Shown: positions 1 to 64,000 of the stretch, piece after piece
How positions within the stretch are numbered: the stretch's first letter is position 1
Layout of the letters: each line of letters begins with the position of its first letter
Origin: Longimicrobiales bacterium
Lineage (GTDB): Bacteria > Gemmatimonadota > Gemmatimonadetes > Longimicrobiales > Gaopeijiaceae
Direction: 5' to 3'
DNA length: 64,000 bases
NCBI GenBank assembly: GCA_965229435.1
Contig: CBDDJE010000005.1
Span: 32,628-96,627 of the forward strand
The notes under the pieces: model-generated
Told to the model about the DNA's origin: nothing
What the model saw: only the letters and a program-made list of their open reading frames with translations
Databases searched by the model: none
Program-made: the position numbers and the translations under genes

Positions 1-296
1 ACGGCGACGCTCCAGATCGAGCCGTGCATGGAGACGACGACACTCTCCCCGTCCGGTGACCAGGTGGGATACCAGGGCGTGGAGTTGACCGCGGGTGGCA
101 GATAGAAGTTGTGCATATAGGTGCCGCCCATCCGTGTGGCCGGGTATGACGCGAAGCGCTGCTGGGCGTCGATCACCGTCGGAGCGGGTAGCATCGTGGC
201 CAACAGGAAGACCCCCCATGTCGCGGAGACGCGCGTCGGCCCCGAGGGTCTGGAGGGCGCGCGTGTAGAGGGGGGTGTCCGTCGACCGTAGGTCAC
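1..296 (-). CDS. N-terminal fragment (gene runs off the window start) of a secreted PD40/TolB-like beta-propeller repeat protein. Start is GTG at 296, or ATG at 194.
   Basis: The reverse-strand translation reads ...RRTPPSTRAPSRPSGPTRVSATWGVFLLATMLPAPTVIDAQQRFASYPATRMGGTYMHNFYLPPAVNSTPWYPTWSPDGESVVVSMHGSIWSVA. It has a positively charged n-region followed by a hydrophobic signal-like segment, then a PD40-type motif (WSPDG...SIW). It is not in the ORF track because it is truncated. Confidence 0.4.
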   Translation of the reverse strand, partial: MTYGRRTPPSTRAPSRPSGPTRVSATWGVFLLATMLPAPTVIDAQQRFASYPATRMGGTYMHNFYLPPAVNSTPWYPTWSPDGESVVVSMHGSIWSVA

Positions 297-468
297 TTCG
301 TCCTCCGAAATCGTCGTATCCGTCGTCCGCCGCACCGCGGACTTCGAGGGCTGGGCAAGCTGAGGGGAGGGAGGACCGGGAACAAGAGCCCGAAAAAAGT
401 CCTGACTCTGCCACCGGACAGGACTATCTTGCTGAGCGTCAAACAGATCCAAGACGAGGGACCCCTCG

Positions 469-1815
469 ATGGCCTCCGTTCGCTCATCCGTGACGCTTCT
501 TCTGGCACTCCTGGCCGCGTCGGCGTGCACCTCCGCCACCGACCGTCTCAACGACGGGATCGCCCTGCAGTCCCAGGGCCGGTACATCCAGGCCGTCTAC
601 TCGTATGCCGACGCCTACGACCGCGATCGTGAGCTGCTCGAGGCCCGCGATCGACTCATGGCCGCGGGTGACTCGGCCGTAGCCATCGGCATGGACGAGG
701 CCGACCGTCTGGAGCGGCGTGGCGACCCGGTTGCCGCCGCAGCCGAGTACAGCCGCCTCGACGCCATGCTCCAGCGCGTTCGTCAGGTGGGGCTCCGCAT
801 CGACGTCCCCGCCGACTACTCTGCCATCCGGAGAGCGATCTTCGACACGGCCATCAACTGGCAGATGGTCCAGGGCGACGAGGCGACCGAAGAGGGACGC
901 TGGGAGGAGGCCCGCGCCTTTTACCGGGGCGCTCGGGGTGACTACCTCCCGTCACGGGACCAGGTCGAAGAGTCCGTCGAGGCGGAGACCCGACTTCTCC
1001 TCGACTGGGCCCGGGTGGAGCTGGACGATGGACATCCCCGACTGGCCTTCGAACTGGCTTCGGAGGCCGAGCAGGTTCGCTCGTCGCCGGCCCGCGGAAC
1101 CGTCCTGGCCGTCCGGGAAGTCCAGGAGGAGGCCCTGGAACGCGGCACCATCGTACTGGCGGTGGTTCCCGTCACGGCCGACCCCGGCGTCCGGGAGTGG
1201 CTCGGGGGCGAGTTCGAGGTAGCGCTGGACGAGGACCTCTCCGTCGACCATTGGACCCGGCCGCCTCTCTTCGTGGATATCGCCGACCCCCTCATCCTTC
1301 GGCGCGAGCTCCGGGGACTGCTGCGAGGTCAGGCCACCCAGTCGCCGCTCCTGGTCGGTCGCGCGCTGGATCTGGTCGGCGCCGACCTCGGAGTGATCAT
1401 CCGGCTGACCGGTATCGAGGTCGTAGAAGAGGATGTCGACCAGGACGACCACCAGGCGGTGGTGACGCGGACCGTCCGCGAAGGAGTCGCCCGACGTGCG
1501 GTGGCCGACACCGTGATCTACACCACTCTCCAGGGGGAGCTGAGCTACTACTTGGAGGCCGATGTCACCCTCGTCGATCCCGCCGGGCGTGAGGTCGATC
1601 GCTTCACGGCTTCAGCTCGACAGAGTGGACCGTTCCAGCGGAGCGAGTTCGACGGTGATCCTTCGGCTCTTGATCTGCCCCGGGGCCACGAGCCCTTCTT
1701 CGACCCTGCGGTCATCGCCAATCAGATGGCCAACATCGAGGGCGCGCTGATGGAGGAGCTCGCGGTCGCCATCGCCGCGGGCACCTACGACCAGGTGCTG
1801 GCAGGAATACGCTGA
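469..1815 (+). CDS. Hypothetical lipoprotein (448 aa).
   Basis: The N-terminus MASVRSSVTLLLALLAASAC has a lipobox (LAASAC). The rest is acidic and Ala/Arg-rich. I recognise no family. Confidence 0.6.
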   Translation: MASVRSSVTLLLALLAASACTSATDRLNDGIALQSQGRYIQAVYSYADAYDRDRELLEARDRLMAAGDSAVAIGMDEADRLERRGDPVAAAAEYSRLDAMLQRVRQVGLRIDVPADYSAIRRAIFDTAINWQMVQGDEATEEGRWEEARAFYRGARGDYLPSRDQVEESVEAETRLLLDWARVELDDGHPRLAFELASEAEQVRSSPARGTVLAVREVQEEALERGTIVLAVVPVTADPGVREWLGGEFEVALDEDLSVDHWTRPPLFVDIADPLILRRELRGLLRGQATQSPLLVGRALDLVGADLGVIIRLTGIEVVEEDVDQDDHQAVVTRTVREGVARRAVADTVIYTTLQGELSYYLEADVTLVDPAGREVDRFTASARQSGPFQRSEFDGDPSALDLPRGHEPFFDPAVIANQMANIEGALMEELAVAIAAGTYDQVLAGIR

Positions 1816-1870
1816 TCGAGGAGCCGGCGTCCGCCGCGGAGGATCGACGAGGCGCCGGACGGAGTCGCCC

Positions 1871-4042
1871 GTGGTGAAGGTATGGACAGCGAGGGCGGCG
1901 CCATTCTTGGGCGTCGCCCTCGCCTTCGTCGTGGTGGTCGGCGTCGTTCTCGCCGTCGACCTGACTCCCCGCGTGGAAAGCGACTTCTTCTTCGCCGAGG
2001 ACGACCCGCAGATGCAGGCGTCGCGGGAGGTCGCGCGACTGTTTCCTTCGTCGGACCAGGTCATCCTGCGGGTCGCCTTCAGCGGGGCCGATACCGGAGC
2101 GGCCCTCGCCGACACCGCCAATGTGCGCCGGGTCTCGGAACTCGCTGACGCCCTCCTGACGGTCCCGGGGGTGGAAAGCGCCTTCAGCGTCGCCACCGAT
2201 GATCCCACGACGCCCCTCTTTCGGCGGATCCTCGTCAATCCAGACCCGGCGGCCACGAACGTCATTCTCCAGGTCGACGAGTCGCCGCCGGAGATCCTCC
2301 TGCCGAGGCTCGAGGCGGTGGTGGCCGACTTCGAGGGACCCGCCGATGATGCCCCGGAGCTGGACATCGTCATCTCCGGCGTCCCCGTCATCGTGGAACT
2401 CATCCGCCGGAGCCTCTTTCGCGACCTGGTGGTCTTCAGCGGGGCGGCGGCGGCGGTCTTCGCGCTCCTCATGACGGCCATCTACCGGGATGCCGCAGTG
2501 GTGGTCGGCACTCTGGCCACCTGCTTCATCGCGGTGGGGCTCACGCTCCTCCTGGTCCAGGCGCTGGAGATCGGCATCGGGCTGTTGACAGCGAACCTCG
2601 TGACCATCGTCTTCGTCCTGACGCTGTCGCATGTCGTCTTCCTCACCGGGAACTGGCGACAGGTGGACACGCTGTCGGCCGCCGGGGATGGGGGCATGGC
2701 GGACGTGGTCGCGACCGTGAAGGCGACCCTCGAGGGCTCGTTCTGGAGCATGGCGACCACTTTCCTCGGCTTCGCTAGCCTCCTCGTCGCCTCAGCCCGA
2801 CCTTTGCGGGAGCTGGGCATCGCCGGCGTGGTGGGAGCGAGCACGGCGCTGGTGGTGGCGTACGTGGTATACCCGGCGTTTCTGGCGGGTTGGGCGCGAC
2901 CGGGCGGCTCGGTTGTGCAGGGTGGCGCCGGCGCTGCGGGGGGCGATGGGGATGCGGAGGGCGCAGGCAGTGCACCGATCGACAGCAGCGCCCGGCCCCA
3001 TCGCTGGATTCTCCCTTCGGCGGCCGTTGCCGTCCTGGCTGCCGGCGTGGGTGTCCTGCGCATCGACACCGACCCGGGTCTCCTCACCTACTTCCAGGAA
3101 GGATCCGAACTGCGGGAAGGTCTGTCCCTCATCGACGCCGACGGAGGGAGTAGTACGCTGGATCTCGTCGTCGCCGATCCCGAGGGTGCCCGGATCGACG
3201 ACCGTGAGGTCTTCCCCCGCCTCGACGATCTCCAGGCTGCGCTGGAAGTGGATCCGGCGGTTGGTGTCGTCCTGTCGCCGGCGGTGCTCATCGAGCACGC
3301 CCGCACCATCCCCCTCGCCGGCTTTCTCCCGGTGCCGACGCTCCTCGACCTGGCGTCGGGCGAGTCGATGGGCGGTGTCGCTCTCGGGTATGCCCCTCTG
3401 GACCGGAGTGTGGCTCGCTTCTCCCTGCGCATGCGGGAGCGCAACGAAGAGCCCCGCCACCTCGTCATGGATCGGCTCCGGGGCCACGTCGCCGACGCCG
3501 GTCTCGAGGCGAGGGTGGTGGCCGGCCTTTACGACCTCCAGGCCCAGTTGGGGCGCCTCATCGCGTCGAGCCTCCAGGTGGGGATCGGAGGACTTCTCCT
3601 GCTCTTCCTCGCCATTGCCTGGATCGTGTCGCGGTCCCTCCGCACGACGCTGGTGATGTGGCTGTGCCTGGGTGCGATCCCGGCGGTGACCCTCGGTCTC
3701 TTCGGCCACGTCGGCGTGGCCCTCGACCTCATCACTTCTCCGTCGGCGAACATCGCACTGGCCATCGGCGCCGACGCGATGATCCATCTCGTCGTGCGGC
3801 AACGGAGACTCAGGGCTGGAGGTGACGATACGCCCTGGGCCGGCGCAGTGGCCCAGATCGGGCCTCCGGTACTGGGCGCCACCACCATCGTTTGCGCTGG
3901 ATTCGGTATCTTCGCCCTTTCGTCGTTCCCACCCACTCAACGATTCGGCATGGCGGTCATCGTCGGGACGCTCACGGCCGCCGTGATGGCTCTGGCGATC
4001 CTACCCCGCTTGGCCCTGCTCACCGAGGCATCGGAGGCGTGA
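1871..4042 (+). CDS. MMPL/RND-superfamily exporter (HpnN-like, sterol-sensing-domain type transporter).
   Basis: 723 aa. Two blocks of about 6 TM helices are each preceded by a large soluble loop, the typical MMPL architecture. Membrane-protein composition. Confidence 0.7.
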   Translation: MVKVWTARAAPFLGVALAFVVVVGVVLAVDLTPRVESDFFFAEDDPQMQASREVARLFPSSDQVILRVAFSGADTGAALADTANVRRVSELADALLTVPGVESAFSVATDDPTTPLFRRILVNPDPAATNVILQVDESPPEILLPRLEAVVADFEGPADDAPELDIVISGVPVIVELIRRSLFRDLVVFSGAAAAVFALLMTAIYRDAAVVVGTLATCFIAVGLTLLLVQALEIGIGLLTANLVTIVFVLTLSHVVFLTGNWRQVDTLSAAGDGGMADVVATVKATLEGSFWSMATTFLGFASLLVASARPLRELGIAGVVGASTALVVAYVVYPAFLAGWARPGGSVVQGGAGAAGGDGDAEGAGSAPIDSSARPHRWILPSAAVAVLAAGVGVLRIDTDPGLLTYFQEGSELREGLSLIDADGGSSTLDLVVADPEGARIDDREVFPRLDDLQAALEVDPAVGVVLSPAVLIEHARTIPLAGFLPVPTLLDLASGESMGGVALGYAPLDRSVARFSLRMRERNEEPRHLVMDRLRGHVADAGLEARVVAGLYDLQAQLGRLIASSLQVGIGGLLLLFLAIAWIVSRSLRTTLVMWLCLGAIPAVTLGLFGHVGVALDLITSPSANIALAIGADAMIHLVVRQRRLRAGGDDTPWAGAVAQIGPPVLGATTIVCAGFGIFALSSFPPTQRFGMAVIVGTLTAAVMALAILPRLALLTEASEA

Positions 4043-4043
4043 C

Positions 4044-5525
4044 ATGAAGGAAGGAGGGACCGGACTCGAGCGCAGGCTCGGGCTCATGGGCCTCGCGGCG
4101 ACGGGCATCTGCTCTATGCTGGGAGCGGCGATCAACATCATCCCGTTCATGATCCAGCGGAACGTACCGGGCATCGGGCCCTACGTCCTGCCGGCTTACG
4201 TCTTCGCCGCAGTCCCGGCTCTCCTGGCGGCCCTGGCGTATGCTTCCTTGGCGTCGGCCATGCCCAGGGCAGGGGGGAGCTACGTCTTCGCCAGCCGCGG
4301 CCTCAATCCGTACCTCGGCTTCGTCGCCAGCTTCTCACAGTGGTTCGGCCTCTCGGTGGCCATCGGCGTCGTGTCGTACGTGATGATTCCCTTCATCCGG
4401 GACGTCGTGGCGGCGGTGGGGTGGGACGGGATGGCGGCGGCCCTCGATACGGGGCCCATCCGTGTCGGCTTGGCGCTGGCCTTCCTCTGGGGGTCGGTGT
4501 TCCTGAACATGCGAGGGGTGAAGGGCGTGGAGCGCGTCCTCGTGCCCCTCATGTTCCTGATGTTCATCCTCGGCGGCGTCGTCATCGTCACCGGTTTCCT
4601 CTTCGATCAGGCCGACTTCGCCGCCGGTCTGGCCCTGAGGGAAGGGGCGACGGTCCCGGTGGTGGAGGCCGAATTCAGTTGGGGAGGCTTCCTGGCCGCG
4701 TCCGCCATCCTGTTCTCGAGCTTCATCGGCTTCGACTCCATCGCCCAGGCCGGTGGCGAGGCGAAGGATCCCGGGCGGACGCTGCCTCTGGCCATCGGCA
4801 TTGCCGTCCTCACGGTGGGCACGTTCTACATGCTCTTCACTGCGGCCGTCTACAACACGGTGCCCTGGAGCTTCGTGGCCGAGCGTGCTCAGACGCAGGA
4901 CCTCACGGCGCCCGGGCTCCTCGGTTACGTCCTCGAGCCCCAGTGGACAGTGCTCATCGTGGCTGGGGCCGCCATCGCCCTCATCAACGACCTGCCTGCC
5001 ATGCTCCTGGCGGTGTCCCGTCTCATGTTCGCCTGGGCCGAGGACGGGGTCTTTCCCAAGGGCGTGTCGAAGGTCCATGCCCGGTGGCACACGCCCCATG
5101 TCGCCCTGGTCCTCAGCGGGCTCATGGCGACGGCCTCGATCCTCGGCAGCCACTTCGCAGGCGACTTCTTCCTCGGCGTGGATATCCTCGTCACGTCGAT
5201 GCTGGTCAACTTCGGGCTCATGTGCCTGACGGTCATCACGCTGCCAGGTCGCAATCCCGCGATCGCGAAGGACATGAAGGTCCTGTCGAACCGGGCCGTA
5301 CAGGTCCCCCTGGCGGCAGCGGGTGTTCTGCTTCTCGGTTTGTTCCTGGGCATTCATGTCTGGAAGGATCTCACCGCCGACGTGGGCGCGTGGTACTTCC
5401 ATTCGACGCCGCTCTGGATCGGAGTCATGACCCTGGCCACGGCCATCTACCTCCGCGAGGTCGGTCAGTTGAAGCGAGCCGGCGTGGACACCGACGCCCT
5501 CTTCGGCCAGCTCCCGCCCGAATGA
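4044..5525 (+). CDS. APC-family amino acid/polyamine permease.
   Basis: 493 aa with about 12 TM segments. The N-terminal region (GAAINIIPFMIQRNVPGIGPY ... GGSYVFASRGLNPYLGF) is typical of the amino-acid permease family. The start is 1 nt after the upstream stop. Confidence 0.8.
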   Translation: MKEGGTGLERRLGLMGLAATGICSMLGAAINIIPFMIQRNVPGIGPYVLPAYVFAAVPALLAALAYASLASAMPRAGGSYVFASRGLNPYLGFVASFSQWFGLSVAIGVVSYVMIPFIRDVVAAVGWDGMAAALDTGPIRVGLALAFLWGSVFLNMRGVKGVERVLVPLMFLMFILGGVVIVTGFLFDQADFAAGLALREGATVPVVEAEFSWGGFLAASAILFSSFIGFDSIAQAGGEAKDPGRTLPLAIGIAVLTVGTFYMLFTAAVYNTVPWSFVAERAQTQDLTAPGLLGYVLEPQWTVLIVAGAAIALINDLPAMLLAVSRLMFAWAEDGVFPKGVSKVHARWHTPHVALVLSGLMATASILGSHFAGDFFLGVDILVTSMLVNFGLMCLTVITLPGRNPAIAKDMKVLSNRAVQVPLAAAGVLLLGLFLGIHVWKDLTADVGAWYFHSTPLWIGVMTLATAIYLREVGQLKRAGVDTDALFGQLPPE

Positions 5526-5566
5526 GGCGGGCAGCGTGAGCGAGGGCGCGTGATGCGCGGGTTTCA

Positions 5567-7021
5567 GTGAGCGGCGTCGAGCGGATCGAGCTGGCGCCGG
5601 GCCTCGAGATCTCGCGGGTCCTAACCGGGCTGTGGCAGATCGCCGACATGGAGCGAGATGGCCAGACCGTCGATCTCGACGAGGGTGCCGACGAGATGAG
5701 CCGTTACGTCGAGGCGGGGCTCACCACCTTCGACATGGCCGACCACTACGGGTCGTCCGAGCTCATCGCCGGACGGTACACCACCCGGCACCCGGACGGT
5801 GCCGAGCTCCTCACGAAGTGGGTTCCCGAGCCGGGTCCGCGAAGCGCCGCCGACGTCCGCGCCGCCGTGGATAGGGCGCGGAATCGCATGGGACAGGAGA
5901 CCATCGATCTCCTCCAGTTCCACGCCTGGTCGTACACCGACCCGGCCTGGCTCGACTGCATCTTCCATCTCGACGACCTGCGGGCCGAAGGCGCCATCCA
6001 GGCGTTGGGCCTCACCAACACCGACACAGCGCACCTTCGCATGCTTCTCGACAGCGATGTGCCCATCGTATCGAACCAGGTGTGCTACTCGCTACTGGAT
6101 CGGCGGGCTGCAGGCGCCATGACGGAGCTCTGTCTGGAGCGGGGCGTGAAGATCCTGGCTTTCGGTGCCCTCGCGGGTGGATTCCTCACCGAGCGGTGGC
6201 TGGGAGCCCAGGAGCCGTCCATGGACGACCTGGGCACCTGGTCGCAGATGAAGTACAAGCGCTTCATCGACGCCGCCGGGGGTTGGGCGCCTTTCCAGGG
6301 TGTGCTCCAGGCGGTGTCGGCGGCGGCGGGGCGCCTCGAAGTGTCGATGGCCAATGTGGCCGTCCGCTACATGCTCGAGGCTCCGGCCGTGGGAGGGGTC
6401 ATCGTGGGAGCCCGTCTGGGTCGGAGCGCCCACATCGGGGACACCGTGGGGCTCTTCGACTTCGAGCTCGACGATCGCAGTCGTGTCGAGATCGAGGACG
6501 CGGTGGCCGGCCTCGACCCTATCCCCGGTGACTGCGGTGACGAGTACCGTCGACCGCCCTTCCTCACAGCCGCCGGCGACCTCAGCGACCACTTCGAGGC
6601 GATGCCTCCTCCGTATCCTGTGGAGGAGGGCCCGGGACCGGGCCGCTCCCGTGCGTTGAGTGGCACCGTCTGGGAAGATCTGGCGGGCTTCTCCCGGGCC
6701 ATCCGGAAGGGGAAGCGGATCTTCGTGTCGGGGACGACGGCGACGCACCGCGACCGGCTCATCGGGGGCGGGGACGCTGCCTCACAGGCGCACTTCTGCC
6801 TCGACAAGATCGAGGGCGCCATCCAGTCCCTCGGGGGCTCGCTGGACGATATCGTTCGGACGCGCATCTACGTCGCGCATCCGGGTATCGCCGAGGCCGT
6901 GTCCCGCGTCCACGGCGCCAGGCTCGGGCACCTCCAGCCGGCCAACACCCTGGTGCAGGCAGGCCTCATCGGTGACGGCTACCTCGTGGAGATGGAGGCC
7001 GAAGCCGTCGTCGACGGGTAG
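5567..7021 (+). CDS. Bifunctional fusion: N-terminal aldo/keto reductase domain plus C-terminal RidA/YjgF (Rid family) domain.
   Basis: Residues 1-~330 look like an AKR (TIM-barrel oxidoreductase signatures: ...FDMADHYGSSE..., ...QFHAWSY..., ...KILAFGALAGGFLT...). Residues ~360-484 (RIFVSGTTATHRDRLIGGGDAASQAHFCLDKIEGAIQSLGGSLDDIVRTRIYVAHPGIAEA...LVEMEAEAVV) match the YjgF/RidA fold. Confidence 0.75.
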   Translation: MSGVERIELAPGLEISRVLTGLWQIADMERDGQTVDLDEGADEMSRYVEAGLTTFDMADHYGSSELIAGRYTTRHPDGAELLTKWVPEPGPRSAADVRAAVDRARNRMGQETIDLLQFHAWSYTDPAWLDCIFHLDDLRAEGAIQALGLTNTDTAHLRMLLDSDVPIVSNQVCYSLLDRRAAGAMTELCLERGVKILAFGALAGGFLTERWLGAQEPSMDDLGTWSQMKYKRFIDAAGGWAPFQGVLQAVSAAAGRLEVSMANVAVRYMLEAPAVGGVIVGARLGRSAHIGDTVGLFDFELDDRSRVEIEDAVAGLDPIPGDCGDEYRRPPFLTAAGDLSDHFEAMPPPYPVEEGPGPGRSRALSGTVWEDLAGFSRAIRKGKRIFVSGTTATHRDRLIGGGDAASQAHFCLDKIEGAIQSLGGSLDDIVRTRIYVAHPGIAEAVSRVHGARLGHLQPANTLVQAGLIGDGYLVEMEAEAVVDG

Positions 7022-7072
7022 AGGAACCGGCGGGAGTCGCCACGGCCGGGTCTCTCCTGTACCTGCGCTCCG

Positions 7073-7348
7073 TCAGCCGCCTGCCCGCAGAAAGCGGCGA
7101 GCCAGTTGGGCTACGCGGTCTTCGCCTTCGTCTAGGGCACGTTCGAGGATGGCTTGGACGTGGTCCTTCAGCGCCGGGTCGCCCCACCGGTAGCCTGTGG
7201 CCAGCTCCGCGCTCCTGGAGTTCCCTTCGTCGGCGCCCTGAATGAGGGCCCAGGCGGCGGCTTCCTCGTAGTAGGGCGAGTCGGGGTCGGGGAGCCGGAA
7301 CTCGGGCTCTCGCTCGTGGTCGTCTTCTTTTACGAAGGCTCGTGACAT
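7073..7348 (-). CDS. Small acidic hypothetical protein (91 aa), translationally coupled to yhbY.
   Basis: ORF MSRAFVKEDDHEREPEF.... Its start is 1 nt after the yhbY stop. I recognise no family. Confidence 0.45.
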   Translation of the reverse strand: MSRAFVKEDDHEREPEFRLPDPDSPYYEEAAAWALIQGADEGNSRSAELATGYRWGDPALKDHVQAILERALDEGEDRVAQLARRFLRAGG

Positions 7349-7349
7349 T

Positions 7350-7658
7350 TCAGCCTCGGGAGCGGGGTAGCTCGATCGCCGGATCGTCGGGGTCCGGACG
7401 GTAGAGGACCACGGTCCGGCCGATGGTCTGGACGGGATGGACGTCCTCGAGGCCGTTGGAGATGGCGTCGGCCGCCTCCCGGACGTCGAGGGGCGCCGAC
7501 TCCAGGAGCTTCAGCTTGAGGAGCTCTCTCGTGTTGAAGGCGTCGCGGAGGGAGTCGAGGACCGCCTCGGTGACGCCGTCGTTGCCCACCAGGACCACGG
7601 GTTTGAGGTGGTGGGCCAGCTTGCGTAGATGGGCGCGTTGCTTCGAAGTCAGCGACAT
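7350..7658 (-). CDS. yhbY: YhbY/CRS1-type RNA-binding protein (CRM domain, ribosome assembly).
   Basis: MSLTSKQRAHLRKLAHHLKPVVLVGNDGVTEAVLDSLRDAFNTRELLKLKL... is the canonical YhbY signature. The start is taken at the internal Met because the upstream 21 codons look like noise. Confidence 0.75.
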   Translation of the reverse strand: MSLTSKQRAHLRKLAHHLKPVVLVGNDGVTEAVLDSLRDAFNTRELLKLKLLESAPLDVREAADAISNGLEDVHPVQTIGRTVVLYRPDPDDPAIELPRSRG

Positions 7659-7715
7659 GGTCTTCAGGGTGTCCTGCCGACGGTGGATTCGTCGGGTGTG
7701 AGAGGAAAGCGAAGC

Positions 7716-7730
7716 TGGCACGTTGCTTGC
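7716..7730 (+). promoter_or_regulatory. Candidate sigma-54 (RpoN) -24/-12 promoter, TGGCAC-N5-TTGC, oriented toward the gene at 7821.
   Basis: CTGGCACGTTGCTTGCC matches TGGCACG-N4-TTGC exactly. It sits about 90 nt upstream of the 7821 start codon. Confidence 0.4.
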
Positions 7731-7820
7731 CCTTTATCCAGCTACGTGTGCAGCGAACATGTCCAGCGTCGTCAAACGGGGGTGACGAACCGCGACAGGA
7801 TTACCGACGGGAGGTAGAAA

Positions 7821-8450
7821 ATGCGTGTCCGGGCCGAAACCCTACTCATCGCCGTGATGGCGATCTTCGCCATGACCGGTTGGCTGGCGGTGCACTTCAT
7901 CGAGAACGCCGGACCCGACTCCGTCACCGTCGGTCCACGGAAGGGCGATCCTGTCCCGCCGGACAATCCCATCGACGTGGGCCCCGCGCCGCAAGGCGCT
8001 GCCGCGTGGTTTCAGCAGGTCAGGGGATTCTGCAACCCCGTGGACGTCGAGACGCGCATGCGCTGGCAGCCGGCCCCGAGCACGGACGAAGGGCTGATGT
8101 ACGAAGCGGCCTGCTACGCACTGGCCGGCAAGATCGACCTCGCCCGGGCGTCCATCGAGGCCCTCCCTCCGGCCCGTCAGTACAGCGCCGCTGGCGTGGT
8201 ATTCAACGCAGGACACCCTGCCGCGGATGCCGGCGACGAACTGGCTGCCGGACCTCTGATGGAACTGGTCGTCGAGTTCTGGCCGAACCACTACATGGCC
8301 CTCTACCACGCCGGTTCAGCTGCCTACGAGAGGGGCGACTCCGAACGGGCGTTCGGATATCTCACCCGTTTCCTCGATCACTATGGCGTGGAAGACGGGT
8401 GGCGCTCCAACGCTCTCTCCATGCTGGACAGCATCCGCCGGGGGGGCTGA
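7821..8450 (+). CDS. Hypothetical membrane-anchored protein (209 aa).
   Basis: N-terminal TM helix (LLIAVMAIFAMTGWLAV) followed by a soluble, possibly TPR-like, domain. No recognised family. Confidence 0.5.
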   Translation: MRVRAETLLIAVMAIFAMTGWLAVHFIENAGPDSVTVGPRKGDPVPPDNPIDVGPAPQGAAAWFQQVRGFCNPVDVETRMRWQPAPSTDEGLMYEAACYALAGKIDLARASIEALPPARQYSAAGVVFNAGHPAADAGDELAAGPLMELVVEFWPNHYMALYHAGSAAYERGDSERAFGYLTRFLDHYGVEDGWRSNALSMLDSIRRGG

Positions 8451-8521
8451 CCAACCCTGGCGCCGGAGCCGCGGGCTCCCCAGCGCCTGCCAGCCGCGGG
8501 CTGCCCTGCACCTGCCCTGCC

Positions 8522-9112
8522 TTATCCGCCGGGCAGGCGCACCGTCAGGCCCACGCGACCCGTCGGGTCGACGGTCCATCCGGAGACGAGTTGCCGGACA
8601 CCTACACGCTCGTAGATGCCGCGCTCCCGGGACGTGGCCCAGGCGACGAGAGCGCCGACCGGCGCCCCCAGGAGTACGCCCATGCTCAGCCCGTAGTCGC
8701 TGGCGTTCTCGATGGTCGGGTCGGCCTGGGCCGAGATGATGCCGAAGGCGACCCCACCGAGGAATCCCAGTCCGGAGCCGATGACCATCCTCGGGGCCGA
8801 AGCCGGCTTCGTTCCGATGCGACGCTCCAGCGATTGGACGGTCCCCATGGGCACCGTGAAGTTGCGACCACCTCGCCTGAGCATGACGTGGCTGGGAGAG
8901 ACGTCCACTACTTCGGCGATGGCCACCTGGGTCACCGTGTGGGCGAACGACGAGGAGCCGTCGTAGCTCCAGCGGATCCGTACTTCGTCTCCGGGTTCTA
9001 TAGGCAGGGCCTGAGCCCGGACCTCGCCTGGCGAGATCGTCGGCACGGAGGCGAAGACGACGGCCGCCAGGAAGGTGCGCAGCGTCTGGCAGGCGATTCG
9101 CGAAGAGAACAT
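8522..9112 (-). CDS. Secreted glycine-zipper protein (196 aa), putative outer-membrane or periplasmic.
   Basis: Signal peptide MFSSRIACQTLRTFLAAVVFASVP.... The C-terminal half carries GxxxG glycine-zipper segments (GSGLGFLGGVAFGII, GLSMGVLLGAPVGALVAWA). It is the real gene inside a 609-aa shadow ORF. Confidence 0.55.
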   Translation of the reverse strand: MFSSRIACQTLRTFLAAVVFASVPTISPGEVRAQALPIEPGDEVRIRWSYDGSSSFAHTVTQVAIAEVVDVSPSHVMLRRGGRNFTVPMGTVQSLERRIGTKPASAPRMVIGSGLGFLGGVAFGIISAQADPTIENASDYGLSMGVLLGAPVGALVAWATSRERGIYERVGVRQLVSGWTVDPTGRVGLTVRLPGG

Positions 9113-9301
9113 GGTGCACCTCGTGTGGAGTCGGGATGTACCCGACGCTACCGAGGGCACCCAGGCGGTCGAATACGCCCCTATACGTATCGGTGCGGCA
9201 GCATGACGTAGACGTGCTCTGTGGTTCGGGAGGGCATGTCGGGGTAGGGGATGGCGTCCCATGTTGTCCGTCGGAATCGACCCAGCCGGAGCACACCGCC
9301 G

Positions 9302-11002
9302 ATGACCTCGAGGCACCCCTTCGCCACTTCCCCGACCCAGCCTGCCCTCCATGCCCTGGCCGCACGGTGGCCCGTCGTTGGGCTCGTCTTCGCCGCGGTC
9401 CTGACGCTCGCGCCGCCGACGGAGGCCCAGGCACCGCCCGAGCTCGACGAGTGGAAGCGCCAACTCGTCGAGTCCATCGACGCCCGCCGGGAGCTCACCG
9501 CCGACATGGTGGATCAGATCTTCAGCTACGCGGAACTCGGCTTCCAGGAGTTCGAGACATCCCGCTACCTGGTCGACATGCTTCGGGCCAACGGCTTCCA
9601 GGTGGAAGAGGGCGTGGCGGGAATCCCCACGGCGTGGGTGGCCACGTGGGGCGATGGGGAGCCCAAAGTCTCGCTGGGGACGGACATCGACAACATCCCC
9701 AAGGCATCGCAGATGCCGGGCGTCGCCTGCCGCCTTCCCATGGTCGAGGGCGCACCGGGCCATGGTGAGGGCCACAACGCGGGGATGGCCGTGCAGATCA
9801 CGGCCGCCTTGGCGTTGAAGGACCTCATGGAGCGGGAAGACCTGCCGGGCACGATCCAGATCTGGCCGGGCGTGGCAGAAGAGCTGGTCGCCACCAAGGC
9901 CTACTACGTGCGGGAGGGTGTTTTCGACGACGTCGACATCGTTCTGTACGCCCATGTGGGCTCCAACCTCTCGACGGGCTGGGGCATCACGCCGGGTACC
10001 GGGCTGGTGTCGGCCATGTTCACCTTCGAGGGCTCGGCTGCCCACGCAGGGGGCGCGCCGTGGCGGGGGCGGAGCGCGGCCGACGCCGCCAACCTCATGG
10101 AGGTGGGGTGGAACTTCCGGCGGGAGCATCTTCGCACCCAGCATCGGTCCCATTCGGTGATCTACGACGGAGGCGATCAGCCCAATGTCGTCCCCTCCGA
10201 AGCGTCCGTCTGGTTCTACTTCCGGGAGAAGAACTACCCGCAGATCCGTGATCTCTTCGCCATCGGCGACTCGGTGGCCCGCGGCGCGGCCATGATGACG
10301 GGAACGACGCTGAAGGAGGTCCGCATCATCGGCTCCGCGTGGCCGGGCCACTTCAACCGTGTCATCGCCGAGACGATGTACGAGAACATCGAGTCCGTGG
10401 GACTACCCGAGTGGACGGCGGATGACCAGCGCTTCGCCCGTGCGGTGCAGCGGGAGGTAGCGGGTCCGGAAACGGGTCTGCCAACCCTGCTGGCTCCCCT
10501 TCGCGGTGGACTGACCGAGGAACAGAGAACGGCGGGCTACGCCGACGATATCGGCGACATCTCATGGAACGTGCCCACGGCGGTGCTGTCCTTCCCCTCC
10601 AACATCCCCGGCCTCCCCGGCCACAACTGGGCCAACGCCATCGCCATGGCGACACCCATCGCCCACCGAGGCGCCACGGCAGGGGCAAAGGCTCAGGCCA
10701 TGACGGCCTTGGACTTCCTGGTCCGCCCGGACCTGGTGGAGGCGGCGTGGGAGTACTTCGAAAAGGTCCAGACGGCGGACCTGGAGTACGAGGCCTTCAT
10801 TCGGCCCACCGACGAGCCTGCCATCGAAATGAATGCGGATCTCATGGAGGATTTCCGTGAAGAGATGCGGCCGTACTACTTCGACTCCGATCGCTACGGC
10901 TCGTACCTGGAGCAGCTCGGCGTGACGTATCCGACGTTGCGACAGCCTGACGGTCAGTGCCGGGTGGGCCCCATCAGCGAGGAGGACGGCGCGGGTCGGT
11001 AA
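9302..11002 (+). CDS. M20-family metallopeptidase/amidohydrolase, p-aminobenzoyl-glutamate hydrolase subunit B (AbgB)-like, secreted.
   Basis: Signal peptide (LAARWPVVGLVFAAVLTLAPPTEAQA). M20 dimetal signatures are present (HGEGHNAG, EE in ...GVAEELVATKAYY..., HAGGAPW). The length is typical of AbgB. Confidence 0.8.
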   Translation: MTSRHPFATSPTQPALHALAARWPVVGLVFAAVLTLAPPTEAQAPPELDEWKRQLVESIDARRELTADMVDQIFSYAELGFQEFETSRYLVDMLRANGFQVEEGVAGIPTAWVATWGDGEPKVSLGTDIDNIPKASQMPGVACRLPMVEGAPGHGEGHNAGMAVQITAALALKDLMEREDLPGTIQIWPGVAEELVATKAYYVREGVFDDVDIVLYAHVGSNLSTGWGITPGTGLVSAMFTFEGSAAHAGGAPWRGRSAADAANLMEVGWNFRREHLRTQHRSHSVIYDGGDQPNVVPSEASVWFYFREKNYPQIRDLFAIGDSVARGAAMMTGTTLKEVRIIGSAWPGHFNRVIAETMYENIESVGLPEWTADDQRFARAVQREVAGPETGLPTLLAPLRGGLTEEQRTAGYADDIGDISWNVPTAVLSFPSNIPGLPGHNWANAIAMATPIAHRGATAGAKAQAMTALDFLVRPDLVEAAWEYFEKVQTADLEYEAFIRPTDEPAIEMNADLMEDFREEMRPYYFDSDRYGSYLEQLGVTYPTLRQPDGQCRVGPISEEDGAGR

Positions 11003-11009
11003 ATGGCCG

Positions 11010-12344
11010 CTAGTTGAAGCCGCCGCCCCCGAATCCCCGGTCGAAGCGGTTGTTGACGACGTTGTTGTATATGGAGCCGAACTCGAAGCTAAGGCCGACG
11101 GAAAACTCGTAGCTGTAGCTCGTTGGCCGCTCGAATCGACCCAGGAGGATCTCCTCGTCGGTGAGCCCTTCTCGGGAGATGAAGATCTGGTCTTCCAAGA
11201 GCTCCAGGTCGCCCTCGATCTCGAGCTGGAGTCCCCGGATGAGCCGGATCTCCAGGTCGCCCCGGAGGGAAACGCTCCACTGGGAGAGGTCGTTGAGGAA
11301 CTGGCGTCCGTCGATGGACACCCGCGATTCTCCCCACGGCTGGAGCTGAAAGAGCTCCAGGCGCATGGCCTGCTGGGGACGCAGCTCCTCGGTCTCGAAG
11401 TAGATCGTTTCCTCTTCCCAGTCGAAGTAGGTCATGCCCACGTCGTAGCGGGCTGTCAGCGAGCGTCGAGGGGCTTCCTCGTACTCGAAGAAGCTGTACT
11501 CGAGGGAGATGGCACCGTCGGCGCCGAACTCCTGGTTGCGGCGGGTGGAAGCGCCCGCTCCGCCCAGGACCCCCAGCGACCAGTGGTCGGCTACGGCGTA
11601 CGCCATGAGGAGACCGGCATTCCAGTTGGTCCGGTCGTCGGTGATGCTCTCGCCGTCCTCGAGCTCGCGCTCGTCGCGGCTGAAGTTCCCGCGGACGTCC
11701 ACCTCCATCTTCCAGGCGTCGGTGGTCCGGCGGGCCTCGAATGATCCGCTCTGGCGCTGCGACTTCTCCGTCTCCTCACCCTCGAAGTCCAAGTCGGCGC
11801 TGACCTCGAAGACCCAGAAATTCCACGGGTCCTCCACCTGGCCGGGGCCCACCAGCAAGCCGGTTTCCTCCTCGCTAGCCCCCTCCACCGTGAATTCGAC
11901 GGGTTGCCCGATGAGCGACGAGTATCGTGCCAGCCCGGCACCGATGACGTTGGTGAGCCCCTGGAGGTTCTCCTGCTCGGTGTCGGTACTCCCCGAGGTG
12001 TAGGGAAGGACGTCGTCCTGGCCGTCGAGCTCCCGGAGGCCGACGAAGTCCAATGAGTACACCCGCCCACCGCCGCCCGTCTGGCTGCTGGTGATGATGA
12101 GGTGGATCTGCGCCAGTGTCCGGTCGCGGACCCAGTTCACGAAGTCGATCTCCGTGCGGAAGTAGTCCGAGTCGCAGTCTCGAGCCTGGCAGTCGAGGAA
12201 CACGGCCAGGCCGTCGGCGCGAATCTGACCGCCGGACTGTTGAGACGAGGACGGGCTCGGCGTCAGAGCCGCCGACACGATCGTGAGACAGGCGGCGGCG
12301 AGGCGTGCTCGAGTGAGGACGCGACGAATGGTGGTCGGCTCCAA
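11010..12344 (-). CDS. Hypothetical outer-membrane beta-barrel protein (444 aa).
   Basis: Signal peptide. Alternating amphipathic beta-strands rich in Y/F/W with acidic loops. C-terminus ...RFDRGFGGGGFN. Convergent with the peptidase gene, 8 nt apart. Confidence 0.55.
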   Translation of the reverse strand: MEPTTIRRVLTRARLAAACLTIVSAALTPSPSSSQQSGGQIRADGLAVFLDCQARDCDSDYFRTEIDFVNWVRDRTLAQIHLIITSSQTGGGGRVYSLDFVGLRELDGQDDVLPYTSGSTDTEQENLQGLTNVIGAGLARYSSLIGQPVEFTVEGASEEETGLLVGPGQVEDPWNFWVFEVSADLDFEGEETEKSQRQSGSFEARRTTDAWKMEVDVRGNFSRDERELEDGESITDDRTNWNAGLLMAYAVADHWSLGVLGGAGASTRRNQEFGADGAISLEYSFFEYEEAPRRSLTARYDVGMTYFDWEEETIYFETEELRPQQAMRLELFQLQPWGESRVSIDGRQFLNDLSQWSVSLRGDLEIRLIRGLQLEIEGDLELLEDQIFISREGLTDEEILLGRFERPTSYSYEFSVGLSFEFGSIYNNVVNNRFDRGFGGGGFN

Positions 12345-12466
12345 GGGCAGGTGGTCCGGAGTCGAGAGATGAGACGCAGCGGGGGCGAACGGTTCGAAGC
12401 CTAGACGTGGGTCCCCCCGGATTCGTTAAAGCGCCCGGCGACGGAGACCGCGCCGATGGTGGAGGC

Positions 12467-13195
12467 TCAACGCGGCAAACGACGTAGCCCTTCGGCTGCC
12501 GCTTCGTTTCCTCTCTCTGCGGCCTGGCCGTACCAGAACCGGGCCTGCTCCGCGCTCGCATCGACCCCCCATCCCCGTTCGAATGCCTCTCCCAGGCGGA
12601 GGGCAGGGATGGCGTCACCTGCCCGCGCCGCCCGCGACCACCACCGGATTGCTGCTGGCGGATTCTCGTCAACACCCCGGCCGTCCCGATACATGTTGCC
12701 GATGTTGTGGACCGCCAGGACGTGGCCACGACGTGCCGCGCGTCGATACCACCGCATGGCCTCGAGGTAGTCGACAGCCACACCCAGGCCCTCGTCGTAT
12801 GCCGTGCCCATGAGGAACGCCGCTTCCACGTCGCCGGCCGCGGCGAGGTCGCGAATGGTCGGGAGCAGTTCGGCGCCGAGGGCACGGGCCCGGGCCTCGT
12901 CACGGGGGAAGGTCATTCGGCCTCGGGAATGGACTCGCGCGATCCACATTCGGGCCAGGACGGCGCCTCGGTCCGCGGCCGCCCCTTCGAGGAGGCGCCG
13001 TGCTTCGTCGTCGTCCACCCGACCGGCGACTCCAGTGTACAGGTCGATGGCCCGGAGAAGGTCGGCGCTAGCCGTGGTCTCGACCCCGGCAGGGAGGCGA
13101 GTGGGCATCTGCGCCTCGGCGGCAACCGGTGTGGTGGCCATGGCGGTAGCGAGGAGGGTGGCAGAGAGGAGACTTCCCCGGAACGCGCGCCCCAC
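12467..13195 (-). CDS. Sel1-like repeat (SLR/TPR-like) protein, secreted.
   Basis: Signal peptide. Repeated G.A...LG.MY..G.GV..D...A..W(Y/F)..AA..G motifs (Sel1 repeats) occur three or four times. Confidence 0.75.
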   Translation of the reverse strand: MGRAFRGSLLSATLLATAMATTPVAAEAQMPTRLPAGVETTASADLLRAIDLYTGVAGRVDDDEARRLLEGAAADRGAVLARMWIARVHSRGRMTFPRDEARARALGAELLPTIRDLAAAGDVEAAFLMGTAYDEGLGVAVDYLEAMRWYRRAARRGHVLAVHNIGNMYRDGRGVDENPPAAIRWWSRAARAGDAIPALRLGEAFERGWGVDASAEQARFWYGQAAERGNEAAAEGLRRLPR

Positions 13196-13197
13196 GG

Positions 13198-14439
13198 TCA
13201 GCGATCCACGCCCACGGACTGCGGCCCGATGTCCGCCAACGAGGGCGTTCCCGTGGCTCGCATGGCGATCTCCAACTCCCGGGTCAGGATCTGCAGCGCT
13301 CTTTCGACACCCTCCTGGCCGAACGCACCCAGACCCCAGAGGTAGGGGCGTCCTACCGCCACCGCGGTAGCGCCACGGGCGATCCCCTTGAAGAGATCCG
13401 TTCCACGGCGGAAGCCGCTGTCGACGATGACCGGCATTCGCCCCCCTACCGCTTCCGCCACCTCCGGGAGCGCGTCGATGGTGGCCCGTCCGTCGCCCTC
13501 GGCGCGCCCTCCGTGGTTGGACACCCAGACCGCATCGATTCCGTGACGGACGGCGAGGTGGGCATCCTCGGCGGTGACCAGCCCCTTCACGATGATCTTC
13601 TGGTCGGTGATGTCCCGCAGCCGACCGATGTAGTCCCAGGTCATCGCCGACCCCGCCGACCCGTCGGGTGCTCCCCGAGGGAGGCCCCGGAGCATGGGCT
13701 TCACGGGGTCGGCTCGCCCGCCCGCTCGATGGCAGCTCGCACAGTCACGGTCGTCGGCGCGGCGGTAGCGCTCGAGCGTCAGTCGGTTCCCGGTGCCACC
13801 TGTGAGGTCGACGGTGAGGACGAGGACCGGGCACCCGGCGTCGACCGTCCGCTGGACCAGGGCGACGTTGCTCTCCCAGTTCGACCGGGCGTAGAGCTGG
13901 TACCAGACGGGCTCGCCCCGAGCCTCGTTGACCTCCTCCACCGCCGTGGAGCTCACCGTGGAGAGAGTCTGGAGGTGATTCCGAGCCGCGGCCGCCCTCG
14001 CCGTGGCGAGCTCCCCATCCGCGTGGAACGCCCGCTGACTCCCGCACGGCGCCACCAAGAGGGGGGTGGGCCACTCCCGGCCGAACAGGTTCACCGCCGT
14101 GTCGAGCTCGGAAACGTCTACCAGACGGCGGGCGCGGAGGTACATCCGCTGGAGGGCCGCTCGATTGTTCTCGTAGGTCTCCTCGCCGTCCACGCCCGTC
14201 ATGATGTAGCCATAGTGGGCAGTGGGAACCTTCTCAGCGGCGACTCGCTGGAGGTCGAAGATGTCCAGCGCCTGCGATGCCGAGTCCACCAGATCGTCGA
14301 AGGTCCGCCGTGGCGCCTCCTGGGCGATGACGGGCTCGAGACCCGCGAGTCCACCGGCCGAAGCCAGGAGAGGGCTGGCGGCCAGCCAGCGGAGGAAGTC
14401 GCGGCGACGAACGTCCCTGCGGATCTCGGGCAGCGGCAT
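13198..14439 (-). CDS. Tat-exported FMN-dependent alpha-hydroxy-acid dehydrogenase/oxidase family protein (LldD/glycolate oxidase/MftD-like).
   Basis: The twin-arginine motif RRRDFLRW plus hydrophobic segment precedes a TIM-barrel FMN enzyme with its signatures (WYQLY, VSNHGGR, VDSGFRRGTDLFKGIARGA). A variable-loop insertion contains CASCH (CxxCH). The gene sits 3 nt upstream of the Sel1 gene. Confidence 0.8.
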   Translation of the reverse strand: MPLPEIRRDVRRRDFLRWLAASPLLASAGGLAGLEPVIAQEAPRRTFDDLVDSASQALDIFDLQRVAAEKVPTAHYGYIMTGVDGEETYENNRAALQRMYLRARRLVDVSELDTAVNLFGREWPTPLLVAPCGSQRAFHADGELATARAAAARNHLQTLSTVSSTAVEEVNEARGEPVWYQLYARSNWESNVALVQRTVDAGCPVLVLTVDLTGGTGNRLTLERYRRADDRDCASCHRAGGRADPVKPMLRGLPRGAPDGSAGSAMTWDYIGRLRDITDQKIIVKGLVTAEDAHLAVRHGIDAVWVSNHGGRAEGDGRATIDALPEVAEAVGGRMPVIVDSGFRRGTDLFKGIARGATAVAVGRPYLWGLGAFGQEGVERALQILTRELEIAMRATGTPSLADIGPQSVGVDR

Positions 14440-14795
14440 CGATGACTCCGGGTGATGGATGTCGGTGGAGCCGCAGGGTGCGACCGGCCACCGTCCGGCG
14501 TCAACCGCCGGCCCCGCCACAGCGCTCATTCATGTCGGCAAGGCGACACTTTCGGTGCCGAAGATATCGAGGTGCCCCGTGTGGCACACAATATGCAAAG
14601 TTTAAGCTATTGAATATTGGACCGACAGTCGGAGTACGGGGCCGCGATCCCCGGCAAGCACGTTGGAGGCTGGTAGATGACGATGATACTGTTGGTCCCC
14701 GTATGGCTCATGACCGGGCTCGCGGCCTGGACGACCTTCATCCTTCTCGGCTTGCGGTTCGAGCCTGCGGCGGAGTCCTCGGTGCTGACCGAGGT

Positions 14796-15494
14796 CTACG
14801 TGAGGGCCTCGATGACGTCGCTTGCCGTCCTCACGTCGGGCCGAGCGCTGAGGAACTGAGCCACCACGCCGGTGGCGTTGGCCACGGCGAAGCTGATCCC
14901 GTTGAAGTTCCGCTCCGGCGGGACGCCGGGTATCGGGCGCGGGTAGGGTGAAGCCCGTAGAACGGGTCCCCTGGCCCCATGGACCACCGTGACGCCGTCA
15001 CGATCCGCCTCGGCATCCATCACCACGCCCACCACGCCGGGCAAGGACCCCGGATACCAGAGTTGGCCGTCGTGCTCGGCGGCCGAGACAATGATCGTCC
15101 CCGCCTCCACCGCCGCCTCGATGGCCGGTGCCAGTTCGATCTTCCGGAAGTCGTTGGGCGTTCCCAGGCTCAGATTCACCAGCCGCATCTTTCTGTCGAC
15201 GGCCCACCGAATGGCCGCGACGAGGTTGGCCACGGTGGTTGCCAGTCGTTTGTCGAAGACCTTCACCGCCCACAACTCGGCTGAAGGAGCCTTCTCGTGG
15301 ATGGCGGCCGCGGCAGCCGTCCCGTGGCCGAGGCGGTCCACGTAGTCGTCGGACTCCACGCCCTCCAGATCGATGCTCACGCCGCCGGCAATCCCCGGCA
15401 GATGGGGGTGGGGGACGTTCACGCCGCTGTCGACGACGGCGACGGTGATGATGTCGGTCGGGCCGGAAACTCCGGCCGCCTCTCCCGGGACCAT
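14796..15494 (-). CDS. qhpE: Subtilisin-like serine peptidase QhpE, the leader peptidase for QhpC.
   Basis: Compact S8 fold (232 aa) with Asp (VVDSGVN), His (GHGTAAA) and Ser (NGISFA) motifs. The start shares a nucleotide with the qhpF stop. It lies in the qhp gene context. Confidence 0.75.
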   Translation of the reverse strand: MVPGEAAGVSGPTDIITVAVVDSGVNVPHPHLPGIAGGVSIDLEGVESDDYVDRLGHGTAAAAAIHEKAPSAELWAVKVFDKRLATTVANLVAAIRWAVDRKMRLVNLSLGTPNDFRKIELAPAIEAAVEAGTIIVSAAEHDGQLWYPGSLPGVVGVVMDAEADRDGVTVVHGARGPVLRASPYPRPIPGVPPERNFNGISFAVANATGVVAQFLSARPDVRTASDVIEALT

Positions 15495-17227
15495 CAGCCC
15501 TTCATCACATCGATGAAGAGGTCGCGGAACGCTCGACTCCGCTCCTCGAGGTCCCGGGGCGTACCATCCTCCTCGATGCGTCCGCCCGCGAGGACGACGA
15601 TCCGCTCCGCATGCCGGGCGAGATCCAGACGGTGAGTGATGAGGACGGTGGTCCGACCCCGCTGCAGCCGCTCATAACCCTGGAGGACCCCCGCCTCCGA
15701 CGACGGATCGAGAGCCCCGGTGGCTTCGTCCATGATCAGTACCGCCGGATCGGCGAGAAACGCGCGGGCGATGGCCAGTCTTTGACGCTCCCCTGCGGAC
15801 AGCTGTCGGCCACGTTCTCCCACGACGGTATCCGCACCTTCGGGCATGGACGCGACAAGGGCGTCGAGGCCGGCAGCGGAGAGTGCCTCGGCCACTTCGG
15901 CGTCCGTGGCTTCGGGGCGGGCATAACGCACGTTCTCCGCGACGGACGTATGGAAGATGAAGGGGGCCTGCTCGACGACGGTGACGTGGCGTCGCACGTC
16001 GTCCAAGCTCAGCCCCTTGAGGTCTTTGCCGTCCAGCAGGACCCGACCCTCGTCGGGGTCCACCTGACGCCCCAGAAGGTCCGCGATGGTGGACTTGCCG
16101 CTCCCGCTCGCTCCCACGATGGCTACCGTCTCACCGGCCTCGATGGTCAGATCGATGCCCTGGAGGCCTTCGTTGCCCCTGCCGAAGTCGAGATGGACGC
16201 CTTCGAGCTCGACTCGTCCACGACACTCGGAGAGCCTGACGGGGGAGAGGGACTCCACGACTTCCGGGGGCGTATCCAGTAACGTCTGGACACGGACCAG
16301 CGAGGCTCTTGCCGTGGCCAGGTTCGTGTAGATCCCCATGAGGCCCTGGATGGGGCCCATGAGCCGACTCTGGTAGGCCATGAACGCCACCAGCGTGCCG
16401 AAGGTCATGAGGCCGTTGATGACGCGGTAGCCTCCGTACACGAAGACGACCCCCGTCCCGGCGGACAGGAGAAGTCCGGGCAGCCCGCCCGCGAGGTACG
16501 TGAAGAGCCTCATGGAGAGGAGGGCGTCGACGAAGGAGTCGTTGCGACCCCGGAACCTCTCGATCTCCCGCCCCTGGGCGTTGGAGCCCACCACCGTCCG
16601 CATCCCCTGGATGCTCTCGATGAGAAAGGTGCCGATGTCGGCGCTCCGCTCCCGGAGCACGCGTACCCGATCCTCGAGTTGACGCCGATAGCGCATGAGG
16701 GCCCACAGCGAAGGCGGCAGCGTGGCGAGCCCCACGATGAAGAGCCGCCAGTCCAAGTACACGAGCATGGCGACGGTGCCGACGACGGCCACCACCTGGC
16801 CGAACCACGAGAGGGCGGCCTCGGCCGTGACGCGCTGGATCTCGCTGATGTCGCCGTTGATGCGCGAGACGATGTCACCAAGGGGGGTGCGGGCGTAGAA
16901 ACGGGGGGAGAGTCGCTGGAGATGGCCGTACAGCTCCAGGCGCATGTCGAAGAGGATGTCCGCCGAGACCTTGGTGTACCGCATGCCGCTGACGACGTTG
17001 AGCCCGAAGGCGATGACCGTTAGGCCGACGAAGACGGCGACGAGGATCAGGAGGAGTCGGAAATCTCCGCCGAGGACGGCGTCGTCGACGATGAGCTTCG
17101 ACAGATACGGCAAGACCAGCCCGAGAGCCGTACCCAGGAGGGACAGGACGACGACGGGGACGAGGGCGCCGATGTACGGACGGACGTAGCCCAGGGCACG
17201 GCGAAAATGCGGATCGAGTAGTGTCAT
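15494..17227 (-). CDS. qhpF: ABC transporter, fused permease plus ATPase (peptide-exporter type), QhpF.
   Basis: Six TM segments at the N-terminus. Walker A (GASGSGKST), ABC signature (LSAGERQRLAIARA) and Walker B (LIMDEATGALD) are all present. It lies in the qhp gene context. Confidence 0.8.
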   Translation of the reverse strand: MTLLDPHFRRALGYVRPYIGALVPVVVLSLLGTALGLVLPYLSKLIVDDAVLGGDFRLLLILVAVFVGLTVIAFGLNVVSGMRYTKVSADILFDMRLELYGHLQRLSPRFYARTPLGDIVSRINGDISEIQRVTAEAALSWFGQVVAVVGTVAMLVYLDWRLFIVGLATLPPSLWALMRYRRQLEDRVRVLRERSADIGTFLIESIQGMRTVVGSNAQGREIERFRGRNDSFVDALLSMRLFTYLAGGLPGLLLSAGTGVVFVYGGYRVINGLMTFGTLVAFMAYQSRLMGPIQGLMGIYTNLATARASLVRVQTLLDTPPEVVESLSPVRLSECRGRVELEGVHLDFGRGNEGLQGIDLTIEAGETVAIVGASGSGKSTIADLLGRQVDPDEGRVLLDGKDLKGLSLDDVRRHVTVVEQAPFIFHTSVAENVRYARPEATDAEVAEALSAAGLDALVASMPEGADTVVGERGRQLSAGERQRLAIARAFLADPAVLIMDEATGALDPSSEAGVLQGYERLQRGRTTVLITHRLDLARHAERIVVLAGGRIEEDGTPRDLEERSRAFRDLFIDVMKG

Positions 17228-17278
17228 GTCAGCGACTGCTACTCGCCGACCGCGTCGACGTTCGGTACGTGACGGCGG

Positions 17279-18370
17279 CTACCGGTCCCCGGGCACGATG
17301 GCGACGCCCAACATGTCCTCGTCGAAGGTCACCGTCCGCATGAGCTCGAAGGTGTCGACGTCATACACGTCGATGGTGTTGCCGGCCCGGAAGATGAAGA
17401 GCCGCTCGCCGTCGGCACTCACATGCAGACTCATGCGGGGACGGCCCTCGAAGGGCTGCTTGCGCGCGACGCGGCGGCCGTCGAGGTCGAACTCCCAGAA
17501 CTCGTAGCGGCCGATCTCGGTGTACAGCGCGTACGCCTTGGTCCGGTCGGGCGACAGGGTGAATGAACCGACCGGCTCCGATGGCCCCAGGGTGTAGAAC
17601 TCCACCTCCTGATCTGCCAGCCGCACCTCGGCGATTCCCATCATCGATCGGTTCTGGATGGGGTCGCGCATGCGGTACAGGCCCGTGGCGACCCCGTTGG
17701 CGTCGTACGTCCCCGGCACCACACCGAAGCTGGAACGGCCCAGGCCCGGCTCCAGGGGTTGGGAGATCTCCCAACGGTCGATCTCCTCATAGCTGTCCGC
17801 GTCGACGGCGATGATGTCCTCGACGAAGAAGTAGAGGGTCTCGCCGTCGGGCGAGTAACGCATGCCCACGCCTCGGTCCCGGGCTTCGTCGTCGGGCCAT
17901 GGGATGGTGTCGGTGACCTGCTCGGTCGTCAGGTCGTACTCCAGGATGAAGGGTCCTTCCACGCTGTAGCGATCGATGTGTTTCGTGTAGCGCTTCACGG
18001 TGAGGAGCACGCGCTCATTGGACGGGTGGGGTGCGACGCCGTTGATGCGGACCGTCACGCTGTCCTGCGAGAGGGTGATCTCCTGGATGGGCTCGCCCGC
18101 AGCCAGATCGACGATCTCCATGCGCTGCCCTGAGGCCTCGCTCACGTAGAGCCTGGACCGATCTTCACTCACCTGGACGCCGGTGGGGATGAAGTTGTTC
18201 ATGGTGATCCGGTCCACCACTTCTTCGCTCGCCTCGTCCCACACCAGGAGGTCGTTGGTGTACGTGGCGATGTACCAGGTGGCCGTTTGACCCGAGGCGG
18301 AGGCAGGCAACAAAGCCACCCCCGAGACGAGGACGGTGAGGGTCGCGGCTACGGCGAGGAGGCGATTCAT
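17279..18370 (-). CDS. qhpB: QHNDH beta subunit (seven-bladed beta-propeller), QhpB.
   Basis: Signal peptide. The repeated-blade beta-rich sequence has a length and position consistent with QhpB, between qhpC and qhpF. Confidence 0.7.
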   Translation of the reverse strand: MNRLLAVAATLTVLVSGVALLPASASGQTATWYIATYTNDLLVWDEASEEVVDRITMNNFIPTGVQVSEDRSRLYVSEASGQRMEIVDLAAGEPIQEITLSQDSVTVRINGVAPHPSNERVLLTVKRYTKHIDRYSVEGPFILEYDLTTEQVTDTIPWPDDEARDRGVGMRYSPDGETLYFFVEDIIAVDADSYEEIDRWEISQPLEPGLGRSSFGVVPGTYDANGVATGLYRMRDPIQNRSMMGIAEVRLADQEVEFYTLGPSEPVGSFTLSPDRTKAYALYTEIGRYEFWEFDLDGRRVARKQPFEGRPRMSLHVSADGERLFIFRAGNTIDVYDVDTFELMRTVTFDEDMLGVAIVPGDR

Positions 18371-18454
18371 CGGGCTGAGCGTCGTCGTCGTTCCAGGGGG
18401 TAGTCGATCCAGGGCGGAGTCGATCCGAGCGAGGTCGATCCTGAGGGAAGCGAT

Positions 18455-18841
18455 CTAGGGGAAGATGAGGTCGAGCTTGCGCCAGTCCTTCTGGGCCGAG
18501 GCGCACTTGCCGGTCCAGTCCTGCGCGTGGTTGAGCTGGTCGGGGACGTGGGCCGGCCAGAAGCACGAGAGGTGGCAGTCGAAGATGTCGCGCTCCACGG
18601 GCTGGCAGAGGCCGGCGGTCCCGCCCTGGTTGTCCACTTCCCATCCGGGTGCGAAGACGAGAGAGCATCCCAGGGGGAAGTGGGGCCCGTTCTCCTCGTG
18701 AGGGGGCGTGCGGAGACCCACGACATCCATGTCGTCATGAGCGTCCGTATCGCCGGCCTTCCTGGCGTCCAGTGCCCCTTCGTGCTCGACCCACGCCTGG
18801 ATGCGGGCCGCCTTCTGATTGATTGGCTTGAGGTGTTTCAT
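18455..18841 (-). CDS. qhpC: QHNDH gamma-subunit precursor QhpC (leader peptide plus Cys/Trp-rich core that gets thioether cross-links and the cysteine tryptophylquinone cofactor).
   Basis: Core ...GCSLVFAPGWEVDNQGGTAGLCQPVERDIFDCHLSCFWPAHVPDQ...DWRKLDLIFP. My recollection is that this matches conserved QhpC blocks (GWEVD, LCQP.E, C.WPA.V, DWRKL..FP). The ATG overlaps the qhpD stop (ATGA). An alternative internal start is at 18730. Confidence 0.8.
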   Translation of the reverse strand: MKHLKPINQKAARIQAWVEHEGALDARKAGDTDAHDDMDVVGLRTPPHEENGPHFPLGCSLVFAPGWEVDNQGGTAGLCQPVERDIFDCHLSCFWPAHVPDQLNHAQDWTGKCASAQKDWRKLDLIFP

Positions 18842-20310
18842 GCGTCGAATCGCTCCAGGAAGGCGGGGTTCTTCTCAGCGAGGGTGCCGTAGATCTCGAG
18901 ACAGGTGTGGGTCCAGCTACGGACCCAGGTGCAGTAGTGCAGGTTGGCGTGGGACGAGGTGCCGTACTGGACGTGGGCTTCGTGGTAGCAGCCCCCGGAG
19001 CAGATGGGTCGGGCCCAGCAGGTGTGGCAGTCGGTTTTCGAGGCGATGTGGTGGTCGACGAGGAACTTGCCCTGTTTCTCGCGGTCCACGCCGTCGACGA
19101 CGTTGCCGATGGTATGCTCTTCGGAGCCTGCGAAGCGGTGACAGAGCGCAACCTCGCCGTCGGTGGCGACGCCCATGAGGCCGAGGCCCGCGCCGCATCC
19201 GTAGGCCTTGCTCACACCCTTGTGGATCTCCTCGATGGTGTCTTTCACGTTGGAGAAGCCGTGGTGCTCGTCCCGGAGAGCACACTCGAGCCACTCGGCG
19301 GCCAACTCCTCGAACTGACGGAGCATGGAGTCCTTCGACTCAGGGGTGATGGCGTAGTCCCGGTGGTCCTGTGTAGTGACCGGGGCCAGCCCGACCTCCC
19401 AGAAGCCGATCTCCTCGGTGAGATGCCGGAAGATCTCCAGGACGTTCATGTTCTTCTGGGTCAGCGTCACCCGTGCACCGATGGGCCGCGAACGATGCCG
19501 GCCCAGAAGCTCCTTGATCTTCGGAAGCACCACGTCGTAGGTGCCTTTGCCGTTGTGGAAGACCCGGAGGCCGTCCTGCACGGGCTTCGGTCCGTCGATG
19601 GAGATGGTGACACCGATGTGGTTGTCGGCCAGCCACTCGATGATCTCGGGCTTCAGCAGCGTCGCGTTCGTCGTCAGGCTGAACTCGATGCGCTTGCCCT
19701 CCTCGGCGGCGCGCCGCCGCCCGTACGCCACCGTCTTCTTCAGAACCGGGAAGTTCAACAGGGTCTCACCACCGAAGAAGGTGAGGTGGGCGACGGGCTG
19801 GTCCCTGTTCTCAGCCAGGAGGAAGTCCACACTCTCTTCGGCGGTCTCGTCGCTCATGAACTTGGGCTGCTTGCCGAACTTCGTGTCGACGATCTTGTCC
19901 TCGCCATACTCGTAGCAGTAGGTGCAGGCCAGGTTGCACTTGTTGGTGACGTTCAGGACCATCGTGTTCAGCGGGAAGTCCGCCGGCGGCAGGTCGTTGA
20001 CCACCTGTTGCTTGGGTGCGTCCACGTCGCCGATGGCCCGGATCTCGGTGAGTTCGGCCAAAGTGCCCAGGATGCGGTCCACGCCGAAGCGATCACCGAG
20101 GTCGTCGACCAACGCGTCGTGCTCCGCCGGACCCTCTGCCAGGAGGTCGAGGATGGCGCATGCGGCCTCGTCCATCCTGAAGATGCCGGCGGACGGGACC
20201 ATGTAGAGGAAGCGGGCGCCGTGGGCTTCGAAGGGGTGAAACTCCCTCAGAGCCAGAAGGGGACTCGCCCCCGTGGTATCGGGTGCTCCGGTGGCAACGG
20301 GTGGGTTCAT
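18838..20310 (-). CDS. qhpD: Radical-SAM/SPASM-domain peptide maturase QhpD (forms Cys-to-Asp/Glu thioethers in QhpC).
   Basis: CNLACTYC matches the CxxxCxxC rSAM motif. Clustered C-terminal cysteines (CGAG...CHR, CHTCWARPICSGGCYHE, CTWVRSWTHTC) match a SPASM domain. About 490 aa. ATGA overlaps with both neighbours. Confidence 0.9.
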   Translation of the reverse strand: MNPPVATGAPDTTGASPLLALREFHPFEAHGARFLYMVPSAGIFRMDEAACAILDLLAEGPAEHDALVDDLGDRFGVDRILGTLAELTEIRAIGDVDAPKQQVVNDLPPADFPLNTMVLNVTNKCNLACTYCYEYGEDKIVDTKFGKQPKFMSDETAEESVDFLLAENRDQPVAHLTFFGGETLLNFPVLKKTVAYGRRRAAEEGKRIEFSLTTNATLLKPEIIEWLADNHIGVTISIDGPKPVQDGLRVFHNGKGTYDVVLPKIKELLGRHRSRPIGARVTLTQKNMNVLEIFRHLTEEIGFWEVGLAPVTTQDHRDYAITPESKDSMLRQFEELAAEWLECALRDEHHGFSNVKDTIEEIHKGVSKAYGCGAGLGLMGVATDGEVALCHRFAGSEEHTIGNVVDGVDREKQGKFLVDHHIASKTDCHTCWARPICSGGCYHEAHVQYGTSSHANLHYCTWVRSWTHTCLEIYGTLAEKNPAFLERFDA

Positions 20311-22151
20311 CGAGGTGCCTCGGAGGTTGAGCCGGGGTGTGTGGGACCTGAGGGTGTGGAGCCAGGAGCGTCCACGCCCGTCGAGCCCAGTCCGGTCGAG
20401 CCGTCACCCACGGGTCGCCGCCCGTCGTCGATGGGACGCCACGGGTCGAACTTGATGTAGAGAGGCACCGTCACCACCAGGTGACCCCGGGCGGTGAGGG
20501 GCTCGCCGTCGGAGCGGGCGTGTGTCGCCACGACCCAAACGTCTCCGATGTTGTTCCGGAGGCCCGAGCGGTCGGGGTTGGGTCCGTCCAGAGCCGGAAC
20601 GAAGACGCCGTCCTGACGCATGGTACCGATGAACTCGATGTCATCGTCGCCGAACACGGCCGCGTATTCCTCGACGTGCCACGAGACGTCGACCCGTCCG
20701 AGCTCGAGGTCGTCCTCGGTGTCGGGCTCGCCGTCGGCGCCGTTGTCGTAGCCGACGGCGTCGAAGATCTCGTACTCCTTTGGAAAGGCCGCTCCACCCA
20801 CTCTGGCCATCCCCGTCACCGGCGTGACGGCGATGCGATCGAGGCCGTCGTGGACCACCACCAGCTCGGGCCGGACGACGCCGAACGCAAAGAGATCGCG
20901 GTGTCCCGTGAGTGCGTCGTCGTCCACGGCAAGGCGGACGCGGTAGGCGTCGGCCGATCGTGACTCCACCGATACGACCTCGACGCCGGCTCCGAAGTCC
21001 AGCTCATCCGTGGCGGACCCGGACGTGGGGAGATTCTCGCCATAGAGCGTGACGGAGGTGGTCTCACCGACCTGAAGCGCCTTGGGGTGGACGCCCGACA
21101 GAACCGGGGCACCCGACACCCTGCGGAGTTCCACGTCCGGGCCCATCTCCTCGTAATCCCCCCTGAACCAGCGTCCGAACATCTCCTGCTGGTTCCGCTC
21201 GACGAACATGACCTCGCGGAGCTCGCTGTCGGAGCCCGGATTGGAGCGACCACGCCACTGGTAGCCGGTGTAGACCATGGCCTGGCCCGAGCGCTCGACC
21301 CGCTCGCCCGACTCGGCGTACACGTAGCTCGCCGTGGAGGTGAACGCGTCGGGATCGTTCGCCACCGGGGAGATCGTCAGCGTCCCGTAGAGGGGGCCCT
21401 TGCCGACTTCATACCCCGACAGGGCCCACTCGCCGGCGAGGCGAGGTGACCGCTTCGTCGTCTTCCAAGCGGTCCATTCGGCCGTCTCCAGGGGAAAGGC
21501 CTCGGAGAGGTGATCGATGGCCCGATCCATGGGATGGCGGGGATCCCCTTCTTCCGGTGGTGGACCAGCCCGTCGGAAAGCCTGGAAGTCCACCAGGGGA
21601 TAGAGAGCGCGGTGCGTTGCGAGGAGCAGGCCCCACTCGTCTCTCGTTCGGCGCTGGGTGATGACCCGACCCATGGAGTGGCACTGGATGCACGTGAACT
21701 CCACGTCCGAATCGCCCGGGTAGTCGTACGGATAGCCGATGCTCCGGGCCTCCACCTCGAAGTGGCCTGGCCGCAGCTCCTCCGGAGCCAACCCCTGCTC
21801 GTCAGCCAGGTAGCGGGCGATTTCGCGAGCGTCATCCTGGTTCAGGCGGGCGCCGTGGAGGGCGACCATACGGCGGATGGACGTCTGCCATCCCTCCGGC
21901 GTCTTGCGGAGGTACGAGATCCGCGACATCCGCCCCTCGTCGTCCACCGTGTGGCACCGCGAACAGCGGTCGATGACGGTCTGGTTCTGGACGGCGTAGC
22001 CTTCTGGGATCATCGACGGTGCCGGGTCCGCCGATTGTTGGGGGATCCAGGCCAGGAGAACGCCGACGAGGGCGGTGCCGGCGAGGACGAGCGGGAAGCG
22101 TGCAGGAGACGCCATCGACCCCGGGGTGTTGGAGTGAACGTGCGAAGACAT
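20307..22151 (-). CDS. qhpA: QHNDH alpha subunit (dihaem cytochrome c), QhpA. The true start is possibly at 22115.
   Basis: Signal peptide. Two CxxCH motifs (CSRCH, CIQCH) sit in the N-terminal dihaem domain, followed by large beta-rich domains. The stop overlaps the qhpD start. Confidence 0.8.
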   Translation of the reverse strand: MSSHVHSNTPGSMASPARFPLVLAGTALVGVLLAWIPQQSADPAPSMIPEGYAVQNQTVIDRCSRCHTVDDEGRMSRISYLRKTPEGWQTSIRRMVALHGARLNQDDAREIARYLADEQGLAPEELRPGHFEVEARSIGYPYDYPGDSDVEFTCIQCHSMGRVITQRRTRDEWGLLLATHRALYPLVDFQAFRRAGPPPEEGDPRHPMDRAIDHLSEAFPLETAEWTAWKTTKRSPRLAGEWALSGYEVGKGPLYGTLTISPVANDPDAFTSTASYVYAESGERVERSGQAMVYTGYQWRGRSNPGSDSELREVMFVERNQQEMFGRWFRGDYEEMGPDVELRRVSGAPVLSGVHPKALQVGETTSVTLYGENLPTSGSATDELDFGAGVEVVSVESRSADAYRVRLAVDDDALTGHRDLFAFGVVRPELVVVHDGLDRIAVTPVTGMARVGGAAFPKEYEIFDAVGYDNGADGEPDTEDDLELGRVDVSWHVEEYAAVFGDDDIEFIGTMRQDGVFVPALDGPNPDRSGLRNNIGDVWVVATHARSDGEPLTARGHLVVTVPLYIKFDPWRPIDDGRRPVGDGSTGLGSTGVDAPGSTPSGPTHPGSTSEAPR

Positions 22152-22224
22152 CCTGCGTCGGTGACGGCGACTTCGCCAGGGGCGTGGATCGATTCCCGGA
22201 CGGCGTCACCGTGAGGCCGGGGAG

Positions 22225-23826
22225 CTAGGATCCTCGCCCCTTCTTCCCTTCGCGGGTCTCAGCGAACCCCAGGAGGCCGGCGGCGAAAGCGGTCGAGAGC
22301 GCCGTGAGGTAGTCGGGGAGGGTGACGGGGGGCGCTACGGCGTTGTAGGCGGCCCAGCCGTCCGCGACATCGTCGTGGCGGGGGGCGATGTCCAACAGGG
22401 CCCGCAGGTCCACGCCCCTCACGAAACGAAGCCCGCTTGGTGCGAGGTCGCTGGCCACGTGATCCTGGAGGACGATCCTGTGCCCTTCGATGGCGGGGCG
22501 CTCGACGACGCGGACGGTGGGGCCGGTGACGGCGTCCAGGGTGTCGCGGGCCTTGAGGGATTCGAAGGCGGCTCGGACGTCGGACTCGGGGACTTCGGGC
22601 TCGAGGCGGTCGGGGTCGGCAACGGGGGCAGAGGGGGTCGACGAGGGGTGCTTCGCCCCGGTGTCGGTCTGTGTGGCGGCGGCCAACCGTGCCGCGGCTG
22701 CGCGTTCGGTCCAGTAGGGTGTCCCGTACACCTCCGCCCCCGCGGCGAAAAAGTCGGCCGAGACGGCGCGATACCGCTGGTAGACCGTGGCTTCTCTGCG
22801 ATGGAAGAAGTCCAGGGCCGTGGAGGCCATGCCGGGGTCCACCAGCGCGGTGTGGACCACGATGCCGGCGAGCCAGCCCGACGAGAGGGCTTTCTTCACG
22901 CCGAACGAGGACAGGGGATCGATGAAGGAACCCGCATCCCCCGCGAGGACGAGGCCGGGCTCGGCGAACCGTTCGGACGTATACAAGGATGCCGGGCACG
23001 CCCACGCCGACCCCACGGGCTCGGCTCCCTCTCGAAGGGGCCCGATCCGATCCGTCTTGTCCAGCTCTGCGTCGAGGATGTCGTCCACCGACGCGCCTTC
23101 CAGGTCGGCGGTGCGTTGGTCGATCATCGTCGTGAGGCATCGCATGTCGGGTCCGAGGGGCACGGACCACGCCCACCCGACGTCATAGCTCTCCACGACC
23201 GTATGATGCGACTCGTCGTCGTTCCATCCTCCCGGTCTGCGCCAGCGACGGACGACGGCGAGGGTCGTCGTGCTCCGGTCGGGCAGTCGATTGGGGCGGG
23301 CAAGGACGCCCTTCCGGCCAGTGGCGTCGACGACCCATCGGGCCCTCAGGACGATGGCCTCTCCGTCGTGCTCGCAGTGGAGTGCCCATGCCCCGGCGTC
23401 GGGGTTCGTGTCCTGGCCTGTAGACGCCTCGCGCGATCCGGATCGGCACACGGCGTCGCGAAAGACGATGACGCCCGCCTCTTCGGCGACGGAGACCAGC
23501 ACGCGCTCGAGTGAGATCCGGTCGGCGTGGAAGCCCTCTGCCTCCGAAGCGAAGTCTTCACGCCTGGGCGGGCTGCCCGCCCAGTGCACCAGATTCCCCC
23601 GATTGGGGTGGAAGGCCGCGGCGTCGACGGCTGCCAGAGCTCCAAGCTCATCCAGGACGCGTCGGGCAGACGGGGGGATCGACTCGGCCAGCGCCGCTGC
23701 CGGGGGCGTCGTCGGTCGGACCAGAGCCACCCGGTGGGCCCTCCGCGCCAGGAGAATGGCCGCCGCACACCCTGCGGGGCCCGCGCCCAGCACCACCACA
23801 TCGAGGGATCGGGCGTCGTCACTCAT
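22225..23826 (-). CDS. qhpG: FAD-dependent monooxygenase QhpG (Trp hydroxylase for CTQ biogenesis).
   Basis: The Rossmann dinucleotide motif VVVLGAGPAGCAAA is at the N-terminus. Length and context fit a flavin monooxygenase. The start is taken at MSDDARSL rather than the ORF's 5' extension. Confidence 0.75.
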   Translation of the reverse strand: MSDDARSLDVVVLGAGPAGCAAAILLARRAHRVALVRPTTPPAAALAESIPPSARRVLDELGALAAVDAAAFHPNRGNLVHWAGSPPRREDFASEAEGFHADRISLERVLVSVAEEAGVIVFRDAVCRSGSREASTGQDTNPDAGAWALHCEHDGEAIVLRARWVVDATGRKGVLARPNRLPDRSTTTLAVVRRWRRPGGWNDDESHHTVVESYDVGWAWSVPLGPDMRCLTTMIDQRTADLEGASVDDILDAELDKTDRIGPLREGAEPVGSAWACPASLYTSERFAEPGLVLAGDAGSFIDPLSSFGVKKALSSGWLAGIVVHTALVDPGMASTALDFFHRREATVYQRYRAVSADFFAAGAEVYGTPYWTERAAAARLAAATQTDTGAKHPSSTPSAPVADPDRLEPEVPESDVRAAFESLKARDTLDAVTGPTVRVVERPAIEGHRIVLQDHVASDLAPSGLRFVRGVDLRALLDIAPRHDDVADGWAAYNAVAPPVTLPDYLTALSTAFAAGLLGFAETREGKKGRGS

Positions 23827-23891
23827 GGGGTTCGCTTGCCGCGGGGGATGGGCGGCGGGATGGTTAGGGACGTTCGGGACCAACCAAGAGG

Positions 23892-25367
23892 GTGATGATG
23901 CATCGAATCGGAAGAACGGGGGTGACGGCGTTCCTGTTATCGCTCTTCGGGGTCGCCGTGTCGAGTCTCGTTGCGCCCGTCGCGGGTCAGGAGGTGCCCG
24001 CCCTCCAGGCCGACGACCTGGTCATCCTGGGAGGGCGTCTCTGGGACGGAGTGGCCGAGGACGCTCGTGCCAATCCGGGGATCCTCGTCCGCAACGGCAC
24101 CATCCTGCATATCGGTGCCGTCGATCCCATGGGCACCGGGGCCCGGGCGGTCCTCCTGGACGACGAGCACTTCATCATGCCCGGCCTTTTCGATCTCCAC
24201 GCCCACTACGCCGTCGATCTGTTCGGCCAGGGGCGCGTGGATGAGTACACCGTCAATCCCGTGATCTTCCTGGCCAACGGCGTGACCTCGACCTTCCCGG
24301 CGGGCGAAGTGGATCCGGCCGAGGCCGCCCGGGGGCGTCGACGTGTCGCCAGGGGCGAGGTACCCGGCCCGCGGATCTACGCCTCCGGGCCCTACTGGGG
24401 GACGGCTCGGCCCGGCTGGCGCCACGAGGCCATGACGCCCGATTCCATCCGGGCGGAGGCGACGTTCTGGGCTCTTCAGGGCGTGAGGGGGTTCAAGGCG
24501 AAGGGGATCCGTCCAGACCAGCTCGACGCACTCATCGACGTGGCCCACGAACACGGGATCACCGTCACCGGCCACCTGGACTCCGGCTACCGGAACTCCG
24601 TGAATCCCCGTGACGCCATCCTCATGGGCCTCGATCGGGTCGAACACTTCCTCGGGGGAGCCGCTCTGCCGGCGGAGCGGTCGGCGTACGCCAGCCTCGA
24701 GTCACTGAACCTCGACGATCCGACCACGGCCCGGCACGTTCGCGACCAAGCTCGGCTCTTCATGCGTCAGGGTGCGTACTTCGACGCCACGCTCACCGCC
24801 TATGGGTACTTCGCCGACCGTGAGCCGGTGGTTTTCGACTACTGGTTCGACGAGATGGGCTTGCTGACGCCCTACGCCCGCGAGGTCGTCGAGGGCGATC
24901 TTCCCCGAGAGCCCAGTGAGCAGTTCCGACGCATCTACTATGTGAAACGCCGGACCGTGAAGGCCTTCTGGGACGCCGGAGCCGGTGAGCACCTTACGCT
25001 GGGTACGGACCACCCGAGTTGGGGGGAGTTCTTCTCCGGCTTCGGCGCCCATCGGGAGCTCCACGCCATGGTTCTGGCTGGCATCCCACATGTGGGGGCC
25101 CTCCGCGCCGGGACGATCAATGCCGCGAAGGCCATGGGTGTCGACGAACGGCTCGGCACCATCGAGGTGGGAAAGTACGCCGACCTCCTTGTGGTGCGCG
25201 GCGATCCGCTGTCAGACATCACCGACACCCGAGACGGTCACGTCGTGATCCGGTCTGGCAGGGTGTACGAGCCCCGACGTCTGTTCGAGTCGATCCAGGG
25301 CCGGCTGGGTCCGAGGGGGCCTGGAGAGGCCGACTGGTGGAAGGGGAATGTGCGGTTGGGTCGGTAG
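23892..25367 (+). CDS. Secreted amidohydrolase-superfamily metal-dependent hydrolase.
   Basis: Signal peptide. The HxH-type motif (FDLHAHY) and later metal-ligand His/Asp blocks (VTGHLDSG, ...GTDHPS...) match the amidohydrolase fold. Divergent from qhpG. Confidence 0.75.
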   Translation: MMMHRIGRTGVTAFLLSLFGVAVSSLVAPVAGQEVPALQADDLVILGGRLWDGVAEDARANPGILVRNGTILHIGAVDPMGTGARAVLLDDEHFIMPGLFDLHAHYAVDLFGQGRVDEYTVNPVIFLANGVTSTFPAGEVDPAEAARGRRRVARGEVPGPRIYASGPYWGTARPGWRHEAMTPDSIRAEATFWALQGVRGFKAKGIRPDQLDALIDVAHEHGITVTGHLDSGYRNSVNPRDAILMGLDRVEHFLGGAALPAERSAYASLESLNLDDPTTARHVRDQARLFMRQGAYFDATLTAYGYFADREPVVFDYWFDEMGLLTPYAREVVEGDLPREPSEQFRRIYYVKRRTVKAFWDAGAGEHLTLGTDHPSWGEFFSGFGAHRELHAMVLAGIPHVGALRAGTINAAKAMGVDERLGTIEVGKYADLLVVRGDPLSDITDTRDGHVVIRSGRVYEPRRLFESIQGRLGPRGPGEADWWKGNVRLGR

Positions 25368-25901
25368 GTGAGTCATGGCGAGGTGGTCCTCACCGAGACG
25401 GACCGACGCGTGATCCGCGAAACCGCTGAAGACGTTCGAAGCTCGCCGCCGCCGTCCGTCCAGGCGCGACTCGGGATTCCGGCGGCGGTCACCGGCGGGA
25501 TCATTCTTCTGGGCTGGCCACGTGTCGTCGGGCAGCTGCCTGGAGGCGACTTCGTTTCACCCTTCGTCACTCTCCTCGCCGTCCTGCTCCTCGTCGGGGG
25601 ACCGGCCCTCGCGCTTCTCGGCGCCGTCGGGAGAGGTGGATCGAGGGTAGCCGTTCAGGCGGCCCTCGCGAGGCTCCGCGACCCCGAAGCCGACGACGAG
25701 ACGCTCATCCGGGCCGCGACGGTTCTCGTCCTGCACGCCTACGAGCATCGAGGTCCCACGACCGCGCAGGTCTTCGACCCCGCCGAGGTCGGGGCCGCGC
25801 TCGGCTCGGGCCTGGCCCTCGTCGAGGCCGTCGAGCACTACCTCGTCGAGGAAGGCGCCGCGAATCCGGCCTTCCGTGACAGGGCAAACGAGGGCGAGTG
25901 A
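25368..25901 (+). CDS. Hypothetical membrane protein (177 aa).
   Basis: It begins immediately after the amidohydrolase stop. Two or three TM segments (GGIILLGWP..., FVTLLAVLLLVGGPALALLGAV). No family recognised. Confidence 0.45.
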   Translation: MSHGEVVLTETDRRVIRETAEDVRSSPPPSVQARLGIPAAVTGGIILLGWPRVVGQLPGGDFVSPFVTLLAVLLLVGGPALALLGAVGRGGSRVAVQAALARLRDPEADDETLIRAATVLVLHAYEHRGPTTAQVFDPAEVGAALGSGLALVEAVEHYLVEEGAANPAFRDRANEGE

Positions 25902-26014
25902 GGCGTTGGGCTCGCACCGCACCGTCGTGTGGTGTAGGTGCCACACGTGAGCCGGGACGGCAAATGCCGGCGGGCTCCGCCCCGCCCGGATCGGACGGCT
26001 AGCCTGATATGTAA

Positions 26015-26033
26015 GTCATTGACATAGCATGAC
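26015..26033. promoter_or_regulatory. Inverted repeat GTCAT-N9-ATGAC overlapping a TTGACA hexamer in an AT-rich intergenic islet upstream of the PEP-CTERM gene.
   Basis: gtcattgacatagcatgac equals its own reverse complement at the arms. The local GC is far below the window average. Confidence 0.35.
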
Positions 26034-26156
26034 TTGTAACGACCCGCCGCCGGCTCGCAATAAAGTTCTTGGATGGCGATACGGCGGGCATGTAGATTGC
26101 TACGTAGCATTCGCATGAACGAATGTGTGTGTCCGAACCCCCAGAAAGGACCATTC

Positions 26157-26852
26157 ATGAAGCGGGCTTTCTTCTTCGCCGTCACGCTGGCCTTCGCGCT
26201 CGCACCAACCCAGGTGAACGCGCAGATCGTCGACTACGGTGGAACGGCGACCACCGGCAGCCACTATCTCGACTTCGTGTCGGGATCATTTGTAAACGGT
26301 GGCTACGGCGTGCAGGTCGGGCCGTACGTCGGGAACTTCGTCGGCGACGGCTTCGGCCAGTTCAGTATCTACTGTGTCGACTACCTGCATTTTGCTCAGG
26401 ACGGCAACGTCGTCGTGTCCCAGATGTCGGGCTCATTGGCCTCCACTCGACTCGGACAGAACCTGTCGCAGGCTCAAGCGCGGGCAGTCTATCAAAAGAC
26501 GGCCTATCTGTCCTCTCTCTTCGCCACGACGAATCAGTCGGCGTGGGGCGGCATCCATGCCGCAATCTGGGAGATCAGTTCAGGCCAGACCCTCGGCAAT
26601 ACTGCGTCTCGGGACATGTACGTGAACATGGCGAACGCCAACTACTCCTCGGTCAATCTGAACCAGTGGTACGTCATCACCGCCGCCGGCGCTGGACTCG
26701 ACGGCCATCTGCAGAGTGGCGACGGCCTCGGCCAGGAGTTCCTCATGCGTAAGTCTGTTCCCGAGCCGGGAACGATCCTCTTGATGCTCACGGGCTTCGT
26801 CATGCTCGTCGGTGCCAGCCGCAAGCGGGTACTTGCGAGGATGAGTCTGTAG
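26157..26852 (+). CDS. PEP-CTERM sorting-domain secreted protein.
   Basis: Signal peptide MKRAFFFAVTLAFALAPTQVNAQ. The C-terminus is VPEPGTILLMLTGFVMLVGASRKR, which is a PEP motif plus TM helix plus basic tail. The body is Gly/Asn/Ser-rich. GC is lower than the surroundings. Confidence 0.75.
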   Translation: MKRAFFFAVTLAFALAPTQVNAQIVDYGGTATTGSHYLDFVSGSFVNGGYGVQVGPYVGNFVGDGFGQFSIYCVDYLHFAQDGNVVVSQMSGSLASTRLGQNLSQAQARAVYQKTAYLSSLFATTNQSAWGGIHAAIWEISSGQTLGNTASRDMYVNMANANYSSVNLNQWYVITAAGAGLDGHLQSGDGLGQEFLMRKSVPEPGTILLMLTGFVMLVGASRKRVLARMSL

Positions 26853-26881
26853 AGGACCTTGGCCGGCACGCGTAGGCGCCG

Positions 26882-26923
26882 AGCGGGGCGCGAGCTCGAA
26901 GGGCTCGCGCCCCGCTTTCGTTC
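26882..26923 (+). terminator. Rho-independent terminator after the PEP-CTERM gene.
   Basis: A perfect 13-14 bp GC stem AGCGGGGCGCGAGC / GCTCGCGCCCCGCT with a 7-nt loop, followed by TTTCGTT. Confidence 0.7.
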
Positions 26924-27007
26924 GCCCTAGATAGGAAGCGCCGGGAGGAGTCGTGCCCCAGGCGCATTCCGTCACACAGGCCTTCATCGGAGAACATCGC
27001 CCACGCC

Positions 27008-27511
27008 ATGATCGACCGAGACGTCTCACCCTGGCTCGTCTGGGGCATCTACCTCTTCGGCATCGCTTTCATGTTGACCGCTGCCATCGACCTGTTCACT
27101 ACGGTCTGGCCGTTGCGCCCTACGGAAATGACGTGGCGTTACGGCTTCCTCGGCCTCGCGGCGGGCTACCTGCAGACACCCGCCCTGGGCCTCCTGATGA
27201 TCGCGTTGGGAGCTATCTGGCAACGAAACGCCAGTCTTCTACGGGCCGTCGGAGTGGTCTGCCTCGCAACCGCCGTCCTCTACCTCGTCATCATGGGTGT
27301 CTTCGCTCTGGACGTGATCCAGGTCCGACAGATTCGCCCACCCGAGGCCCAGGCCGGCGTGCTTTATGGTGGGATCTTTCAGGAGATCAAGTACTTCGTG
27401 GCAATGTGCGTCTTCGTCCTTATCGGGCAGGGGTGCTTGAAGACCGCCAGGCAATCTGCCGCGGACTGGGCGAAACACGCGCCGGGTATCGTCACCACGC
27501 CCGGTGTGTAG
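27008..27511 (+). CDS. Hypothetical small integral membrane protein (167 aa, about 4 TM).
   Basis: Four hydrophobic helices and a Trp-rich N-terminus. No family recognised. Confidence 0.5.
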   Translation: MIDRDVSPWLVWGIYLFGIAFMLTAAIDLFTTVWPLRPTEMTWRYGFLGLAAGYLQTPALGLLMIALGAIWQRNASLLRAVGVVCLATAVLYLVIMGVFALDVIQVRQIRPPEAQAGVLYGGIFQEIKYFVAMCVFVLIGQGCLKTARQSAADWAKHAPGIVTTPGV

Positions 27512-27614
27512 GGCTGACTTGCCGGTACCCGTGTAGCTGAGACGAAGGCGACGAGCCCGTCCGAGGACCCGTCGCCTTCTTCTCACGTCGTTGGTCCGGC
27601 TAGGCCGCCTTCGA

Positions 27615-29216
27615 TCAGAAGATCGGTGACCGGATGTAGGTATCCGACCGGGCCCAAGCCTCCTTGAATTCGGCGTGGACTTCCATGGCTTCGGCGTCTT
27701 TGCCCTGTGCTCGCAGCGCTCGCTCGAGCCCGAAGAGAGACCACCCGTTGTGGGGGTGCTTCTCCAGCTCGTGCCGGAAGGCTTGTTCGGCCTCGGCGTA
27801 TCGACCGACCTCGTGGAGGGCATCGCCGAGCCACTGGTAGATGGAGAAGTTCAGCGGCTCGGGCTCGTCGTACCGGAGGCCGTCCTCGATCTCACCGCCC
27901 TCCCTGAGGATCTCGATGGCGCGGTCCACCTCCCCATTGGCTCGCAGGATCTCCGCTTCGAGAATGGCGCTGGTCACGCCCAGAAGTTGTGTCGCCCGGT
28001 GGCCCCGGAACTGATCGTCTGGATTGGCTTCCATCTCGGTGCGGACCCGGTGGAGATACCAGCGCGCCGTCCCCTCGTCCCCGCTACGCAGGTGGGCGTA
28101 CCCCTTGGCGAACTCCCATAGCCCCCGGAAGACCGTGCCGTCGGGCGGATCCTGAAGCTCGAGAATCTCGTCGAATCGCCCGAACCGGAACAACGTGAGG
28201 GCCTCGTAGAAGCCTCCGCCGCCCATGAGGTCGGCGTAGTCCTTCCCGGCCTGCACGGCGACGGCGCCCTGGCCGTCGTTGGAGGCCGCGAAGAGCAACA
28301 TGTGCAGGTTGTGTGAAGGGTAGATGGCGAAGCCTTCACCGTATTCGGCTTTGAGGTCCGAGTGCCACGCGTCGGTGTTCGCCCGAACCGCATCGCCCCA
28401 GCGGCCGATGCGGTTGTACGTGTGCGAAGGCATGTGCTGGATGTGACTCGCCCCGGGGATGGATTGCCCGAGGTGGTCGGCGCATGCCTCGGCCTTCCCC
28501 GGCTCCTGGGTGGGTTCGGTGGCGTGGATGTACAGGTGGCAGGTCCCGGGGTGGGTGATGTCCTGGGCCAGCACGGACTCGAGGACCCGGTGGATCTCCT
28601 GAACCTCCGGGTTGTTCACGTCCCAACGGCCTCTCCTGGGCTGGAGGAGCATGAGCGACTCCCCAGCGAGGAAGCCGGCTTCGAGGTCGTGGGGGTACTT
28701 CTCGTAGACCTCGTTGATGGTCTCGGCCCAAAGCTCATCGAGCTCACGGCGCCGGTCGGCATCGTGCTCCGGCTCGTACCGGACAGCCATGGCTTCGATG
28801 AGGGCCCGCTCGACGTCGGTCGTCCCATCGAGGTGCTGGAGGGCCTTCTGGATGGCGACGTGCGCTCGCGGGGCGTCCGCCGGCGTCATCGGCCCGTTGA
28901 GGTAGGGTCCCCACGCCCATGCCTCGCCGAAGTAGCACATCGCGCAGTCCGGATCGATCTTCCACGCTTCGCGGAAGGACCTGGCCGCTTCGCCTGGGGC
29001 GAAGGCGTACATGAGCTGGACTCCCTGGTCGAAGTACAGCTGAGCCTGCCGCGAGTCGGTGGATACCGTCCGGCTGAATGGACCGAGACCCCTGCCGTCA
29101 TGATGCAGAGGCATGGGGTCGTCGAACTGCGGCGGGAGGTCGAGGGCGTCCTGGCCTGCTGCAGGCATGGCCAGGGCCAGCGACATACAGGAGCATAGGA
29201 GGAGAGAGCGATGCAT
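27615..29216 (-). CDS. Secreted TPR-repeat protein.
   Basis: Signal peptide MHRSLLLCSCMSLALAMPAAGQD. Multiple TPR-like helical repeats (W..G.A...G.Y.EA...F..AL..P) run throughout. The 5' extension of the ORF looks non-coding. Confidence 0.65.
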   Translation of the reverse strand: MHRSLLLCSCMSLALAMPAAGQDALDLPPQFDDPMPLHHDGRGLGPFSRTVSTDSRQAQLYFDQGVQLMYAFAPGEAARSFREAWKIDPDCAMCYFGEAWAWGPYLNGPMTPADAPRAHVAIQKALQHLDGTTDVERALIEAMAVRYEPEHDADRRRELDELWAETINEVYEKYPHDLEAGFLAGESLMLLQPRRGRWDVNNPEVQEIHRVLESVLAQDITHPGTCHLYIHATEPTQEPGKAEACADHLGQSIPGASHIQHMPSHTYNRIGRWGDAVRANTDAWHSDLKAEYGEGFAIYPSHNLHMLLFAASNDGQGAVAVQAGKDYADLMGGGGFYEALTLFRFGRFDEILELQDPPDGTVFRGLWEFAKGYAHLRSGDEGTARWYLHRVRTEMEANPDDQFRGHRATQLLGVTSAILEAEILRANGEVDRAIEILREGGEIEDGLRYDEPEPLNFSIYQWLGDALHEVGRYAEAEQAFRHELEKHPHNGWSLFGLERALRAQGKDAEAMEVHAEFKEAWARSDTYIRSPIF

Positions 29217-29398
29217 GCGCGGAGTCCTTCCTGGGATGGCGATTACCGGGGATGAGGTCCCGAGCCCAATCTGGACGGCAAGCCGTCCCTCGTCCAGCGA
29301 CCGCCCGGCCGGAGATCCCACCTGGCCGCCCACCCCTGGTTTGAATCGCCGCCGCATCGCAGGTTGGGCGTCGTCGTTACTCTGCCCGGAGGAAAGCG

Positions 29399-30649
29399 TT
29401 GGACTCGTCTTCTAAGCTGTCCCGCCGCGCGTGGATCACCACGGCTTCGGGGGTCGTGGCCGCGGGGCTGATCCGCACCCAGACCGATGCCATCCGACTG
29501 GACGCCCAGGAGACTCCGCCTCCTGACCCGACGAAGGTGCCGGGGCGCCTGGTCTCGACCGTGGGCCAGCGGGCGCCGGCAGAACGCCCCGAACGGCTCC
29601 TACGCGCTCAGGCCCTCTCGTCCTCGTCTCGGACTCCCCTCCACGAGCTCATGGGGACGATCACCCCCGCCGATCTCCACTTCGAAAGGCACCACGCCGG
29701 CATCCCCGACGTCCGGCTCGAGAACCATGAGCTTCTCGTCCACGGGATGGTCGACCGGCCCATGGTCTTCACCATGGCCGATCTCATGCGGTTTCCCCGG
29801 GTGTCCCGGATCCGATTCCTGGAATGCTCCGGCAACGGAGGGGGCATCTACAGCCGGGATCGGATGCCGACGGACGTTACGGTACAGGCCATCGACGGAC
29901 TCCTGAGTACCAGTGAGTGGACCGGGGTCCCGCTGTCCACGATTCTCCGGGAAGTGGGCGTCCGGGACGGCGCCAGTTGGATTCTCGCCGAGGGTAGCGA
30001 CTCCGCCGTGATGTCCCGGAGCGTGCCTCTCGGCCTCCTCGACGAGGCTCTTCTGGCCTACGGGCAGAACGGCGAGATGATCCGGCCGGAGCAGGGGTAC
30101 CCCCTCCGTCTGTTCATCCCGGGGCTCGAGGGCAATACGAACGTGAAGTGGCTTCGGCGCATCGAGGTCACGGACCAGCCGACCCATTCCCGGGACGAGA
30201 CGTCGCGCTACACCGACCCCCTCGGCGACGGGACGGCGAGGCAGTTCAGCCTGGTCATGGACGCGAAGTCGGTCATCACCTTCCCCTCCTACCCCTACGT
30301 CCTTCCTGAGGAGGGGTGGTGGGAGATTCGGGGACTGGCATGGTCCGGGAGGGGGCGCATCACACGAGTCGAGGTCAGCACCGACGGTGGGCGGAACTGG
30401 ACGCCCGCAGAGCTCCAGGGCCCGATCTTCTCCAAGTCGACGGTACGTTTCCGCCACCTCTTCGAGTGGAATGGCCGGGACACACTCATCCTGAGCCGCG
30501 CCACCGACGAGACGGGCTACGTCCAGCCCACGGTCCAGCAACTATGGGAGGCCCGGGGCCCCCAGACGTCGTACCACCAGAATCATCAGCGGGCGTGGAA
30601 GATCGCCCGAACCGGCGAGGTGACGTTCGGCCTGGGAGACTTGGTATGA
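29399..30649 (+). CDS. sorA: Sulfite dehydrogenase/sulfite oxidase-family molybdopterin subunit (SorA/SoxC-like), Tat-exported.
   Basis: Tat motif (SRRAWIT plus hydrophobic segment). The Moco-binding Cys block (FLECSGNGG) is followed by a C-terminal dimerisation, Ig-like domain. Confidence 0.8.
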   Translation: MDSSSKLSRRAWITTASGVVAAGLIRTQTDAIRLDAQETPPPDPTKVPGRLVSTVGQRAPAERPERLLRAQALSSSSRTPLHELMGTITPADLHFERHHAGIPDVRLENHELLVHGMVDRPMVFTMADLMRFPRVSRIRFLECSGNGGGIYSRDRMPTDVTVQAIDGLLSTSEWTGVPLSTILREVGVRDGASWILAEGSDSAVMSRSVPLGLLDEALLAYGQNGEMIRPEQGYPLRLFIPGLEGNTNVKWLRRIEVTDQPTHSRDETSRYTDPLGDGTARQFSLVMDAKSVITFPSYPYVLPEEGWWEIRGLAWSGRGRITRVEVSTDGGRNWTPAELQGPIFSKSTVRFRHLFEWNGRDTLILSRATDETGYVQPTVQQLWEARGPQTSYHQNHQRAWKIARTGEVTFGLGDLV

Positions 30650-31272
30650 GGGGGGCGATATCCCTCGGCGCGGCGACTGTTCTCGTCCTGGCGTCCTGTA
30701 GTTCGGGCGAACGGGCGCCTCCGTCGGCCTCTACCGCATCGGGAAGCGACGCGGCGGGCGTGGCCGGTACGGCCGGTGATCTGCCGGTGAACGCTCCGAA
30801 CCTCTTCGGTTTCGGGAACGAGGCGTCCGAGGCGCGCATCGCCATGTGGGACATCGACGTTCGACCGGACGGCACCGGCCTTCCGCCAGGGAGCGGCACG
30901 GTCGCCGAAGGGCGGGACGTGTACAACCTCCAGTGCGTCGCCTGTCACGGGCCCACCGGGACCGAGGGCCCCAACGACCGTCTGGTGGGCACGGAGCCGT
31001 GGGTGGACTACCCCTCCGGCCGGGCCATCGGCAACTACTGGCCCTACGCCACGACGCTCTATGACTACATCCGGAAGGCCATGCCCCAGCTCACGCCGGG
31101 GAGCCTGACGGAGAACGAGGTCTACGCGGTCATCGCGTATCTTCTCTACCTCAATGAGTTGGTTCCGGAAGACGCCGTCATGAACGCTGAGACGCTACCC
31201 CGGGTCGAGATGCCGGCCCGGGATCGTTTCGTTGTGGATGATCGAACCGGTGGAGGAGGACCGATTCGCTGA
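30646..31272 (+). CDS. sorB: Monohaem c-type cytochrome lipoprotein, the electron-acceptor partner of SorA (SorB-like).
   Basis: ATG overlaps the sorA stop (ATGA). Lipobox LVLASC. A single CVACH haem motif with downstream Met ligand candidates. Confidence 0.7.
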   Translation: MRGAISLGAATVLVLASCSSGERAPPSASTASGSDAAGVAGTAGDLPVNAPNLFGFGNEASEARIAMWDIDVRPDGTGLPPGSGTVAEGRDVYNLQCVACHGPTGTEGPNDRLVGTEPWVDYPSGRAIGNYWPYATTLYDYIRKAMPQLTPGSLTENEVYAVIAYLLYLNELVPEDAVMNAETLPRVEMPARDRFVVDDRTGGGGPIR

Positions 31273-31346
31273 GCCATCGACACGTCGATGGTCCCACCTT
31301 CCGGCGCCCGGCCCCACCGCATCGAGGGTGACGCGGGCGCCGCTGC

Positions 31347-32654
31347 CTACTCCCCCATTCGCGCCGGTGGCCCAACCCGCTCGGCAGGAGCCGTCGACAT
31401 GGCCCGTCGGTTGGCGGCCTTGAGGACCTCCTCGATGTCGAGTCCCAGGGCTGCGGCGATGCTCTCCACCGTCCCCAGGGCTCCCTTCACCCGCTGGTTC
31501 ACCGCCCCGGCCACCGCCTTGCCGTCCGAGCCGTCCATGACGACAACCCGGTCGATGTCAACGCCGCTCACCGCCTCGACGCTGATCTCCATGAGCTCGG
31601 GGAGCTTCTCGGCGAGGAAGACGGCCAGCGCCTGGTCCCCACCCTTGTTGATCTCTTCGTACAGGCGGCGAAGGACCTCGACCTGGGCCTTACCCCGCTC
31701 GAGGATGGGCGCGGCTTCTGCCTCGGCGTCCGCTTTCGCGGCTTCCCGGGCGGCATTGGCGGGCTCCACCACGTCGGCGCGCAGACGCTCCTGCTCGCGC
31801 AACACCCGCCGGGCCTCCAACTCCCGTTGGGCTTCGACTTCCGCCTCTTCTGCCCGGACCTTTGCGGTCCGCTCGGCGATCTCGGCTTCCTGGCCGAGTT
31901 GAGCCTCCCTGACCCGTAGCCTGTTGCGCGCCTCGGCGATCTCGATGTTCGCCTGCGATTCCATGACCTCGGCACGCTTCATCGCCGCGGCCTGGCGCTC
32001 CCGGGTGTCGGCCGTGGCGTCGGCTTCAGCGATCTCGGCGTCGCGGACGGCCTCCGCCGCCTTCTTCCGCCCGATGGCCTCGAGGTAGCCGCGCTCGTCG
32101 TGGACGTTCTGGATCTTGAGGACGTCGAGGTGGAAGCCGAGGGCGGCGAGGTCCTCGCCGGCGTCTTCGGCCAACGCCTTCGCGAAGCCCAGGCGGTCTT
32201 CGTTGACCTCCTCCGGAGTCAGCGTGGCCAGCACACCGCGGAGGTTGCCCATGAGGGTGTCCTTGGCCAGGAGGCGGATCTCCTCTTCGGTCTTGCCGAG
32301 CAAGCGCTCGACGGCGTTGTGGAAGACGGCCTCGGGTTCGGAGGCGATCTTCACGTTGGCGATGGCCTCGACCATCAGGGGGATATTTCCCTTGGAGAAC
32401 GCGTTGCTCACGCTGATCTCGATGGGAAAGGTCTCGAGATTCATGTGCTGCACGCGCTCGATGATGGGCACGCGGAGGGTTCGATTGCCCATCACCGACC
32501 GATAGCCGACCTGCTCTCCGTCGGTGAGGAGGCGCGTCCGTCCGGTGATGACGGCGGCGCGGTTCGGCGGCACGATGACGATGAGGGCGCGCACGGTGGC
32601 GACGGCCACCATGGCGGCCACGAAGACGACGAGTGCAATGACGGCCGGTGTCAT
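31347..32654 (-). CDS. Flotillin-like SPFH/band-7 protein (FloT/YuaG type).
   Basis: N-terminal TM helix, an SPFH domain, then a long Ala/Glu-rich coiled coil (AEAEA repeats) and a C-terminal flotillin-type tail. Confidence 0.75.
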   Translation of the reverse strand: MTPAVIALVVFVAAMVAVATVRALIVIVPPNRAAVITGRTRLLTDGEQVGYRSVMGNRTLRVPIIERVQHMNLETFPIEISVSNAFSKGNIPLMVEAIANVKIASEPEAVFHNAVERLLGKTEEEIRLLAKDTLMGNLRGVLATLTPEEVNEDRLGFAKALAEDAGEDLAALGFHLDVLKIQNVHDERGYLEAIGRKKAAEAVRDAEIAEADATADTRERQAAAMKRAEVMESQANIEIAEARNRLRVREAQLGQEAEIAERTAKVRAEEAEVEAQRELEARRVLREQERLRADVVEPANAAREAAKADAEAEAAPILERGKAQVEVLRRLYEEINKGGDQALAVFLAEKLPELMEISVEAVSGVDIDRVVVMDGSDGKAVAGAVNQRVKGALGTVESIAAALGLDIEEVLKAANRRAMSTAPAERVGPPARMGE

Positions 32655-32716
32655 GATGAACTCCAGCGTTATTCGATGATTTGGGGAGGGGCGTGCGAGC
32701 ACATCCCTCTTCTCGA

Positions 32717-33403
32717 CTACGGTCCGAGCTTCAGCTCTTCTTCAATGGGCGCCACTCTGGCTACGCCACGCTCCATCTCCATGACGACGACGTCACGCCA
32801 CTGCGTCGGGTCTCCTCCAGCGGACCCCCAGGGGAGCGCGCGGAGGGCAATGCGACGGCCGCCCCGCTCGACCATGACGGTTCCGACGCTGTCGTCACCG
32901 ACAGGCAGCGTGATCATTCCCTGCAGGCCGACGAAGCCCGAGTCGCTGTGACGGTTCGACGCGCTGCTGGCCCGTAGCCAGTTGAAGAGGACGGTGACCA
33001 TGCCGCCCGTGAGGACGCCTCCCACCAGCGCCGAAACCAGCGTTGCCACGAACCCCGAGCCACCCAGCCAGGTGACGGCGCTCCCCACCGCCCCGAATCC
33101 GAACAGGCCGTATATGAGCCCCCGGATGGAGAAGATCTTCGCCGCGGCGGTCCCGTGGGCCGTGCCCGCAGCGTCGGTCGCGTCCACGGCGTCAGCCGCA
33201 TCCAGCGCTTCCACCGCATCCGCGGCGTCGCCGGCGCCCAGCGCGAGGTCGGCATCGAAGTCACTGTCGACATCGACATCCGCTTCGAAGACGTCTCCGA
33301 GGACGGAGACGAGAAGAAAGGAGCCCCCGAGGACGAGGCTGAAGATGTAGACGGACAGCACGGGCCTCTCCCGGATCAGCGCTCCTGGCACGTCATTGGG
33401 CAC
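32717..33403 (-). CDS. NfeD-family membrane protein (flotillin-associated).
   Basis: It is immediately upstream of the flotillin gene. A membrane segment and acidic repeat region precede a C-terminal OB-fold-like beta domain (GTVMVERGGRRIALRAL). Confidence 0.6.
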   Translation of the reverse strand: MPNDVPGALIRERPVLSVYIFSLVLGGSFLLVSVLGDVFEADVDVDSDFDADLALGAGDAADAVEALDAADAVDATDAAGTAHGTAAAKIFSIRGLIYGLFGFGAVGSAVTWLGGSGFVATLVSALVGGVLTGGMVTVLFNWLRASSASNRHSDSGFVGLQGMITLPVGDDSVGTVMVERGGRRIALRALPWGSAGGDPTQWRDVVVMEMERGVARVAPIEEELKLGP

Positions 33404-33462
33404 GAAGCTGCCCGCCCCAAGTTAGGCGGCAGCCTCTGCGCCCGCACCTGGCCGGGACGCTG

Positions 33463-34665
33463 TTACTCCGTGCCCGAGGGCGGCACGATCTGCGCCAGGT
33501 CCTGTCCGAGCTGGTTCTGCATGTAGCCGAGGAGCGCCTGCGTGCGCTGCGCCTGGGTCACGCTACCGATGCGGAGGGCGTAGACAGCGTCGGGAATCGG
33601 CTCCGCCTCGGCGATGGCCGTGAGCGTCAGCCGATCGCCGGCGGTGAGGCGCTGGACCTGTCCAGCGGTCAGGGGCACGGTGGCCTCGATGGCCAGACCG
33701 GTACCCGCGTCACCAGCCCAGACGACCTCGGCCTGATCGGGCGACCCGAAGTGGAGGACGTAGCCGTCTTCCTCGTCCAGGGGCTGGGGCAAGGCCACCC
33801 TGAGTCCCAGGGCGGGAGTGAAGACGATGGTGGGGTGGTCGAGGGTGACGCCAAGGGCGGCGTTCGTGGCTTCGTAGGCGGTGAGCGTCTCCGCCGGGAG
33901 CTGGTCGCGGGACAAGATGATCGCCGTAAAGGCGACGGTGGCCACGACGTTGCCCACCCGGGTGAAGCCCACCGTACGTCCGCCTGTAAGCCCATTGGGG
34001 CCGGGGCGCACCGGAGCCGGCTGTGTCCAGGGGCGCACCTCCTGCATCTCCCACATGGCCGCCGCGTCGTCGACGAACTGGAAGCGGGAAGGCTCGGTCG
34101 AGGGAAGCCGTGCGTCGTCACAAATGGCGCCTTCCGCCGTCTCACACGCCTCCAGGACGGCCGGCCTCACGAAGATTGCGCCGTCGCACGGAGCTGCCTC
34201 GTTGATCACTGCCTCGTCCTCGCCGAGGACCCCGGACGCCTCGGCCTGCACCGCCTCGAGGGCGCGGGTTACCGTTCCTTTGATGTTCTCGCGGCCGGCG
34301 GACCTCTCCGCCAGGACCGAGGCGTCCTGCTGCGTCACGTATCGTCGGGCCAGGGCCCGGTCCGAATCGAACCACTCGGATACAGCCGCTTCCGTCGGGT
34401 TCGTGGTATCGAACGGCTCGGCCAGGGACCGATCCTCAAGGGCGATGGCCTGGGCGATGGTCTGCAGCCGCTCGATCTGGCGCGCGAACGGCTCCAATCG
34501 GGCATCCACCGCCTCCAGCCGCTCCAGGATCGCCACGCAGGCCCGCGACCGCTCACTCTCGATCTCGGCCAGGCGTGACGGGGAGCCCAGGCCCTGGGCC
34601 AGGGCGTCGGCCGATGCTCCGGTGAGGAGAAGGGCCGACAATAGAGTAGGGCGAAACAGGCGCAC
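33463..34665 (-). CDS. Secreted hypothetical protein (400 aa).
   Basis: Signal peptide MRLFRPTLLSALLLTGASADALAQ. Several Cys residues in pairs could form periplasmic disulfides. No family recognised. Confidence 0.5.
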   Translation of the reverse strand: MRLFRPTLLSALLLTGASADALAQGLGSPSRLAEIESERSRACVAILERLEAVDARLEPFARQIERLQTIAQAIALEDRSLAEPFDTTNPTEAAVSEWFDSDRALARRYVTQQDASVLAERSAGRENIKGTVTRALEAVQAEASGVLGEDEAVINEAAPCDGAIFVRPAVLEACETAEGAICDDARLPSTEPSRFQFVDDAAAMWEMQEVRPWTQPAPVRPGPNGLTGGRTVGFTRVGNVVATVAFTAIILSRDQLPAETLTAYEATNAALGVTLDHPTIVFTPALGLRVALPQPLDEEDGYVLHFGSPDQAEVVWAGDAGTGLAIEATVPLTAGQVQRLTAGDRLTLTAIAEAEPIPDAVYALRIGSVTQAQRTQALLGYMQNQLGQDLAQIVPPSGTE

Positions 34666-34740
34666 AGGGGCTCCGGGCTCGTCAACAGATGATGGGGGCG
34701 CCTGTGTTACGTCATCGACCTGCTCGATGTTTCCCGCGAT

Positions 34741-37700
34741 TCACGCTCCATCGCTGATGAGTGGGTTCAGCCCACGGTCGGCCAGGAGCCGATTGAATGC
34801 CGCCAGATCGTTCTCGAGCACGGCGGCCAACTCGCCGCGGGCATCCATGAGGGCATTGCGAAGAAGGGTCTGCACTTCCTGATGCTGGTCCGTGGGCCGG
34901 AAGTCCGCCGTCTCCACCCCGCCTGCGAGGTGGCGGAGCTTGCCCGCGATCTTTGCCGGGTAGCGGACGCCGTCCTGTCCCGTTCCCGTGGACCGGAGCT
35001 GGATGAGTTCTTCTTCGACCTCGATGAGGCGCTCTTCCAGGGCGCCGGCCTGCTCGATGAGGTCGTCGGCCCCGCCCTGACTCTCCAGGACGGCTTCGAG
35101 ATCACGAAGCTGCCGGCGCACCCACTCGATGCGGTTGATGGCATCGGCGGCGGCGTCGTAGTCGTTGCGGATCTCCTGCATGAGTCCGAACTGGGCCACG
35201 ATGTCCGCCCGGGTCCCTTCGGACGACGGATCCTGGAGGACCGTCAGAGGCGCGTCGAACTCCTCTCCACCCACGCGCAGGGTCACGGTGTAGTCGCCGG
35301 GCGGGTGCCGGAGGGCCATTCCGCCCTGCACGCGCACGCGCTCGGGTCCGTAGTCGACCCATGGGGCATACAGCGGGGGAACCCGGCGTCGAATGGGAGT
35401 GCTTTCCTCTCCGTTGAAATCCCAGAAGATGCGGTTGATGCCCGTTCGGCTCGTGCCCGCCAGCGTCCGGACCACAGCACCCCGATCATCGGCGATCTCC
35501 AGGGTCACGGGTGAGCCCGAGTTCAGGAACGCCGCGTTGGGCGGGTTCTCACCGTCGCTGTTGTCGATGGTCTGGGCCGCCGGAGCCGTTCGCTCATTGA
35601 AGCGGTAGGCGTCCCGGGGGTCGAAGAGGTGGGCGCTCGTCGCCTGGACTTCGGGGGTCAGTTGCCGGAGCGGTTCGAGGTCGTCGAGGATCCAGAATCC
35701 ACGACCGTACGTACCCACGACCAGGTCGCCGAAATGCTCCTGTACCACGATTCCGTAGACGGGTGAGGCCGGCAGGTTGTTGATGAGGGGCTGCCAGAGA
35801 TCACCGTCGTCGAAGCTCACGTAGAGCCGGTTCTCGGCTCCGAGGAAGAGCAGACCCGGCCGCTCGGGATCCTCTTGGATGCTGCGTGTGAAGCTGAGGA
35901 TGTGGTCTTCGATCCCCTCGGTGATCTTCGTCCAGCTCTCCCCGTAGTCGTCGGTCCGGTAGACATAGGGTTCGAAATCGCCGACCTGATGGGCCTCCAC
36001 GGCGAGGTAGGCCTTCCCCGGATCCCACCTCGATGCGTCGATCCCGCGGACGACGCCATCGGTAGGCCAGTCGGGGAAGTTGGCGGTCACGTCCTGCCAC
36101 GACTGACCGTCGTCTCGGCTGACGTGGACCCTTCCGTCATTGGAGCCAGCGTAGAAGACGCCCTGCTGGGCAGGCGACTCGTCGAAGGCGTAGATGACGC
36201 AGCAATACTCGACTCCGATGTTGTCCGGCGTCAGTCCGCCGCTGATCCCCTGACGGCTCTTGTCGTTGGTGGTGAGGTCGGGGCTGATGACCTCCCAGCT
36301 CTGGCCGCCGTTGCGCGTGCGGTGAACGTGCTGGCTGGTGACATAGATCGTGTTGTTGTCGTGGGGCGAGACCAGGAGGGGGAACGTCCACTGGAAGCGG
36401 TACCGGAGTTCCTCCGCCGGCCAGCCGCCCGTGCTCTCCGGCCACACCTCGACGTTGCGGAACTGGCGGGTGCGTTCGTCGTGTCGAACGACGATCCCTC
36501 CCCGGGCTCCACTCCCCGAGGCTGAAGACCAGACGATGTTGGGGTCCGTGGGGTCGGGCGTCGCGAATCCGCTCTCACCGCCGCCGACGGCGTGCCAGTC
36601 CCCGCGGGGGATGAAGCTGCCACCGAATCCCCCGTACACCGTGTTGCTCGGCCCCCGGTACGACGGGCCGTCCTGGCGGTTCCCCAGCACGTTGTACGGA
36701 ACCGCATTGTCCGCCGTCACATGGTACATCTGTGCGATAGGAAGCTCGACCCGGAGGTAGCTTTCGCCCCGATTCTCCGAGATATGTACGCCCTGGTCGT
36801 TTCCGATGATGAGGCGGTCACCGTCGTCAGGGTCGATCCACATGTCGTGGTAGTCGCCGCCAGGACGCTGCATCCCCTGGTGGTTGATGTACGTGAGGCC
36901 GCCGTCGTACGAACGGGAAAGGGCGGCGGTGAGAAAGAAGACCTCGTTGGCGTCGTCGGGAAGCACCCGGCAGTTGTTGTAGTAGGCCGTCCTCCCACCG
37001 AGGTCGCGGCTGTGGTTGACCAGCTCCCACGTCCGGCCGGCATCGCTGGACCGCCAGAACTCGCCTGACTCGGTCTCCTGACCATGCCACGGCACCCCGT
37101 CGCCGGTCTCGATCAGGGCGTACACGCGGTCGGAGTCCGCCTTGGACATGCAGACGTCGATCTTGCCCACGGGCAGCGCCGGTAGCCCGTTGCCCTCGAG
37201 CTTGGTCCACGTCGTGCCGGCGTCGTCGGAGCGGAAGATGCCTGAGCCGGGGCCTCCGCTCTCCCTGCCCCAGGTGTTCACCTCCACCGTCCACATCCCG
37301 GCGAAGAGGATCCGCGGATTGTTGGGATCCACTATGACCGTGGACGCACCGGTATCCTCGTCCACGAACAGGACGTGCTCCCACGTCTCCCCGCCATCCA
37401 TCGTCCGGTAGATGCCGCGCTCCGTCTGGGGCGCGTGAGCATGCCCCAGAGCCGCGACGTAGACGATGTCCGGGTTGGACGGGTGGATGACGATCCGCGA
37501 GATCCGGCCGGTCGCGTCGAGCCCCATGTGTTGCCAGTTGTCGCCACCGTCCGTGGACTTGTAGACGCCGTCGCCGACGGTGACGTTGGAGCGGATGTGG
37601 GGCTCCCCGGTGCCGGCCCACACCACCTGGGGGTCGGAGGGGGCCACACGCAGGGCCCCGACCGAATGGACATCCTGGTCGTCGAAGACCGCCTGCCAGG

Positions 37701-38046
37701 TGATGCCTCCGTCCTCTGTCTTCCACAAGCCGCCCGACGCGGCGCCGGCGTAGTAGGTGAGAGGATCGCCCACGACGCCGGAGACCGACGCCACCCGGTT
37801 GCCTACTGGACCGATGTGCCGGAACCGGAGGGCCTCCAACTGCTCGGCTGGGACCTGGGCGGCGAGGCCCGCGGAGGCTGGGCCGAGATCCAGGATGTCC
37901 GGCGTCGAGAGGTGGACCACAGGCGCGAGCAGGGTCCCCACCAGCGCGAATGCGACACCGCATCCGGAGTGGGAGGGCGACCCTGTCGTGGCGACTGCGG
38001 CCAGAGGGGCGGGGGCGGAGGCTCGGCGCAGGGGGGACGCGAACAT
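34741..38046 (-). CDS. Large BNR/Asp-box repeat protein (sortilin/VPS10- and GH74-like tandem beta-propellers), secreted.
   Basis: About a dozen S-x-D-x-G-x-T-W/F Asp-box motifs (STDGGDNW, TMDGGETW, SDDAGTTW, SSDAGRTW, SYDGGLTY, TRNGGQSW, SRDDGQSW, TDDYGESW, SFDDGDLW). The C-terminus has a coiled-coil-like tail. Confidence 0.75.
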   Translation of the reverse strand: MFASPLRRASAPAPLAAVATTGSPSHSGCGVAFALVGTLLAPVVHLSTPDILDLGPASAGLAAQVPAEQLEALRFRHIGPVGNRVASVSGVVGDPLTYYAGAASGGLWKTEDGGITWQAVFDDQDVHSVGALRVAPSDPQVVWAGTGEPHIRSNVTVGDGVYKSTDGGDNWQHMGLDATGRISRIVIHPSNPDIVYVAALGHAHAPQTERGIYRTMDGGETWEHVLFVDEDTGASTVIVDPNNPRILFAGMWTVEVNTWGRESGGPGSGIFRSDDAGTTWTKLEGNGLPALPVGKIDVCMSKADSDRVYALIETGDGVPWHGQETESGEFWRSSDAGRTWELVNHSRDLGGRTAYYNNCRVLPDDANEVFFLTAALSRSYDGGLTYINHQGMQRPGGDYHDMWIDPDDGDRLIIGNDQGVHISENRGESYLRVELPIAQMYHVTADNAVPYNVLGNRQDGPSYRGPSNTVYGGFGGSFIPRGDWHAVGGGESGFATPDPTDPNIVWSSASGSGARGGIVVRHDERTRQFRNVEVWPESTGGWPAEELRYRFQWTFPLLVSPHDNNTIYVTSQHVHRTRNGGQSWEVISPDLTTNDKSRQGISGGLTPDNIGVEYCCVIYAFDESPAQQGVFYAGSNDGRVHVSRDDGQSWQDVTANFPDWPTDGVVRGIDASRWDPGKAYLAVEAHQVGDFEPYVYRTDDYGESWTKITEGIEDHILSFTRSIQEDPERPGLLFLGAENRLYVSFDDGDLWQPLINNLPASPVYGIVVQEHFGDLVVGTYGRGFWILDDLEPLRQLTPEVQATSAHLFDPRDAYRFNERTAPAAQTIDNSDGENPPNAAFLNSGSPVTLEIADDRGAVVRTLAGTSRTGINRIFWDFNGEESTPIRRRVPPLYAPWVDYGPERVRVQGGMALRHPPGDYTVTLRVGGEEFDAPLTVLQDPSSEGTRADIVAQFGLMQEIRNDYDAAADAINRIEWVRRQLRDLEAVLESQGGADDLIEQAGALEERLIEVEEELIQLRSTGTGQDGVRYPAKIAGKLRHLAGGVETADFRPTDQHQEVQTLLRNALMDARGELAAVLENDLAAFNRLLADRGLNPLISDGA

Positions 38047-38218
38047 CGTGACTCCTACCTTTTCTCGGTTCTCGACTCCCCGGGGGAAGGGAGGCTTGAA
38101 TTCACAAAAGGCGCATCGGGGAGGGCGTCGGCAAGCCGCTGCCTCGATACGCGCAACCTTTTGCCTTCGATTCTCGTCTGAGGTATTGAAGACGGGATCT
38201 CGAACAGGGGAAGGAACG

Positions 38219-38971
38219 ATGAGTCGCTTCGGAGCGGACGTGTTGGCGTTGACGGCGATCGCGGGTGGGGTGGTGCTGGCGGTTGGGGCTACCGCCCTGA
38301 TGGCCGAAGGTGGGGACCACGGGCAGATGAGGGCCGCCGATCGGCACGAGGTTCGCGTCGAAGTACGGAAGGTCCAGGAAGAAGTGGAGCGGGTGCGGGA
38401 GCGGGCGGACCGAGCCCGTGAGCGTGCAGAGCACGCTCGGGAACGGGCTCAACACATCCGTGTCCGAACTCGCGTTGCTGATAGAGCGTCGGCGGAGGCT
38501 CGTGCCGAAGCCATGGCGATGCAGGCCCGGATCCGGGACCAGGTCCGTCGGCAGATCGACGAGCAGGTCGCCCGCGGAGATCGAGCCGACGTCCAGTGGC
38601 ATGTCCGCCTCGACGAGGACTTCGACTTCGATTTCGACTTTGATTTCGACTTCGACTTCGACGAGAGCTTCGACTTCGATCTCGACTACGACTTCGAGGC
38701 CGGTGAGCTACGCATCGACTTCGAGGGCATCGAGGGTCTGGAGAACCTGACGCTCGATCTCACCGAGCTAGAGTTCCAGCTCGAAGGCATCGGCGAGGAG
38801 GTCTCCGGCGAGGTCGGCCTGCACCTCGAGGGCCTGGGCGAACAGATCTCTGGACAGTTGGAGATGCAGCTCGACGGCCTCGACGAGGAGCTACGAGGTC
38901 AGCTCGAAGCAGAGATGCGTCGGCTCGAAGAGGAGCTGAGCCGCGTGCGTGTGGAGGTCCGCGGCCGCTGA
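38219..38971 (+). CDS. Membrane-anchored coiled-coil protein with an (Asp-Phe)n repeat tract and a highly acidic C-terminal half.
   Basis: A good RBS (GGAAGG) precedes the ATG. N-terminal TM helix (VLALTAIAGGVVLAVGATALMA). An Arg/Glu-rich coiled coil is followed by DEDFDFDFDFDFDFDFDESFDFDLDYDFE and then a repetitive LEG.GE..SG motif block. Confidence 0.6.
   Translation: MSRFGADVLALTAIAGGVVLAVGATALMAEGGDHGQMRAADRHEVRVEVRKVQEEVERVRERADRARERAEHARERAQHIRVRTRVADRASAEARAEAMAMQARIRDQVRRQIDEQVARGDRADVQWHVRLDEDFDFDFDFDFDFDFDESFDFDLDYDFEAGELRIDFEGIEGLENLTLDLTELEFQLEGIGEEVSGEVGLHLEGLGEQISGQLEMQLDGLDEELRGQLEAEMRRLEEELSRVRVEVRGR
38618..38697 (+). repeat. Hexanucleotide tandem repeat (GACTTC/GATTTC/GACTTT, about 13 units) encoding the DF dipeptide tract.
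   Basis: gacttcgacttcgatttcgactttgatttcgacttcgacttcgac...ttcgacttcgatctcgactacgacttcgag. It is an in-frame microsatellite. Confidence 0.8.
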
Positions 38972-38974
38972 TGC

Positions 38975-39025
38975 CGCCGTTGAACGACCTCGGCCGCTGA
39001 CGCGGCGCCGCGGTCGTTCGACCTC
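38975..39025. terminator. Candidate bidirectional terminator hairpin between convergent genes.
   Basis: GAACGACC...GGTCGTTC arms with GC-rich interior pairing. It lies between the stops at 38971 (+) and 39031 (-). The T-tail is weak. Confidence 0.35.
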
Positions 39026-39030
39026 CCGTC

Positions 39031-40692
39031 TCAGCCGCCGCTGGGCCCTCTGGCCACACCTTCCCAGTCGGGATCCGCACCACCGATCCAGGTGCCCGTC
39101 GCAGGATCGAACTGGACCCCGTGGACGCGCCCGAACGCGCCGACTCGAGGGACGGGCTGGATCTCCAGGCCCAGCGCCCGCATCTCGTCGAGTTGTGCCT
39201 CGGTCCACCCGATGCCAGGAGACGTCTCGGCGTTGAACGCCCCTCCGCTGCCTCCTGCGACCCTTGGCGCTGCCAACGCGTGAGGGAGGTCCAGCCCGAA
39301 GTCGATGACTCGAGTGATGGCGTGGACGACGGCGGGAGGAATCATCCCACCTCCCGCGGCGCCAAGCACGAGGACCACCTCCCCGTCACGGGAGACGATG
39401 ACCGGAGCGATGTTGGAGCGGGCCCGCTCGCCGGGTTCGTCGACGGAGCCCAGGTACCCCCCAAGCGTCGATGCGTAGAGGAAACCGAGGCCCGGCGTCA
39501 CCACCTTGGACCCCATGTTCGGCCCCAACGTCTGCGTGAGGGAGACCACCATACCGTCGGCATCGGCCGTGGACAGATGGGTGGTATGTCCGAGCGTGTG
39601 GGCGTCGTCGTAGTCCAGGGCAGGGAGCCGACGGGAGGGCGCCGTCGCCGGACCCAGGACCTCGTCGGCCAATGCGGTGGCATACGCCTTGGAGGTCGCC
39701 CGTGCCGCTGTGGTATCGGGGCCCAGGACGGCCAATTCCCTCGACGCCATCCTCAGGGCCTGTCCGGTGACGGCGAACCATTCGGCCTCGCTCATGTCTC
39801 CGGGGTCGAAGTTCTCCATGACGTTGAGGGCCTGGATCACGAGCACACCGGCGGCTGGTACGTCGGTCCCGATGATGTCGTAGCCGCGGTATGTGCCGCG
39901 GACGATGCGACTGTCTTCGGCTACGTACTGGGCGAGGTCGTCGAGGTCGATGGGCGCCCCGTTGGCCGTCAGGTCTTGGGCCATCCGGCGCGCGATCTCC
40001 CCGCGGTAGAAGGCGTCATGCCCACCTTCCACGATGGCGCGTAGCGTGCGTGCGTAGTCCGGCTGGCGGAGAATCTCACCGGCCCGGTACGGGGAGCCGT
40101 CGGGCTTGTAGTACGCTGAGGCAGTCCCCGGGAACTGGAGGGCCTGCGTCGCTCCACCAGCCTGGCGAGCCGCGTCCCCGGGGAGCAGTCGGAATCCGTT
40201 CTCGGCATACTCGATGGCCGGTGCCAAGACGGTCGCCAGGGGAAGGGAGCCGTGTTCGGCATGGAGCTTCAGGAGACCCGCGGCGGCGCCGGGAATTCCG
40301 ATGACTGCGTATCCGTACGATGCCCGTTCGGCGGTCTCGGGGTCGTAGTCCCAGGGCGCCTGCGTGGTCCCGTCGATCCCGTGGAACTCACCGTCGGGGG
40401 TCCGCACGAGGATCTGGTTGCGTCCACCGATGGAATTCATGGTGGGTTCCACCACCGCGATGGCGAAGCCGGCCGCCACCGCCGCGTCCGCACCGTTGCC
40501 TCCGATCTCCAGCATCCGGACGCCGGCTTCGGTAGCGAGGGGGTGGGCCGCACTCACCATCCCGTCAGCCGAGCGGCCGCTCTGCAGGACGCTTTGTGCG
40601 TGGCCCACGCTCGGTGCGCCGAGGAGGTGGACGACGAGGGCCAGCGAGGCGAGTGGCGTCGCGATGCGCGCGGGGAAGAGGCGACTGTTCAT
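39031..40692 (-). CDS. ggt: Gamma-glutamyltranspeptidase (GGT), secreted.
   Basis: Signal peptide MNSRLFPARIATPLASLALVV. It shows the family signatures, including the autoprocessing Thr context (...LSTADADGMVVSLTQTLG... with TTHLS) and the C-terminal GGxxG region (GAAGGGMIPPAV). The true start is internal to the 842-aa ORF. Confidence 0.85.
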   Translation of the reverse strand: MNSRLFPARIATPLASLALVVHLLGAPSVGHAQSVLQSGRSADGMVSAAHPLATEAGVRMLEIGGNGADAAVAAGFAIAVVEPTMNSIGGRNQILVRTPDGEFHGIDGTTQAPWDYDPETAERASYGYAVIGIPGAAAGLLKLHAEHGSLPLATVLAPAIEYAENGFRLLPGDAARQAGGATQALQFPGTASAYYKPDGSPYRAGEILRQPDYARTLRAIVEGGHDAFYRGEIARRMAQDLTANGAPIDLDDLAQYVAEDSRIVRGTYRGYDIIGTDVPAAGVLVIQALNVMENFDPGDMSEAEWFAVTGQALRMASRELAVLGPDTTAARATSKAYATALADEVLGPATAPSRRLPALDYDDAHTLGHTTHLSTADADGMVVSLTQTLGPNMGSKVVTPGLGFLYASTLGGYLGSVDEPGERARSNIAPVIVSRDGEVVLVLGAAGGGMIPPAVVHAITRVIDFGLDLPHALAAPRVAGGSGGAFNAETSPGIGWTEAQLDEMRALGLEIQPVPRVGAFGRVHGVQFDPATGTWIGGADPDWEGVARGPSGG

Positions 40693-40857
40693 TCGATGCG
40701 CTTCCGAACGGGGAGGACATGGGCGAGCCGAGGACCAATCGAACTGCGGGAGGCAGTGTAACGCGGAAGGCAGAGTCAGGCACGAGGCCGGCGGGTCGCC
40801 CGCCTCACCGGCGGGATCGGGGTTCGCCCGCCGGCGGGCGCCGTCGTATCCTCCCGG

Positions 40858-42216
40858 GTGCTCACGCCCACCCCACTTCAAGACATCGCCGACGCCATCG
40901 TCGTCGGTCGCCTGCGGGCGGTCGTGGGACTCGTGGTCATCCTGGCGGCGGCGTGGGCGATCTCCACCGACAGGAGGCGGGTCTCGTGGCGGGTGGTGGC
41001 CTGGGGTCTCGGTCTGCAGATCGCCTTTGCCTTCCTCGTCCTCCGGACCTCCTTCGGCGTGATGGCCTTCGAGGCCGTGAACTCGGTGGTCGCTGCGGTC
41101 CTGCACTCCGGCGAGGAGGGAGGGCGTTTCGTCTTCGGGAACCTCGTGTCCAACGAGGTCCCGGTGGGCAACGTGACCGACGGCAGCTTCGTCCAGACAC
41201 CCGGAGGCGTGGCGCGGACAGGGGCGTTCTTCGCTTTCCGCATCCTGCCCAACATCATCTTCGTCGCCTCGTTGATGACGGTCCTGTACTACCTCGGGAT
41301 CATGCAGCGGGTGGTGCGCGGAGTCGCTTGGGTCATGCAGCGGACCATGGGCACTTCGGGAGCGGAGACGCTGTGCACGGCCTCCAACATCTTCGTCGGG
41401 ATGATGGAGTCTCCCCTGGTGGTCAAGCCGTATGTCGAACGGATGACCGAATCCGAGCTGATGACCGTCATGACGGCCGGGATGGCGACGATCTCGGGAA
41501 CGGTCCTCGCGGCCTACGCCGGGATGCTCACCCCTTTCCACCCTTCGGCCGCCGGACATCTCATCGCCGCGTCGATCATGTCCGCCCCGGCGGCCTTCGT
41601 CCTGGCGAAGCTCATGGTCCCCGAGACGGAGGTCGCCGAGACGGCAGGGATGCTGACCGAGGAAGTGGAGCGGCCGGATGTCAACGTCATCGACGCCGCT
41701 GCGAGAGGGGCCGGGGAAGGGCTACGCCTGGCCTTGGTCGTCGGGGCCATGCTCATTGCTTTCATCGCCCTCGTCGCCCTGCTCAACGGCCTGGTTGGTT
41801 GGGTCGGTGGCCTGGCGGGCTTCCCGGACGTGACGATCCAGGGAATGCTCGGCGTCCTGCTTGCGCCCGTCGCATGGTTGATCGGAATCCCTTGGGACGA
41901 GGCGGGTCTCGTCGGTCAGTTGATCGGTGTCGACTTCGTCCTCAACGAGTTCGTCGCCTTCGTGCAGCTCTCCGAAACGCTGACGACCGCAGCCGCTTCG
42001 GGGGCCGTTGCCCCTTTGAGCGATCGGTCGCTGGTCATCGCCATCTACGCCCTCACGACCTTCGCGAATTTCGGCTCGGTGGCGATGACGTTGGCGGGCC
42101 TTGGCGAGCTTGCACCGTCCCGCCGCCACGACCTGGCTCGCCTCGGGCTCAAGTCCATGATCGCCGGCCTCATGGCCAGCCTGGCCACGGCGGCGGTAGC
42201 GGGAATGATGGTGTGA
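40858..42216 (+). CDS. nupC: Concentrative nucleoside transporter (NupC/CNT family).
   Basis: 452 aa polytopic membrane protein with NupC-like segments (...GIMQRVVRGVAWVMQRTMGTSGAETL.ASNIFVGM.ESPL..KPY...). It is chosen over the overlapping RG-rich alternative-frame ORF. Confidence 0.75.
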   Translation: MLTPTPLQDIADAIVVGRLRAVVGLVVILAAAWAISTDRRRVSWRVVAWGLGLQIAFAFLVLRTSFGVMAFEAVNSVVAAVLHSGEEGGRFVFGNLVSNEVPVGNVTDGSFVQTPGGVARTGAFFAFRILPNIIFVASLMTVLYYLGIMQRVVRGVAWVMQRTMGTSGAETLCTASNIFVGMMESPLVVKPYVERMTESELMTVMTAGMATISGTVLAAYAGMLTPFHPSAAGHLIAASIMSAPAAFVLAKLMVPETEVAETAGMLTEEVERPDVNVIDAAARGAGEGLRLALVVGAMLIAFIALVALLNGLVGWVGGLAGFPDVTIQGMLGVLLAPVAWLIGIPWDEAGLVGQLIGVDFVLNEFVAFVQLSETLTTAAASGAVAPLSDRSLVIAIYALTTFANFGSVAMTLAGLGELAPSRRHDLARLGLKSMIAGLMASLATAAVAGMMV

Positions 42217-42258
42217 GGCGAGCTTATCGGTCCTCACTGACCCCGTAGTGGCCCCACG

Positions 42259-42654
42259 ATGTCCGAATCGAGAAAGCGTCTCATCGTCGTTGGCGATCGC
42301 GTCCTCATCCAACCGGAGGAGGGCGAGGACCGTACCAAGGTCGGGCTCTACCTGCCGCAGACCGCCGTCGACACCCAGGCGGTACAGGGAGGTACCGTGC
42401 TCGCCACCGGCCCTGGCAACCCGGTCTCGGCGCCCACCGAGTTGGACGAGGAACCCTGGAAGATCGGCAACTCGGGGCCTCAGCCCCGCTACATGCCGCT
42501 GCAGGCGAAGATCGGTGACTACGCCATCTTCTTCCGGCGTGCCTCCGTGGAGATCACCTTCGAGGGGGATCGTTACCTCGTGGTGCCCCAGGCCGCCATC
42601 CTCACGCTCGTTCGCGAAGAGGACGAGTCCAGCGACGGCTTGCTGCCTTTTTGA
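42259..42654 (+). CDS. GroES/Cpn10-family-like small protein (131 aa, with an insertion), not followed by groEL.
   Basis: RLIVVGDRVLIQPEEGEDRTKVGLYLPQTAVDTQAVQGGTVLATGPG...IGDYAIF... fits the Cpn10 beta-barrel pattern. It has about 35 extra residues in the roof-hairpin region. Confidence 0.5.
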   Translation: MSESRKRLIVVGDRVLIQPEEGEDRTKVGLYLPQTAVDTQAVQGGTVLATGPGNPVSAPTELDEEPWKIGNSGPQPRYMPLQAKIGDYAIFFRRASVEITFEGDRYLVVPQAAILTLVREEDESSDGLLPF

Positions 42655-42680
42655 GGGGAACGCCGCGCGCCGCGGCGCCG

Positions 42681-44150
42681 ATGAGCACGCTCGACCGATA
42701 TCGCCGGTACGTCGACGACTGGGACGCCTTCGTCGCCGCCGCCCAGCGCCCCGAGCCCACTGTCTTCCGCATCCGGACGGGCCTCGTCGCTGAAGACGAG
42801 CTCTGGGCCCGACTCGAACGTCGCGGTTTCCGTCTTCGTCGATTGGAGGGACTGCCGGGCTTCGGTGAGGTGGTGGACGGACCAGGTCCGCTTTCCATGA
42901 CGCCCGAGCACTGGCTCGGGTTGGTCTACGTCCAGCAGGCCTCCACGGGGATCGCCGCCCCTGCCCTCGCCCCACGGCCAGGCGAGCGCGTGCTGGACCT
43001 CTGCTCGGCCCCTGGCGGAAAGACCCTTCACATGGCCGAACTCATGGAGGACCGGGGCTGCCTGGTAGCCAACGAGATCAGCGAGGGTCGCATCCGCGGG
43101 CTTCTGGGCAACGTGTACCGTATGGGGCACCCCGGCGTCATGGTCACCGCTGCCGACGGGCGTGACTTCCCCGAGGGCGCCCTCTTCGACAGGGTCCTCG
43201 TCGATGCGCCGTGCACCGGCGAGGGCACACTGCGTCGCCGGGGTGGCCATCCGCCGGAGCCGTCGGCTTCTTTCGTCGCTCATCTCTCCCGGGTCCAGCG
43301 GGCGCTCCTGGAGACAGCGATTCGGCTCACGCGGCCAGGGGGGACGGTCCTGTACGTGACCTGCACCTTCGCCCCCGAAGAGAACGAGGCCGTCGTCACC
43401 GACATCCTGTCGAGCCACTCGGTGGAGCTGGAGCCCCTCCGACTCCCGGTGCCCCACGCACCCGGTCTCATAGAGTTCGAGGGCGCTCGCTTCGACGAGC
43501 GGCTCGAGGGCGCAGCCCGAATCTACCCCCATCATCTGGATTCCGGCGGCCTCTTCCTCGCTCGGCTCCGCGTCGAAGGTGACGCGCGGACGGATGACGG
43601 ATGGTCGACCGTCCCTCCGGTCTTTCCCGCGGGGTCGTGGGACGGCGATGAGTCGAGCAGTGCCGTCGACGAAGAGGAGGCCACCGCGCTCCTCACCTCC
43701 GGGGTCGAGGAGGTCCAGGAGCGATTCGGCGTCGAGGAGGACCTGTCCGCCGCGGGGTGGATCATGCGTGGCGGTCGGGCATGGATGCACGGCCTGGAGG
43801 AGTGGCCGCTCCCCGCCTGGATCGCGGGTGACTGGCGTCCCATCTCGGTGGGCCTACGCGCCATCGAGTTCGACAGCAGGGAGCGAGCCCGCCCCACGAA
43901 CGACCTGCTCCGTCTCCTGGACGGCTCCGTCACCGGGCGGATCCTGGATCTGGATGACACCGAGTTGGACGCGCTTCTTCGACGGGAACCGGTCCCGACC
44001 ACCATCAATGATCGGGGCCCGTACGCCCTTCGATACGATGGCGACGTCGTCGGACGAGGTGCCGTCACGAAGGACGGACTCAAAAGCGAGATCCCCAAGG
44101 CCCGGGCAGCGGACTTGAGGCGAATTCGGGAGCGGTTGTCGGGAGCCTAG
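42681..44150 (+). CDS. RsmB/RsmF-family (NOL1/NOP2/Sun) rRNA m5C methyltransferase.
   Basis: SAM-binding motif LDLCSAPGGKT. The catalytic motifs DAPCTGEG (motif IV, PC) and ...TCT... (motif VI, TC) are present. Confidence 0.7.
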   Translation: MSTLDRYRRYVDDWDAFVAAAQRPEPTVFRIRTGLVAEDELWARLERRGFRLRRLEGLPGFGEVVDGPGPLSMTPEHWLGLVYVQQASTGIAAPALAPRPGERVLDLCSAPGGKTLHMAELMEDRGCLVANEISEGRIRGLLGNVYRMGHPGVMVTAADGRDFPEGALFDRVLVDAPCTGEGTLRRRGGHPPEPSASFVAHLSRVQRALLETAIRLTRPGGTVLYVTCTFAPEENEAVVTDILSSHSVELEPLRLPVPHAPGLIEFEGARFDERLEGAARIYPHHLDSGGLFLARLRVEGDARTDDGWSTVPPVFPAGSWDGDESSSAVDEEEATALLTSGVEEVQERFGVEEDLSAAGWIMRGGRAWMHGLEEWPLPAWIAGDWRPISVGLRAIEFDSRERARPTNDLLRLLDGSVTGRILDLDDTELDALLRREPVPTTINDRGPYALRYDGDVVGRGAVTKDGLKSEIPKARAADLRRIRERLSGA

Positions 44151-44182
44151 GAGGCGGTTGAGGAAGTAGAGAGCAGGCCGCG

Positions 44183-44596
44183 TCAACGAGGTCGACGACC
44201 CGATCGACTTGACGGCGGGCCGTTGCTCAGCCATTCGACGAAACCGGCGTCGGCTGGCGCAAGGGCCATCTGCCCCAGTTCGTCCAGGGTGAACCATCCG
44301 ATGATCTCGTGCTCGAGTGGGTGGGGCTCGCCCTCCACCCGGACCCTGTGAAAGTGGATGGCGAAGATGCCTCCCGCGTCGTCGACGTGGTGAAGCCGGT
44401 CCTCGACTTCCACAACCGAGAGTGTCAGTTCCTCGTCCAACTCGCGGCGGGCCGCCTCGGCCACGGTCTCCCCTGCGTCGACCTTCCCTCCGGGGAACTC
44501 CCAGAGACCTCCGTGGCGCTTGTGGGCGGGACGTCGTCCCACGAGGAAGCGACCGTCGCGCTCGATGATGGCCGCCACGACGGGGACGGGGTTCAC
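44183..44596 (-). CDS. NUDIX hydrolase (MutT-like).
   Basis: The Nudix box GGLWEFPGGKVDAGETVAEAARRELDEELTL matches Gx5Ex7REUxEExGU. The GTG start is chosen because it avoids a 160-nt overlap with the upstream gene. The longer ATG start at 44755 cannot be excluded. Confidence 0.6.
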   Translation of the reverse strand: MNPVPVVAAIIERDGRFLVGRRPAHKRHGGLWEFPGGKVDAGETVAEAARRELDEELTLSVVEVEDRLHHVDDAGGIFAIHFHRVRVEGEPHPLEHEIIGWFTLDELGQMALAPADAGFVEWLSNGPPSSRSGRRPR

Positions 44597-45951
44597 TGAA
44601 GGCCGATAGCGACGGCTATGGCGATGGAGACGCAGCCGAGGAGAACCAGCGCCAGGTAGAGGGGAAAGGTGAAGCGCATCCACCCCTCGTACCGCACGCC
44701 CGCAGACGCCAGAATCGCCATGAGGGCGCCGTTGGTGGGCGTGACCAGGTCGCACAGGCCGGCGCCGTACTGATACGCCAGGACGATGACTTGGCGGGAG
44801 AGGCCGAGAAGGTCGGCCAGGGGTACGAGGACCGGCATGGTGAGCACCGCCTGTCCGCTCACGCTGGGCACGGGAACGTGGATGAGCGCTTGCCCCACGA
44901 CCATTCCTATGGCCGACGCCAGCCGGGGCAGATTCTCCAACGGGGCGAACATGCCGGCGACGATGGTGTCGATGATGAGTCCGTCCTCGAGAACCGTCGA
45001 GATCGCGCGGGCGAAGCCGATGAGCAGAGCGGCGTAGGCCATCTCACGGAAGCCCTTCGCGTAGGCCACGGCGGTGCCGTTGACGCCCATTCTGGCCACG
45101 AAGCCCACCAGGACACCCATGATGAAGAAGGCCGCCGACATCTCGTCGAAACCCCATCCCCATTGCTGGATCCCCACCACCATCAGCACGAACGTCGCGC
45201 CCACCATGGCGAGTACCAGCTGATCCCGCGACGTCATCGATTCGCCGAGGTCACCGGCCGTGGCAGCGGCGATGGGTTCCACCCGGGTGGCGGCGGCGTG
45301 ACGCATGGTGGCGCCGATCCAGAGGATCAACGCCAGGACGAGGAAGACCGAGCGGAAGAGGCCTCCCGAGAGGACCTCGACTTCCGCGGCCTGCTGGGCG
45401 ATCTGGACCTGGAAGGGATTGATGGGGCTGAACGCCGAACCCACGAAGGCCGCGCCGGCGCTCATGGCCACGGCCACCAGTGGCGTGAAGCCCATCCGCC
45501 CCACAAGGATCATGAGGACAGGGATGAGAGGGATGATCTCTTCCTGCATGTTCTGGACGACGCCCCCGACGGCGAAGACCAGGGAGACCACCGGGATGAC
45601 GAGGATGTCGCGTCCCCGGAGCGATCGTATGAGCGACGGGACGGCTCTGCGCAGCGTGCCGGTCTCGTCGACGACGGTGAACGCTCCGCCGATGAGGAAG
45701 ACGAGGAAGATGACGGCGCTTGCGTCGGCCATGCCCCGCGGTAGCGCCACCATCGCCTCGAAGAGGTTCACCGGGTTCGGATCCACCGACTCGTACGTGC
45801 CGGGTACGACGAGCGTCCGACCCGTCGTCGGGTCGTCGCGACGTTCGAACTGACCGGCGGGGAGGACGTAGCTGGCGGCGGCGGCCAGCAGCACACAGCC
45901 CGTCAGGAGCGCCAGGGGGTGGGGGAGGCGCAACGTCGGTGAATCGCTCAT
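44593..45951 (-). CDS. YfcC/DcuC-superfamily membrane transporter (putative basic amino acid or C4-dicarboxylate carrier type).
   Basis: About 450 aa with 10-12 TM segments and the composition typical of the YfcC family. The start is taken at MSDSPTL. The 5' part of the ORF is RG-rich noise. Confidence 0.65.
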   Translation of the reverse strand: MSDSPTLRLPHPLALLTGCVLLAAAASYVLPAGQFERRDDPTTGRTLVVPGTYESVDPNPVNLFEAMVALPRGMADASAVIFLVFLIGGAFTVVDETGTLRRAVPSLIRSLRGRDILVIPVVSLVFAVGGVVQNMQEEIIPLIPVLMILVGRMGFTPLVAVAMSAGAAFVGSAFSPINPFQVQIAQQAAEVEVLSGGLFRSVFLVLALILWIGATMRHAAATRVEPIAAATAGDLGESMTSRDQLVLAMVGATFVLMVVGIQQWGWGFDEMSAAFFIMGVLVGFVARMGVNGTAVAYAKGFREMAYAALLIGFARAISTVLEDGLIIDTIVAGMFAPLENLPRLASAIGMVVGQALIHVPVPSVSGQAVLTMPVLVPLADLLGLSRQVIVLAYQYGAGLCDLVTPTNGALMAILASAGVRYEGWMRFTFPLYLALVLLGCVSIAIAVAIGLQ

Positions 45952-46574
45952 GACGGGGGTCTTCTCGGGTCGTGTGTCGGCGTCGGTGACGCTCTGGGGA
46001 GGGTGTGTTCGGCGGTGTAGACCAGATCGCCGAGGGGCGAATTGTCGCCGTTGCCGGAGTTGGCCGCCACATGGAAGACCACCGTGGCGTCCGATCCGAT
46101 TGCATTGGCCGCAGGAGCCCGCCATCCGAAGCTCCATCGCGCCCCCGAAGGGTCGTGGGTCGCGGAGCCGGCTTCGGACTGATGGAGGTACGCGATACCC
46201 AGGCTGTCGGAGACGGCGGTTCGGCCGTCCACCGGTTCCAGAAAGCCGGCTGGGCGGCCCCGCGCGGCGCCCTCCAGATACCGAGCAGCGACTTGGAAGC
46301 CGGCGATGGCCGTCTCGTCGGCCCGGAGGTCGACGGTGATCACATACTCCCGTCCGGGCTCCCAGACGCTGGGCACCCCCTCCAGGCGGACGCTGCCGCC
46401 GAAGGCGTTTACGTCGTTTCCGATGTGGCAGAAGGCGCAGCTCTGCTCACCGAAGCCGCCGGTCATCGCGGCGGGCGGTGTCGTGGCGTGGAACGGCGCG
46501 GCCGCCATCGTCGCGAGGGCCGCGACGGCGGCAACCGCGCCGAGAGTGTTGCTACCGGTACGCCTCACCCGCAT
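45948..46574 (-). CDS. Secreted monohaem c-type cytochrome-like protein with a beta-rich domain.
   Basis: Signal peptide (LGAVAAVAALATMAAAP). A single CAFCH motif lies near the N-terminus, followed by about 150 aa of beta-strand-like sequence. Confidence 0.5.
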   Translation of the reverse strand: MRVRRTGSNTLGAVAAVAALATMAAAPFHATTPPAAMTGGFGEQSCAFCHIGNDVNAFGGSVRLEGVPSVWEPGREYVITVDLRADETAIAGFQVAARYLEGAARGRPAGFLEPVDGRTAVSDSLGIAYLHQSEAGSATHDPSGARWSFGWRAPAANAIGSDATVVFHVAANSGNGDNSPLGDLVYTAEHTLPRASPTPTHDPRRPPS

Positions 46575-46602
46575 CGGGTGGGCACTCCCCGAGGGGCACG
46601 AC

Positions 46603-47649
46603 TCAGTGGCTCGTCGCACGTCTCCGAGGAGGCAGTTTGGCCACCCCGATGGTGTTGGTGTCCGCGCCGAACCAGACCGCGTTGTTCTCCGCGTCGAAGT
46701 ACATGTGTCGGACGGTTCCACCTCCACTTGGCACCTCGGTCACGCTGAAGACCTCTTCGGTCATGGGGTCGAAGCCGATGAAGCGGTTGGGCTCGGGACC
46801 CGTCTCGACCACCCAGACGCGATCGGCGTCGTCGGCGAGCATGGCGTAGGGCCGGGACCCTTCGCCACCGGGGAGCCGATACTCCGTGACCTCGTGCGTG
46901 TCCGGATCGATCCGCCCGAGGGTGCCACGGGTCCAGTCGCCGTACCAGACGACATCGTCAGAGGTGATGGCAATGCGACGGGGAAGGGCGTTGTCCCACG
47001 GCAGCTCGATGGTCTCGAGCTCGAAGGTCTCAGGATCGACGGTGGCGATGTGGTTCGTGTTGAAGAGTGCCACCCACGGACGATCGTTGGAATCGATGAC
47101 GATGCCGTAGGGACGGCTCGAGCCGCCCCTGCGACCTCCTTCGACTTGCAGCGACTCGACCAGACGTACCTCGCCGGTCTCCGGCCAGAACTTGCCGATG
47201 AAGTTCCCGCCCTGGACGGTGAACCAGACGTTGCCTTGTGAGTCGAAGATCAGCGTGTGCGGGTCACGGGCCCGGTCGTCGGGCATCATGTACGTCTCGA
47301 TCTCTCCCGTGGCGGGGTCGAGTCGGCCGATGTGGCTCGCGGTATTGCCCGCGTACCAGACGATGCCGTCGGGATCGACGATGAGGTTGTGCGGCCGAAC
47401 GCCATCGGTGTCGTACTTCGTGAACTCCTCCGTCTCGGGGTCGAAGACGGCCACGTACGCTCCGGCCTGACCCACGAACCACACCCGACCGTCCGGCGCC
47501 ACCATGGGATCGCGGGGGCGGGAGTCTTCGTACGGAACCACCCACTCCTGGATGTCGGGATCCCGATCCTCTTGGGCTCGGGCTGCGGTAGGAAGGGCCA
47601 TGGCCGCCACGGCTCCGGCAGCCAGCGACATCATCACAAGCGAACGCAT
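46603..47649 (-). CDS. Secreted beta-propeller protein (Vgb/streptogramin-lyase-like or NHL/SMP-30-like repeats).
   Basis: Signal peptide MRSLVMMSLAAGAVAAMALPTAARAQ. Repeated blades follow with (D/N)xxGxVW(F/Y) motifs (DGRVWFVGQ, DGIVWYAGN, QGNVWFTVQ, NDRPWVALF, DDVVWYGDW, ADRVWVVET, NNAVWFGAD). Confidence 0.6.
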   Translation of the reverse strand: MRSLVMMSLAAGAVAAMALPTAARAQEDRDPDIQEWVVPYEDSRPRDPMVAPDGRVWFVGQAGAYVAVFDPETEEFTKYDTDGVRPHNLIVDPDGIVWYAGNTASHIGRLDPATGEIETYMMPDDRARDPHTLIFDSQGNVWFTVQGGNFIGKFWPETGEVRLVESLQVEGGRRGGSSRPYGIVIDSNDRPWVALFNTNHIATVDPETFELETIELPWDNALPRRIAITSDDVVWYGDWTRGTLGRIDPDTHEVTEYRLPGGEGSRPYAMLADDADRVWVVETGPEPNRFIGFDPMTEEVFSVTEVPSGGGTVRHMYFDAENNAVWFGADTNTIGVAKLPPRRRATSH

Positions 47650-47854
47650 AGGCAACTCCAGCTCGGGTCCGACTTCATGACCCCGGAGGGTCACGTTGGG
47701 GAATTTGACGGTCGTCGGGCTTTTCCGCACGGGGTCGGGCCTCTTCTCACGGGGGCGGATGGGATGCCGGCGAGGGGGCCTCTCCACCTGGCCGGGCTCG
47801 CCTGTCGCCCATCCGTCCAATAGCTTCCTGGCTGTCCCAGGACAGCGAGGATTC

Positions 47855-48826
47855 GTGGACGAAGCCCAACCCTGCAGCCGGCGCAGCTTCCTGCGCCGAT
47901 CGGCCGCGAGTGTGGCCCAATTGGGCGCTCTCTCCGCCACTGCCCCCCTTTGGCTCCCCGAAGGGTGGGGTGCTCGGCTTCAGGCGGCGCAGGAACGCTT
48001 CCCGGTGGTGGCGTCGGAGCCGTGGGGACGGCTCTTCCGCCTCGGCGATGGTGTCTGGTCGCTGGTCTCCAACCCCTCGGGCGACCGCACCACGCTCTGC
48101 AACGGCGGCATCGTCCAGGGTCGAAGCGGGGTGGTCATCGTCGAGTCCTTCGCCTCGGATGCGGGCTTCGAGTGGATGGCCGAACAGGCCCGACTGCTCA
48201 CCGGGCGCGATCCCACCCACGTCGTGCTCACCCATTATCACAGCGACCACACCGGAGGCCTGGCGGCCGTGGGTCGGAGCGGGGCTGAACTACTCGCCAC
48301 GCCGGTGACCAGGGACTACGCACGATCCAACCGCGGCGCACCGAATCCCGTCCTGAATCGGGCGACGCCCCTCGATACCATTCGTCCCACCGAGATCGAT
48401 CTCGGTGACCGGTCCATCATCCTCGTACCGCGACGGGGCCACACCGACTCGGACCTCACTGTCGAAATCTCGGAGCCCAGCGTCGTCTTCTGCGGGGATC
48501 TGGTGTGGAACGGGATGTTTCCCAATTACATGGACGCTACGCCCTCGCGACTGACCCAAGCGGTGACGCTGATCCGGGCGAGTCAGGCGGGTACGTACGT
48601 GCCCGGTCACGGACCGTTGGCCGATGGCGCCGCGGTCGAAGGGTACCTCGAGCTGTTGCTGCATGTGGAGGCGGCGGCCATGGAGGCGATCCAGTCGGAT
48701 GTCACCGCGGAGGAGGCCGGCGCGGCGTACCGACTGCCCGAAGGTCTGGAGGAGTGGACGACGTTCGGGGACGACTACTTCACCCGGGCCATCCGTGCCT
48801 GGATGGAAGAGATCGCCAGACCGTGA
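47855..48826 (+). CDS. Tat-exported metallo-beta-lactamase-fold hydrolase.
   Basis: Tat motif SRRSFLRRSA plus hydrophobic stretch. The MBL motif HYHSDHTGG matches HxHxDH, with further His/Asp ligands (GHTDSD, PGHGP). A GTG start follows an RBS. Confidence 0.6.
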   Translation: MDEAQPCSRRSFLRRSAASVAQLGALSATAPLWLPEGWGARLQAAQERFPVVASEPWGRLFRLGDGVWSLVSNPSGDRTTLCNGGIVQGRSGVVIVESFASDAGFEWMAEQARLLTGRDPTHVVLTHYHSDHTGGLAAVGRSGAELLATPVTRDYARSNRGAPNPVLNRATPLDTIRPTEIDLGDRSIILVPRRGHTDSDLTVEISEPSVVFCGDLVWNGMFPNYMDATPSRLTQAVTLIRASQAGTYVPGHGPLADGAAVEGYLELLLHVEAAAMEAIQSDVTAEEAGAAYRLPEGLEEWTTFGDDYFTRAIRAWMEEIARP

Positions 48827-50016
48827 GCCATCGAGGCAGGATCGCCATCCTCACCGGGGGTGGGGATGTACCCGGTCTCAACCCCGCCATCCGGGCTGTG
48901 ACGCTGCGGGCGAACCGGGAGGGCTACGACGTCCTCGGCATCCGACGTGGGTGGGGTGGCCTGGTCGATGTGGTCCCGGACCCTGAGGCGGACAACTCCG
49001 GTGCCGTGGTGGAACTCACCAACGCCGTGGTGAGGACCGCTGGACGGACCGGGGGAACCTTCCTGCACTCGTCGAGGACGCGGCCCAGTCATCTCCCGAG
49101 GGAGTACGTCCCGCCTCACCTGCGTGACCGGTACGACGCCGAGGTCAACGACATCACCCCCGAGGTGCTGAAGAATCTGGACTTTCTCGGCATCGACACA
49201 CTCATCGCCATCGGCGGTGACGATACCCTCTCATACGCTCACCGGCTGCACACCGAAGGCGCCAACGTCATCGCCATCCCGAAGACGATGGACAACGACG
49301 TCCCGGGCACGGACTACTGCATCGGCTTCAGCACGTGCGTGACCCGAACCATAGAGCTCACGCATCGTCTGCGGACATCGGCGGGCTCGCACGAGCGGAT
49401 CCTCGTCATCGAGGTCTTCGGTCGCTATGCCGGCTACACGGCGCTGGTGCCCGCTATGGCGGGCGCCTCGGACCGGTGCGTCATCCCCGAACATCCCTTC
49501 GACATCGAGCACCTCACCCGCCTCCTCGTCGAGGATCGGGCGCGAAATCCGAGCCGGTACTCGGTAGTGCTGGTCTCCGAGGGAGCCGTGATGACCGAGC
49601 AGGAGGCCATGGTCTTCGCAGAGGAGGAAACCGACCAGTACGGGCACAAGAAGCTCGGCGGGATCGGCGACCGTGTTGCGAAGGCCATCCGGGACCTCTC
49701 GCCTGGATTCAACGACGGGCGCCACATCAACACCACCAGCCAGCGCCTGGGCTACCTCGTTCGGTCCGGCGACCCTGACGCTCTCGACTCCATCGTGCCC
49801 ATGGCGTTCGGCAACCTGGCCCTCGATCTCATCGAGGAAGGGCGGAGCGGTCTCCTGGTCTGTGTCCGCGACGGCGTGTACGACGCGGTTCCCATCGACG
49901 TCGTCTTCGGTCCCGCGAAGTCCGTGGACGTGAAGCAGTTCTACAACACCGAGCGGTTGAGGCCGAACTACCGGACGTTCGAGGGCAAGCCTCTGTTCAT
50001 CATGACCAGCGGCTGA
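48823..50016 (+). CDS. pfk: 6-phosphofructokinase (ATP- or PPi-dependent PFK).
   Basis: RIAILTGGGDVPGLNPAIRAV, GGDDTLSYAHRL and MDNDVPGTDYCIGFSTCV are classic PFK motifs. The GTG start overlaps the upstream stop (GTGA). The 5' 100 codons of the ORF-track entry are non-coding-like. Confidence 0.8.
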   Translation: MSHRGRIAILTGGGDVPGLNPAIRAVTLRANREGYDVLGIRRGWGGLVDVVPDPEADNSGAVVELTNAVVRTAGRTGGTFLHSSRTRPSHLPREYVPPHLRDRYDAEVNDITPEVLKNLDFLGIDTLIAIGGDDTLSYAHRLHTEGANVIAIPKTMDNDVPGTDYCIGFSTCVTRTIELTHRLRTSAGSHERILVIEVFGRYAGYTALVPAMAGASDRCVIPEHPFDIEHLTRLLVEDRARNPSRYSVVLVSEGAVMTEQEAMVFAEEETDQYGHKKLGGIGDRVAKAIRDLSPGFNDGRHINTTSQRLGYLVRSGDPDALDSIVPMAFGNLALDLIEEGRSGLLVCVRDGVYDAVPIDVVFGPAKSVDVKQFYNTERLRPNYRTFEGKPLFIMTSG

Positions 50017-50018
50017 AC

Positions 50019-51553
50019 TCAGCCCGTGGTCGCACACTCGTCGTCGAGGTCGATTCGCACGACCATCTGACTGGGCATCCGGGCGAGGACCGCCACCCCC
50101 CCTGGGCATGCTTCCTCGATGGCGTCCAGGGCGTCGGAGTGGAGAACGCCGTTCTGTTCCAGGAGCAGATGGTCGATTCCCAGCGTCCGCCAGAGCTCGA
50201 GCTGCTCGTCGACGGTGCCCCACATGGGCTCGTCGGGGTCCGTCCGCCTCGGGTCGAACCGGACGCTCGGGCCCACCCGCCATCCCCCATGGAGGTGCAA
50301 GGCAGCCCAGTACTCCGGAGCCCCTACCACCGCGTCGGCGGGCGCCGTCCGACTCAACGCCTCCACACCGGCGGCGAGACGGTCGGCTCGTAGCCGATAC
50401 GCCTCGGTAGGCCACCCCTCGGCAATGCGCCCGGCAGTCACCGATGCGTAGCCGAGGATCCAGATCGCTCCCAGGGCGGTCGCCACCTTCTTCGGGTTCG
50501 CGCCTCCCATCTTCTCCACCACCGCGAGTGCTCCGAGGACGAGGGCCGTGAGCACCACCGGAAACCAGGGCACGATGAGTCGGCGGTCGAGGTAGGGCCA
50601 AACCAGCAGCACACCCAGGTAGACGACACCGAACCACCCCAGTGGCGGGAAGCGACGGACGAGGGTGACGAGTCCCAGCAGGACGAAAGGAGCGACGAGG
50701 ATGCCGAGGAGCCAGATGGGCGTTCCGATGACGCCGGGGAAGGTCATGGCCACCACCCGTTCACCCAGGCCGAGTGCGTGGGACGGGAGATTCGCGAGGA
50801 AGGCCCCCGGTGCCGCCAGTGTCTGACGGGCGATCCAGCCACCGTAGGGGCCCAGGAGGTCGCGGGCGCCTTCCGGGATGGCTTCGGCTGCCCTGCCCGA
50901 CCACAGACTCCACCCGGCGATGAAGATCAGAGCGGGGCCCGTCACGGCCGCCGCCGACGTGAAGCGCCGCCGGAGTAGGAGGGCGATCCCGTAGGCGAGA
51001 ACCAGGGCCAGCCCCGCGGTGCGTGTGGCGACGCCACCCAGGAGGAGTGCGCCGGTGAGTCCCAGACTTCGGCGATCGCCGTCCTCCACCCCGGGCCAGC
51101 ACGCCAGTGCCGCGGCGGTGAGTAGCAGGAAGAGGCTTTCGGAGAGGGGGATGAGCGCTGGCCGCAGGACGTCGGACGAGGCGAAGGCGATGGCGGCGAC
51201 GGCGACGCTCTCACGTCGGCCCAAGCCCGACGACCTGGCCAGCGCGATGCCGAAGAGCGCGCCCGCCCCGGCAAGGAAGGCCAGGTTGAGAAAGGTCGCC
51301 GCCATGGTCACGACACCGATGGAGTCGGAGAGAGCCCACAGGAGCGCGAGGACCATGGGGTAGAGGGGCGGAAACTTCGCTGCCGGAGGCGTGCCGACCA
51401 CGCCCGAGTACACCAGGCCGTGGCCCTCGGAGAGGGCCTTGCCCACCATCATGTAGACCCCGTCGTCGTGCCAGACCCCGACGGGAATCGGGCGCCAGGC
51501 GGCCACGCCGACGGCGAAGAGGATCAGGCCCAGCAGTAGGAAGGGCCAGGTCT

Positions 51554-51557
<4 letters not shown>
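50019..51557 (-). CDS. Polytopic membrane glycosyltransferase, ArnT/PMT-like (GT39/GT83-type), putative.
   Basis: 512 aa with more than 11 TM helices. An acidic motif lies in the first periplasmic loop (WHDDGVY) and a C-terminal soluble domain follows. This is typical of the lipid-linked-sugar transferase architecture. Confidence 0.55.
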
Positions 51558-53167
<1,610 letters not shown>

Positions 53168-53317
53168 GCTGCTTCTCTCCGTGTCGCCGTCGGTGCTGGA
53201 AGGTCGGGCCCGAGGCGAAGCTAGGCGGGTGCCCCCGTGCGGGCTACACTCTTCGCGGGTGGCGCAGGGCGCCCCGACCGCCCTGCGATTCGAGCAGGAC
53301 GAGCCCGCAGGTCGACA

Positions 53318-53355
53318 TTCGAGCCGGCACTTCGAAATACGAACCGGCAGTTCGA
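53318..53355. promoter_or_regulatory. Tandem operator-like palindromes in the fadD/creatininase divergent region.
   Basis: TTCGAGCCGGCACTTCGAA and TACGAACCGGCAGTTCGAG (perfect CGAAC-N5-GTTCG core). Their centres are 19 bp apart and they end 14 nt before the creatininase ATG. A third partial copy (ATTCGAGCAGG) is at 53288. Confidence 0.4.
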
Positions 53356-53368
53356 GGAGACGCGACGC

Positions 53369-54124
53369 ATGACGATGCTTCTGGAGGAGATGACGTGGCC
53401 CGAGGTCGAAGAGGCGGTGGCCGATGGCCGCACGACGGTCGTCGTCGCCGTCGGAGCCGTGGAGCAGCACGGCCCCCATCTCCCGCTCCTCGTCGACGCT
53501 GTCCGAGGTGACCGGCTCGCCGTGGCTGTTGCCGAGCGACTCGGTGACGCCATCGTGGCGCCCACGATCCGTGTGGGATGCTCGGAGCACCACATGGCCT
53601 TCTCCGGGACGATCTCACTCCGGAGGAATACCCTCGAGGCCATCTGCCTTGACTACACGGTGAGCCTGGCTCGCCACGGGTTCCGCCGCATCTGCTTCGT
53701 GCCGTCCCACGGAGGCAACTTCGCCCCTCTGGCCGAGATGCTCCCCGATCTCCGGGCCGCCGTGGCACCGTCGTGCATCGTGGACGCGTACACCGATCTC
53801 GTCGGCTTCATGGAGCTCTGGCGGCGGGCCGTGCGCGCCATCGCCCCGGACCTCATGGCCCGGGTGGGTGGCCACGCGGACCTCGCGGAGACTTCGGAGA
53901 TGCTCGTCATCCGGCCGGACCTCGTGCGTGAGGCACGGGCGGAGGAGGGCCACGTTCAGCCGTTCGACGAAGAACTACGGGATCGGATCTTCCGGGAGGG
54001 CTTCCGGGCGGTGACGCCAAACGGGATTCTCGGGGACGCCCGCGGCGCCACCCGTGAGATCGGGGAGGCGTGTATCGCCGCCGCCGCCGACGGTATGGTG
54101 GCTGCCCTGTCCGGTGATGCCTGA
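53369..54124 (+). CDS. Creatininase-family amidohydrolase (creatinine amidohydrolase/MftE/ArfB family).
   Basis: EEMTWPEVEEAVADGRTTVVVAVGAVEQHGPHLPL...D is the canonical creatininase N-terminal metal-binding block. Size is about 250 aa. Confidence 0.75.
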   Translation: MTMLLEEMTWPEVEEAVADGRTTVVVAVGAVEQHGPHLPLLVDAVRGDRLAVAVAERLGDAIVAPTIRVGCSEHHMAFSGTISLRRNTLEAICLDYTVSLARHGFRRICFVPSHGGNFAPLAEMLPDLRAAVAPSCIVDAYTDLVGFMELWRRAVRAIAPDLMARVGGHADLAETSEMLVIRPDLVREARAEEGHVQPFDEELRDRIFREGFRAVTPNGILGDARGATREIGEACIAAAADGMVAALSGDA

Positions 54125-55250
54125 CGGGCCTTCCGAGGAAGCGCGCGGGGCGGCGACGCCACCCCGCGTCGCCGCCTTCATTTCCGGTCATGGCTTCGGT
54201 CACGCCGCGCGAGCCTCGGCTGTTCTCGCTCGCCTTCATGCGACGACGGGTTGTCGGGTGGAGCTCTTCACGACGGCGCCCGGTTGGTTCTTCGAGGAGT
54301 CCATCGCCGGGATCTTCCGGTATCACCAGGAGACCGTGGACGTCGGGTTCCGTCAGGCGTCGGCCCTCGACTATGACCTGGAGGCCACCGTCGCGGCGCT
54401 GGGGGACATCCTGCCCTTCGGCCGGCGGGTCGAGCGCTTGGCCAAGGAGGTGGCGAAGGCCGACTGTCGCGCCGTGCTCTGCGACATCTCGCCCCTCGGC
54501 GTGGCCGTCGCCGAGGCGGCGGGGCTTCCATCAATCGTCGTCGAGAACTTCACCTGGGGATGGTTGTACGAGCCGTTGCACGTCCGTGCCCCCGAGCTGG
54601 AGGCCTTCGGGAGGGAGCTCGACGACTGGCTGATGCAGGCAGACGTCCATCTCCAGGCTCGACCGGTGTGTCTTCGACTCGAGTCGGCGGAACTCGTCGA
54701 CCCCATCAGCAGGGCGCCCCGGCGTCCGCGGGAGGAGACGAGGGCGGCGTTGGGCGTGGGCGAGGACGAACGGCTCGTCGTCGTCACCATGGGCGGCTAC
54801 GGCGAGTCCTTGCCCTTTCTGCCTCGCCTCCGGGAACGCCGCGGGGTCCGATTCCTCGTCACCGGCGCCGACGCCACGGGTGAGGACGGCAATCTCCTCC
54901 TCTTCGACAACAACACGCCCCTCTTCATGCCCGACCTCATGCGTGCGGCGGACGCGCTGGTCGCGAAGCTCGGATACGGGACCGTCTCCGAGGTCTGGCG
55001 TGAGGGCCTCCCGTTCCTCGGTGTCACCCGGGCGGACTTTCGGGAGATGGAGGCACTGGAAGCGTTCGCTCGGGCAGAGCTCCGCGGACGGGTGATCGCA
55101 CCCGGCGTCTTCAAGAGTGGAGCATGGATCGAGGAGCTCGACGCGCTGCTGGGCACGGAGCGCAGACCCCGGGAGGGCGGAGGCGCGAGCCGGGTGGCTG
55201 AGGCCCTGGCGGAGGTCGCTGGGCTCAGCCCCCCATCAGGGGGTCGGTGA
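54117..55250 (+). CDS. GT-B-fold glycosyltransferase (GT1/GT28-like), putative.
   Basis: The ATG overlaps the creatininase stop by 8 nt. The N-terminal Gly-rich motif ([15 protein letters not shown]) and two-Rossmann-domain length are consistent with MurG/MGT-like enzymes. The family assignment is tentative. Confidence 0.5.
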
Positions 55251-56922
55251 CCCCCAACACGTGGACCGCGATGAGACCGAGCGTTCCCACGACCAACAGA
55301 TAGTAGATCGTGGGAAGGATGGTCTTGCGCAGCGTCGACCCTTCCTTTCCCAGGAGCCCCACGGTGGCCGACGCCGCCACCACGTTATGGATGGCGATCA
55401 TGTTGCCGGCGGCAGCGCCGACGGCCTGAAGAGCGACGATCATCACGGTGGACATGGCCAGCCGCTCCGCGACGCCGTATTGGAAGGCCGAGAACATGAG
55501 GTTGCTCACCGTGTTGGAGCCGGCGATGAAGGCGCCGAGAGCCCCCGTCATGGGTGCGAAGAAGGGCCATACGGCGCCGACGTTTCCGGCTACCCACTCC
55601 GCCATGGCCAGGGGCATGGAGAGGAAGCCCGCAGCGTTCACGTCGGAGTTGATGTAGACCCGGACCATGGGCACGGTGAATACGAGGACGATCCCCGCGC
55701 CCACGAGGACGCTGCCCGACGACCTGAAGGCGGCCGCGAGGTCGCGGCCGCTCATCCGGTGGAGGGCCGCGGCGAAGAAGACCACCAGGAGGAGGATGAA
55801 GCCCGGCAAGTAGAGGGGTGTGGTGGTGGCGACGATGTCGGAGCCCAAGATGTTCGCCCACGAGATAGCCGGCGCACGGAGCCAGTCGCCGACGGGCAGG
55901 GAGGGGAGCCGGGTCAACACCAGGAGAAGACCGAGGAGTCCATAGGGGGCCCACGCCGACGCGGCGGACACACCCCGACCCTCGGATACGTCGGCGAGTT
56001 CGTCCTCCAGGCCGCTGATCCACTCCGGCTGCCATGCCGAGCGCGGAGGGAAGTCCCAATGGTCCGTGGGCAGGAGCCAGCCCTGCCGCGCAACCGCCAC
56101 GACGATGGCCAACCCCACGGGCGCCCCCAGGAGTGACGGGAACTCCGGGCCGAGGAACGTCCCGAAGAGGACGTACGGCACCGTGAAGGCGAGTCCGCCG
56201 AGGAGTGTGAATGGCAGAATGGAGAGCCCCTCTGTCCACGAGCGATTGGCGCCGAAGAAGCGGGTGAGCATGACCACCATCCAGGTGGGCATGAGCACGC
56301 CTGCGGTCGCGTGGAGGAGGACGGCCTTCGCCGTGACCAGCCGAAGGTAGTCCACGCGCGTGAGGTCCGCCGACGCGAGGGCAGCGGCGAAAGCGTCGCC
56401 CCCCAACCCACCGTCGACGCCGACGAGGACGGGCGTGCCCACGGCCCCGAAGGTGACGGCCGTGCTCTGGATCATCATGCCGAGCATGACCGCACCGGCC
56501 GCCGGGAAACCGAGGGCCACCAGGAGGGGAGCGGCGACGGCCGCCGGCGTCCCGAAACCCGCCGCACCCTCGATGAACGATCCGAACAGCCAGGCGACGA
56601 TGACGACCTGGACCCGCCGATCGTCGCTGACGCCGCTGAACGACCTCCGGATGGCCGCGACGCCCCCGGAGCGCTCCAACGTGTGGAGGAGGAGGATCGC
56701 CCCGAAGATGATGAAGAGCAGGTCGAAGGTGAGGAACAGCCCCTGGACCGACGCTGCGGCGATCCGGGAAGGGGTCATTCCCCAGGCGCCGAAGGCCACG
56801 GCTACCGCCGCGATGTAGGCGGCCGGCATGGCGTGTTTGGCGGGAATCCGGAACCCGACGAGAAGGACGCCCCCGAGGGCGATGGGGAAGAGGGCGAGTG
56901 CCGCCTGCATGCCGAGGCTCAT
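55225..56922 (-). CDS. lctP: L-lactate permease (LctP/LldP family).
   Basis: 565 aa polytopic protein with LctP-like blocks (...[22 protein letters not shown]..., ...[18 protein letters not shown]..., ...[19 protein letters not shown]...). Confidence 0.8.
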
Positions 56923-57013
56923 GAGCGAATGCCGTCGGGAGGGGAGGTGGGGCGGCGCGGATCAGTGCGTCCGCGCGGAACAGCGTGTCCGTCGGACGGC
57001 GCGGCGGCCGGCA

Positions 57014-57691
57014 TCAGAACGGCACGTCGAGGGCGTCACACAGGAAGCGCATGAAGGGCGATGCCTTCTTCCACGTCTTGACGAGCTGCTGCGGCAGGTC
57101 GCCGGATGTCACGTAGCTCTGCGTCAGGTTCTGGACCCCGATGAAGTCCTTCCGCTTGAGGTCTTCGATGAGCGGGTGCTCGGCGTCGAAGTCGCGAGGG
57201 GCACGCTTCAGGCTCTCACCGGCCAACTCGAAGTTCGCCTGAAAGGCCTTGGCACGGCTGACCTTCTTCCATTGGGCCGGATGTTCCACGATGTGTTCCC
57301 GGATGGCCCGCAGGGCCGGACCCTGCGGATGCCAGATTCCGCAACCCAGGAACACCTCGCCTGGTGCGACGTGGAGGTAGTAGCCGGGAGCATAGGCGTC
57401 CTTGGCGCGCTCGTGTCGGAAGTGGATTCCGGCGGCCGTCTTGTAGGGTGACTTGTCCTTGCTGAAGCGGACATCACGGTAGATGCGGAAGAGGGACCGG
57501 GGCGTCGCCTTGAAGTGCTCGCTGAGCCTCGACAGCTCCTTGCCGAAGTCTTCGATGAGGTGGAGGGCAGGCTCCTTCACATGCCGCTCGTACCGGTCCT
57601 TGTTCTCGGCGAACCAGTCCCGGTCGTTGTTGTCCTTCAGGTCGCGAAGGAAGCGAAACGTCTCCCTCGTGAAGTAGCGATGCTCGGCCAC
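57014..57691 (-). CDS. DUF2461/TIGR02453-family conserved hypothetical protein.
   Basis: FTRETFRFLRDLKDNNDRDWFAENKDRYE...RIYRDVRFSKDKSPYK... is the characteristic N-terminal block of this family. Confidence 0.7.
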   Translation of the reverse strand: MAEHRYFTRETFRFLRDLKDNNDRDWFAENKDRYERHVKEPALHLIEDFGKELSRLSEHFKATPRSLFRIYRDVRFSKDKSPYKTAAGIHFRHERAKDAYAPGYYLHVAPGEVFLGCGIWHPQGPALRAIREHIVEHPAQWKKVSRAKAFQANFELAGESLKRAPRDFDAEHPLIEDLKRKDFIGVQNLTQSYVTSGDLPQQLVKTWKKASPFMRFLCDALDVPF

Positions 57692-57770
57692 GCCTCACCT
57701 CCGTCCGGGTTCGAAGTCCGAACAAAGGACGGCGGGGCGACCGGAATCACAAGGGAGGTCGGACTCGCCG

Positions 57771-58424
57771 TCAGGGGTACAGGCGCTTCGTCGCCCAGCC
57801 TTCTCCGTCCCGCTCGAAGAGCAGCCGGTCGTGGAGTCGGTCGGCTCTCCCCTGCCAGAACTCCATGGTCGCCGGCCGGAGGCGATACCCGCCCCAATAG
57901 GGGGGTAGGGGGACTTCGTCACCGTCGAAGCGTTCCTTCATCTCGCGGACGCGTGCTTCGAGGATCTCGCGATCGTCGAGGGGGCGGCTCTGGAGGGAGG
58001 CCCACGCACCGATGCGGCTCCCACGTCCCCGGGTCCGGAAATACTCGAAGCTCTCTTCATCCGTCGTGCGCTCCACGGACCCGGTGACGCGCACTTGGCG
58101 TTCGTGGACGGCCCAGTGGAAGCAGAGCGCCGCGTTCGGGTTCGCATCCAGCTCACGGGCCTTCCGGCTCTCGTAGTTGGTGAAGAAGACGAAGCCGTCC
58201 TCGTCCACCTGCTTCAGGAGGACCATTCGGACGGAGGGACGGCCCTCGGTGTCGGCCGTCGCGAGGGCCAAAGCTTCGGGATGGAGGATGCCCGACTCCT
58301 CCGCGGCGGCGTACCATGCCTGGAAGAGATCGATGGGGTCTCCGTCGGCGTCCGCCGGCGGTATGCCACCGGCGACTCCTTTGCCCAGGGTCACGACGGT
58401 CTTGATGGATGACTTGAGGGACAT
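57771..58424 (-). CDS. pdxH: Pyridoxamine 5'-phosphate oxidase.
   Basis: RMVLLK..DEDGFVFFTNYESRKAREL..NP.AALCFHW...RQVRV.G.VE and the C-terminal WGGYRLRP...EFWQGR..RLHDR match PdxH signatures. Confidence 0.85.
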   Translation of the reverse strand: MSLKSSIKTVVTLGKGVAGGIPPADADGDPIDLFQAWYAAAEESGILHPEALALATADTEGRPSVRMVLLKQVDEDGFVFFTNYESRKARELDANPNAALCFHWAVHERQVRVTGSVERTTDEESFEYFRTRGRGSRIGAWASLQSRPLDDREILEARVREMKERFDGDEVPLPPYWGGYRLRPATMEFWQGRADRLHDRLLFERDGEGWATKRLYP

Positions 58425-58498
58425 CGAGACGAACTCCGGTGAAGACGGTGACGAGGCATTGACCCTTACCCCCGGAGGGAAGATATTTCTCCACCTGT

Positions 58499-58529
58499 GG
58501 TATCCCCCCCCCAGGGGGGGTGGGATACC
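58499..58529. promoter_or_regulatory. CsoR operator: GC-tract pseudo-palindrome in the pdxH/csoR divergent region.
   Basis: GGTATCCCCCCCCCAGGGGGGGTGGGATACC has arms GGTATCCC(C/A)CCCC that are reverse complements with one mismatch. From memory it resembles known CsoR operators. It lies 50 nt upstream of csoR. Confidence 0.6.
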
Positions 58530-58578
58530 TCGAGCGAGGTTCTCGGCTCAGGCGGCCGGCGGAAACGGAGAGAGGGCG

Positions 58579-58857
58579 ATGGCGCACGAGAGGAACGACG
58601 ACGTACTGCGGCGGCTGAAGAGCATCGAGGGGCACGTTCGCGGTGTCCAGCGCATGGTGGAGGACGGCACGTATTGCATCGACGTCGTGAACCAGATCGT
58701 TGCCATCCAGCGCGCCCTGAAGAAGGTCAGCGGGCTGGTGCTGGATGATCACCTGCATTCTTGTGTGACCGATGCAATGCGCGGTCCGGACGAAGGGACC
58801 CGGGAGCGTGTGCTGGGTGAACTCATCGACGTTTTCCAGGCTTCGGGGCGCGGGTAG
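58579..58857 (+). CDS. csoR: CsoR/RcnR-family copper-sensing transcriptional repressor.
   Basis: 92 aa. RLKSIEGHVRGVQRMVEDGTYCIDVVNQIVAIQRALKKV...LDDHLHSCV carries the Cys-His-Cys ligand pattern of Cu(I)-CsoR. Confidence 0.8.
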   Translation: MAHERNDDVLRRLKSIEGHVRGVQRMVEDGTYCIDVVNQIVAIQRALKKVSGLVLDDHLHSCVTDAMRGPDEGTRERVLGELIDVFQASGRG

Positions 58858-58928
58858 GCCCCGTCGTTCGCGGCCCTCCGGGCTACGAACCCGCCGAACG
58901 CACGAACACGACCAACAAGGAGCACGAC

Positions 58929-59138
58929 ATGACGACGAAGACCGTGAAGGTTCCGAGCATCAGCTGTGGCCACTGCGTCGCCACCATCGAGCGCGAGGTC
59001 GGAGACCTCGAAGGCGTCGGTGAGGTGAAGGCCGAGCATGGCAGCCGGCAGGTAACCATCTCGTGGGATCCCGAGACGACCGATTGGGTGGTCATCGAGG
59101 ATCATCTCAAGGAGATCAACTACCCACCCGAGGGGTGA
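58929..59138 (+). CDS. copZ: Copper chaperone, HMA-domain protein (CopZ-like).
   Basis: 69 aa with the ferredoxin-like HMA fold and an MxCxxC-type site (ISCGHCV). Confidence 0.8.
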   Translation: MTTKTVKVPSISCGHCVATIEREVGDLEGVGEVKAEHGSRQVTISWDPETTDWVVIEDHLKEINYPPEG

Positions 59139-59150
59139 CGGCAGCAGGTC

Positions 59151-61487
59151 ATGAGCACCACAGGGGTGGGATCGCACGTAGGCGTCGCCGACGCCACGAG
59201 TGACCGTGAGGAGACTGTCTTTCCGGTAACGGGAATGACGTGCGCGAACTGCGTGGCCACCGTGGAGCGCACGTTGCGCAAGACGGCGGGCGTCGAGTCC
59301 GTGGCGGTGAACTACGCGTCCGAGCGGGCGACGGTTCGGTACGACCCCGGGACCGTGACCATGGAGGAGATGGCCGCTGCCGTGGAGCGTGCCGGGTATG
59401 GGGTCGTCCTGGTCGACGAGGGCGATCTCGAAGATGCCGAGGCCGAGGCCCGGACCGCCGAGATCGGCCGTCAGGAGCGGAGCTTCTGGACGGGTGTGGC
59501 GTTCGCGGCGCCTCTCTTTGTCCTGAGCATGGCCAGGGACTTCGGTATCGTGGGCATGTGGGCCCACGAGCCGTGGGTCAACTGGCTCATGTTCGCCCTG
59601 GCGACTCCCGTCCAATTCTACGTGGGCTGGGACTTCTACGACGGTGCCTGGAAGTCTCTGCGCAACGGCGCGGCCAACATGGACGTTCTCGTCGCCCTCG
59701 GCTCGAGCGTCGCCTACGGCTACTCGGTGGTCGTGGCCGCGGCGGTGACCCTCGGTAGCACGGCGGCCGGCGAGCACGTCTACTTCGAGACTGCCGCTCT
59801 GATCATCACCCTCATCAAGCTGGGCAAGCTCCTCGAGGTCCGGGCCAAGGGTGAGACGGGTTCGGCCATCCGGGAACTCATGGAGCTTCGGCCTCCCGTG
59901 GCCCGCCGTGTGCGGGACGGGGTGGAGGAAGACGTTGCCGTGGAGGATGTCCAGGTCGGTGACCTCCTCGTCGTCCGCCCTGGCGAGCGCGTGCCGGTGG
60001 ATGGAGTCGTCGTCGACGGATACTCGACGCTGGACGAGAGTATGCTCACCGGCGAGAGCCTTCCTGTGGACAAGGGAGAGGGGGACGAGGTCGTGGGCGG
60101 GACGGTGAACCGGACCGGGTCCTTCCGCATGCGAGCGACCAAGGTGGGAGTGGACACGGCCCTGGCCCAGGTGGTGCGGATGGTCCGCGAGGCCCAGGGC
60201 AGCAAGGCGCCGATCCAACGCCTGGCCGACCGCGTGGCTGCCGTCTTCGTGCCCGTGGTCATCGTCGTCGCGCTCATCACCTTCGCCATCTGGTGGCTGG
60301 TGGTGGGAGCCGGCTTCACCCCGGCGCTCCTGCGGCTCGTGGCCGTCCTCGTCATCGCCTGCCCATGCGCCCTCGGCCTGGCCACGCCCACCGCTGTCAT
60401 GGCGGGAACAGGTCGCGGAGCCCGGCGAGGCATCCTCTTTCGTAGCTCCGAGGCCCTCGAGCGAGCCCGCGACATCGCTGTCGTCGTCCTCGACAAGACG
60501 GGCACCATCACCCTCGGTGAGCCGGCGGTTCTCGACATGGTGACACAAGGAGGTGATGACGAACTCCTGCGCCTCGCGGCCTCGGCCGAGCTCCGGAGTG
60601 AGCACCCCATCGGCGAGGCCGTGGTGGCCGCAGCTCGCCAGCGGGACCTCGTATTGGACGAGCCGTTGAGCTTCGAGGCAGTGCCTGGTCGGGGCATCGT
60701 CGCTACCGTCGAAGGGCGGCGCGTGGTCGTGGGGACGAGGATCCTCGTCGATGAGCAGATCGGAGCAGTGGGCGGTGGCTCGGAGGGGGCGGAGGGAGCC
60801 CTGGCCGGGGTGAGGGGGCACTGGGTCGAGGCGGCCGACCGTATCGAGAGGGCCGCACAGACGCCCCTTTGGGTTGCCGTAGACGGGGAGGTCCTGGGCC
60901 TTCTCGGCGTGGCCGATGCCGTGAAGGAGGGGTCCGCTGAGGCCATCCGCGCCCTCCGCGCCGAGGGCCTCCGCGTCGTGATGCTCACGGGAGACAACCG
61001 GCGCGTCGCCGAGAGCATCGCCGCCGAGGTCGGCATCGATGAGGTGCGAGCCGAGGTCCTACCCGGTCGGAAGGCCGAAGTGGTTCAAGCGCTCCGGGCC
61101 GAGTCCGGCGGCGCCGTGGCCATGGTGGGTGATGGAATCAACGACGCACCGGCTCTCGCTCAGGCCGATGTAGGCATCGCCATCGGGACGGGAACCGACG
61201 TGGCCATGGAGACCGCCGACGTGGTGCTCATGCGGGGCGACCTCAGGGTGGTCCCCGAAGCGCTGGCCCTCAGTCGGCGAACCATGAAGACCATCGAGCA
61301 GAATCTCTTCTGGGCCTTCTTCTACAACACGGCCCTCATTCCAATCGCGGCTGGAGCGCTCTATTCCTTCTCCTTCCTGCCGATGATGCTCCGCTCGCTT
61401 CACCCCGTGCTGGCCGCATTGGCCATGGCGTTCAGCTCGGTAAGCGTGGTGGCGAACAGCCTGAGGCTCCGACGACTCGAGCTTTGA
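59151..61487 (+). CDS. copA: Copper-translocating P1B-type ATPase.
   Basis: N-terminal HMA (GMTCANCV). The TM CPC motif (ACPCALG), the phosphorylation site DKTGTIT, the hinge [10 protein letters not shown] and eight TM segments are all present. Confidence 0.9.
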
Positions 61488-61606
61488 GAGCCTGGCGAAG
61501 AGCGTCCCGCCAGAGGGCGTCACGCCATAGAGCGTCACGACAACAGCCTCGGCGCGAGGTGGCTTCAGCGCACGGTCGCGGGGACGGCCCGAAGGCCAGA
61601 AGATCG

Positions 61607-61634
61607 TTGACCCGCGCCGGGCCCGGCCGTAACC
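61607..61634 (+). promoter_or_regulatory. Sigma-70-type promoter candidate (TTGACC-N16-TAACCT) for the riboswitch-metB transcript.
   Basis: The -35 TTGACC is at 61607 and the -10 TAACCT at 61629. The implied transcription start is about 61641, just before the riboswitch P1 stem. Confidence 0.4.
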
Positions 61635-61644
61635 TTGAAAGACG

Positions 61645-61768
61645 AAAACTCATCGAGACCGGCTGAGGGATAGGCCCTTTGACGCCGGGGCAACCTTTCG
61701 TGTGTGGCTGCGCGAGGAAGGTGCCAACTCCTGCGGATTCGGGATGTCCCGAGCCGGAAGATGAGTCG
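61645..61768 (+). ncRNA. SAM-I (S-box) riboswitch in the metB leader.
   Basis: CTCATCGAGACCGGCTGAGGGATAGGCCCTTTGACGCCGGGGCAACC...GAAGGTGCCAACTCCTGCGG...GAAGATGAG. The P1 arms CTCATC/GATGAG are present, together with the kink-turn/GA motif, the conserved GGC...GCC and CAACC, and the AAGGTGCCAA(C/T)TCCTGC block. Confidence 0.75.
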
Positions 61769-61855
61769 CCCAGCCGTGCTTTCCGCGGTGGCCACGATGG
61801 ATGGGCGATGGATTCTCCAGGGGTCAGATGAGACCACCTCGTCAGGAGAATCCGC

Positions 61856-63172
61856 ATGACAGCCCGCACCGCCTCCGTGGGAAGCACTCGCACCCACGTC
61901 GACGCTTACGTGAGCACCGGCTCGTCGCCGGGCAGGTCCGGCTCTCCCAGCGCTCACCTCGGCTCCGTGTCGCCGTGCGGGGATGTCCCCGGGAGCCGGC
62001 CTACGCAGGCCGTGCGTGCTGGCATCGGATCGGATCGCGGGCACGGAGCCGTCGTGCCACCCATCCATCTCTCCGCCAACTTCGTGTTCGAAGCCGCCGG
62101 AGTCTGCGGCGCGTACGACTACACGCGGACCGCCAACCCGACCCGGGACCTCCTCGGGCAGGCGCTGGCCGATGTCGAGGGAGGGGTGGGGTCGGTGGTC
62201 ACGGCATCGGGCATGGCGGCGGTGGCCGTGGCTACCCAGCTCCTCCGTTCCGGTGATGTGCTGGTGGCGCCACACGACTGCTATGGCGGGTGCCATCGCC
62301 TGTTCACCGCGGCCTCCCGCCGCGTCGGCTTCGAGGTCGTTTTCCTGGATCAGCGCTCGGAGGCTTCCTTTGAGTCGGTTCGGCGGCTGCGGCCTCGCAT
62401 GATCTGGCTCGAGAGCCCCAGCAACCCCCTCCTGCGGGTCACCGACCTCCGACGATGGGCGGAACTCGCTCGGGAGGTGGGGGCGGTGAGCGTCGCCGAC
62501 AACACCTTCCTCTCGCCTGCGGGGCAGTCGCCTCTGGCGCTGGGCGTGGACCTGGTCGTGCACTCGACCACCAAGTTTCTGAACGGCCATTCGGATGTGG
62601 TGGGGGGCGCCGTCGTCGCGAACGACGAGGCCCTGCTGGAGGAGTTGGCGTGGTGGTCCAACTGCCTGGGCGTGTCTGGAGCGCCCTTCGATGCGTATCT
62701 CACGCTCCGTGGTCTGCGAACCCTGTTCGCCCGGACAGAGGTGCACGAGAGGAACGCCCTGGCCGTTGTGGACCTCCTGGCCTCCCACCCCGTGGTGGCG
62801 CGACTCCACCACCCGTCCCTCCCGGACCATCCCGGGCACGACGTGGCGAGGGTGCAGCAACACCGATGGGGCAGTCTGGTCTCGCTCGAGCTCGTTGGTG
62901 GCCGCCTTTCCGTGGACGGCTTTCTCGCTTCCCTCCGACACTTCACCCTCGCCGAGTCGCTCGGAGGCGTGGAGAGCCTGGTCAGCCATCCCGCGACCAT
63001 GACTCACGCATCCATGGATGCCGACGCCCGGGCGTTGGCCGGTATCGGCGACGGGCTCGTCCGCTTATCCATCGGAATCGAAGACGAAGGGGATCTTCTC
63101 GACGATCTGGCGACGGCTCTCGTCGCGGTCGAGGCTTGCTCCGAGCGGGAGGAGGCGACATGCGTGTCCTAG
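61856..63172 (+). CDS. metB: PLP-dependent cystathionine gamma-synthase/O-succinyl(acetyl)homoserine sulfhydrylase (MetB/MetZ family).
   Basis: Cys/Met-metabolism PLP fold. It has the conserved block ...PIHLSANFVFE..., the PLP Lys region VVHSTTKFLNGHSDVVGG and a C-terminal ...SLGGVESL..HPA.MTHAS....R... block. An N-terminal extension of about 50 aa is possible. Confidence 0.8.
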   Translation: MTARTASVGSTRTHVDAYVSTGSSPGRSGSPSAHLGSVSPCGDVPGSRPTQAVRAGIGSDRGHGAVVPPIHLSANFVFEAAGVCGAYDYTRTANPTRDLLGQALADVEGGVGSVVTASGMAAVAVATQLLRSGDVLVAPHDCYGGCHRLFTAASRRVGFEVVFLDQRSEASFESVRRLRPRMIWLESPSNPLLRVTDLRRWAELAREVGAVSVADNTFLSPAGQSPLALGVDLVVHSTTKFLNGHSDVVGGAVVANDEALLEELAWWSNCLGVSGAPFDAYLTLRGLRTLFARTEVHERNALAVVDLLASHPVVARLHHPSLPDHPGHDVARVQQHRWGSLVSLELVGGRLSVDGFLASLRHFTLAESLGGVESLVSHPATMTHASMDADARALAGIGDGLVRLSIGIEDEGDLLDDLATALVAVEACSEREEATCVS

Positions 63173-64000
63173 CCTCCCCCGGCCTCTCGGTACTGAAGTT
63201 CGGCGCCTCTCTCCTTGCCGACGCCGACGGGTATCGGGCCGTGGCGATGGAGCTACTCCGGGAGGTCGGTGGCGGCCGCCGGGTCCTGGCGGTCGTTTCG
63301 GCGCGGCGGGGGGTCACCGATGCCCTGCTGTCCGAAGCCCGAGCTCTGGGCCATCGAGGCGACTCCGACCTCCAGGCGCGGCTCCTCGGGACGGGTGAGG
63401 AAGCTTCGGCAGCCCTTCTGGCGCTGGCGGTTCGGCAGGTGGGTCTACGCGTGGCCGCGCTGAGCGCAGGCGAGCTGTCCCTTCGCACCGAGGGCCCCGC
63501 CGACGATGCCGTCCCTGTCGGCCTCGCTGGGGACGCCTTGCGCGACGTCGTCCGGACCCACGACGTCACCGTCGTGCCCGGCTTCGTGGGCCGGGACGCT
63601 GCGGGCCGCCCGACGCTCCTGGGACGGGGCGGATCGGACTACACTGCCCTCTTCTTGGGCGCCTGGCTGGGCGCAGAGGAGATCCGTCTCGTGAAGGATG
63701 TGGACGGGGTATTTCTCGGTGATCCACGGACCCCCTCGACGGGGAGGGCGCACGCTCTCCGTTCCGCGACCTGGGACGAGGTGGCTCGTTTGGGCAATGG
63801 AGTCGTTCAGCCCAAGGCCTTGGCATTCGCTGCGTCCAGGGGCGTGGCGTTCCGGGTGACGGGCCTCGGCGGCCGGGGGACGTGGGTGGGCAGAGATCGG
63901 TCCGTCCGTCGTCTGCCCGTGGCGGTGCTGGGCGCGACAGGCCTCGTCGGGCAACAGGTCGTCCGACTTCTCGCGGACCACCCGTGGCTGGAGATCGTCG
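63160..64000 (+). CDS. In-frame fusion of an aspartokinase-like amino-acid-kinase catalytic domain (no ACT domains) with an aspartate-semialdehyde dehydrogenase-like N-terminus. Partial: the gene runs off the window end.
   Basis: The ATG follows the RBS GGGAGGAGG and overlaps the metB end by 13 nt. Kinase motifs VLKFGASLL and VVSARRGVTDALL are present with no ACT domain. After about 255 aa the sequence continues, with no stop, into VAVLGATGLVGQQVVRLLADHPWLEIV, an Asd/ArgC-type NAD(P) Rossmann N-terminus. I checked 280 codons by hand and found no stop. Confidence 0.55.
   Translation, partial: MRVLASPGLSVLKFGASLLADADGYRAVAMELLREVGGGRRVLAVVSARRGVTDALLSEARALGHRGDSDLQARLLGTGEEASAALLALAVRQVGLRVAALSAGELSLRTEGPADDAVPVGLAGDALRDVVRTHDVTVVPGFVGRDAAGRPTLLGRGGSDYTALFLGAWLGAEEIRLVKDVDGVFLGDPRTPSTGRAHALRSATWDEVARLGNGVVQPKALAFAASRGVAFRVTGLGGRGTWVGRDRSVRRLPVAVLGATGLVGQQVVRLLADHPWLEIV

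Follow-up and report, generated by a model that had tools for sequence, protein, structure and literature searches.

The window, the whole stretch of 64,000 nucleotides of Longimicrobiales DNA that was analysed, encodes a homologue of the FMN-dependent alpha-hydroxy-acid oxidases which combines a conserved twin-arginine leader with a conserved CxxCH motif in its active-site lid. We propose that the protein is a Tat-exported 2-hydroxy-acid dehydrogenase which would carry a haem c on loop 4, the lid, and pass electrons to a soluble periplasmic acceptor, a reading that we hold at a probability of about 0.5. Family membership, the catalytic residues, the conservation of the motifs and their co-occurrence are established; export, haem attachment, the identity of the ligands, the substrate and the electron acceptor we infer from the sequence.

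The gene and its start were placed as follows:

13198..14439, minus strand: gene of the FMN_dh homologue (precursor form), 413 aa (open reading frame and Pfam FMN_dh match)
14446..14449, minus strand: ribosome-binding site GGAG, 6 nt upstream of the ATG at 14439 (homologues share the Met start)

The translated open reading frame of 413 aa begins with MPLPEIRRDVRRRDFLRW, and a protein identical to it exists in public data (P0001). A longer form from an in-frame ATG at 14529 is possible, however, the homologues begin with MPLPEIR. Members of the clade carry generic labels in the databases, either 'alpha-hydroxy acid oxidase' or '4-hydroxymandelate oxidase'.

The family assignment made in the first-pass annotation was borne out, as the protein matched Pfam FMN_dh (PF01070) over its full length (353.3 bits, cut-off 24.9, E = 1.7e-105; 1-348 of the 350 profile positions) and contains every catalytic residue; the VWYQLY and VSNHGGR blocks are both found in the translation. 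Besides FMN_dh, Pfam yielded only a weak IMPDH match. As judged from the AF2 model (pLDDT 81.3), the fold is a (beta/alpha)8 barrel like that of glycolate oxidase, and the best Foldseek matches were glycolate oxidase, HAO1 and mandelate oxidase (E ~1e-30, TM 0.72-0.91). In the alignment with Aerococcus lactate oxidase (LOX), which served as reference, Y78, Y183, D211, R219, K285, H309 and R312 correspond to LOX Y40, Y146, D174, R181, K241, H265 and R268, respectively, and all seven are invariant across 43 homologues. Three features carry residues of this set:

14206..14208, minus strand: Tyr78, the substrate-carboxylate tyrosine, equivalent to LOX Y40, GOX Y24 and Fcb2 Y143 (alignment; coordinates map to 1fcb 143 and 1al7 24; invariant)
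13585..13587, minus strand: Lys285, the flavin N1/O2 lysine, equivalent to LOX K241 (LOX alignment; invariant)
13504..13521, minus strand: SNHGGR block with the catalytic His309 and Arg312 (aligned to LOX H265 and R268; invariant)

The scores against the NCBIfam equivalog models stayed below the cut-offs for LldD (190.8 against 550), PRK11197 (214 against 376) and L-lactate oxidase (190.8 against 645.5).

The N-terminus is organised as a twin-arginine leader:

14323..14439, minus strand: twin-arginine-type signal peptide, residues 1-39, predicted cleavage between VIA and QE (conserved leader, third-position codon bias)
14389..14406, minus strand: RRDFLR twin-arginine core, R12-R17 (conserved across homologues)

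The core, R12-R13-D-F-L-R, is followed by an uncharged stretch from W18 to L34 and then by V-I-A39, with Q40 as the first residue behind the predicted site. RRxFLRWLAASPLL is kept in all 120 closest homologues. Across the non-redundant members of the clade, conservation is 95-96% for R12 and R13 and 95% for P23, and the RRxFL...SP motif occurs in 73 of 78 members, the remaining five of which look like truncated gene calls. Among 16 relatives, substitutions in the leader codons numbered 87/71/196 at positions 1/2/3, and this concentration at third positions indicates that the leader is translated and under purifying selection. Pfam TAT_signal (PF10518) remained sub-threshold (13.2 bits, E = 0.09 for the target; 20.5 bits, E = 4e-4 for the leader of the homologue P0104; cut-off 22.7), and the NCBIfam profiles (TIGR01409) gave no match. 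In some distant clade members a lipobox (LPGC) replaces the AxA site, indicating an extracytoplasmic location independently of the RR motif. The twin-arginine signal claimed at first pass is supported by its motif, its conservation and the selection on its codons, with a profile score that is sub-threshold, and we infer from the leader sequence that the protein is exported by the Tat pathway. The alternative that the true start lies downstream of the RR motif was ruled out, as the leader codons are under purifying selection and the next methionine, M80, would drop the conserved H75 and Y78.

The putative haem site involves the lid and one residue outside it:

13636..13809, minus strand: loop 4, residues 211-268, which links strand 4 to helix 4 and forms the lid of the active site (lactate oxidase alignment)
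13729..13743, minus strand: CASCH, C233-H237, candidate haem c attachment motif (conserved columns in the clade)
14215..14217, minus strand: His75, clade-specific candidate distal haem ligand (a histidine in all 75 aligned members of the CxxCH clade, in none of 52 cytoplasmic relatives)

The loop had been described as expanded, which holds at the CxxCH site, where 10 residues are inserted in comparison with Aerococcus lactate oxidase, but hardly for the loop as a whole, which is barely longer in the clade (~56 aa) than in cytoplasmic relatives (~53 aa). Its pLDDT in the AF2 model is low over 212-240 and higher over 241-270. The proposal that the CxxCH is meaningful gained support, since the motif is conserved together with the twin-arginine leader throughout a monophyletic clade. 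It occurs at the equivalent place in 118 of the 120 closest homologues, the exceptions being one CESCN and one sequence without the loop, and in identical alignment columns of 78 non-redundant clade members. A homologue in Bradyrhizobium lablabi SZCCT0422 (NZ_JAFCJK010000003.1, locus L059, 7914-9200) has CGSCH. Orthologues devoid of both motifs, which would have marked the motif as a lineage accident, did not turn up among these 120, all of which keep the RR leader. The two cysteines and the histidine do not vary, in contrast to the pair of residues between the cysteines, which is hypervariable and takes 54 different forms in 78 sequences. Such variability is typical of haem c motifs, while redox-active CxxC motifs usually keep these positions conserved.

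His75 stands three residues ahead of Tyr78, which maps to Fcb2 Tyr143, a residue that reportedly touches a haem propionate. Further clade-specific changes are R105 and R273 (Trp in cytoplasmic relatives), and these arginines could pair with the haem propionates. Met249 had been considered as an alternative distal ligand and was rejected, as it is only 67% conserved, and H75 is preferred for this reason. In our reading, a single haem c would be placed on loop 4, probably bis-His ligated with H237 as the proximal and H75 as the likely distal ligand. No cytochrome family match was obtained for the target in Pfam or NCBIfam; by its sequence, it is outside all known cytochrome c families, the motif being placed in loop 4 of a TIM barrel. 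A haem at this site would have no cytochrome fold around it, and the loop of ~56 residues would have to bury it together with the barrel top.

Relatives at ~40-56% identity were found in several phyla, with more than 590 species genomes matched, and the clade spans Gemmatimonadota, Acidobacteriota, Alpha-, Beta- and Gammaproteobacteria and Rokubacteria with both motifs conserved. Among distant relatives, CxxCH is found almost exclusively where a twin-arginine leader is present (Fisher p = 4e-11): 36 full-length representatives of 50% clusters had both, 20 RR alone, 6 CxxCH alone (fragments) and 63 neither. In a tree built without leader and loop, a bipartition search placed all 76 CxxCH sequences on one side together with 6 non-CxxCH sequences, in which the loops, where examined, are deleted or degenerate; a midpoint-rooted MRCA test of monophyly gave no information. 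As judged from this tree, the CxxCH proteins form one clade. A large sister clade has twin-arginine leaders without CxxCH. In the neighbourhoods examined, no cytochrome c gene adjoins the genes of this sister clade, so that 'Rosetta-stone' support for a haem is not obtained from it; the neighbour coupled to these genes encodes a Tat-signal protein of 213 aa that lacks CxxCH and has no match in Pfam. The databases searched contained no curated family for the CxxCH clade, and the literature search returned neither an FMN_dh enzyme described with haem c nor a paper on the clade, which is widespread and uncharacterised. The view that these enzymes normally reside in the cytoplasm has to be qualified in the light of the sister clade and of PauLDH, a reported member with a Tat signal (PMC9670274).

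These distributions bear directly on whether the protein could be an ordinary cytoplasmic or membrane-peripheral lactate or glycolate oxidase whose RR leader and CxxCH arose by chance or through a mis-called start. From composition, CxxCH is expected ~0.001 times per 413-aa protein, that is, in one of roughly 1000 proteins of this size, so that a lone CxxCH in one genome is unremarkable and it is conservation that exceeds chance; the sub-threshold TAT_signal score would also suit such an enzyme. Against this stand the conservation and co-occurrence of leader and CxxCH across phyla, the purifying selection on the leader codons, the conserved residues that downstream starts would lose and the scores below the cut-offs of the LldD and lactate oxidase equivalog models, and we regard this explanation as extremely improbable.

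A more serious competitor is an exported FMN enzyme in which C233 and C236, with or without H237 and H75, serve without haem as a periplasm-specific disulfide that stabilises or gates the lid, as a redox dithiol accepting electrons from the flavin, or as a Cys2His2-type metal site filled ahead of Tat export. The flavin would then give up its electrons straight to an external cytochrome c, to a quinone or to O2. Family members can be active with artificial acceptors on FMN alone (PMC9670274), and the sister Tat clade does without a CxxCH. The target itself has no cytochrome fold, a CxxC confined to exported members would also be expected for a disulfide, and the clade-specific two Cys and two His could in principle make a metal site. 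Metal sites loaded before Tat export are, from general knowledge, common. However, an invariant His after the second Cys together with hypervariable middle residues is the signature of haem c; redox-active CxxC families normally fix the latter. In addition, the adjacent C236 and H237 are badly placed for one tetrahedral metal, the pattern resembles neither Rieske (CxH...CxxH) nor any other Cys2His2 cluster motif that is known, and a structural disulfide would leave the co-evolving H75, R105 and R273 unexplained. We consider a haem-free site possible, though not the likelier outcome.

Under the proposed haem-bearing dehydrogenase, the precursor would bind FMN and fold in the cytoplasm, and the folded precursor would be exported by Tat through its RRDFLR leader. 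The leader would be cut after A39, some lineages being lipid-anchored at the lipobox instead. The flexible loop 4 would then offer C233-x-x-C236-H237 to the periplasmic cytochrome c maturation machinery, which would attach one haem c with H237 as proximal and the clade-specific H75 as likely distal ligand. At the FMN, an (S)-2-hydroxy acid would be converted to the 2-oxo acid with His309 as the base and with Arg312, Arg219, Tyr78, Tyr183, Lys285 and Asp211. The two electrons would leave singly via the lid haem to a soluble periplasmic cytochrome c or cupredoxin, which would hand them on to a terminal oxidase, and the enzyme would work as a stand-alone unit, independent of qhp. By this route, the clade probably passes the electrons of 2-hydroxy acids on to the respiratory chain.

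As Tat would export the folded enzyme, the maturation machinery would have to ligate haem to a loop of a folded, cofactor-loaded protein. To our knowledge, no case is documented in which Ccm acts on a protein that has folded beforehand. In the classical periplasmic redox enzymes that we know of, the catalytic subunit is exported by Tat and its partner, a separate cytochrome c, by Sec, and the SorA-like and CVACH proteins of the window make up such a pair, so that a haem c on a Tat substrate would be unusual. We advance only tentatively, at somewhat short of even odds, that the protein is a natural single-domain flavocytochrome c in which Ccm or Ccs ligates haem to a loop of a Tat-exported folded protein. 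QhpA, with two CxxCH motifs, and a SorB-like CVACH protein, which is paired with a SorA-like protein, are encoded within the window, and these CxxCH proteins suggest that the host matures c-type cytochromes. A dehydrogenase would be in keeping with the family, many members of which, one with a Tat signal among them, are dehydrogenases and not oxidases (PMC9670274).

Two neighbouring features define the genomic setting:

14440..14795, minus strand: gap of 356 nt to qhpE with a low-GC island at ~14550-14700, probable own promoter region (GC profile)
12467..13195, minus strand: Sel1-repeat protein with a Sec-type signal, starting 2 nt past the target stop (same order in L005-L007)

The first-pass annotation had pointed to an AT-rich, promoter-like gap behind the qhp locus. 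The 356 nt, the common strand and the GC dip (52-55% against ~70% elsewhere) were confirmed, but a scan of 14440-14795 found no sigma-70-like or terminator-like site, with a consensus that may not suit Gemmatimonadota. The interval probably holds the gene's own promoter. The Sel1-repeat gene is probably co-transcribed with the target, an association limited to this lineage, as the neighbour is absent beside target homologues of other lineages.

The position of the gene had also raised the question of a functional tie to qhp, either an MftD-like part in QhpC peptide maturation or processing of the quinohaemoprotein amine dehydrogenase product. In the window and in four further loci (L005-L008), the gene is the next one after qhpE and shares its strand, with gaps of 54-96 nt in L005-L007, and MftD shows, from general knowledge, that the fold can act on a peptide-derived substrate. 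Among 87 loci, however, the adjacency is restricted to L005-L008, which belong to close Longimicrobiales relatives at at least 77% identity and in which the entire surrounding region is syntenic with the window; qhp is not near the target homologues in L001-L004, in L009 and L010 (74-77% identity), in Palauibacter or in any other phylum. The window's locus already carries a complete qhpGADCBFE set, the gap with its low-GC island suggests separate transcription, and the Arg/Tyr set that binds the carboxylate of free 2-hydroxy acids is intact. The MftD-like role in RiPP chemistry found no backing in the NCBIfam MftD model either (191.7 bits, far under the cut-off of 470.85). No neighbour was conserved across 72 loci, the most frequent family being FKBP in 8 of 72 (GC3-based gene calling with BLAST clustering; eight homologue neighbourhoods were also looked up exactly), and the lack of a conserved partner gene fits a self-sufficient enzyme. 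The functional link to qhp was rejected on these grounds and is in our view highly unlikely, and the position after the qhp operon looks like local synteny, incidental to function.

If the haem is real, the clade would represent a second, independent answer to the flavocytochrome b2 problem, with the haem within the catalytic domain and not on a mobile cytochrome domain, and a Tat substrate given haem c after export would test what Ccm and Ccs accept. Hundreds of soil and marine bacterial species would then possess a new intramolecular flavin-to-haem architecture and a biogenesis route joining Tat and Ccm/Ccs. Haem domains have been engineered onto lactate oxidase for direct-electron-transfer lactate sensors (PMC9915066, PMC8348568), and bioelectrochemistry would find a ready-made scaffold in a compact natural dehydrogenase of 2-hydroxy acids with FMN and haem c. 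The breadth of the clade suggests that electrons enter aerobic respiratory chains by a route that has been overlooked, the oxidation of lactate-like acids in the periplasm. Should the motif be a disulfide or metal site, the clade would still form a large group of exported FMN_dh enzymes that lacks annotation.

Among known systems, the membrane (S)-mandelate dehydrogenase (MDH) and the LldD-type L-lactate dehydrogenases share fold and catalytic set with the target and are dehydrogenases and not oxidases, as is proposed here. Unlike the target, they face the cytoplasm, have no signal peptide and deliver electrons to quinone. In these enzymes, it is loop 4 that is adapted to the electron acceptor, and in MDH this loop forms the membrane-binding segment. 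Position 133 is mostly Gly in the clade (61 of 78 members), as is the case for G81 of MDH, but Gly also occurs there in 25 of 55 cytoplasmic relatives. PauLDH of Photorhabdus australis belongs to the same superfamily and is described in the accessible text of its source as FMN-dependent, with a predicted Tat signal, as a dehydrogenase preferring (S)-2-hydroxyvalerate and as active without its signal peptide (PMC9670274). That text mentions neither haem nor a periplasmic physiology, and no Photorhabdus occurred among the cluster names or the homologues from the search seeded with P0144.

Known flavocytochromes c include FccAB sulfide dehydrogenase and PchCF p-cresol methylhydroxylase, and a review of the known types lists no FMN_dh enzyme with haem c (PMC6472588). 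Both are periplasmic flavoprotein dehydrogenases giving electrons to haem c, as proposed for the target, but they use FAD, have unrelated folds and carry the haem on a separate cytochrome subunit or domain, whereas the target has a predicted FMN and its candidate haem in the catalytic domain. Split-Soret cytochrome c, with a likewise predicted twin-arginine signal and CxxCH haem c motifs (PMC4429474), is the sole precedent found for a Tat signal together with haem c; unlike the target, it is an unrelated di-haem protein and no flavoenzyme.

The closest parallel is flavocytochrome b2 (S. cerevisiae CYB2, PDB 1FCB), which shares the FMN_dh catalytic domain and the catalytic residues with the target, although the sequence relation is distant (E ~1e-41). 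Its haem b is bound non-covalently by a cytochrome b5 domain that forms a separate unit at the N-terminus, while the candidate haem of the target would be covalent and inside loop 4; Pfam found no cytochrome b5-type haem domain at the N-terminus of the target, which is the signal peptide. Targeting differs as well, by mitochondrial import in the one case and by the predicted bacterial Tat pathway in the other, but the mitochondrial intermembrane space is topologically equivalent to the predicted periplasmic location. Tyr78 aligns with Tyr143 at the flavin-haem interface of flavocytochrome b2, and the relay from FMN via a bis-His haem to cytochrome c is the one proposed here. By this analogy, the target would be a counterpart of flavocytochrome b2 in bacteria, with a single domain.

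The gene under study encodes a member of the FMN-dependent 2-hydroxy-acid oxidase/dehydrogenase family, whose product matches the Pfam profile FMN_dh over its full length (353 bits, profile positions 1-348 of 350).

13198-14439, minus strand: target gene, open reading frame of 413 aa
13729-13743, minus strand: CASCH, residues 233-237, in loop 4, the active-site lid that joins strand 4 to helix 4

The ATG at 14439, preceded at a distance of 6 nt by a ribosome-binding-type GGAG, is favoured over the in-frame ATG at 14529 because homologues share the start MPLPEIR. The AlphaFold2 model (pLDDT 81) resembles glycolate oxidase, HAO1 and mandelate oxidase. No residue of the catalytic set is missing: by alignment, Y78, Y183, D211, R219, K285, H309 and R312 correspond to Y40, Y146, D174, R181, K241, H265 and R268 of Aerococcus lactate oxidase, and all seven residues are invariant among 43 homologues. 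The protein scored below every curated equivalog cut-off tested (LldD, L-lactate oxidase and MftD, the member with a RiPP-derived substrate); it belongs to the family and is none of these named enzymes.

At the N-terminus, R12-R13-D-F-L-R precedes an uncharged stretch that leads to V-I-A39/Q40. The leader codons are translated, as substitutions among 16 relatives number 87, 71 and 196 at codon positions 1, 2 and 3, and in some lineages the leader contains an LPGC lipobox. The first-pass annotation had proposed leader and CASCH as working features; a lineage accident, the outcome set beforehand as speaking against this, was not observed, since orthologues keep both. All 120 of the nearest homologues (66-100% identity) retain RR-x-F-L-R-W-L-A-A-S-P, and CxxCH, with varying middle residues, occurs at the same place in 118, the exceptions being P0002 (92% identity), which has CESCN, and P0118, which lacks most of loop 4. 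Among 1.8 billion cluster representatives, relatives with both features were found down to about 40% identity. Full-length representatives comprised 36 with leader and CxxCH, 20 with the leader only, six with CxxCH only and 63 with neither (Fisher p = 4e-11), and several of the six are visibly truncated or frameshifted gene models. Within a 75% non-redundant set, the leader was present in 73 of 78 CxxCH proteins; the xx occurred as 54 different pairs in these 78, while C, C and H were invariant. The loop had also been described as expanded, which is a loose fit: CASCH is aligned at a 10-residue insertion relative to lactate oxidase, but loop 4 as a whole exceeds that of cytoplasmic relatives by just a few residues.

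In a neighbour-joining tree of the protein core, with leader and loop 4 left out, a single branch has 76 of 76 CxxCH sequences on the same side, indicating that the motif arose once and was then kept. Six sequences without CxxCH share this side, and the loops examined were deleted or degenerate. The clade members with such loops are P0137, P0145, P0157, P0164, P0170 and P0223; these six, P0002 and P0118 could be natural motif-loss variants or assembly errors. Relatives of the protein occur in more than 590 species genomes, of which the best 80 cover Gemmatimonadota, Acidobacteriota, Alpha-, Beta- and Gammaproteobacteria and Rokubacteria and include the cultured Bradyrhizobium lablabi.

We consider it highly probable (roughly 0.9) that the protein is an exported FMN 2-hydroxy-acid dehydrogenase; that it carries a covalent haem is about an even bet. 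Counted against the haem were the sub-threshold score of the leader with the Pfam TAT_signal profile and the lack of a cytochrome fold in a profile search of the protein. To our knowledge, periplasmic redox enzymes keep haem c on a Sec-exported subunit of its own, next to the catalytic subunit exported by Tat, and this arrangement was also counted against it, together with a gene pair of the window that resembles a sulfite dehydrogenase of the SorAB type, classically divided into a Tat catalytic subunit and a Sec cytochrome c:

29399-30649, plus strand: SorA-like molybdoenzyme (Oxidored_molyb and Mo-co_dimer) with twin-arginine-like leader SRRAWITTASG
30646-31272, plus strand: SorB-like protein with CVACH and lipoprotein signal LVLASC, overlapping the SorA-like gene by 4 nt

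The main rival, that the same residues form a disulfide, a redox dithiol or a metal site, is a plausible but less likely reading, as the hypervariable xx with an invariant adjoining His disfavours it and the match to known Cys2His2 motifs is poor. A single precedent came to light, Split-Soret cytochrome c, a protein with haem c for which a Tat signal is predicted (PMC4429474).

In the mechanism considered most likely, the precursor would bind FMN in the cytoplasm, which would be sufficient reason for Tat export; the leader would be cleaved after export, or lipidated instead in lineages with the LPGC lipobox, and the host's maturation system would place one haem c on the flexible lid. A 2-hydroxy acid would then be oxidised at the flavin, and electrons would pass through the haem to carriers in the periplasm. 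That the host makes c-type cytochromes is indicated by two CxxCH motifs in its QhpA and by the SorB-like CVACH lipoprotein encoded in the window. The carboxylate-binding residues are intact in the target lineage. V162 aligns with the bulky Y124 in the substrate pocket of lactate oxidase, a position we take to be equivalent to Trp108 of glycolate oxidase, and hints at substrates larger than glycolate. The sole characterised Tat-signal relative prefers 2-hydroxyvalerate (PMC9670274). The organism probably also takes lactate or glycolate into the cytoplasm, since a permease is encoded about 41 kb from the target gene:

55225-56922, minus strand: L-lactate permease (Lactate_perm, E = 3.7e-99)

The target gene follows next after the genes for quinohaemoprotein amine dehydrogenase (qhp), on the same strand.

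14796-23883, minus strand: complete qhpG-A-D-C-B-F-E locus, from profile searches
14550-14700: low-GC island in the gap between qhpE and the target gene (GC 52-55% versus about 70% elsewhere)
12467-13195, minus strand: Sel1-repeat gene with Sec-type signal, beginning 2 nt past the target stop codon

The genome that carries this locus appears to belong to Longimicrobiales (Gemmatimonadota). The protein resembling the beta subunit has diverged strongly, scoring 63.9 bits where TIGR03907 requires 223, and QhpE lies marginally below its cut-off (164.6 versus 165). The gap, 356 nt here and 54-96 nt in relatives, had been called AT-rich and promoter-like; it contains the low-GC island, and a scan of it revealed neither a promoter nor a terminator of consensus type. 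The island contains a partly palindromic TGTG...CACA element, TTGCATATTGTGTGCCACACGG. The Sel1-repeat protein, whose gene also accompanies the target homologue at loci L005-L007 (overlapping it by 4 nt in L007) and is absent from other lineages, is possibly a partner or adaptor specific to this lineage. The order of qhp and target gene recurs at L005-L008 (77-78% identity), where the whole region is syntenic; qhp was not found near the homologue at L009 and L010 (74-77% identity), L001 (Palauibacter), L002-L004 (the group flanked by FKBP genes) or in any of the other phyla. As, in addition, no neighbour family exceeds 8 of 72 loci, the functional tie to qhp and the analogy to RiPP-linked MftD suggested earlier are not supported, and the most that can be said is that target and qhp product share a thematic likeness as two periplasmic dehydrogenases feeding cytochromes. 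The most frequent neighbour, though at only 8 of 72 loci, is an FKBP-type peptidyl-prolyl isomerase, of which one Longimicrobiales group has one or two genes beside the homologue:

L002, 11282-12255: FKBP
L003, 9555-10004 and 11312-11740: FKBP

Export of the FMN_dh family is not new in itself: the 119 proteins of a sister clade (the P0144 family), for the most part found in marine Gammaproteobacteria, carry the leader and lack CxxCH, and a Tat-signal member is on record (PMC9670274). The sister clade has a conserved upstream gene:

L088, 5234-5878: about 120 nt from the target homologue
L089, 5370-6008: 8-nt overlap with the homologue
L090, 904-1542: 8-nt overlap with the homologue

Its product of about 213 aa, with its own twin-arginine-like leader and neither a Pfam match nor CxxCH, may be a partner subunit. 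For the CxxCH clade, public annotations of homologues are generic, no curated profile model was found among the NCBIfam equivalogs searched, and the best PDB matches (about 35% identity) lack the motif, no solved structure from the clade having been found. Full-text literature searches returned no account of an FMN_dh enzyme with haem c, and none is listed in a review of enzymes that carry cytochromes (PMC6472588). The proposed enzyme would fall among the flavocytochrome-type 2-hydroxy-acid dehydrogenases; if haem on a Tat-exported folded protein is confirmed, its architecture and its route of biogenesis would both be novel.

Compared with cytoplasmic relatives, H75, R105, R273, F373 and N218 are fixed in the CxxCH clade only; H75 is present in 75 of 75 clade members versus 0 of 52 cytoplasmic relatives, which have Trp in place of R273. 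Confidence of the AlphaFold2 model is low at residues 71-90 around H75, at 212-240 including the CxxCH segment, and at 310-316, which might weakly fit a structure dependent on missing cofactors. H75 lies three residues N-terminal to Tyr78, which structure coordinates place at the position of Tyr24 in glycolate oxidase and Tyr143 in flavocytochrome b2. Tyr143 reportedly lies at the flavin-haem interface and touches a haem propionate. By analogy, a candidate loop-4 haem ligated by H237 and H75 would sit roughly where haem b2 docks in flavocytochrome b2.

Follow-up and report, generated by a model that had tools for sequence, protein, structure and literature searches.

A predicted quinohemoprotein amine dehydrogenase locus with its maturation genes in an uncultured Longimicrobiales lineage

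The closest described systems are the quinohemoprotein amine dehydrogenases (QHNDHs) of Paracoccus denitrificans and Pseudomonas putida (PDB 1JJU and 1JMX; QhpG 7CTQ). Their operon is published as qhpABCDEFGR, with variable gene order and strand (PMC7876137), and published work places qhp operons, again with variable order, in more than 1300 species. In the model organisms QhpR belongs to the operon (PMC7876137); it is a regulator and not part of the enzyme. Two other groups share part of the chemistry. The LodA/LodB and GoxA/GoxB oxidases carry the same cysteine tryptophylquinone (CTQ) cofactor, and in them Trp hydroxylation is begun by a flavoprotein related to QhpG; these systems come without radical SAM enzyme, thioethers or haem subunit (PMC11951088). 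PapB and SCIFF systems use radical SAM/SPASM enzymes homologous to QhpD, forming thioethers between Cys sulfur and an Asp/Glu side-chain carbon in a leader-bearing ribosomal peptide (PMC8172795).

We analysed a 64-kb stretch of DNA from a Longimicrobiales bacterium (hereafter the window). Seven co-directional genes lie on its minus strand at 14796-23826 in the order qhpG-A-D-C-B-F-E and are predicted to encode the same seven proteins as in P. denitrificans and P. putida. An earlier note, made by a model from the sequence, had described a seven-gene qhpGADCBFE locus here, and all seven open reading frames are found intact at the coordinates it gave. GC content is genome-typical, and third-position GC (GC3) is about 0.83-0.89 for all seven genes, which is typical of real genes in the window. 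The A/D and D/C junctions are 4-nt ATGA overlaps, as the note had it; at F/E, where it also placed an ATGA, the overlap is a single nucleotide (TGATG). Intergenic gaps measure 73 nt (G-A), 84 nt (C-B) and 51 nt (B-F), and the translational coupling at A/D, D/C and F/E indicates operon structure.

Families were assigned with NCBIfam profiles at their curated cut-offs, together with Pfam domains. QhpA, QhpD and QhpC, named as such in the earlier note, exceed these cut-offs; QhpG and QhpE have the proposed family as best match at scores slightly below, and QhpB falls well below. Chance does not account for the arrangement: apart from qhpF, each gene matches its QHNDH family, and about 70 independent loci show the same order. 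Very probably, judging from the sequences, the locus encodes a periplasmic QHNDH (alpha-beta-gamma) together with four dedicated maturation proteins.

The order G-A-D-C-B-F-E is identical in these roughly 70 loci, drawn from 72 species-level genomes (loci L001-L075). It differs from that of the published operon name, in line with the earlier remark on the Paracoccus locus, though it is no novelty: variable qhp order has already been documented as normal (PMC7876137). All named relatives are MAGs, mostly of Gemmatimonadota (with Longimicrobiales among the closest) and Acidobacteriota, and identity to them ranges from 40 to 97% for QhpB and from 54 to 89% for QhpC. The nearest locus (L004) shows 86-97% protein identity; the window is identical to none of the relatives. 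Overall, this is a complete and intact cluster of a well-known bacterial type of amine-oxidising enzyme, ordinary apart from its little-studied uncultured lineage and a few differing details. Three of these appear to be lineage-specific: a divergent beta subunit without annotation in public records, a predicted leader of about 42 residues against 28, and, in QhpC, a fifth Cys that is strictly conserved. All three are common to the Gemmatimonadota/Acidobacteriota QHNDH clade.

The alpha subunit is encoded by qhpA (20307..22151, minus strand; 614 aa). The earlier identification of this dihaem c protein as QhpA is borne out by a TIGR03908 score of 447.8 bits (cut-off 274), by all four QhpA Pfam domains (PF09098, PF14930, PF09099 and PF09100) and by two CXXCH motifs, CSRCH (nt 21951-21965) and CIQCH (nt 21678-21692), both invariant in 61 relatives. 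The four domains and two haems are those of the P. denitrificans and P. putida alpha subunits; the N-terminus is signal-peptide-like, and a low-complexity C-terminal tail sets the protein apart from the model enzymes.

The beta subunit gene, qhpB (17279..18370, minus strand; 363 aa), encodes a protein with a Sec-type signal peptide and no Cys. It matches TIGR03907 over its full length at 63.9 bits (E 1.3e-17), against a cut-off of 223, and a phmmer search of the PDB did not recover the beta subunits. Because the sequence lies below recognition by the curated model, fold comparison was needed. The best PDB matches of the AlphaFold model (pLDDT 85) in Foldseek are the solved beta subunits 1jju_B (E 8e-21, TM 0.75/0.80) and 1jmx_B (TM 0.76/0.81), followed by the next fold at TM 0.55; sequence identity to the solved subunits is only 18%. 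The earlier proposal of a beta-propeller QhpB is thus sustained by fold where the sequence model fell short, and the prediction points to a very divergent QHNDH beta subunit whose fold is closest to both solved ones. The beta subunit of this lineage is left unannotated in public records.

In known QHNDHs the beta subunit helps to form the substrate pocket. Given its divergence here, with 18% identity and a score far under the family cut-off, it is possible, though somewhat doubtful, that the same machinery and CTQ enzyme serve a substrate or role other than the n-butylamine/benzylamine catabolism of the proteobacterial models, perhaps another periplasmic amine that is taken up or released locally. 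The surroundings are consistent with this. Neither an HTH_18/AraC domain (qhpR) nor an aldehyde dehydrogenase was found among the approximately 50 open reading frames scanned across the window; the earlier note had reported the lack of an adjacent AraC-type qhpR, a difference from the model operons that now extends to all open reading frames scanned. Acidobacteriota relatives have a gene for a TonB-dependent receptor between qhpG and qhpA, and in Longimicrobiales relatives a gene for a Tat-exported, FMN-dependent 2-hydroxyacid-oxidase-like protein directly follows qhpE. Nonetheless, flanking genes vary among clade members and may merely reflect local synteny, and known QHNDHs are already broad in substrate range (PMC8172795). 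The scan of the window's roughly 50 open reading frames likewise turned up neither a c-type cytochrome of its own standing nor a cupredoxin as a possible partner.

Upstream of qhpG, the divergently transcribed secreted amidohydrolase of the earlier note is indeed present as a PF01979 gene with a hydrophobic N-terminus (23892-25367, plus strand), its start separated from the qhpG ATG by 65 nt. From its position, the 65-nt region between the two genes (23827..23891) is presumed to hold the promoters; a scan of 12300-24200 for the sigma-70 consensus found nothing.

Three further maturation genes fit the reading of the locus as a QHNDH cluster. The first, qhpG (22225..23826, minus strand; 533 aa from the ATG, with an alternative open TTG start at 23883), encodes a predicted FAD-dependent peptidyl-Trp dihydroxylase about 100 residues longer than in the model organisms. 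Its best match is NF049967 at 225.9 bits, 14 bits under the cut-off of 240; LodB comes second (104.7 bits) and GoxB fourth (88.2 bits), both against cut-offs of 400. In alignment with P. putida QhpG (7ctq_A), where residue roles come from mutagenesis and structure (PMC7876137), 10 of 11 functionally implicated residues are kept (Glu42, Arg70, Trp74, Trp181, Trp183, Asp260, Pro267, Arg307, Arg314 and Phe322) and Arg47 is unaligned. In a plain phmmer search halogenases outscore 7ctq_A; the halogenase Lys is absent from QhpG. A CTQ oxidase of LodA/GoxA type was considered and rejected: the LodB and GoxB scores are far below 400, and no LodA- or GoxA-like open reading frame is present among those scanned in the window.

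The second, qhpE (14796..15494, minus strand; 232 aa), was put forward as a subtilisin-like leader peptidase, and its best match is by a wide margin NF049966 (164.6 bits over the full length, 0.4 short of the cut-off of 165), followed by mycosin at 66.9 bits; the triad Asp22, His57 and Ser201 is invariant in 56-59 relatives. Finally, qhpF (15494..17227, minus strand; 577 aa) encodes a half-size ABC exporter with transmembrane (PF00664) and nucleotide-binding (PF00005) domains and no peptidase domain. It matches generic ABC exporter families only (the libraries searched hold no QhpF-specific model), and from its position between qhpB and qhpE, kept in about 60 loci, we assign it as QhpF, a putative exporter of the cross-linked gamma subunit.

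The three proteins under curated cut-offs and the lack of a regulator nearby might also suggest that the locus is what remains of a qhp cluster acquired horizontally and now decaying or without function. We consider this very improbable: none of the seven open reading frames is broken, their GC and GC3 are typical of the genome, and every catalytic residue is invariant across about 70 relatives diverged to about 40% identity, which indicates purifying selection.

The gamma-subunit precursor is encoded by qhpC (18455..18841, minus strand; 128 aa). QhpC scores 118.4 bits on NF037958 (cut-off 50) and 111.7 bits on PF08992, aligns with the solved gamma subunits (1jju_C, E 2e-19; 1jmx_G, E 2e-21), and its core is 47-52% identical to them. 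The motifs quoted earlier are present (GWEVD, LCQPVE, CFWPAHV and DWRKLDLIFP in QhpC, CNLACTYC in QhpD). The four Cys, acceptor Asp/Glu and CTQ Trp that the note wished to see confirmed in QhpC all align to both structures: Cys7, Glu16, Cys27, Asp33, Cys37, Cys41, Trp43 and Asp49 are kept as C59, E68, C79, D85, C89, C93, W95 and D101, and also in the approximately 70 relatives. QhpC hence retains all eight residues needed for three Cys-to-Asp/Glu thioethers and the CTQ. Phe94 replaces Trp42 of the model enzymes.

The N-terminal MKHLKP-N-KA and (D/E)VV(A/G) motifs of QhpC align with those of proteobacterial-type precursors, in which (D/E)VV(A/G) closes a stretch of 28 residues, equal to the published leader length (PMC7876137). 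From this motif alignment we predict a leader of about 42 residues (residues 1-42, MKHLKPINQKAARIQ...DVVG; 18716..18841, minus strand) with cleavage after DVVG, against 28 in P. denitrificans and P. putida; the first Cys, too, is preceded by about 10 extra residues. The predicted mature gamma subunit comprises residues 43-128 (18458..18715, minus strand); the codons of the CTQ Trp95 (18557-18559) and of Cys113 (18503-18505) are confirmed in the nucleotide sequence.

The radical SAM/SPASM thioether synthase gene, qhpD (18838..20310, minus strand; 490 aa), encodes a protein with the same cluster motifs as its model counterparts: the CX3CX2C motif is CNLACTYC (residues 125-132, nt 19915-19938), and Cys 372, 390, 428, 431, 437, 441, 460 and 470 show no or almost no variation in 65-68 relatives. 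Counting those of the CX3CX2C motif, 11 cluster Cys are conserved in this way across about 60-70 relatives. Its N-terminus shows a weak PqqD/RRE-like match. The TIGR03906 cut-off is passed (551.3 bits against 453), whereas those of PapB (285.2 against 340), SCIFF (260.4 against 425) and RumMC (148.4 against 720) are not reached, in agreement with the earlier identification as QhpD and not a sactisynthase. That the locus is instead a ranthipeptide- or sactipeptide-type RiPP cluster making a secreted bioactive Cys-rich peptide, as the matches to PapB, SCIFF and other peptide maturases and the presence of a protease and ABC exporter (as in many RiPP clusters) might suggest, is effectively refuted, given that these maturase matches stay below their cut-offs whereas QhpD exceeds its own, and that the peptide is homologous to the whole gamma subunit and keeps the CTQ Trp, its gene flanked by alpha and beta subunit genes and conserved with them in about 70 loci. 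In the QHNDH reading, different from PapB and SCIFF systems, the substrate would be an enzyme subunit that also bears a quinone cofactor and is encoded beside its partner subunits.

By analogy with Paracoccus and Pseudomonas, QhpC would be made with its N-terminal leader, by which QhpD would hold it while forming the Cys59-Glu68, Cys79-Asp85 and Cys93-Asp101 thioethers. QhpG, with FAD, would dihydroxylate Trp95, QhpE would cut off the leader and QhpF would export the cross-linked peptide. In the periplasm this would join QhpA and QhpB, both exported through Sec, and there the Cys89-Trp95 link and the CTQ quinone would be completed. The mature enzyme would oxidise primary amines to aldehydes and pass the electrons on through the two QhpA haems.

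The fifth Cys of QhpC deserves separate mention. Cys113 and Asp119 are invariant in 70 of 70 clade members, and among 30 full-length sequences (28 family representatives and the two solved gamma subunits) 23 have a Cys in the Cys113 column, including those of Bacillus badius, Aneurinibacillus, Lindowbacteria and Poribacteria. The spacing (C-x5-D) is that of the known Cys27-x5-Asp33 link, and one representative with a 1-residue insertion has a Glu six residues past the Cys, just as far from it as the Asp is in other sequences. The alpha and beta subunits offer no possible disulfide partner for Cys113, as QhpB has no Cys and QhpA only the four haem Cys. It might be argued that the gamma subunit of this clade, and that of most QhpC lineages outside the Proteobacteria, carries a fourth QhpD-made thioether, Cys113-Asp119, although we regard this as unlikely. 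Both model enzymes have Ala61 at the position of Cys113, which, if the fourth thioether were real, would account for its having escaped notice so far.

Seven consecutive ORFs on the minus strand occupy 14796-23826, all with the high GC at third codon positions that marks real genes: qhpG (22225-23826), qhpA (20307-22151), qhpD (18838-20310), qhpC (18455-18841), qhpB (17279-18370), qhpF (15494-17227) and qhpE (14796-15494). The earlier note had read them as a complete quinohemoprotein amine dehydrogenase (QHNDH) locus, and with this reading gene content, residues and the fold of the beta subunit all agree; every sequence motif it quoted was also found in the ORFs. Of the ATGA overlaps it described, those at qhpA/qhpD and qhpD/qhpC are present, whereas qhpF/qhpE is a one-base overlap (TGATG); the remaining intergenic gaps measure 73, 84 and 51 nt. 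G+C content lies at 65-70% along the window without a compositional break at the locus (the lowest segment, 0.62, is 26001-28000). A sigma-70 promoter scan of the locus found none, and terminator-like sites there did not exceed chance level.

Against NCBIfam, QhpA (447.8 bits, cut-off 274), QhpD (551.3, cut-off 453) and QhpC (118.4, cut-off 50) pass outright. For QhpG (225.9 bits) and QhpE (164.6 bits) the own family is the best by far, at scores slightly under the cut-offs of 240 and 165, respectively. QhpF yields generic ABC exporter matches only. Pfam places all four QhpA domains in QhpA, the gamma-subunit domain in QhpC, Peptidase_S8 in QhpE, ABC_membrane and ABC_tran in QhpF, and Radical_SAM together with a weak PqqD-like match at the N-terminus in QhpD. 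The proposed homology of the dihaem protein to QhpA thus holds on both counts. An assignment of the radical SAM enzyme to another peptide-modifying family can be set aside, since PapB (285, cut-off 340), SCIFF (260, cut-off 425) and RumMC (148, cut-off 720) all stay below threshold. Across some 60-70 related loci the QhpE triad Asp22/His57/Ser201, the CX3CX2C motif and eight further Cys of QhpD, and both CXXCH motifs of QhpA are invariant or nearly so.

The beta subunit is the most difficult case. QhpB reaches 63.9 bits against a cut-off of 223, albeit as a full-length match (E 1.3e-17); a phmmer search against PDB sequences missed the QHNDH beta chains, and a profile built from the clade (the related qhp loci discussed below) recovered them weakly (E 5e-4 and 3e-3), ranked under unrelated YVTN propellers. 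As the sequence evidence was not decisive, a fold search was needed. An AlphaFold model made with 32 relatives as input (pLDDT 85, pTM 0.82) was compared to the PDB with Foldseek, and the first hits were the two QHNDH beta chains, 1jju_B (E 8e-21, TM 0.75/0.80) and 1jmx_B (TM 0.76/0.81), with the next propeller far behind (TM 0.55) and an identity to the beta chains of 18%. Based on this fold match we accept the 363-aa propeller as QhpB. The beta subunit is highly divergent in this lineage, and public labels on its relatives read 'hypothetical protein' or 'YncE'. This leaves an annotation gap in a clade of about 70 genomes, where the beta subunit is missed by the curated model; a new HMM from clade QhpB would fill in the missing part of QHNDH calls in both Gemmatimonadota and Acidobacteriota. 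One JGI protein (P0095, 486 aa), called as a single product, joins a QH-AmDH_gamma domain to a QhpB-like part behind it, and reflects either read-through in gene calling or a natural fusion of QhpC and QhpB.

For QhpG a halogenase has to be considered, given that in a phmmer search halogenases outscore the Pseudomonas putida QhpG structure (7ctq_A). This reading was rejected because the catalytic Lys of flavin halogenases is absent, QhpG-specific Arg, Glu and Trp residues are present, and the QhpG HMM score is twice that of the next family. In the alignment to 7ctq_A, Glu42, Arg70, Trp74, Trp181 and Trp183 are kept, as are Asp260, Pro267, Arg307, Arg314 and Phe322. In the paper on the structure, these positions are linked with the binding of FAD, with the re-face channel and with the binding of QhpC (PMC7876137).

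The alignment of QhpC with the gamma subunits of known structure, 1jju_C and 1jmx_G, is gap-free, and all eight residues of the cross-links and the cysteine tryptophylquinone (CTQ) cofactor are kept, as the earlier note had anticipated. Cys7, Glu16, Cys27 and Asp33 correspond to C59, E68, C79 and D85 in the window protein, and Cys37, Cys41, Trp43 and Asp49 to C89, C93, W95 and D101 (codons verified). The N-terminal MKHLKP-N-KA and a (D/E)VV(A/G) motif are common to this precursor and those of proteobacterial type; in one of the latter the stretch up to the end of the second motif is 28 residues long, as is the leader described in the literature. The precursor of this lineage is longer. From the alignment, its leader in the window protein is predicted to end at Gly42, and the mature subunit is likewise predicted to carry about 10 extra residues (PPHEENGPHF) ahead of its first Cys.

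A further difference from the model enzymes of Paracoccus denitrificans and P. putida is a fifth Cys, Cys113 (codon 18503-18505), which aligns to their Ala61 and is followed six residues on by the family-invariant Asp119 (codon 18485-18487). Cys113 is invariant in all 70 clade members. From the set of family-wide representatives at 50% identity, 28 were compared together with the two solved gamma subunits, and 23 of these 30 full-length sequences had a Cys in this column. Among the carriers are clusters from the cultured Bacillus badius and Aneurinibacillus, and from Lindowbacteria and Poribacteria. The fifth Cys is common across non-proteobacterial QhpC lineages and missing from sequences of proteobacterial type. 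A fourth thioether between Cys113 and Asp119 is conceivable, if rather unlikely: the Cys is conserved, its C-x5-D spacing is that of the Cys27-Asp33 thioether, and the sole representative with an insertion (P0165) has a Glu six residues past the Cys, at the offset of the Asp elsewhere. Moreover, QhpB has no Cys and QhpA only its four haem Cys, and therefore an intra-enzyme disulfide is impossible for Cys113. On the other hand, Asp67/Asp119 is invariant also where the Cys is missing. The AlphaFold model of QhpC is poor (pLDDT 47) and unusable for the Cys113-Asp119 geometry. None of the papers searched mentions a fifth Cys or a fourth link. The conserved residue raises a question that is cheap to test, namely whether the gamma subunit has three or four links outside Proteobacteria.

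The published QHNDH pathway most likely applies to this locus, whose chemistry, substrate, regulation and electron acceptor we infer. In the cytoplasm QhpD would cross-link QhpC in a leader-dependent manner and QhpG would dihydroxylate it; QhpE would then cut off the leader, after which QhpF would export the peptide. In the periplasm the peptide would assemble with Sec-exported QhpA and QhpB, where CTQ would be completed, and amine oxidation would follow, with electrons exiting via the two haems.

QHNDH and the seven qhp genes are already biochemically characterised, and a correct identification alone adds little. Oozeki et al. (2021) describe the operon as qhpABCDEFGR, with arrangement, order and strand varying, put the number of species that have it above 1300, and give the 28-residue leader and the roles of QhpD, QhpE, QhpF and QhpG (PMC7876137); QHNDH is known from Gram-positive bacteria as well (review, PMC8172795), and surveys of soil metagenomes that cover Gemmatimonadetes and Acidobacteria have used qhpA as a marker. 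Because variable order is published and these surveys include both phyla, neither the gene order, which the earlier note had singled out, nor the phylum is surprising, and we rejected order as a novelty.

The exact QhpD sequence had no match in a public gene index. The relatives of QhpB number 530, and those that carry a name are Longimicrobiales MAGs. Scanning a single genome for each species gave 72 loci, without exception from MAGs: mostly Gemmatimonadota (Longimicrobiales, Gemmatimonadales, Gemmatimonadaceae), several Acidobacteriota (Vicinamibacterales), one labelled Nitrospirales and one Acidimicrobiia. The window locus belongs to this uncharacterised clade, mainly of Gemmatimonadota and Acidobacteriota. 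In tblastn with the window proteins, essentially all loci long enough to judge have the order G-A-D-C-B-F-E; the nearest relative (L004) shows 86-97% protein identity. The qhpC-qhpB spacer is filled by a tandem repeat (18387-18455; about 4.4 copies of 16 bp each, GGATCGAC plus 8 nt), shared with L004 only (5 copies), while the spacers of other relatives are unrelated or very short. Acidobacteriota members have a TonB-dependent receptor gene between qhpG and qhpA (2870-5755 in locus L056, with CarboxypepD_reg, Plug and OMP barrel domains; the same insertion in L053 and L068, judged by gene spacing), which hints at active substrate uptake into the periplasm.

A secreted amidohydrolase had been described as divergent, and indeed an amidohydrolase gene whose product has a hydrophobic N-terminus (23892-25367, plus strand) begins on the opposite strand at a distance of 65 nt from qhpG. 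Directly downstream of qhpE lies an FMN-dependent 2-hydroxyacid oxidase/dehydrogenase homologue (13198-14439, minus strand, ORF open to 14529), followed by a Sel1-repeat gene (12467-13195), a pair kept in Longimicrobiales relatives only. Whether these three neighbours belong to the system was considered and rejected, and we read them as local synteny, since they are not clade-wide and flank qhp in closer Longimicrobiales relatives only. The FMN-dependent homologue, also present at 13592-14839 of locus L001 and at about 20 other loci, has an L-lactate oxidase as its best PDB match and is probably periplasmic because of a conserved twin-arginine (Tat) signal, RRRDFLRWLAASPLLASAGG; such a location seems unusual for the family. 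Within the 356-nt gap between its gene and qhpE, an AT-rich stretch (14585-14619, minus strand, CAATATTCAATAGCTTAAACTTTGCATATTGTGTG), conspicuous against a 67% GC genome, may be a promoter or operator.

Among the roughly 50 ORFs scanned across the window there is no AraC domain, in line with the reported lack of an adjacent qhpR, and neither an aldehyde dehydrogenase nor a c-type cytochrome besides QhpA. The sole transcription regulator recognised is a metal-sensing repressor domain of the CsoR type; it precedes a P-type ATPase with an HMA domain, and the two (58177-61487, plus strand) look like a copper-efflux pair. An ORF at 26073-26852 (plus strand) in the lowest-GC segment (26001-28000, 0.62) has no Pfam match; at its end it carries a sorting signal that resembles PEP-CTERM (VPEPGTILLMLTGFVMLVGASRKR). 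Finally, a SAM riboswitch (RF00162, 80 bits; 61647-61767, plus strand) lies upstream of a gene for a Cys/Met-metabolism PLP enzyme (61856-63172).
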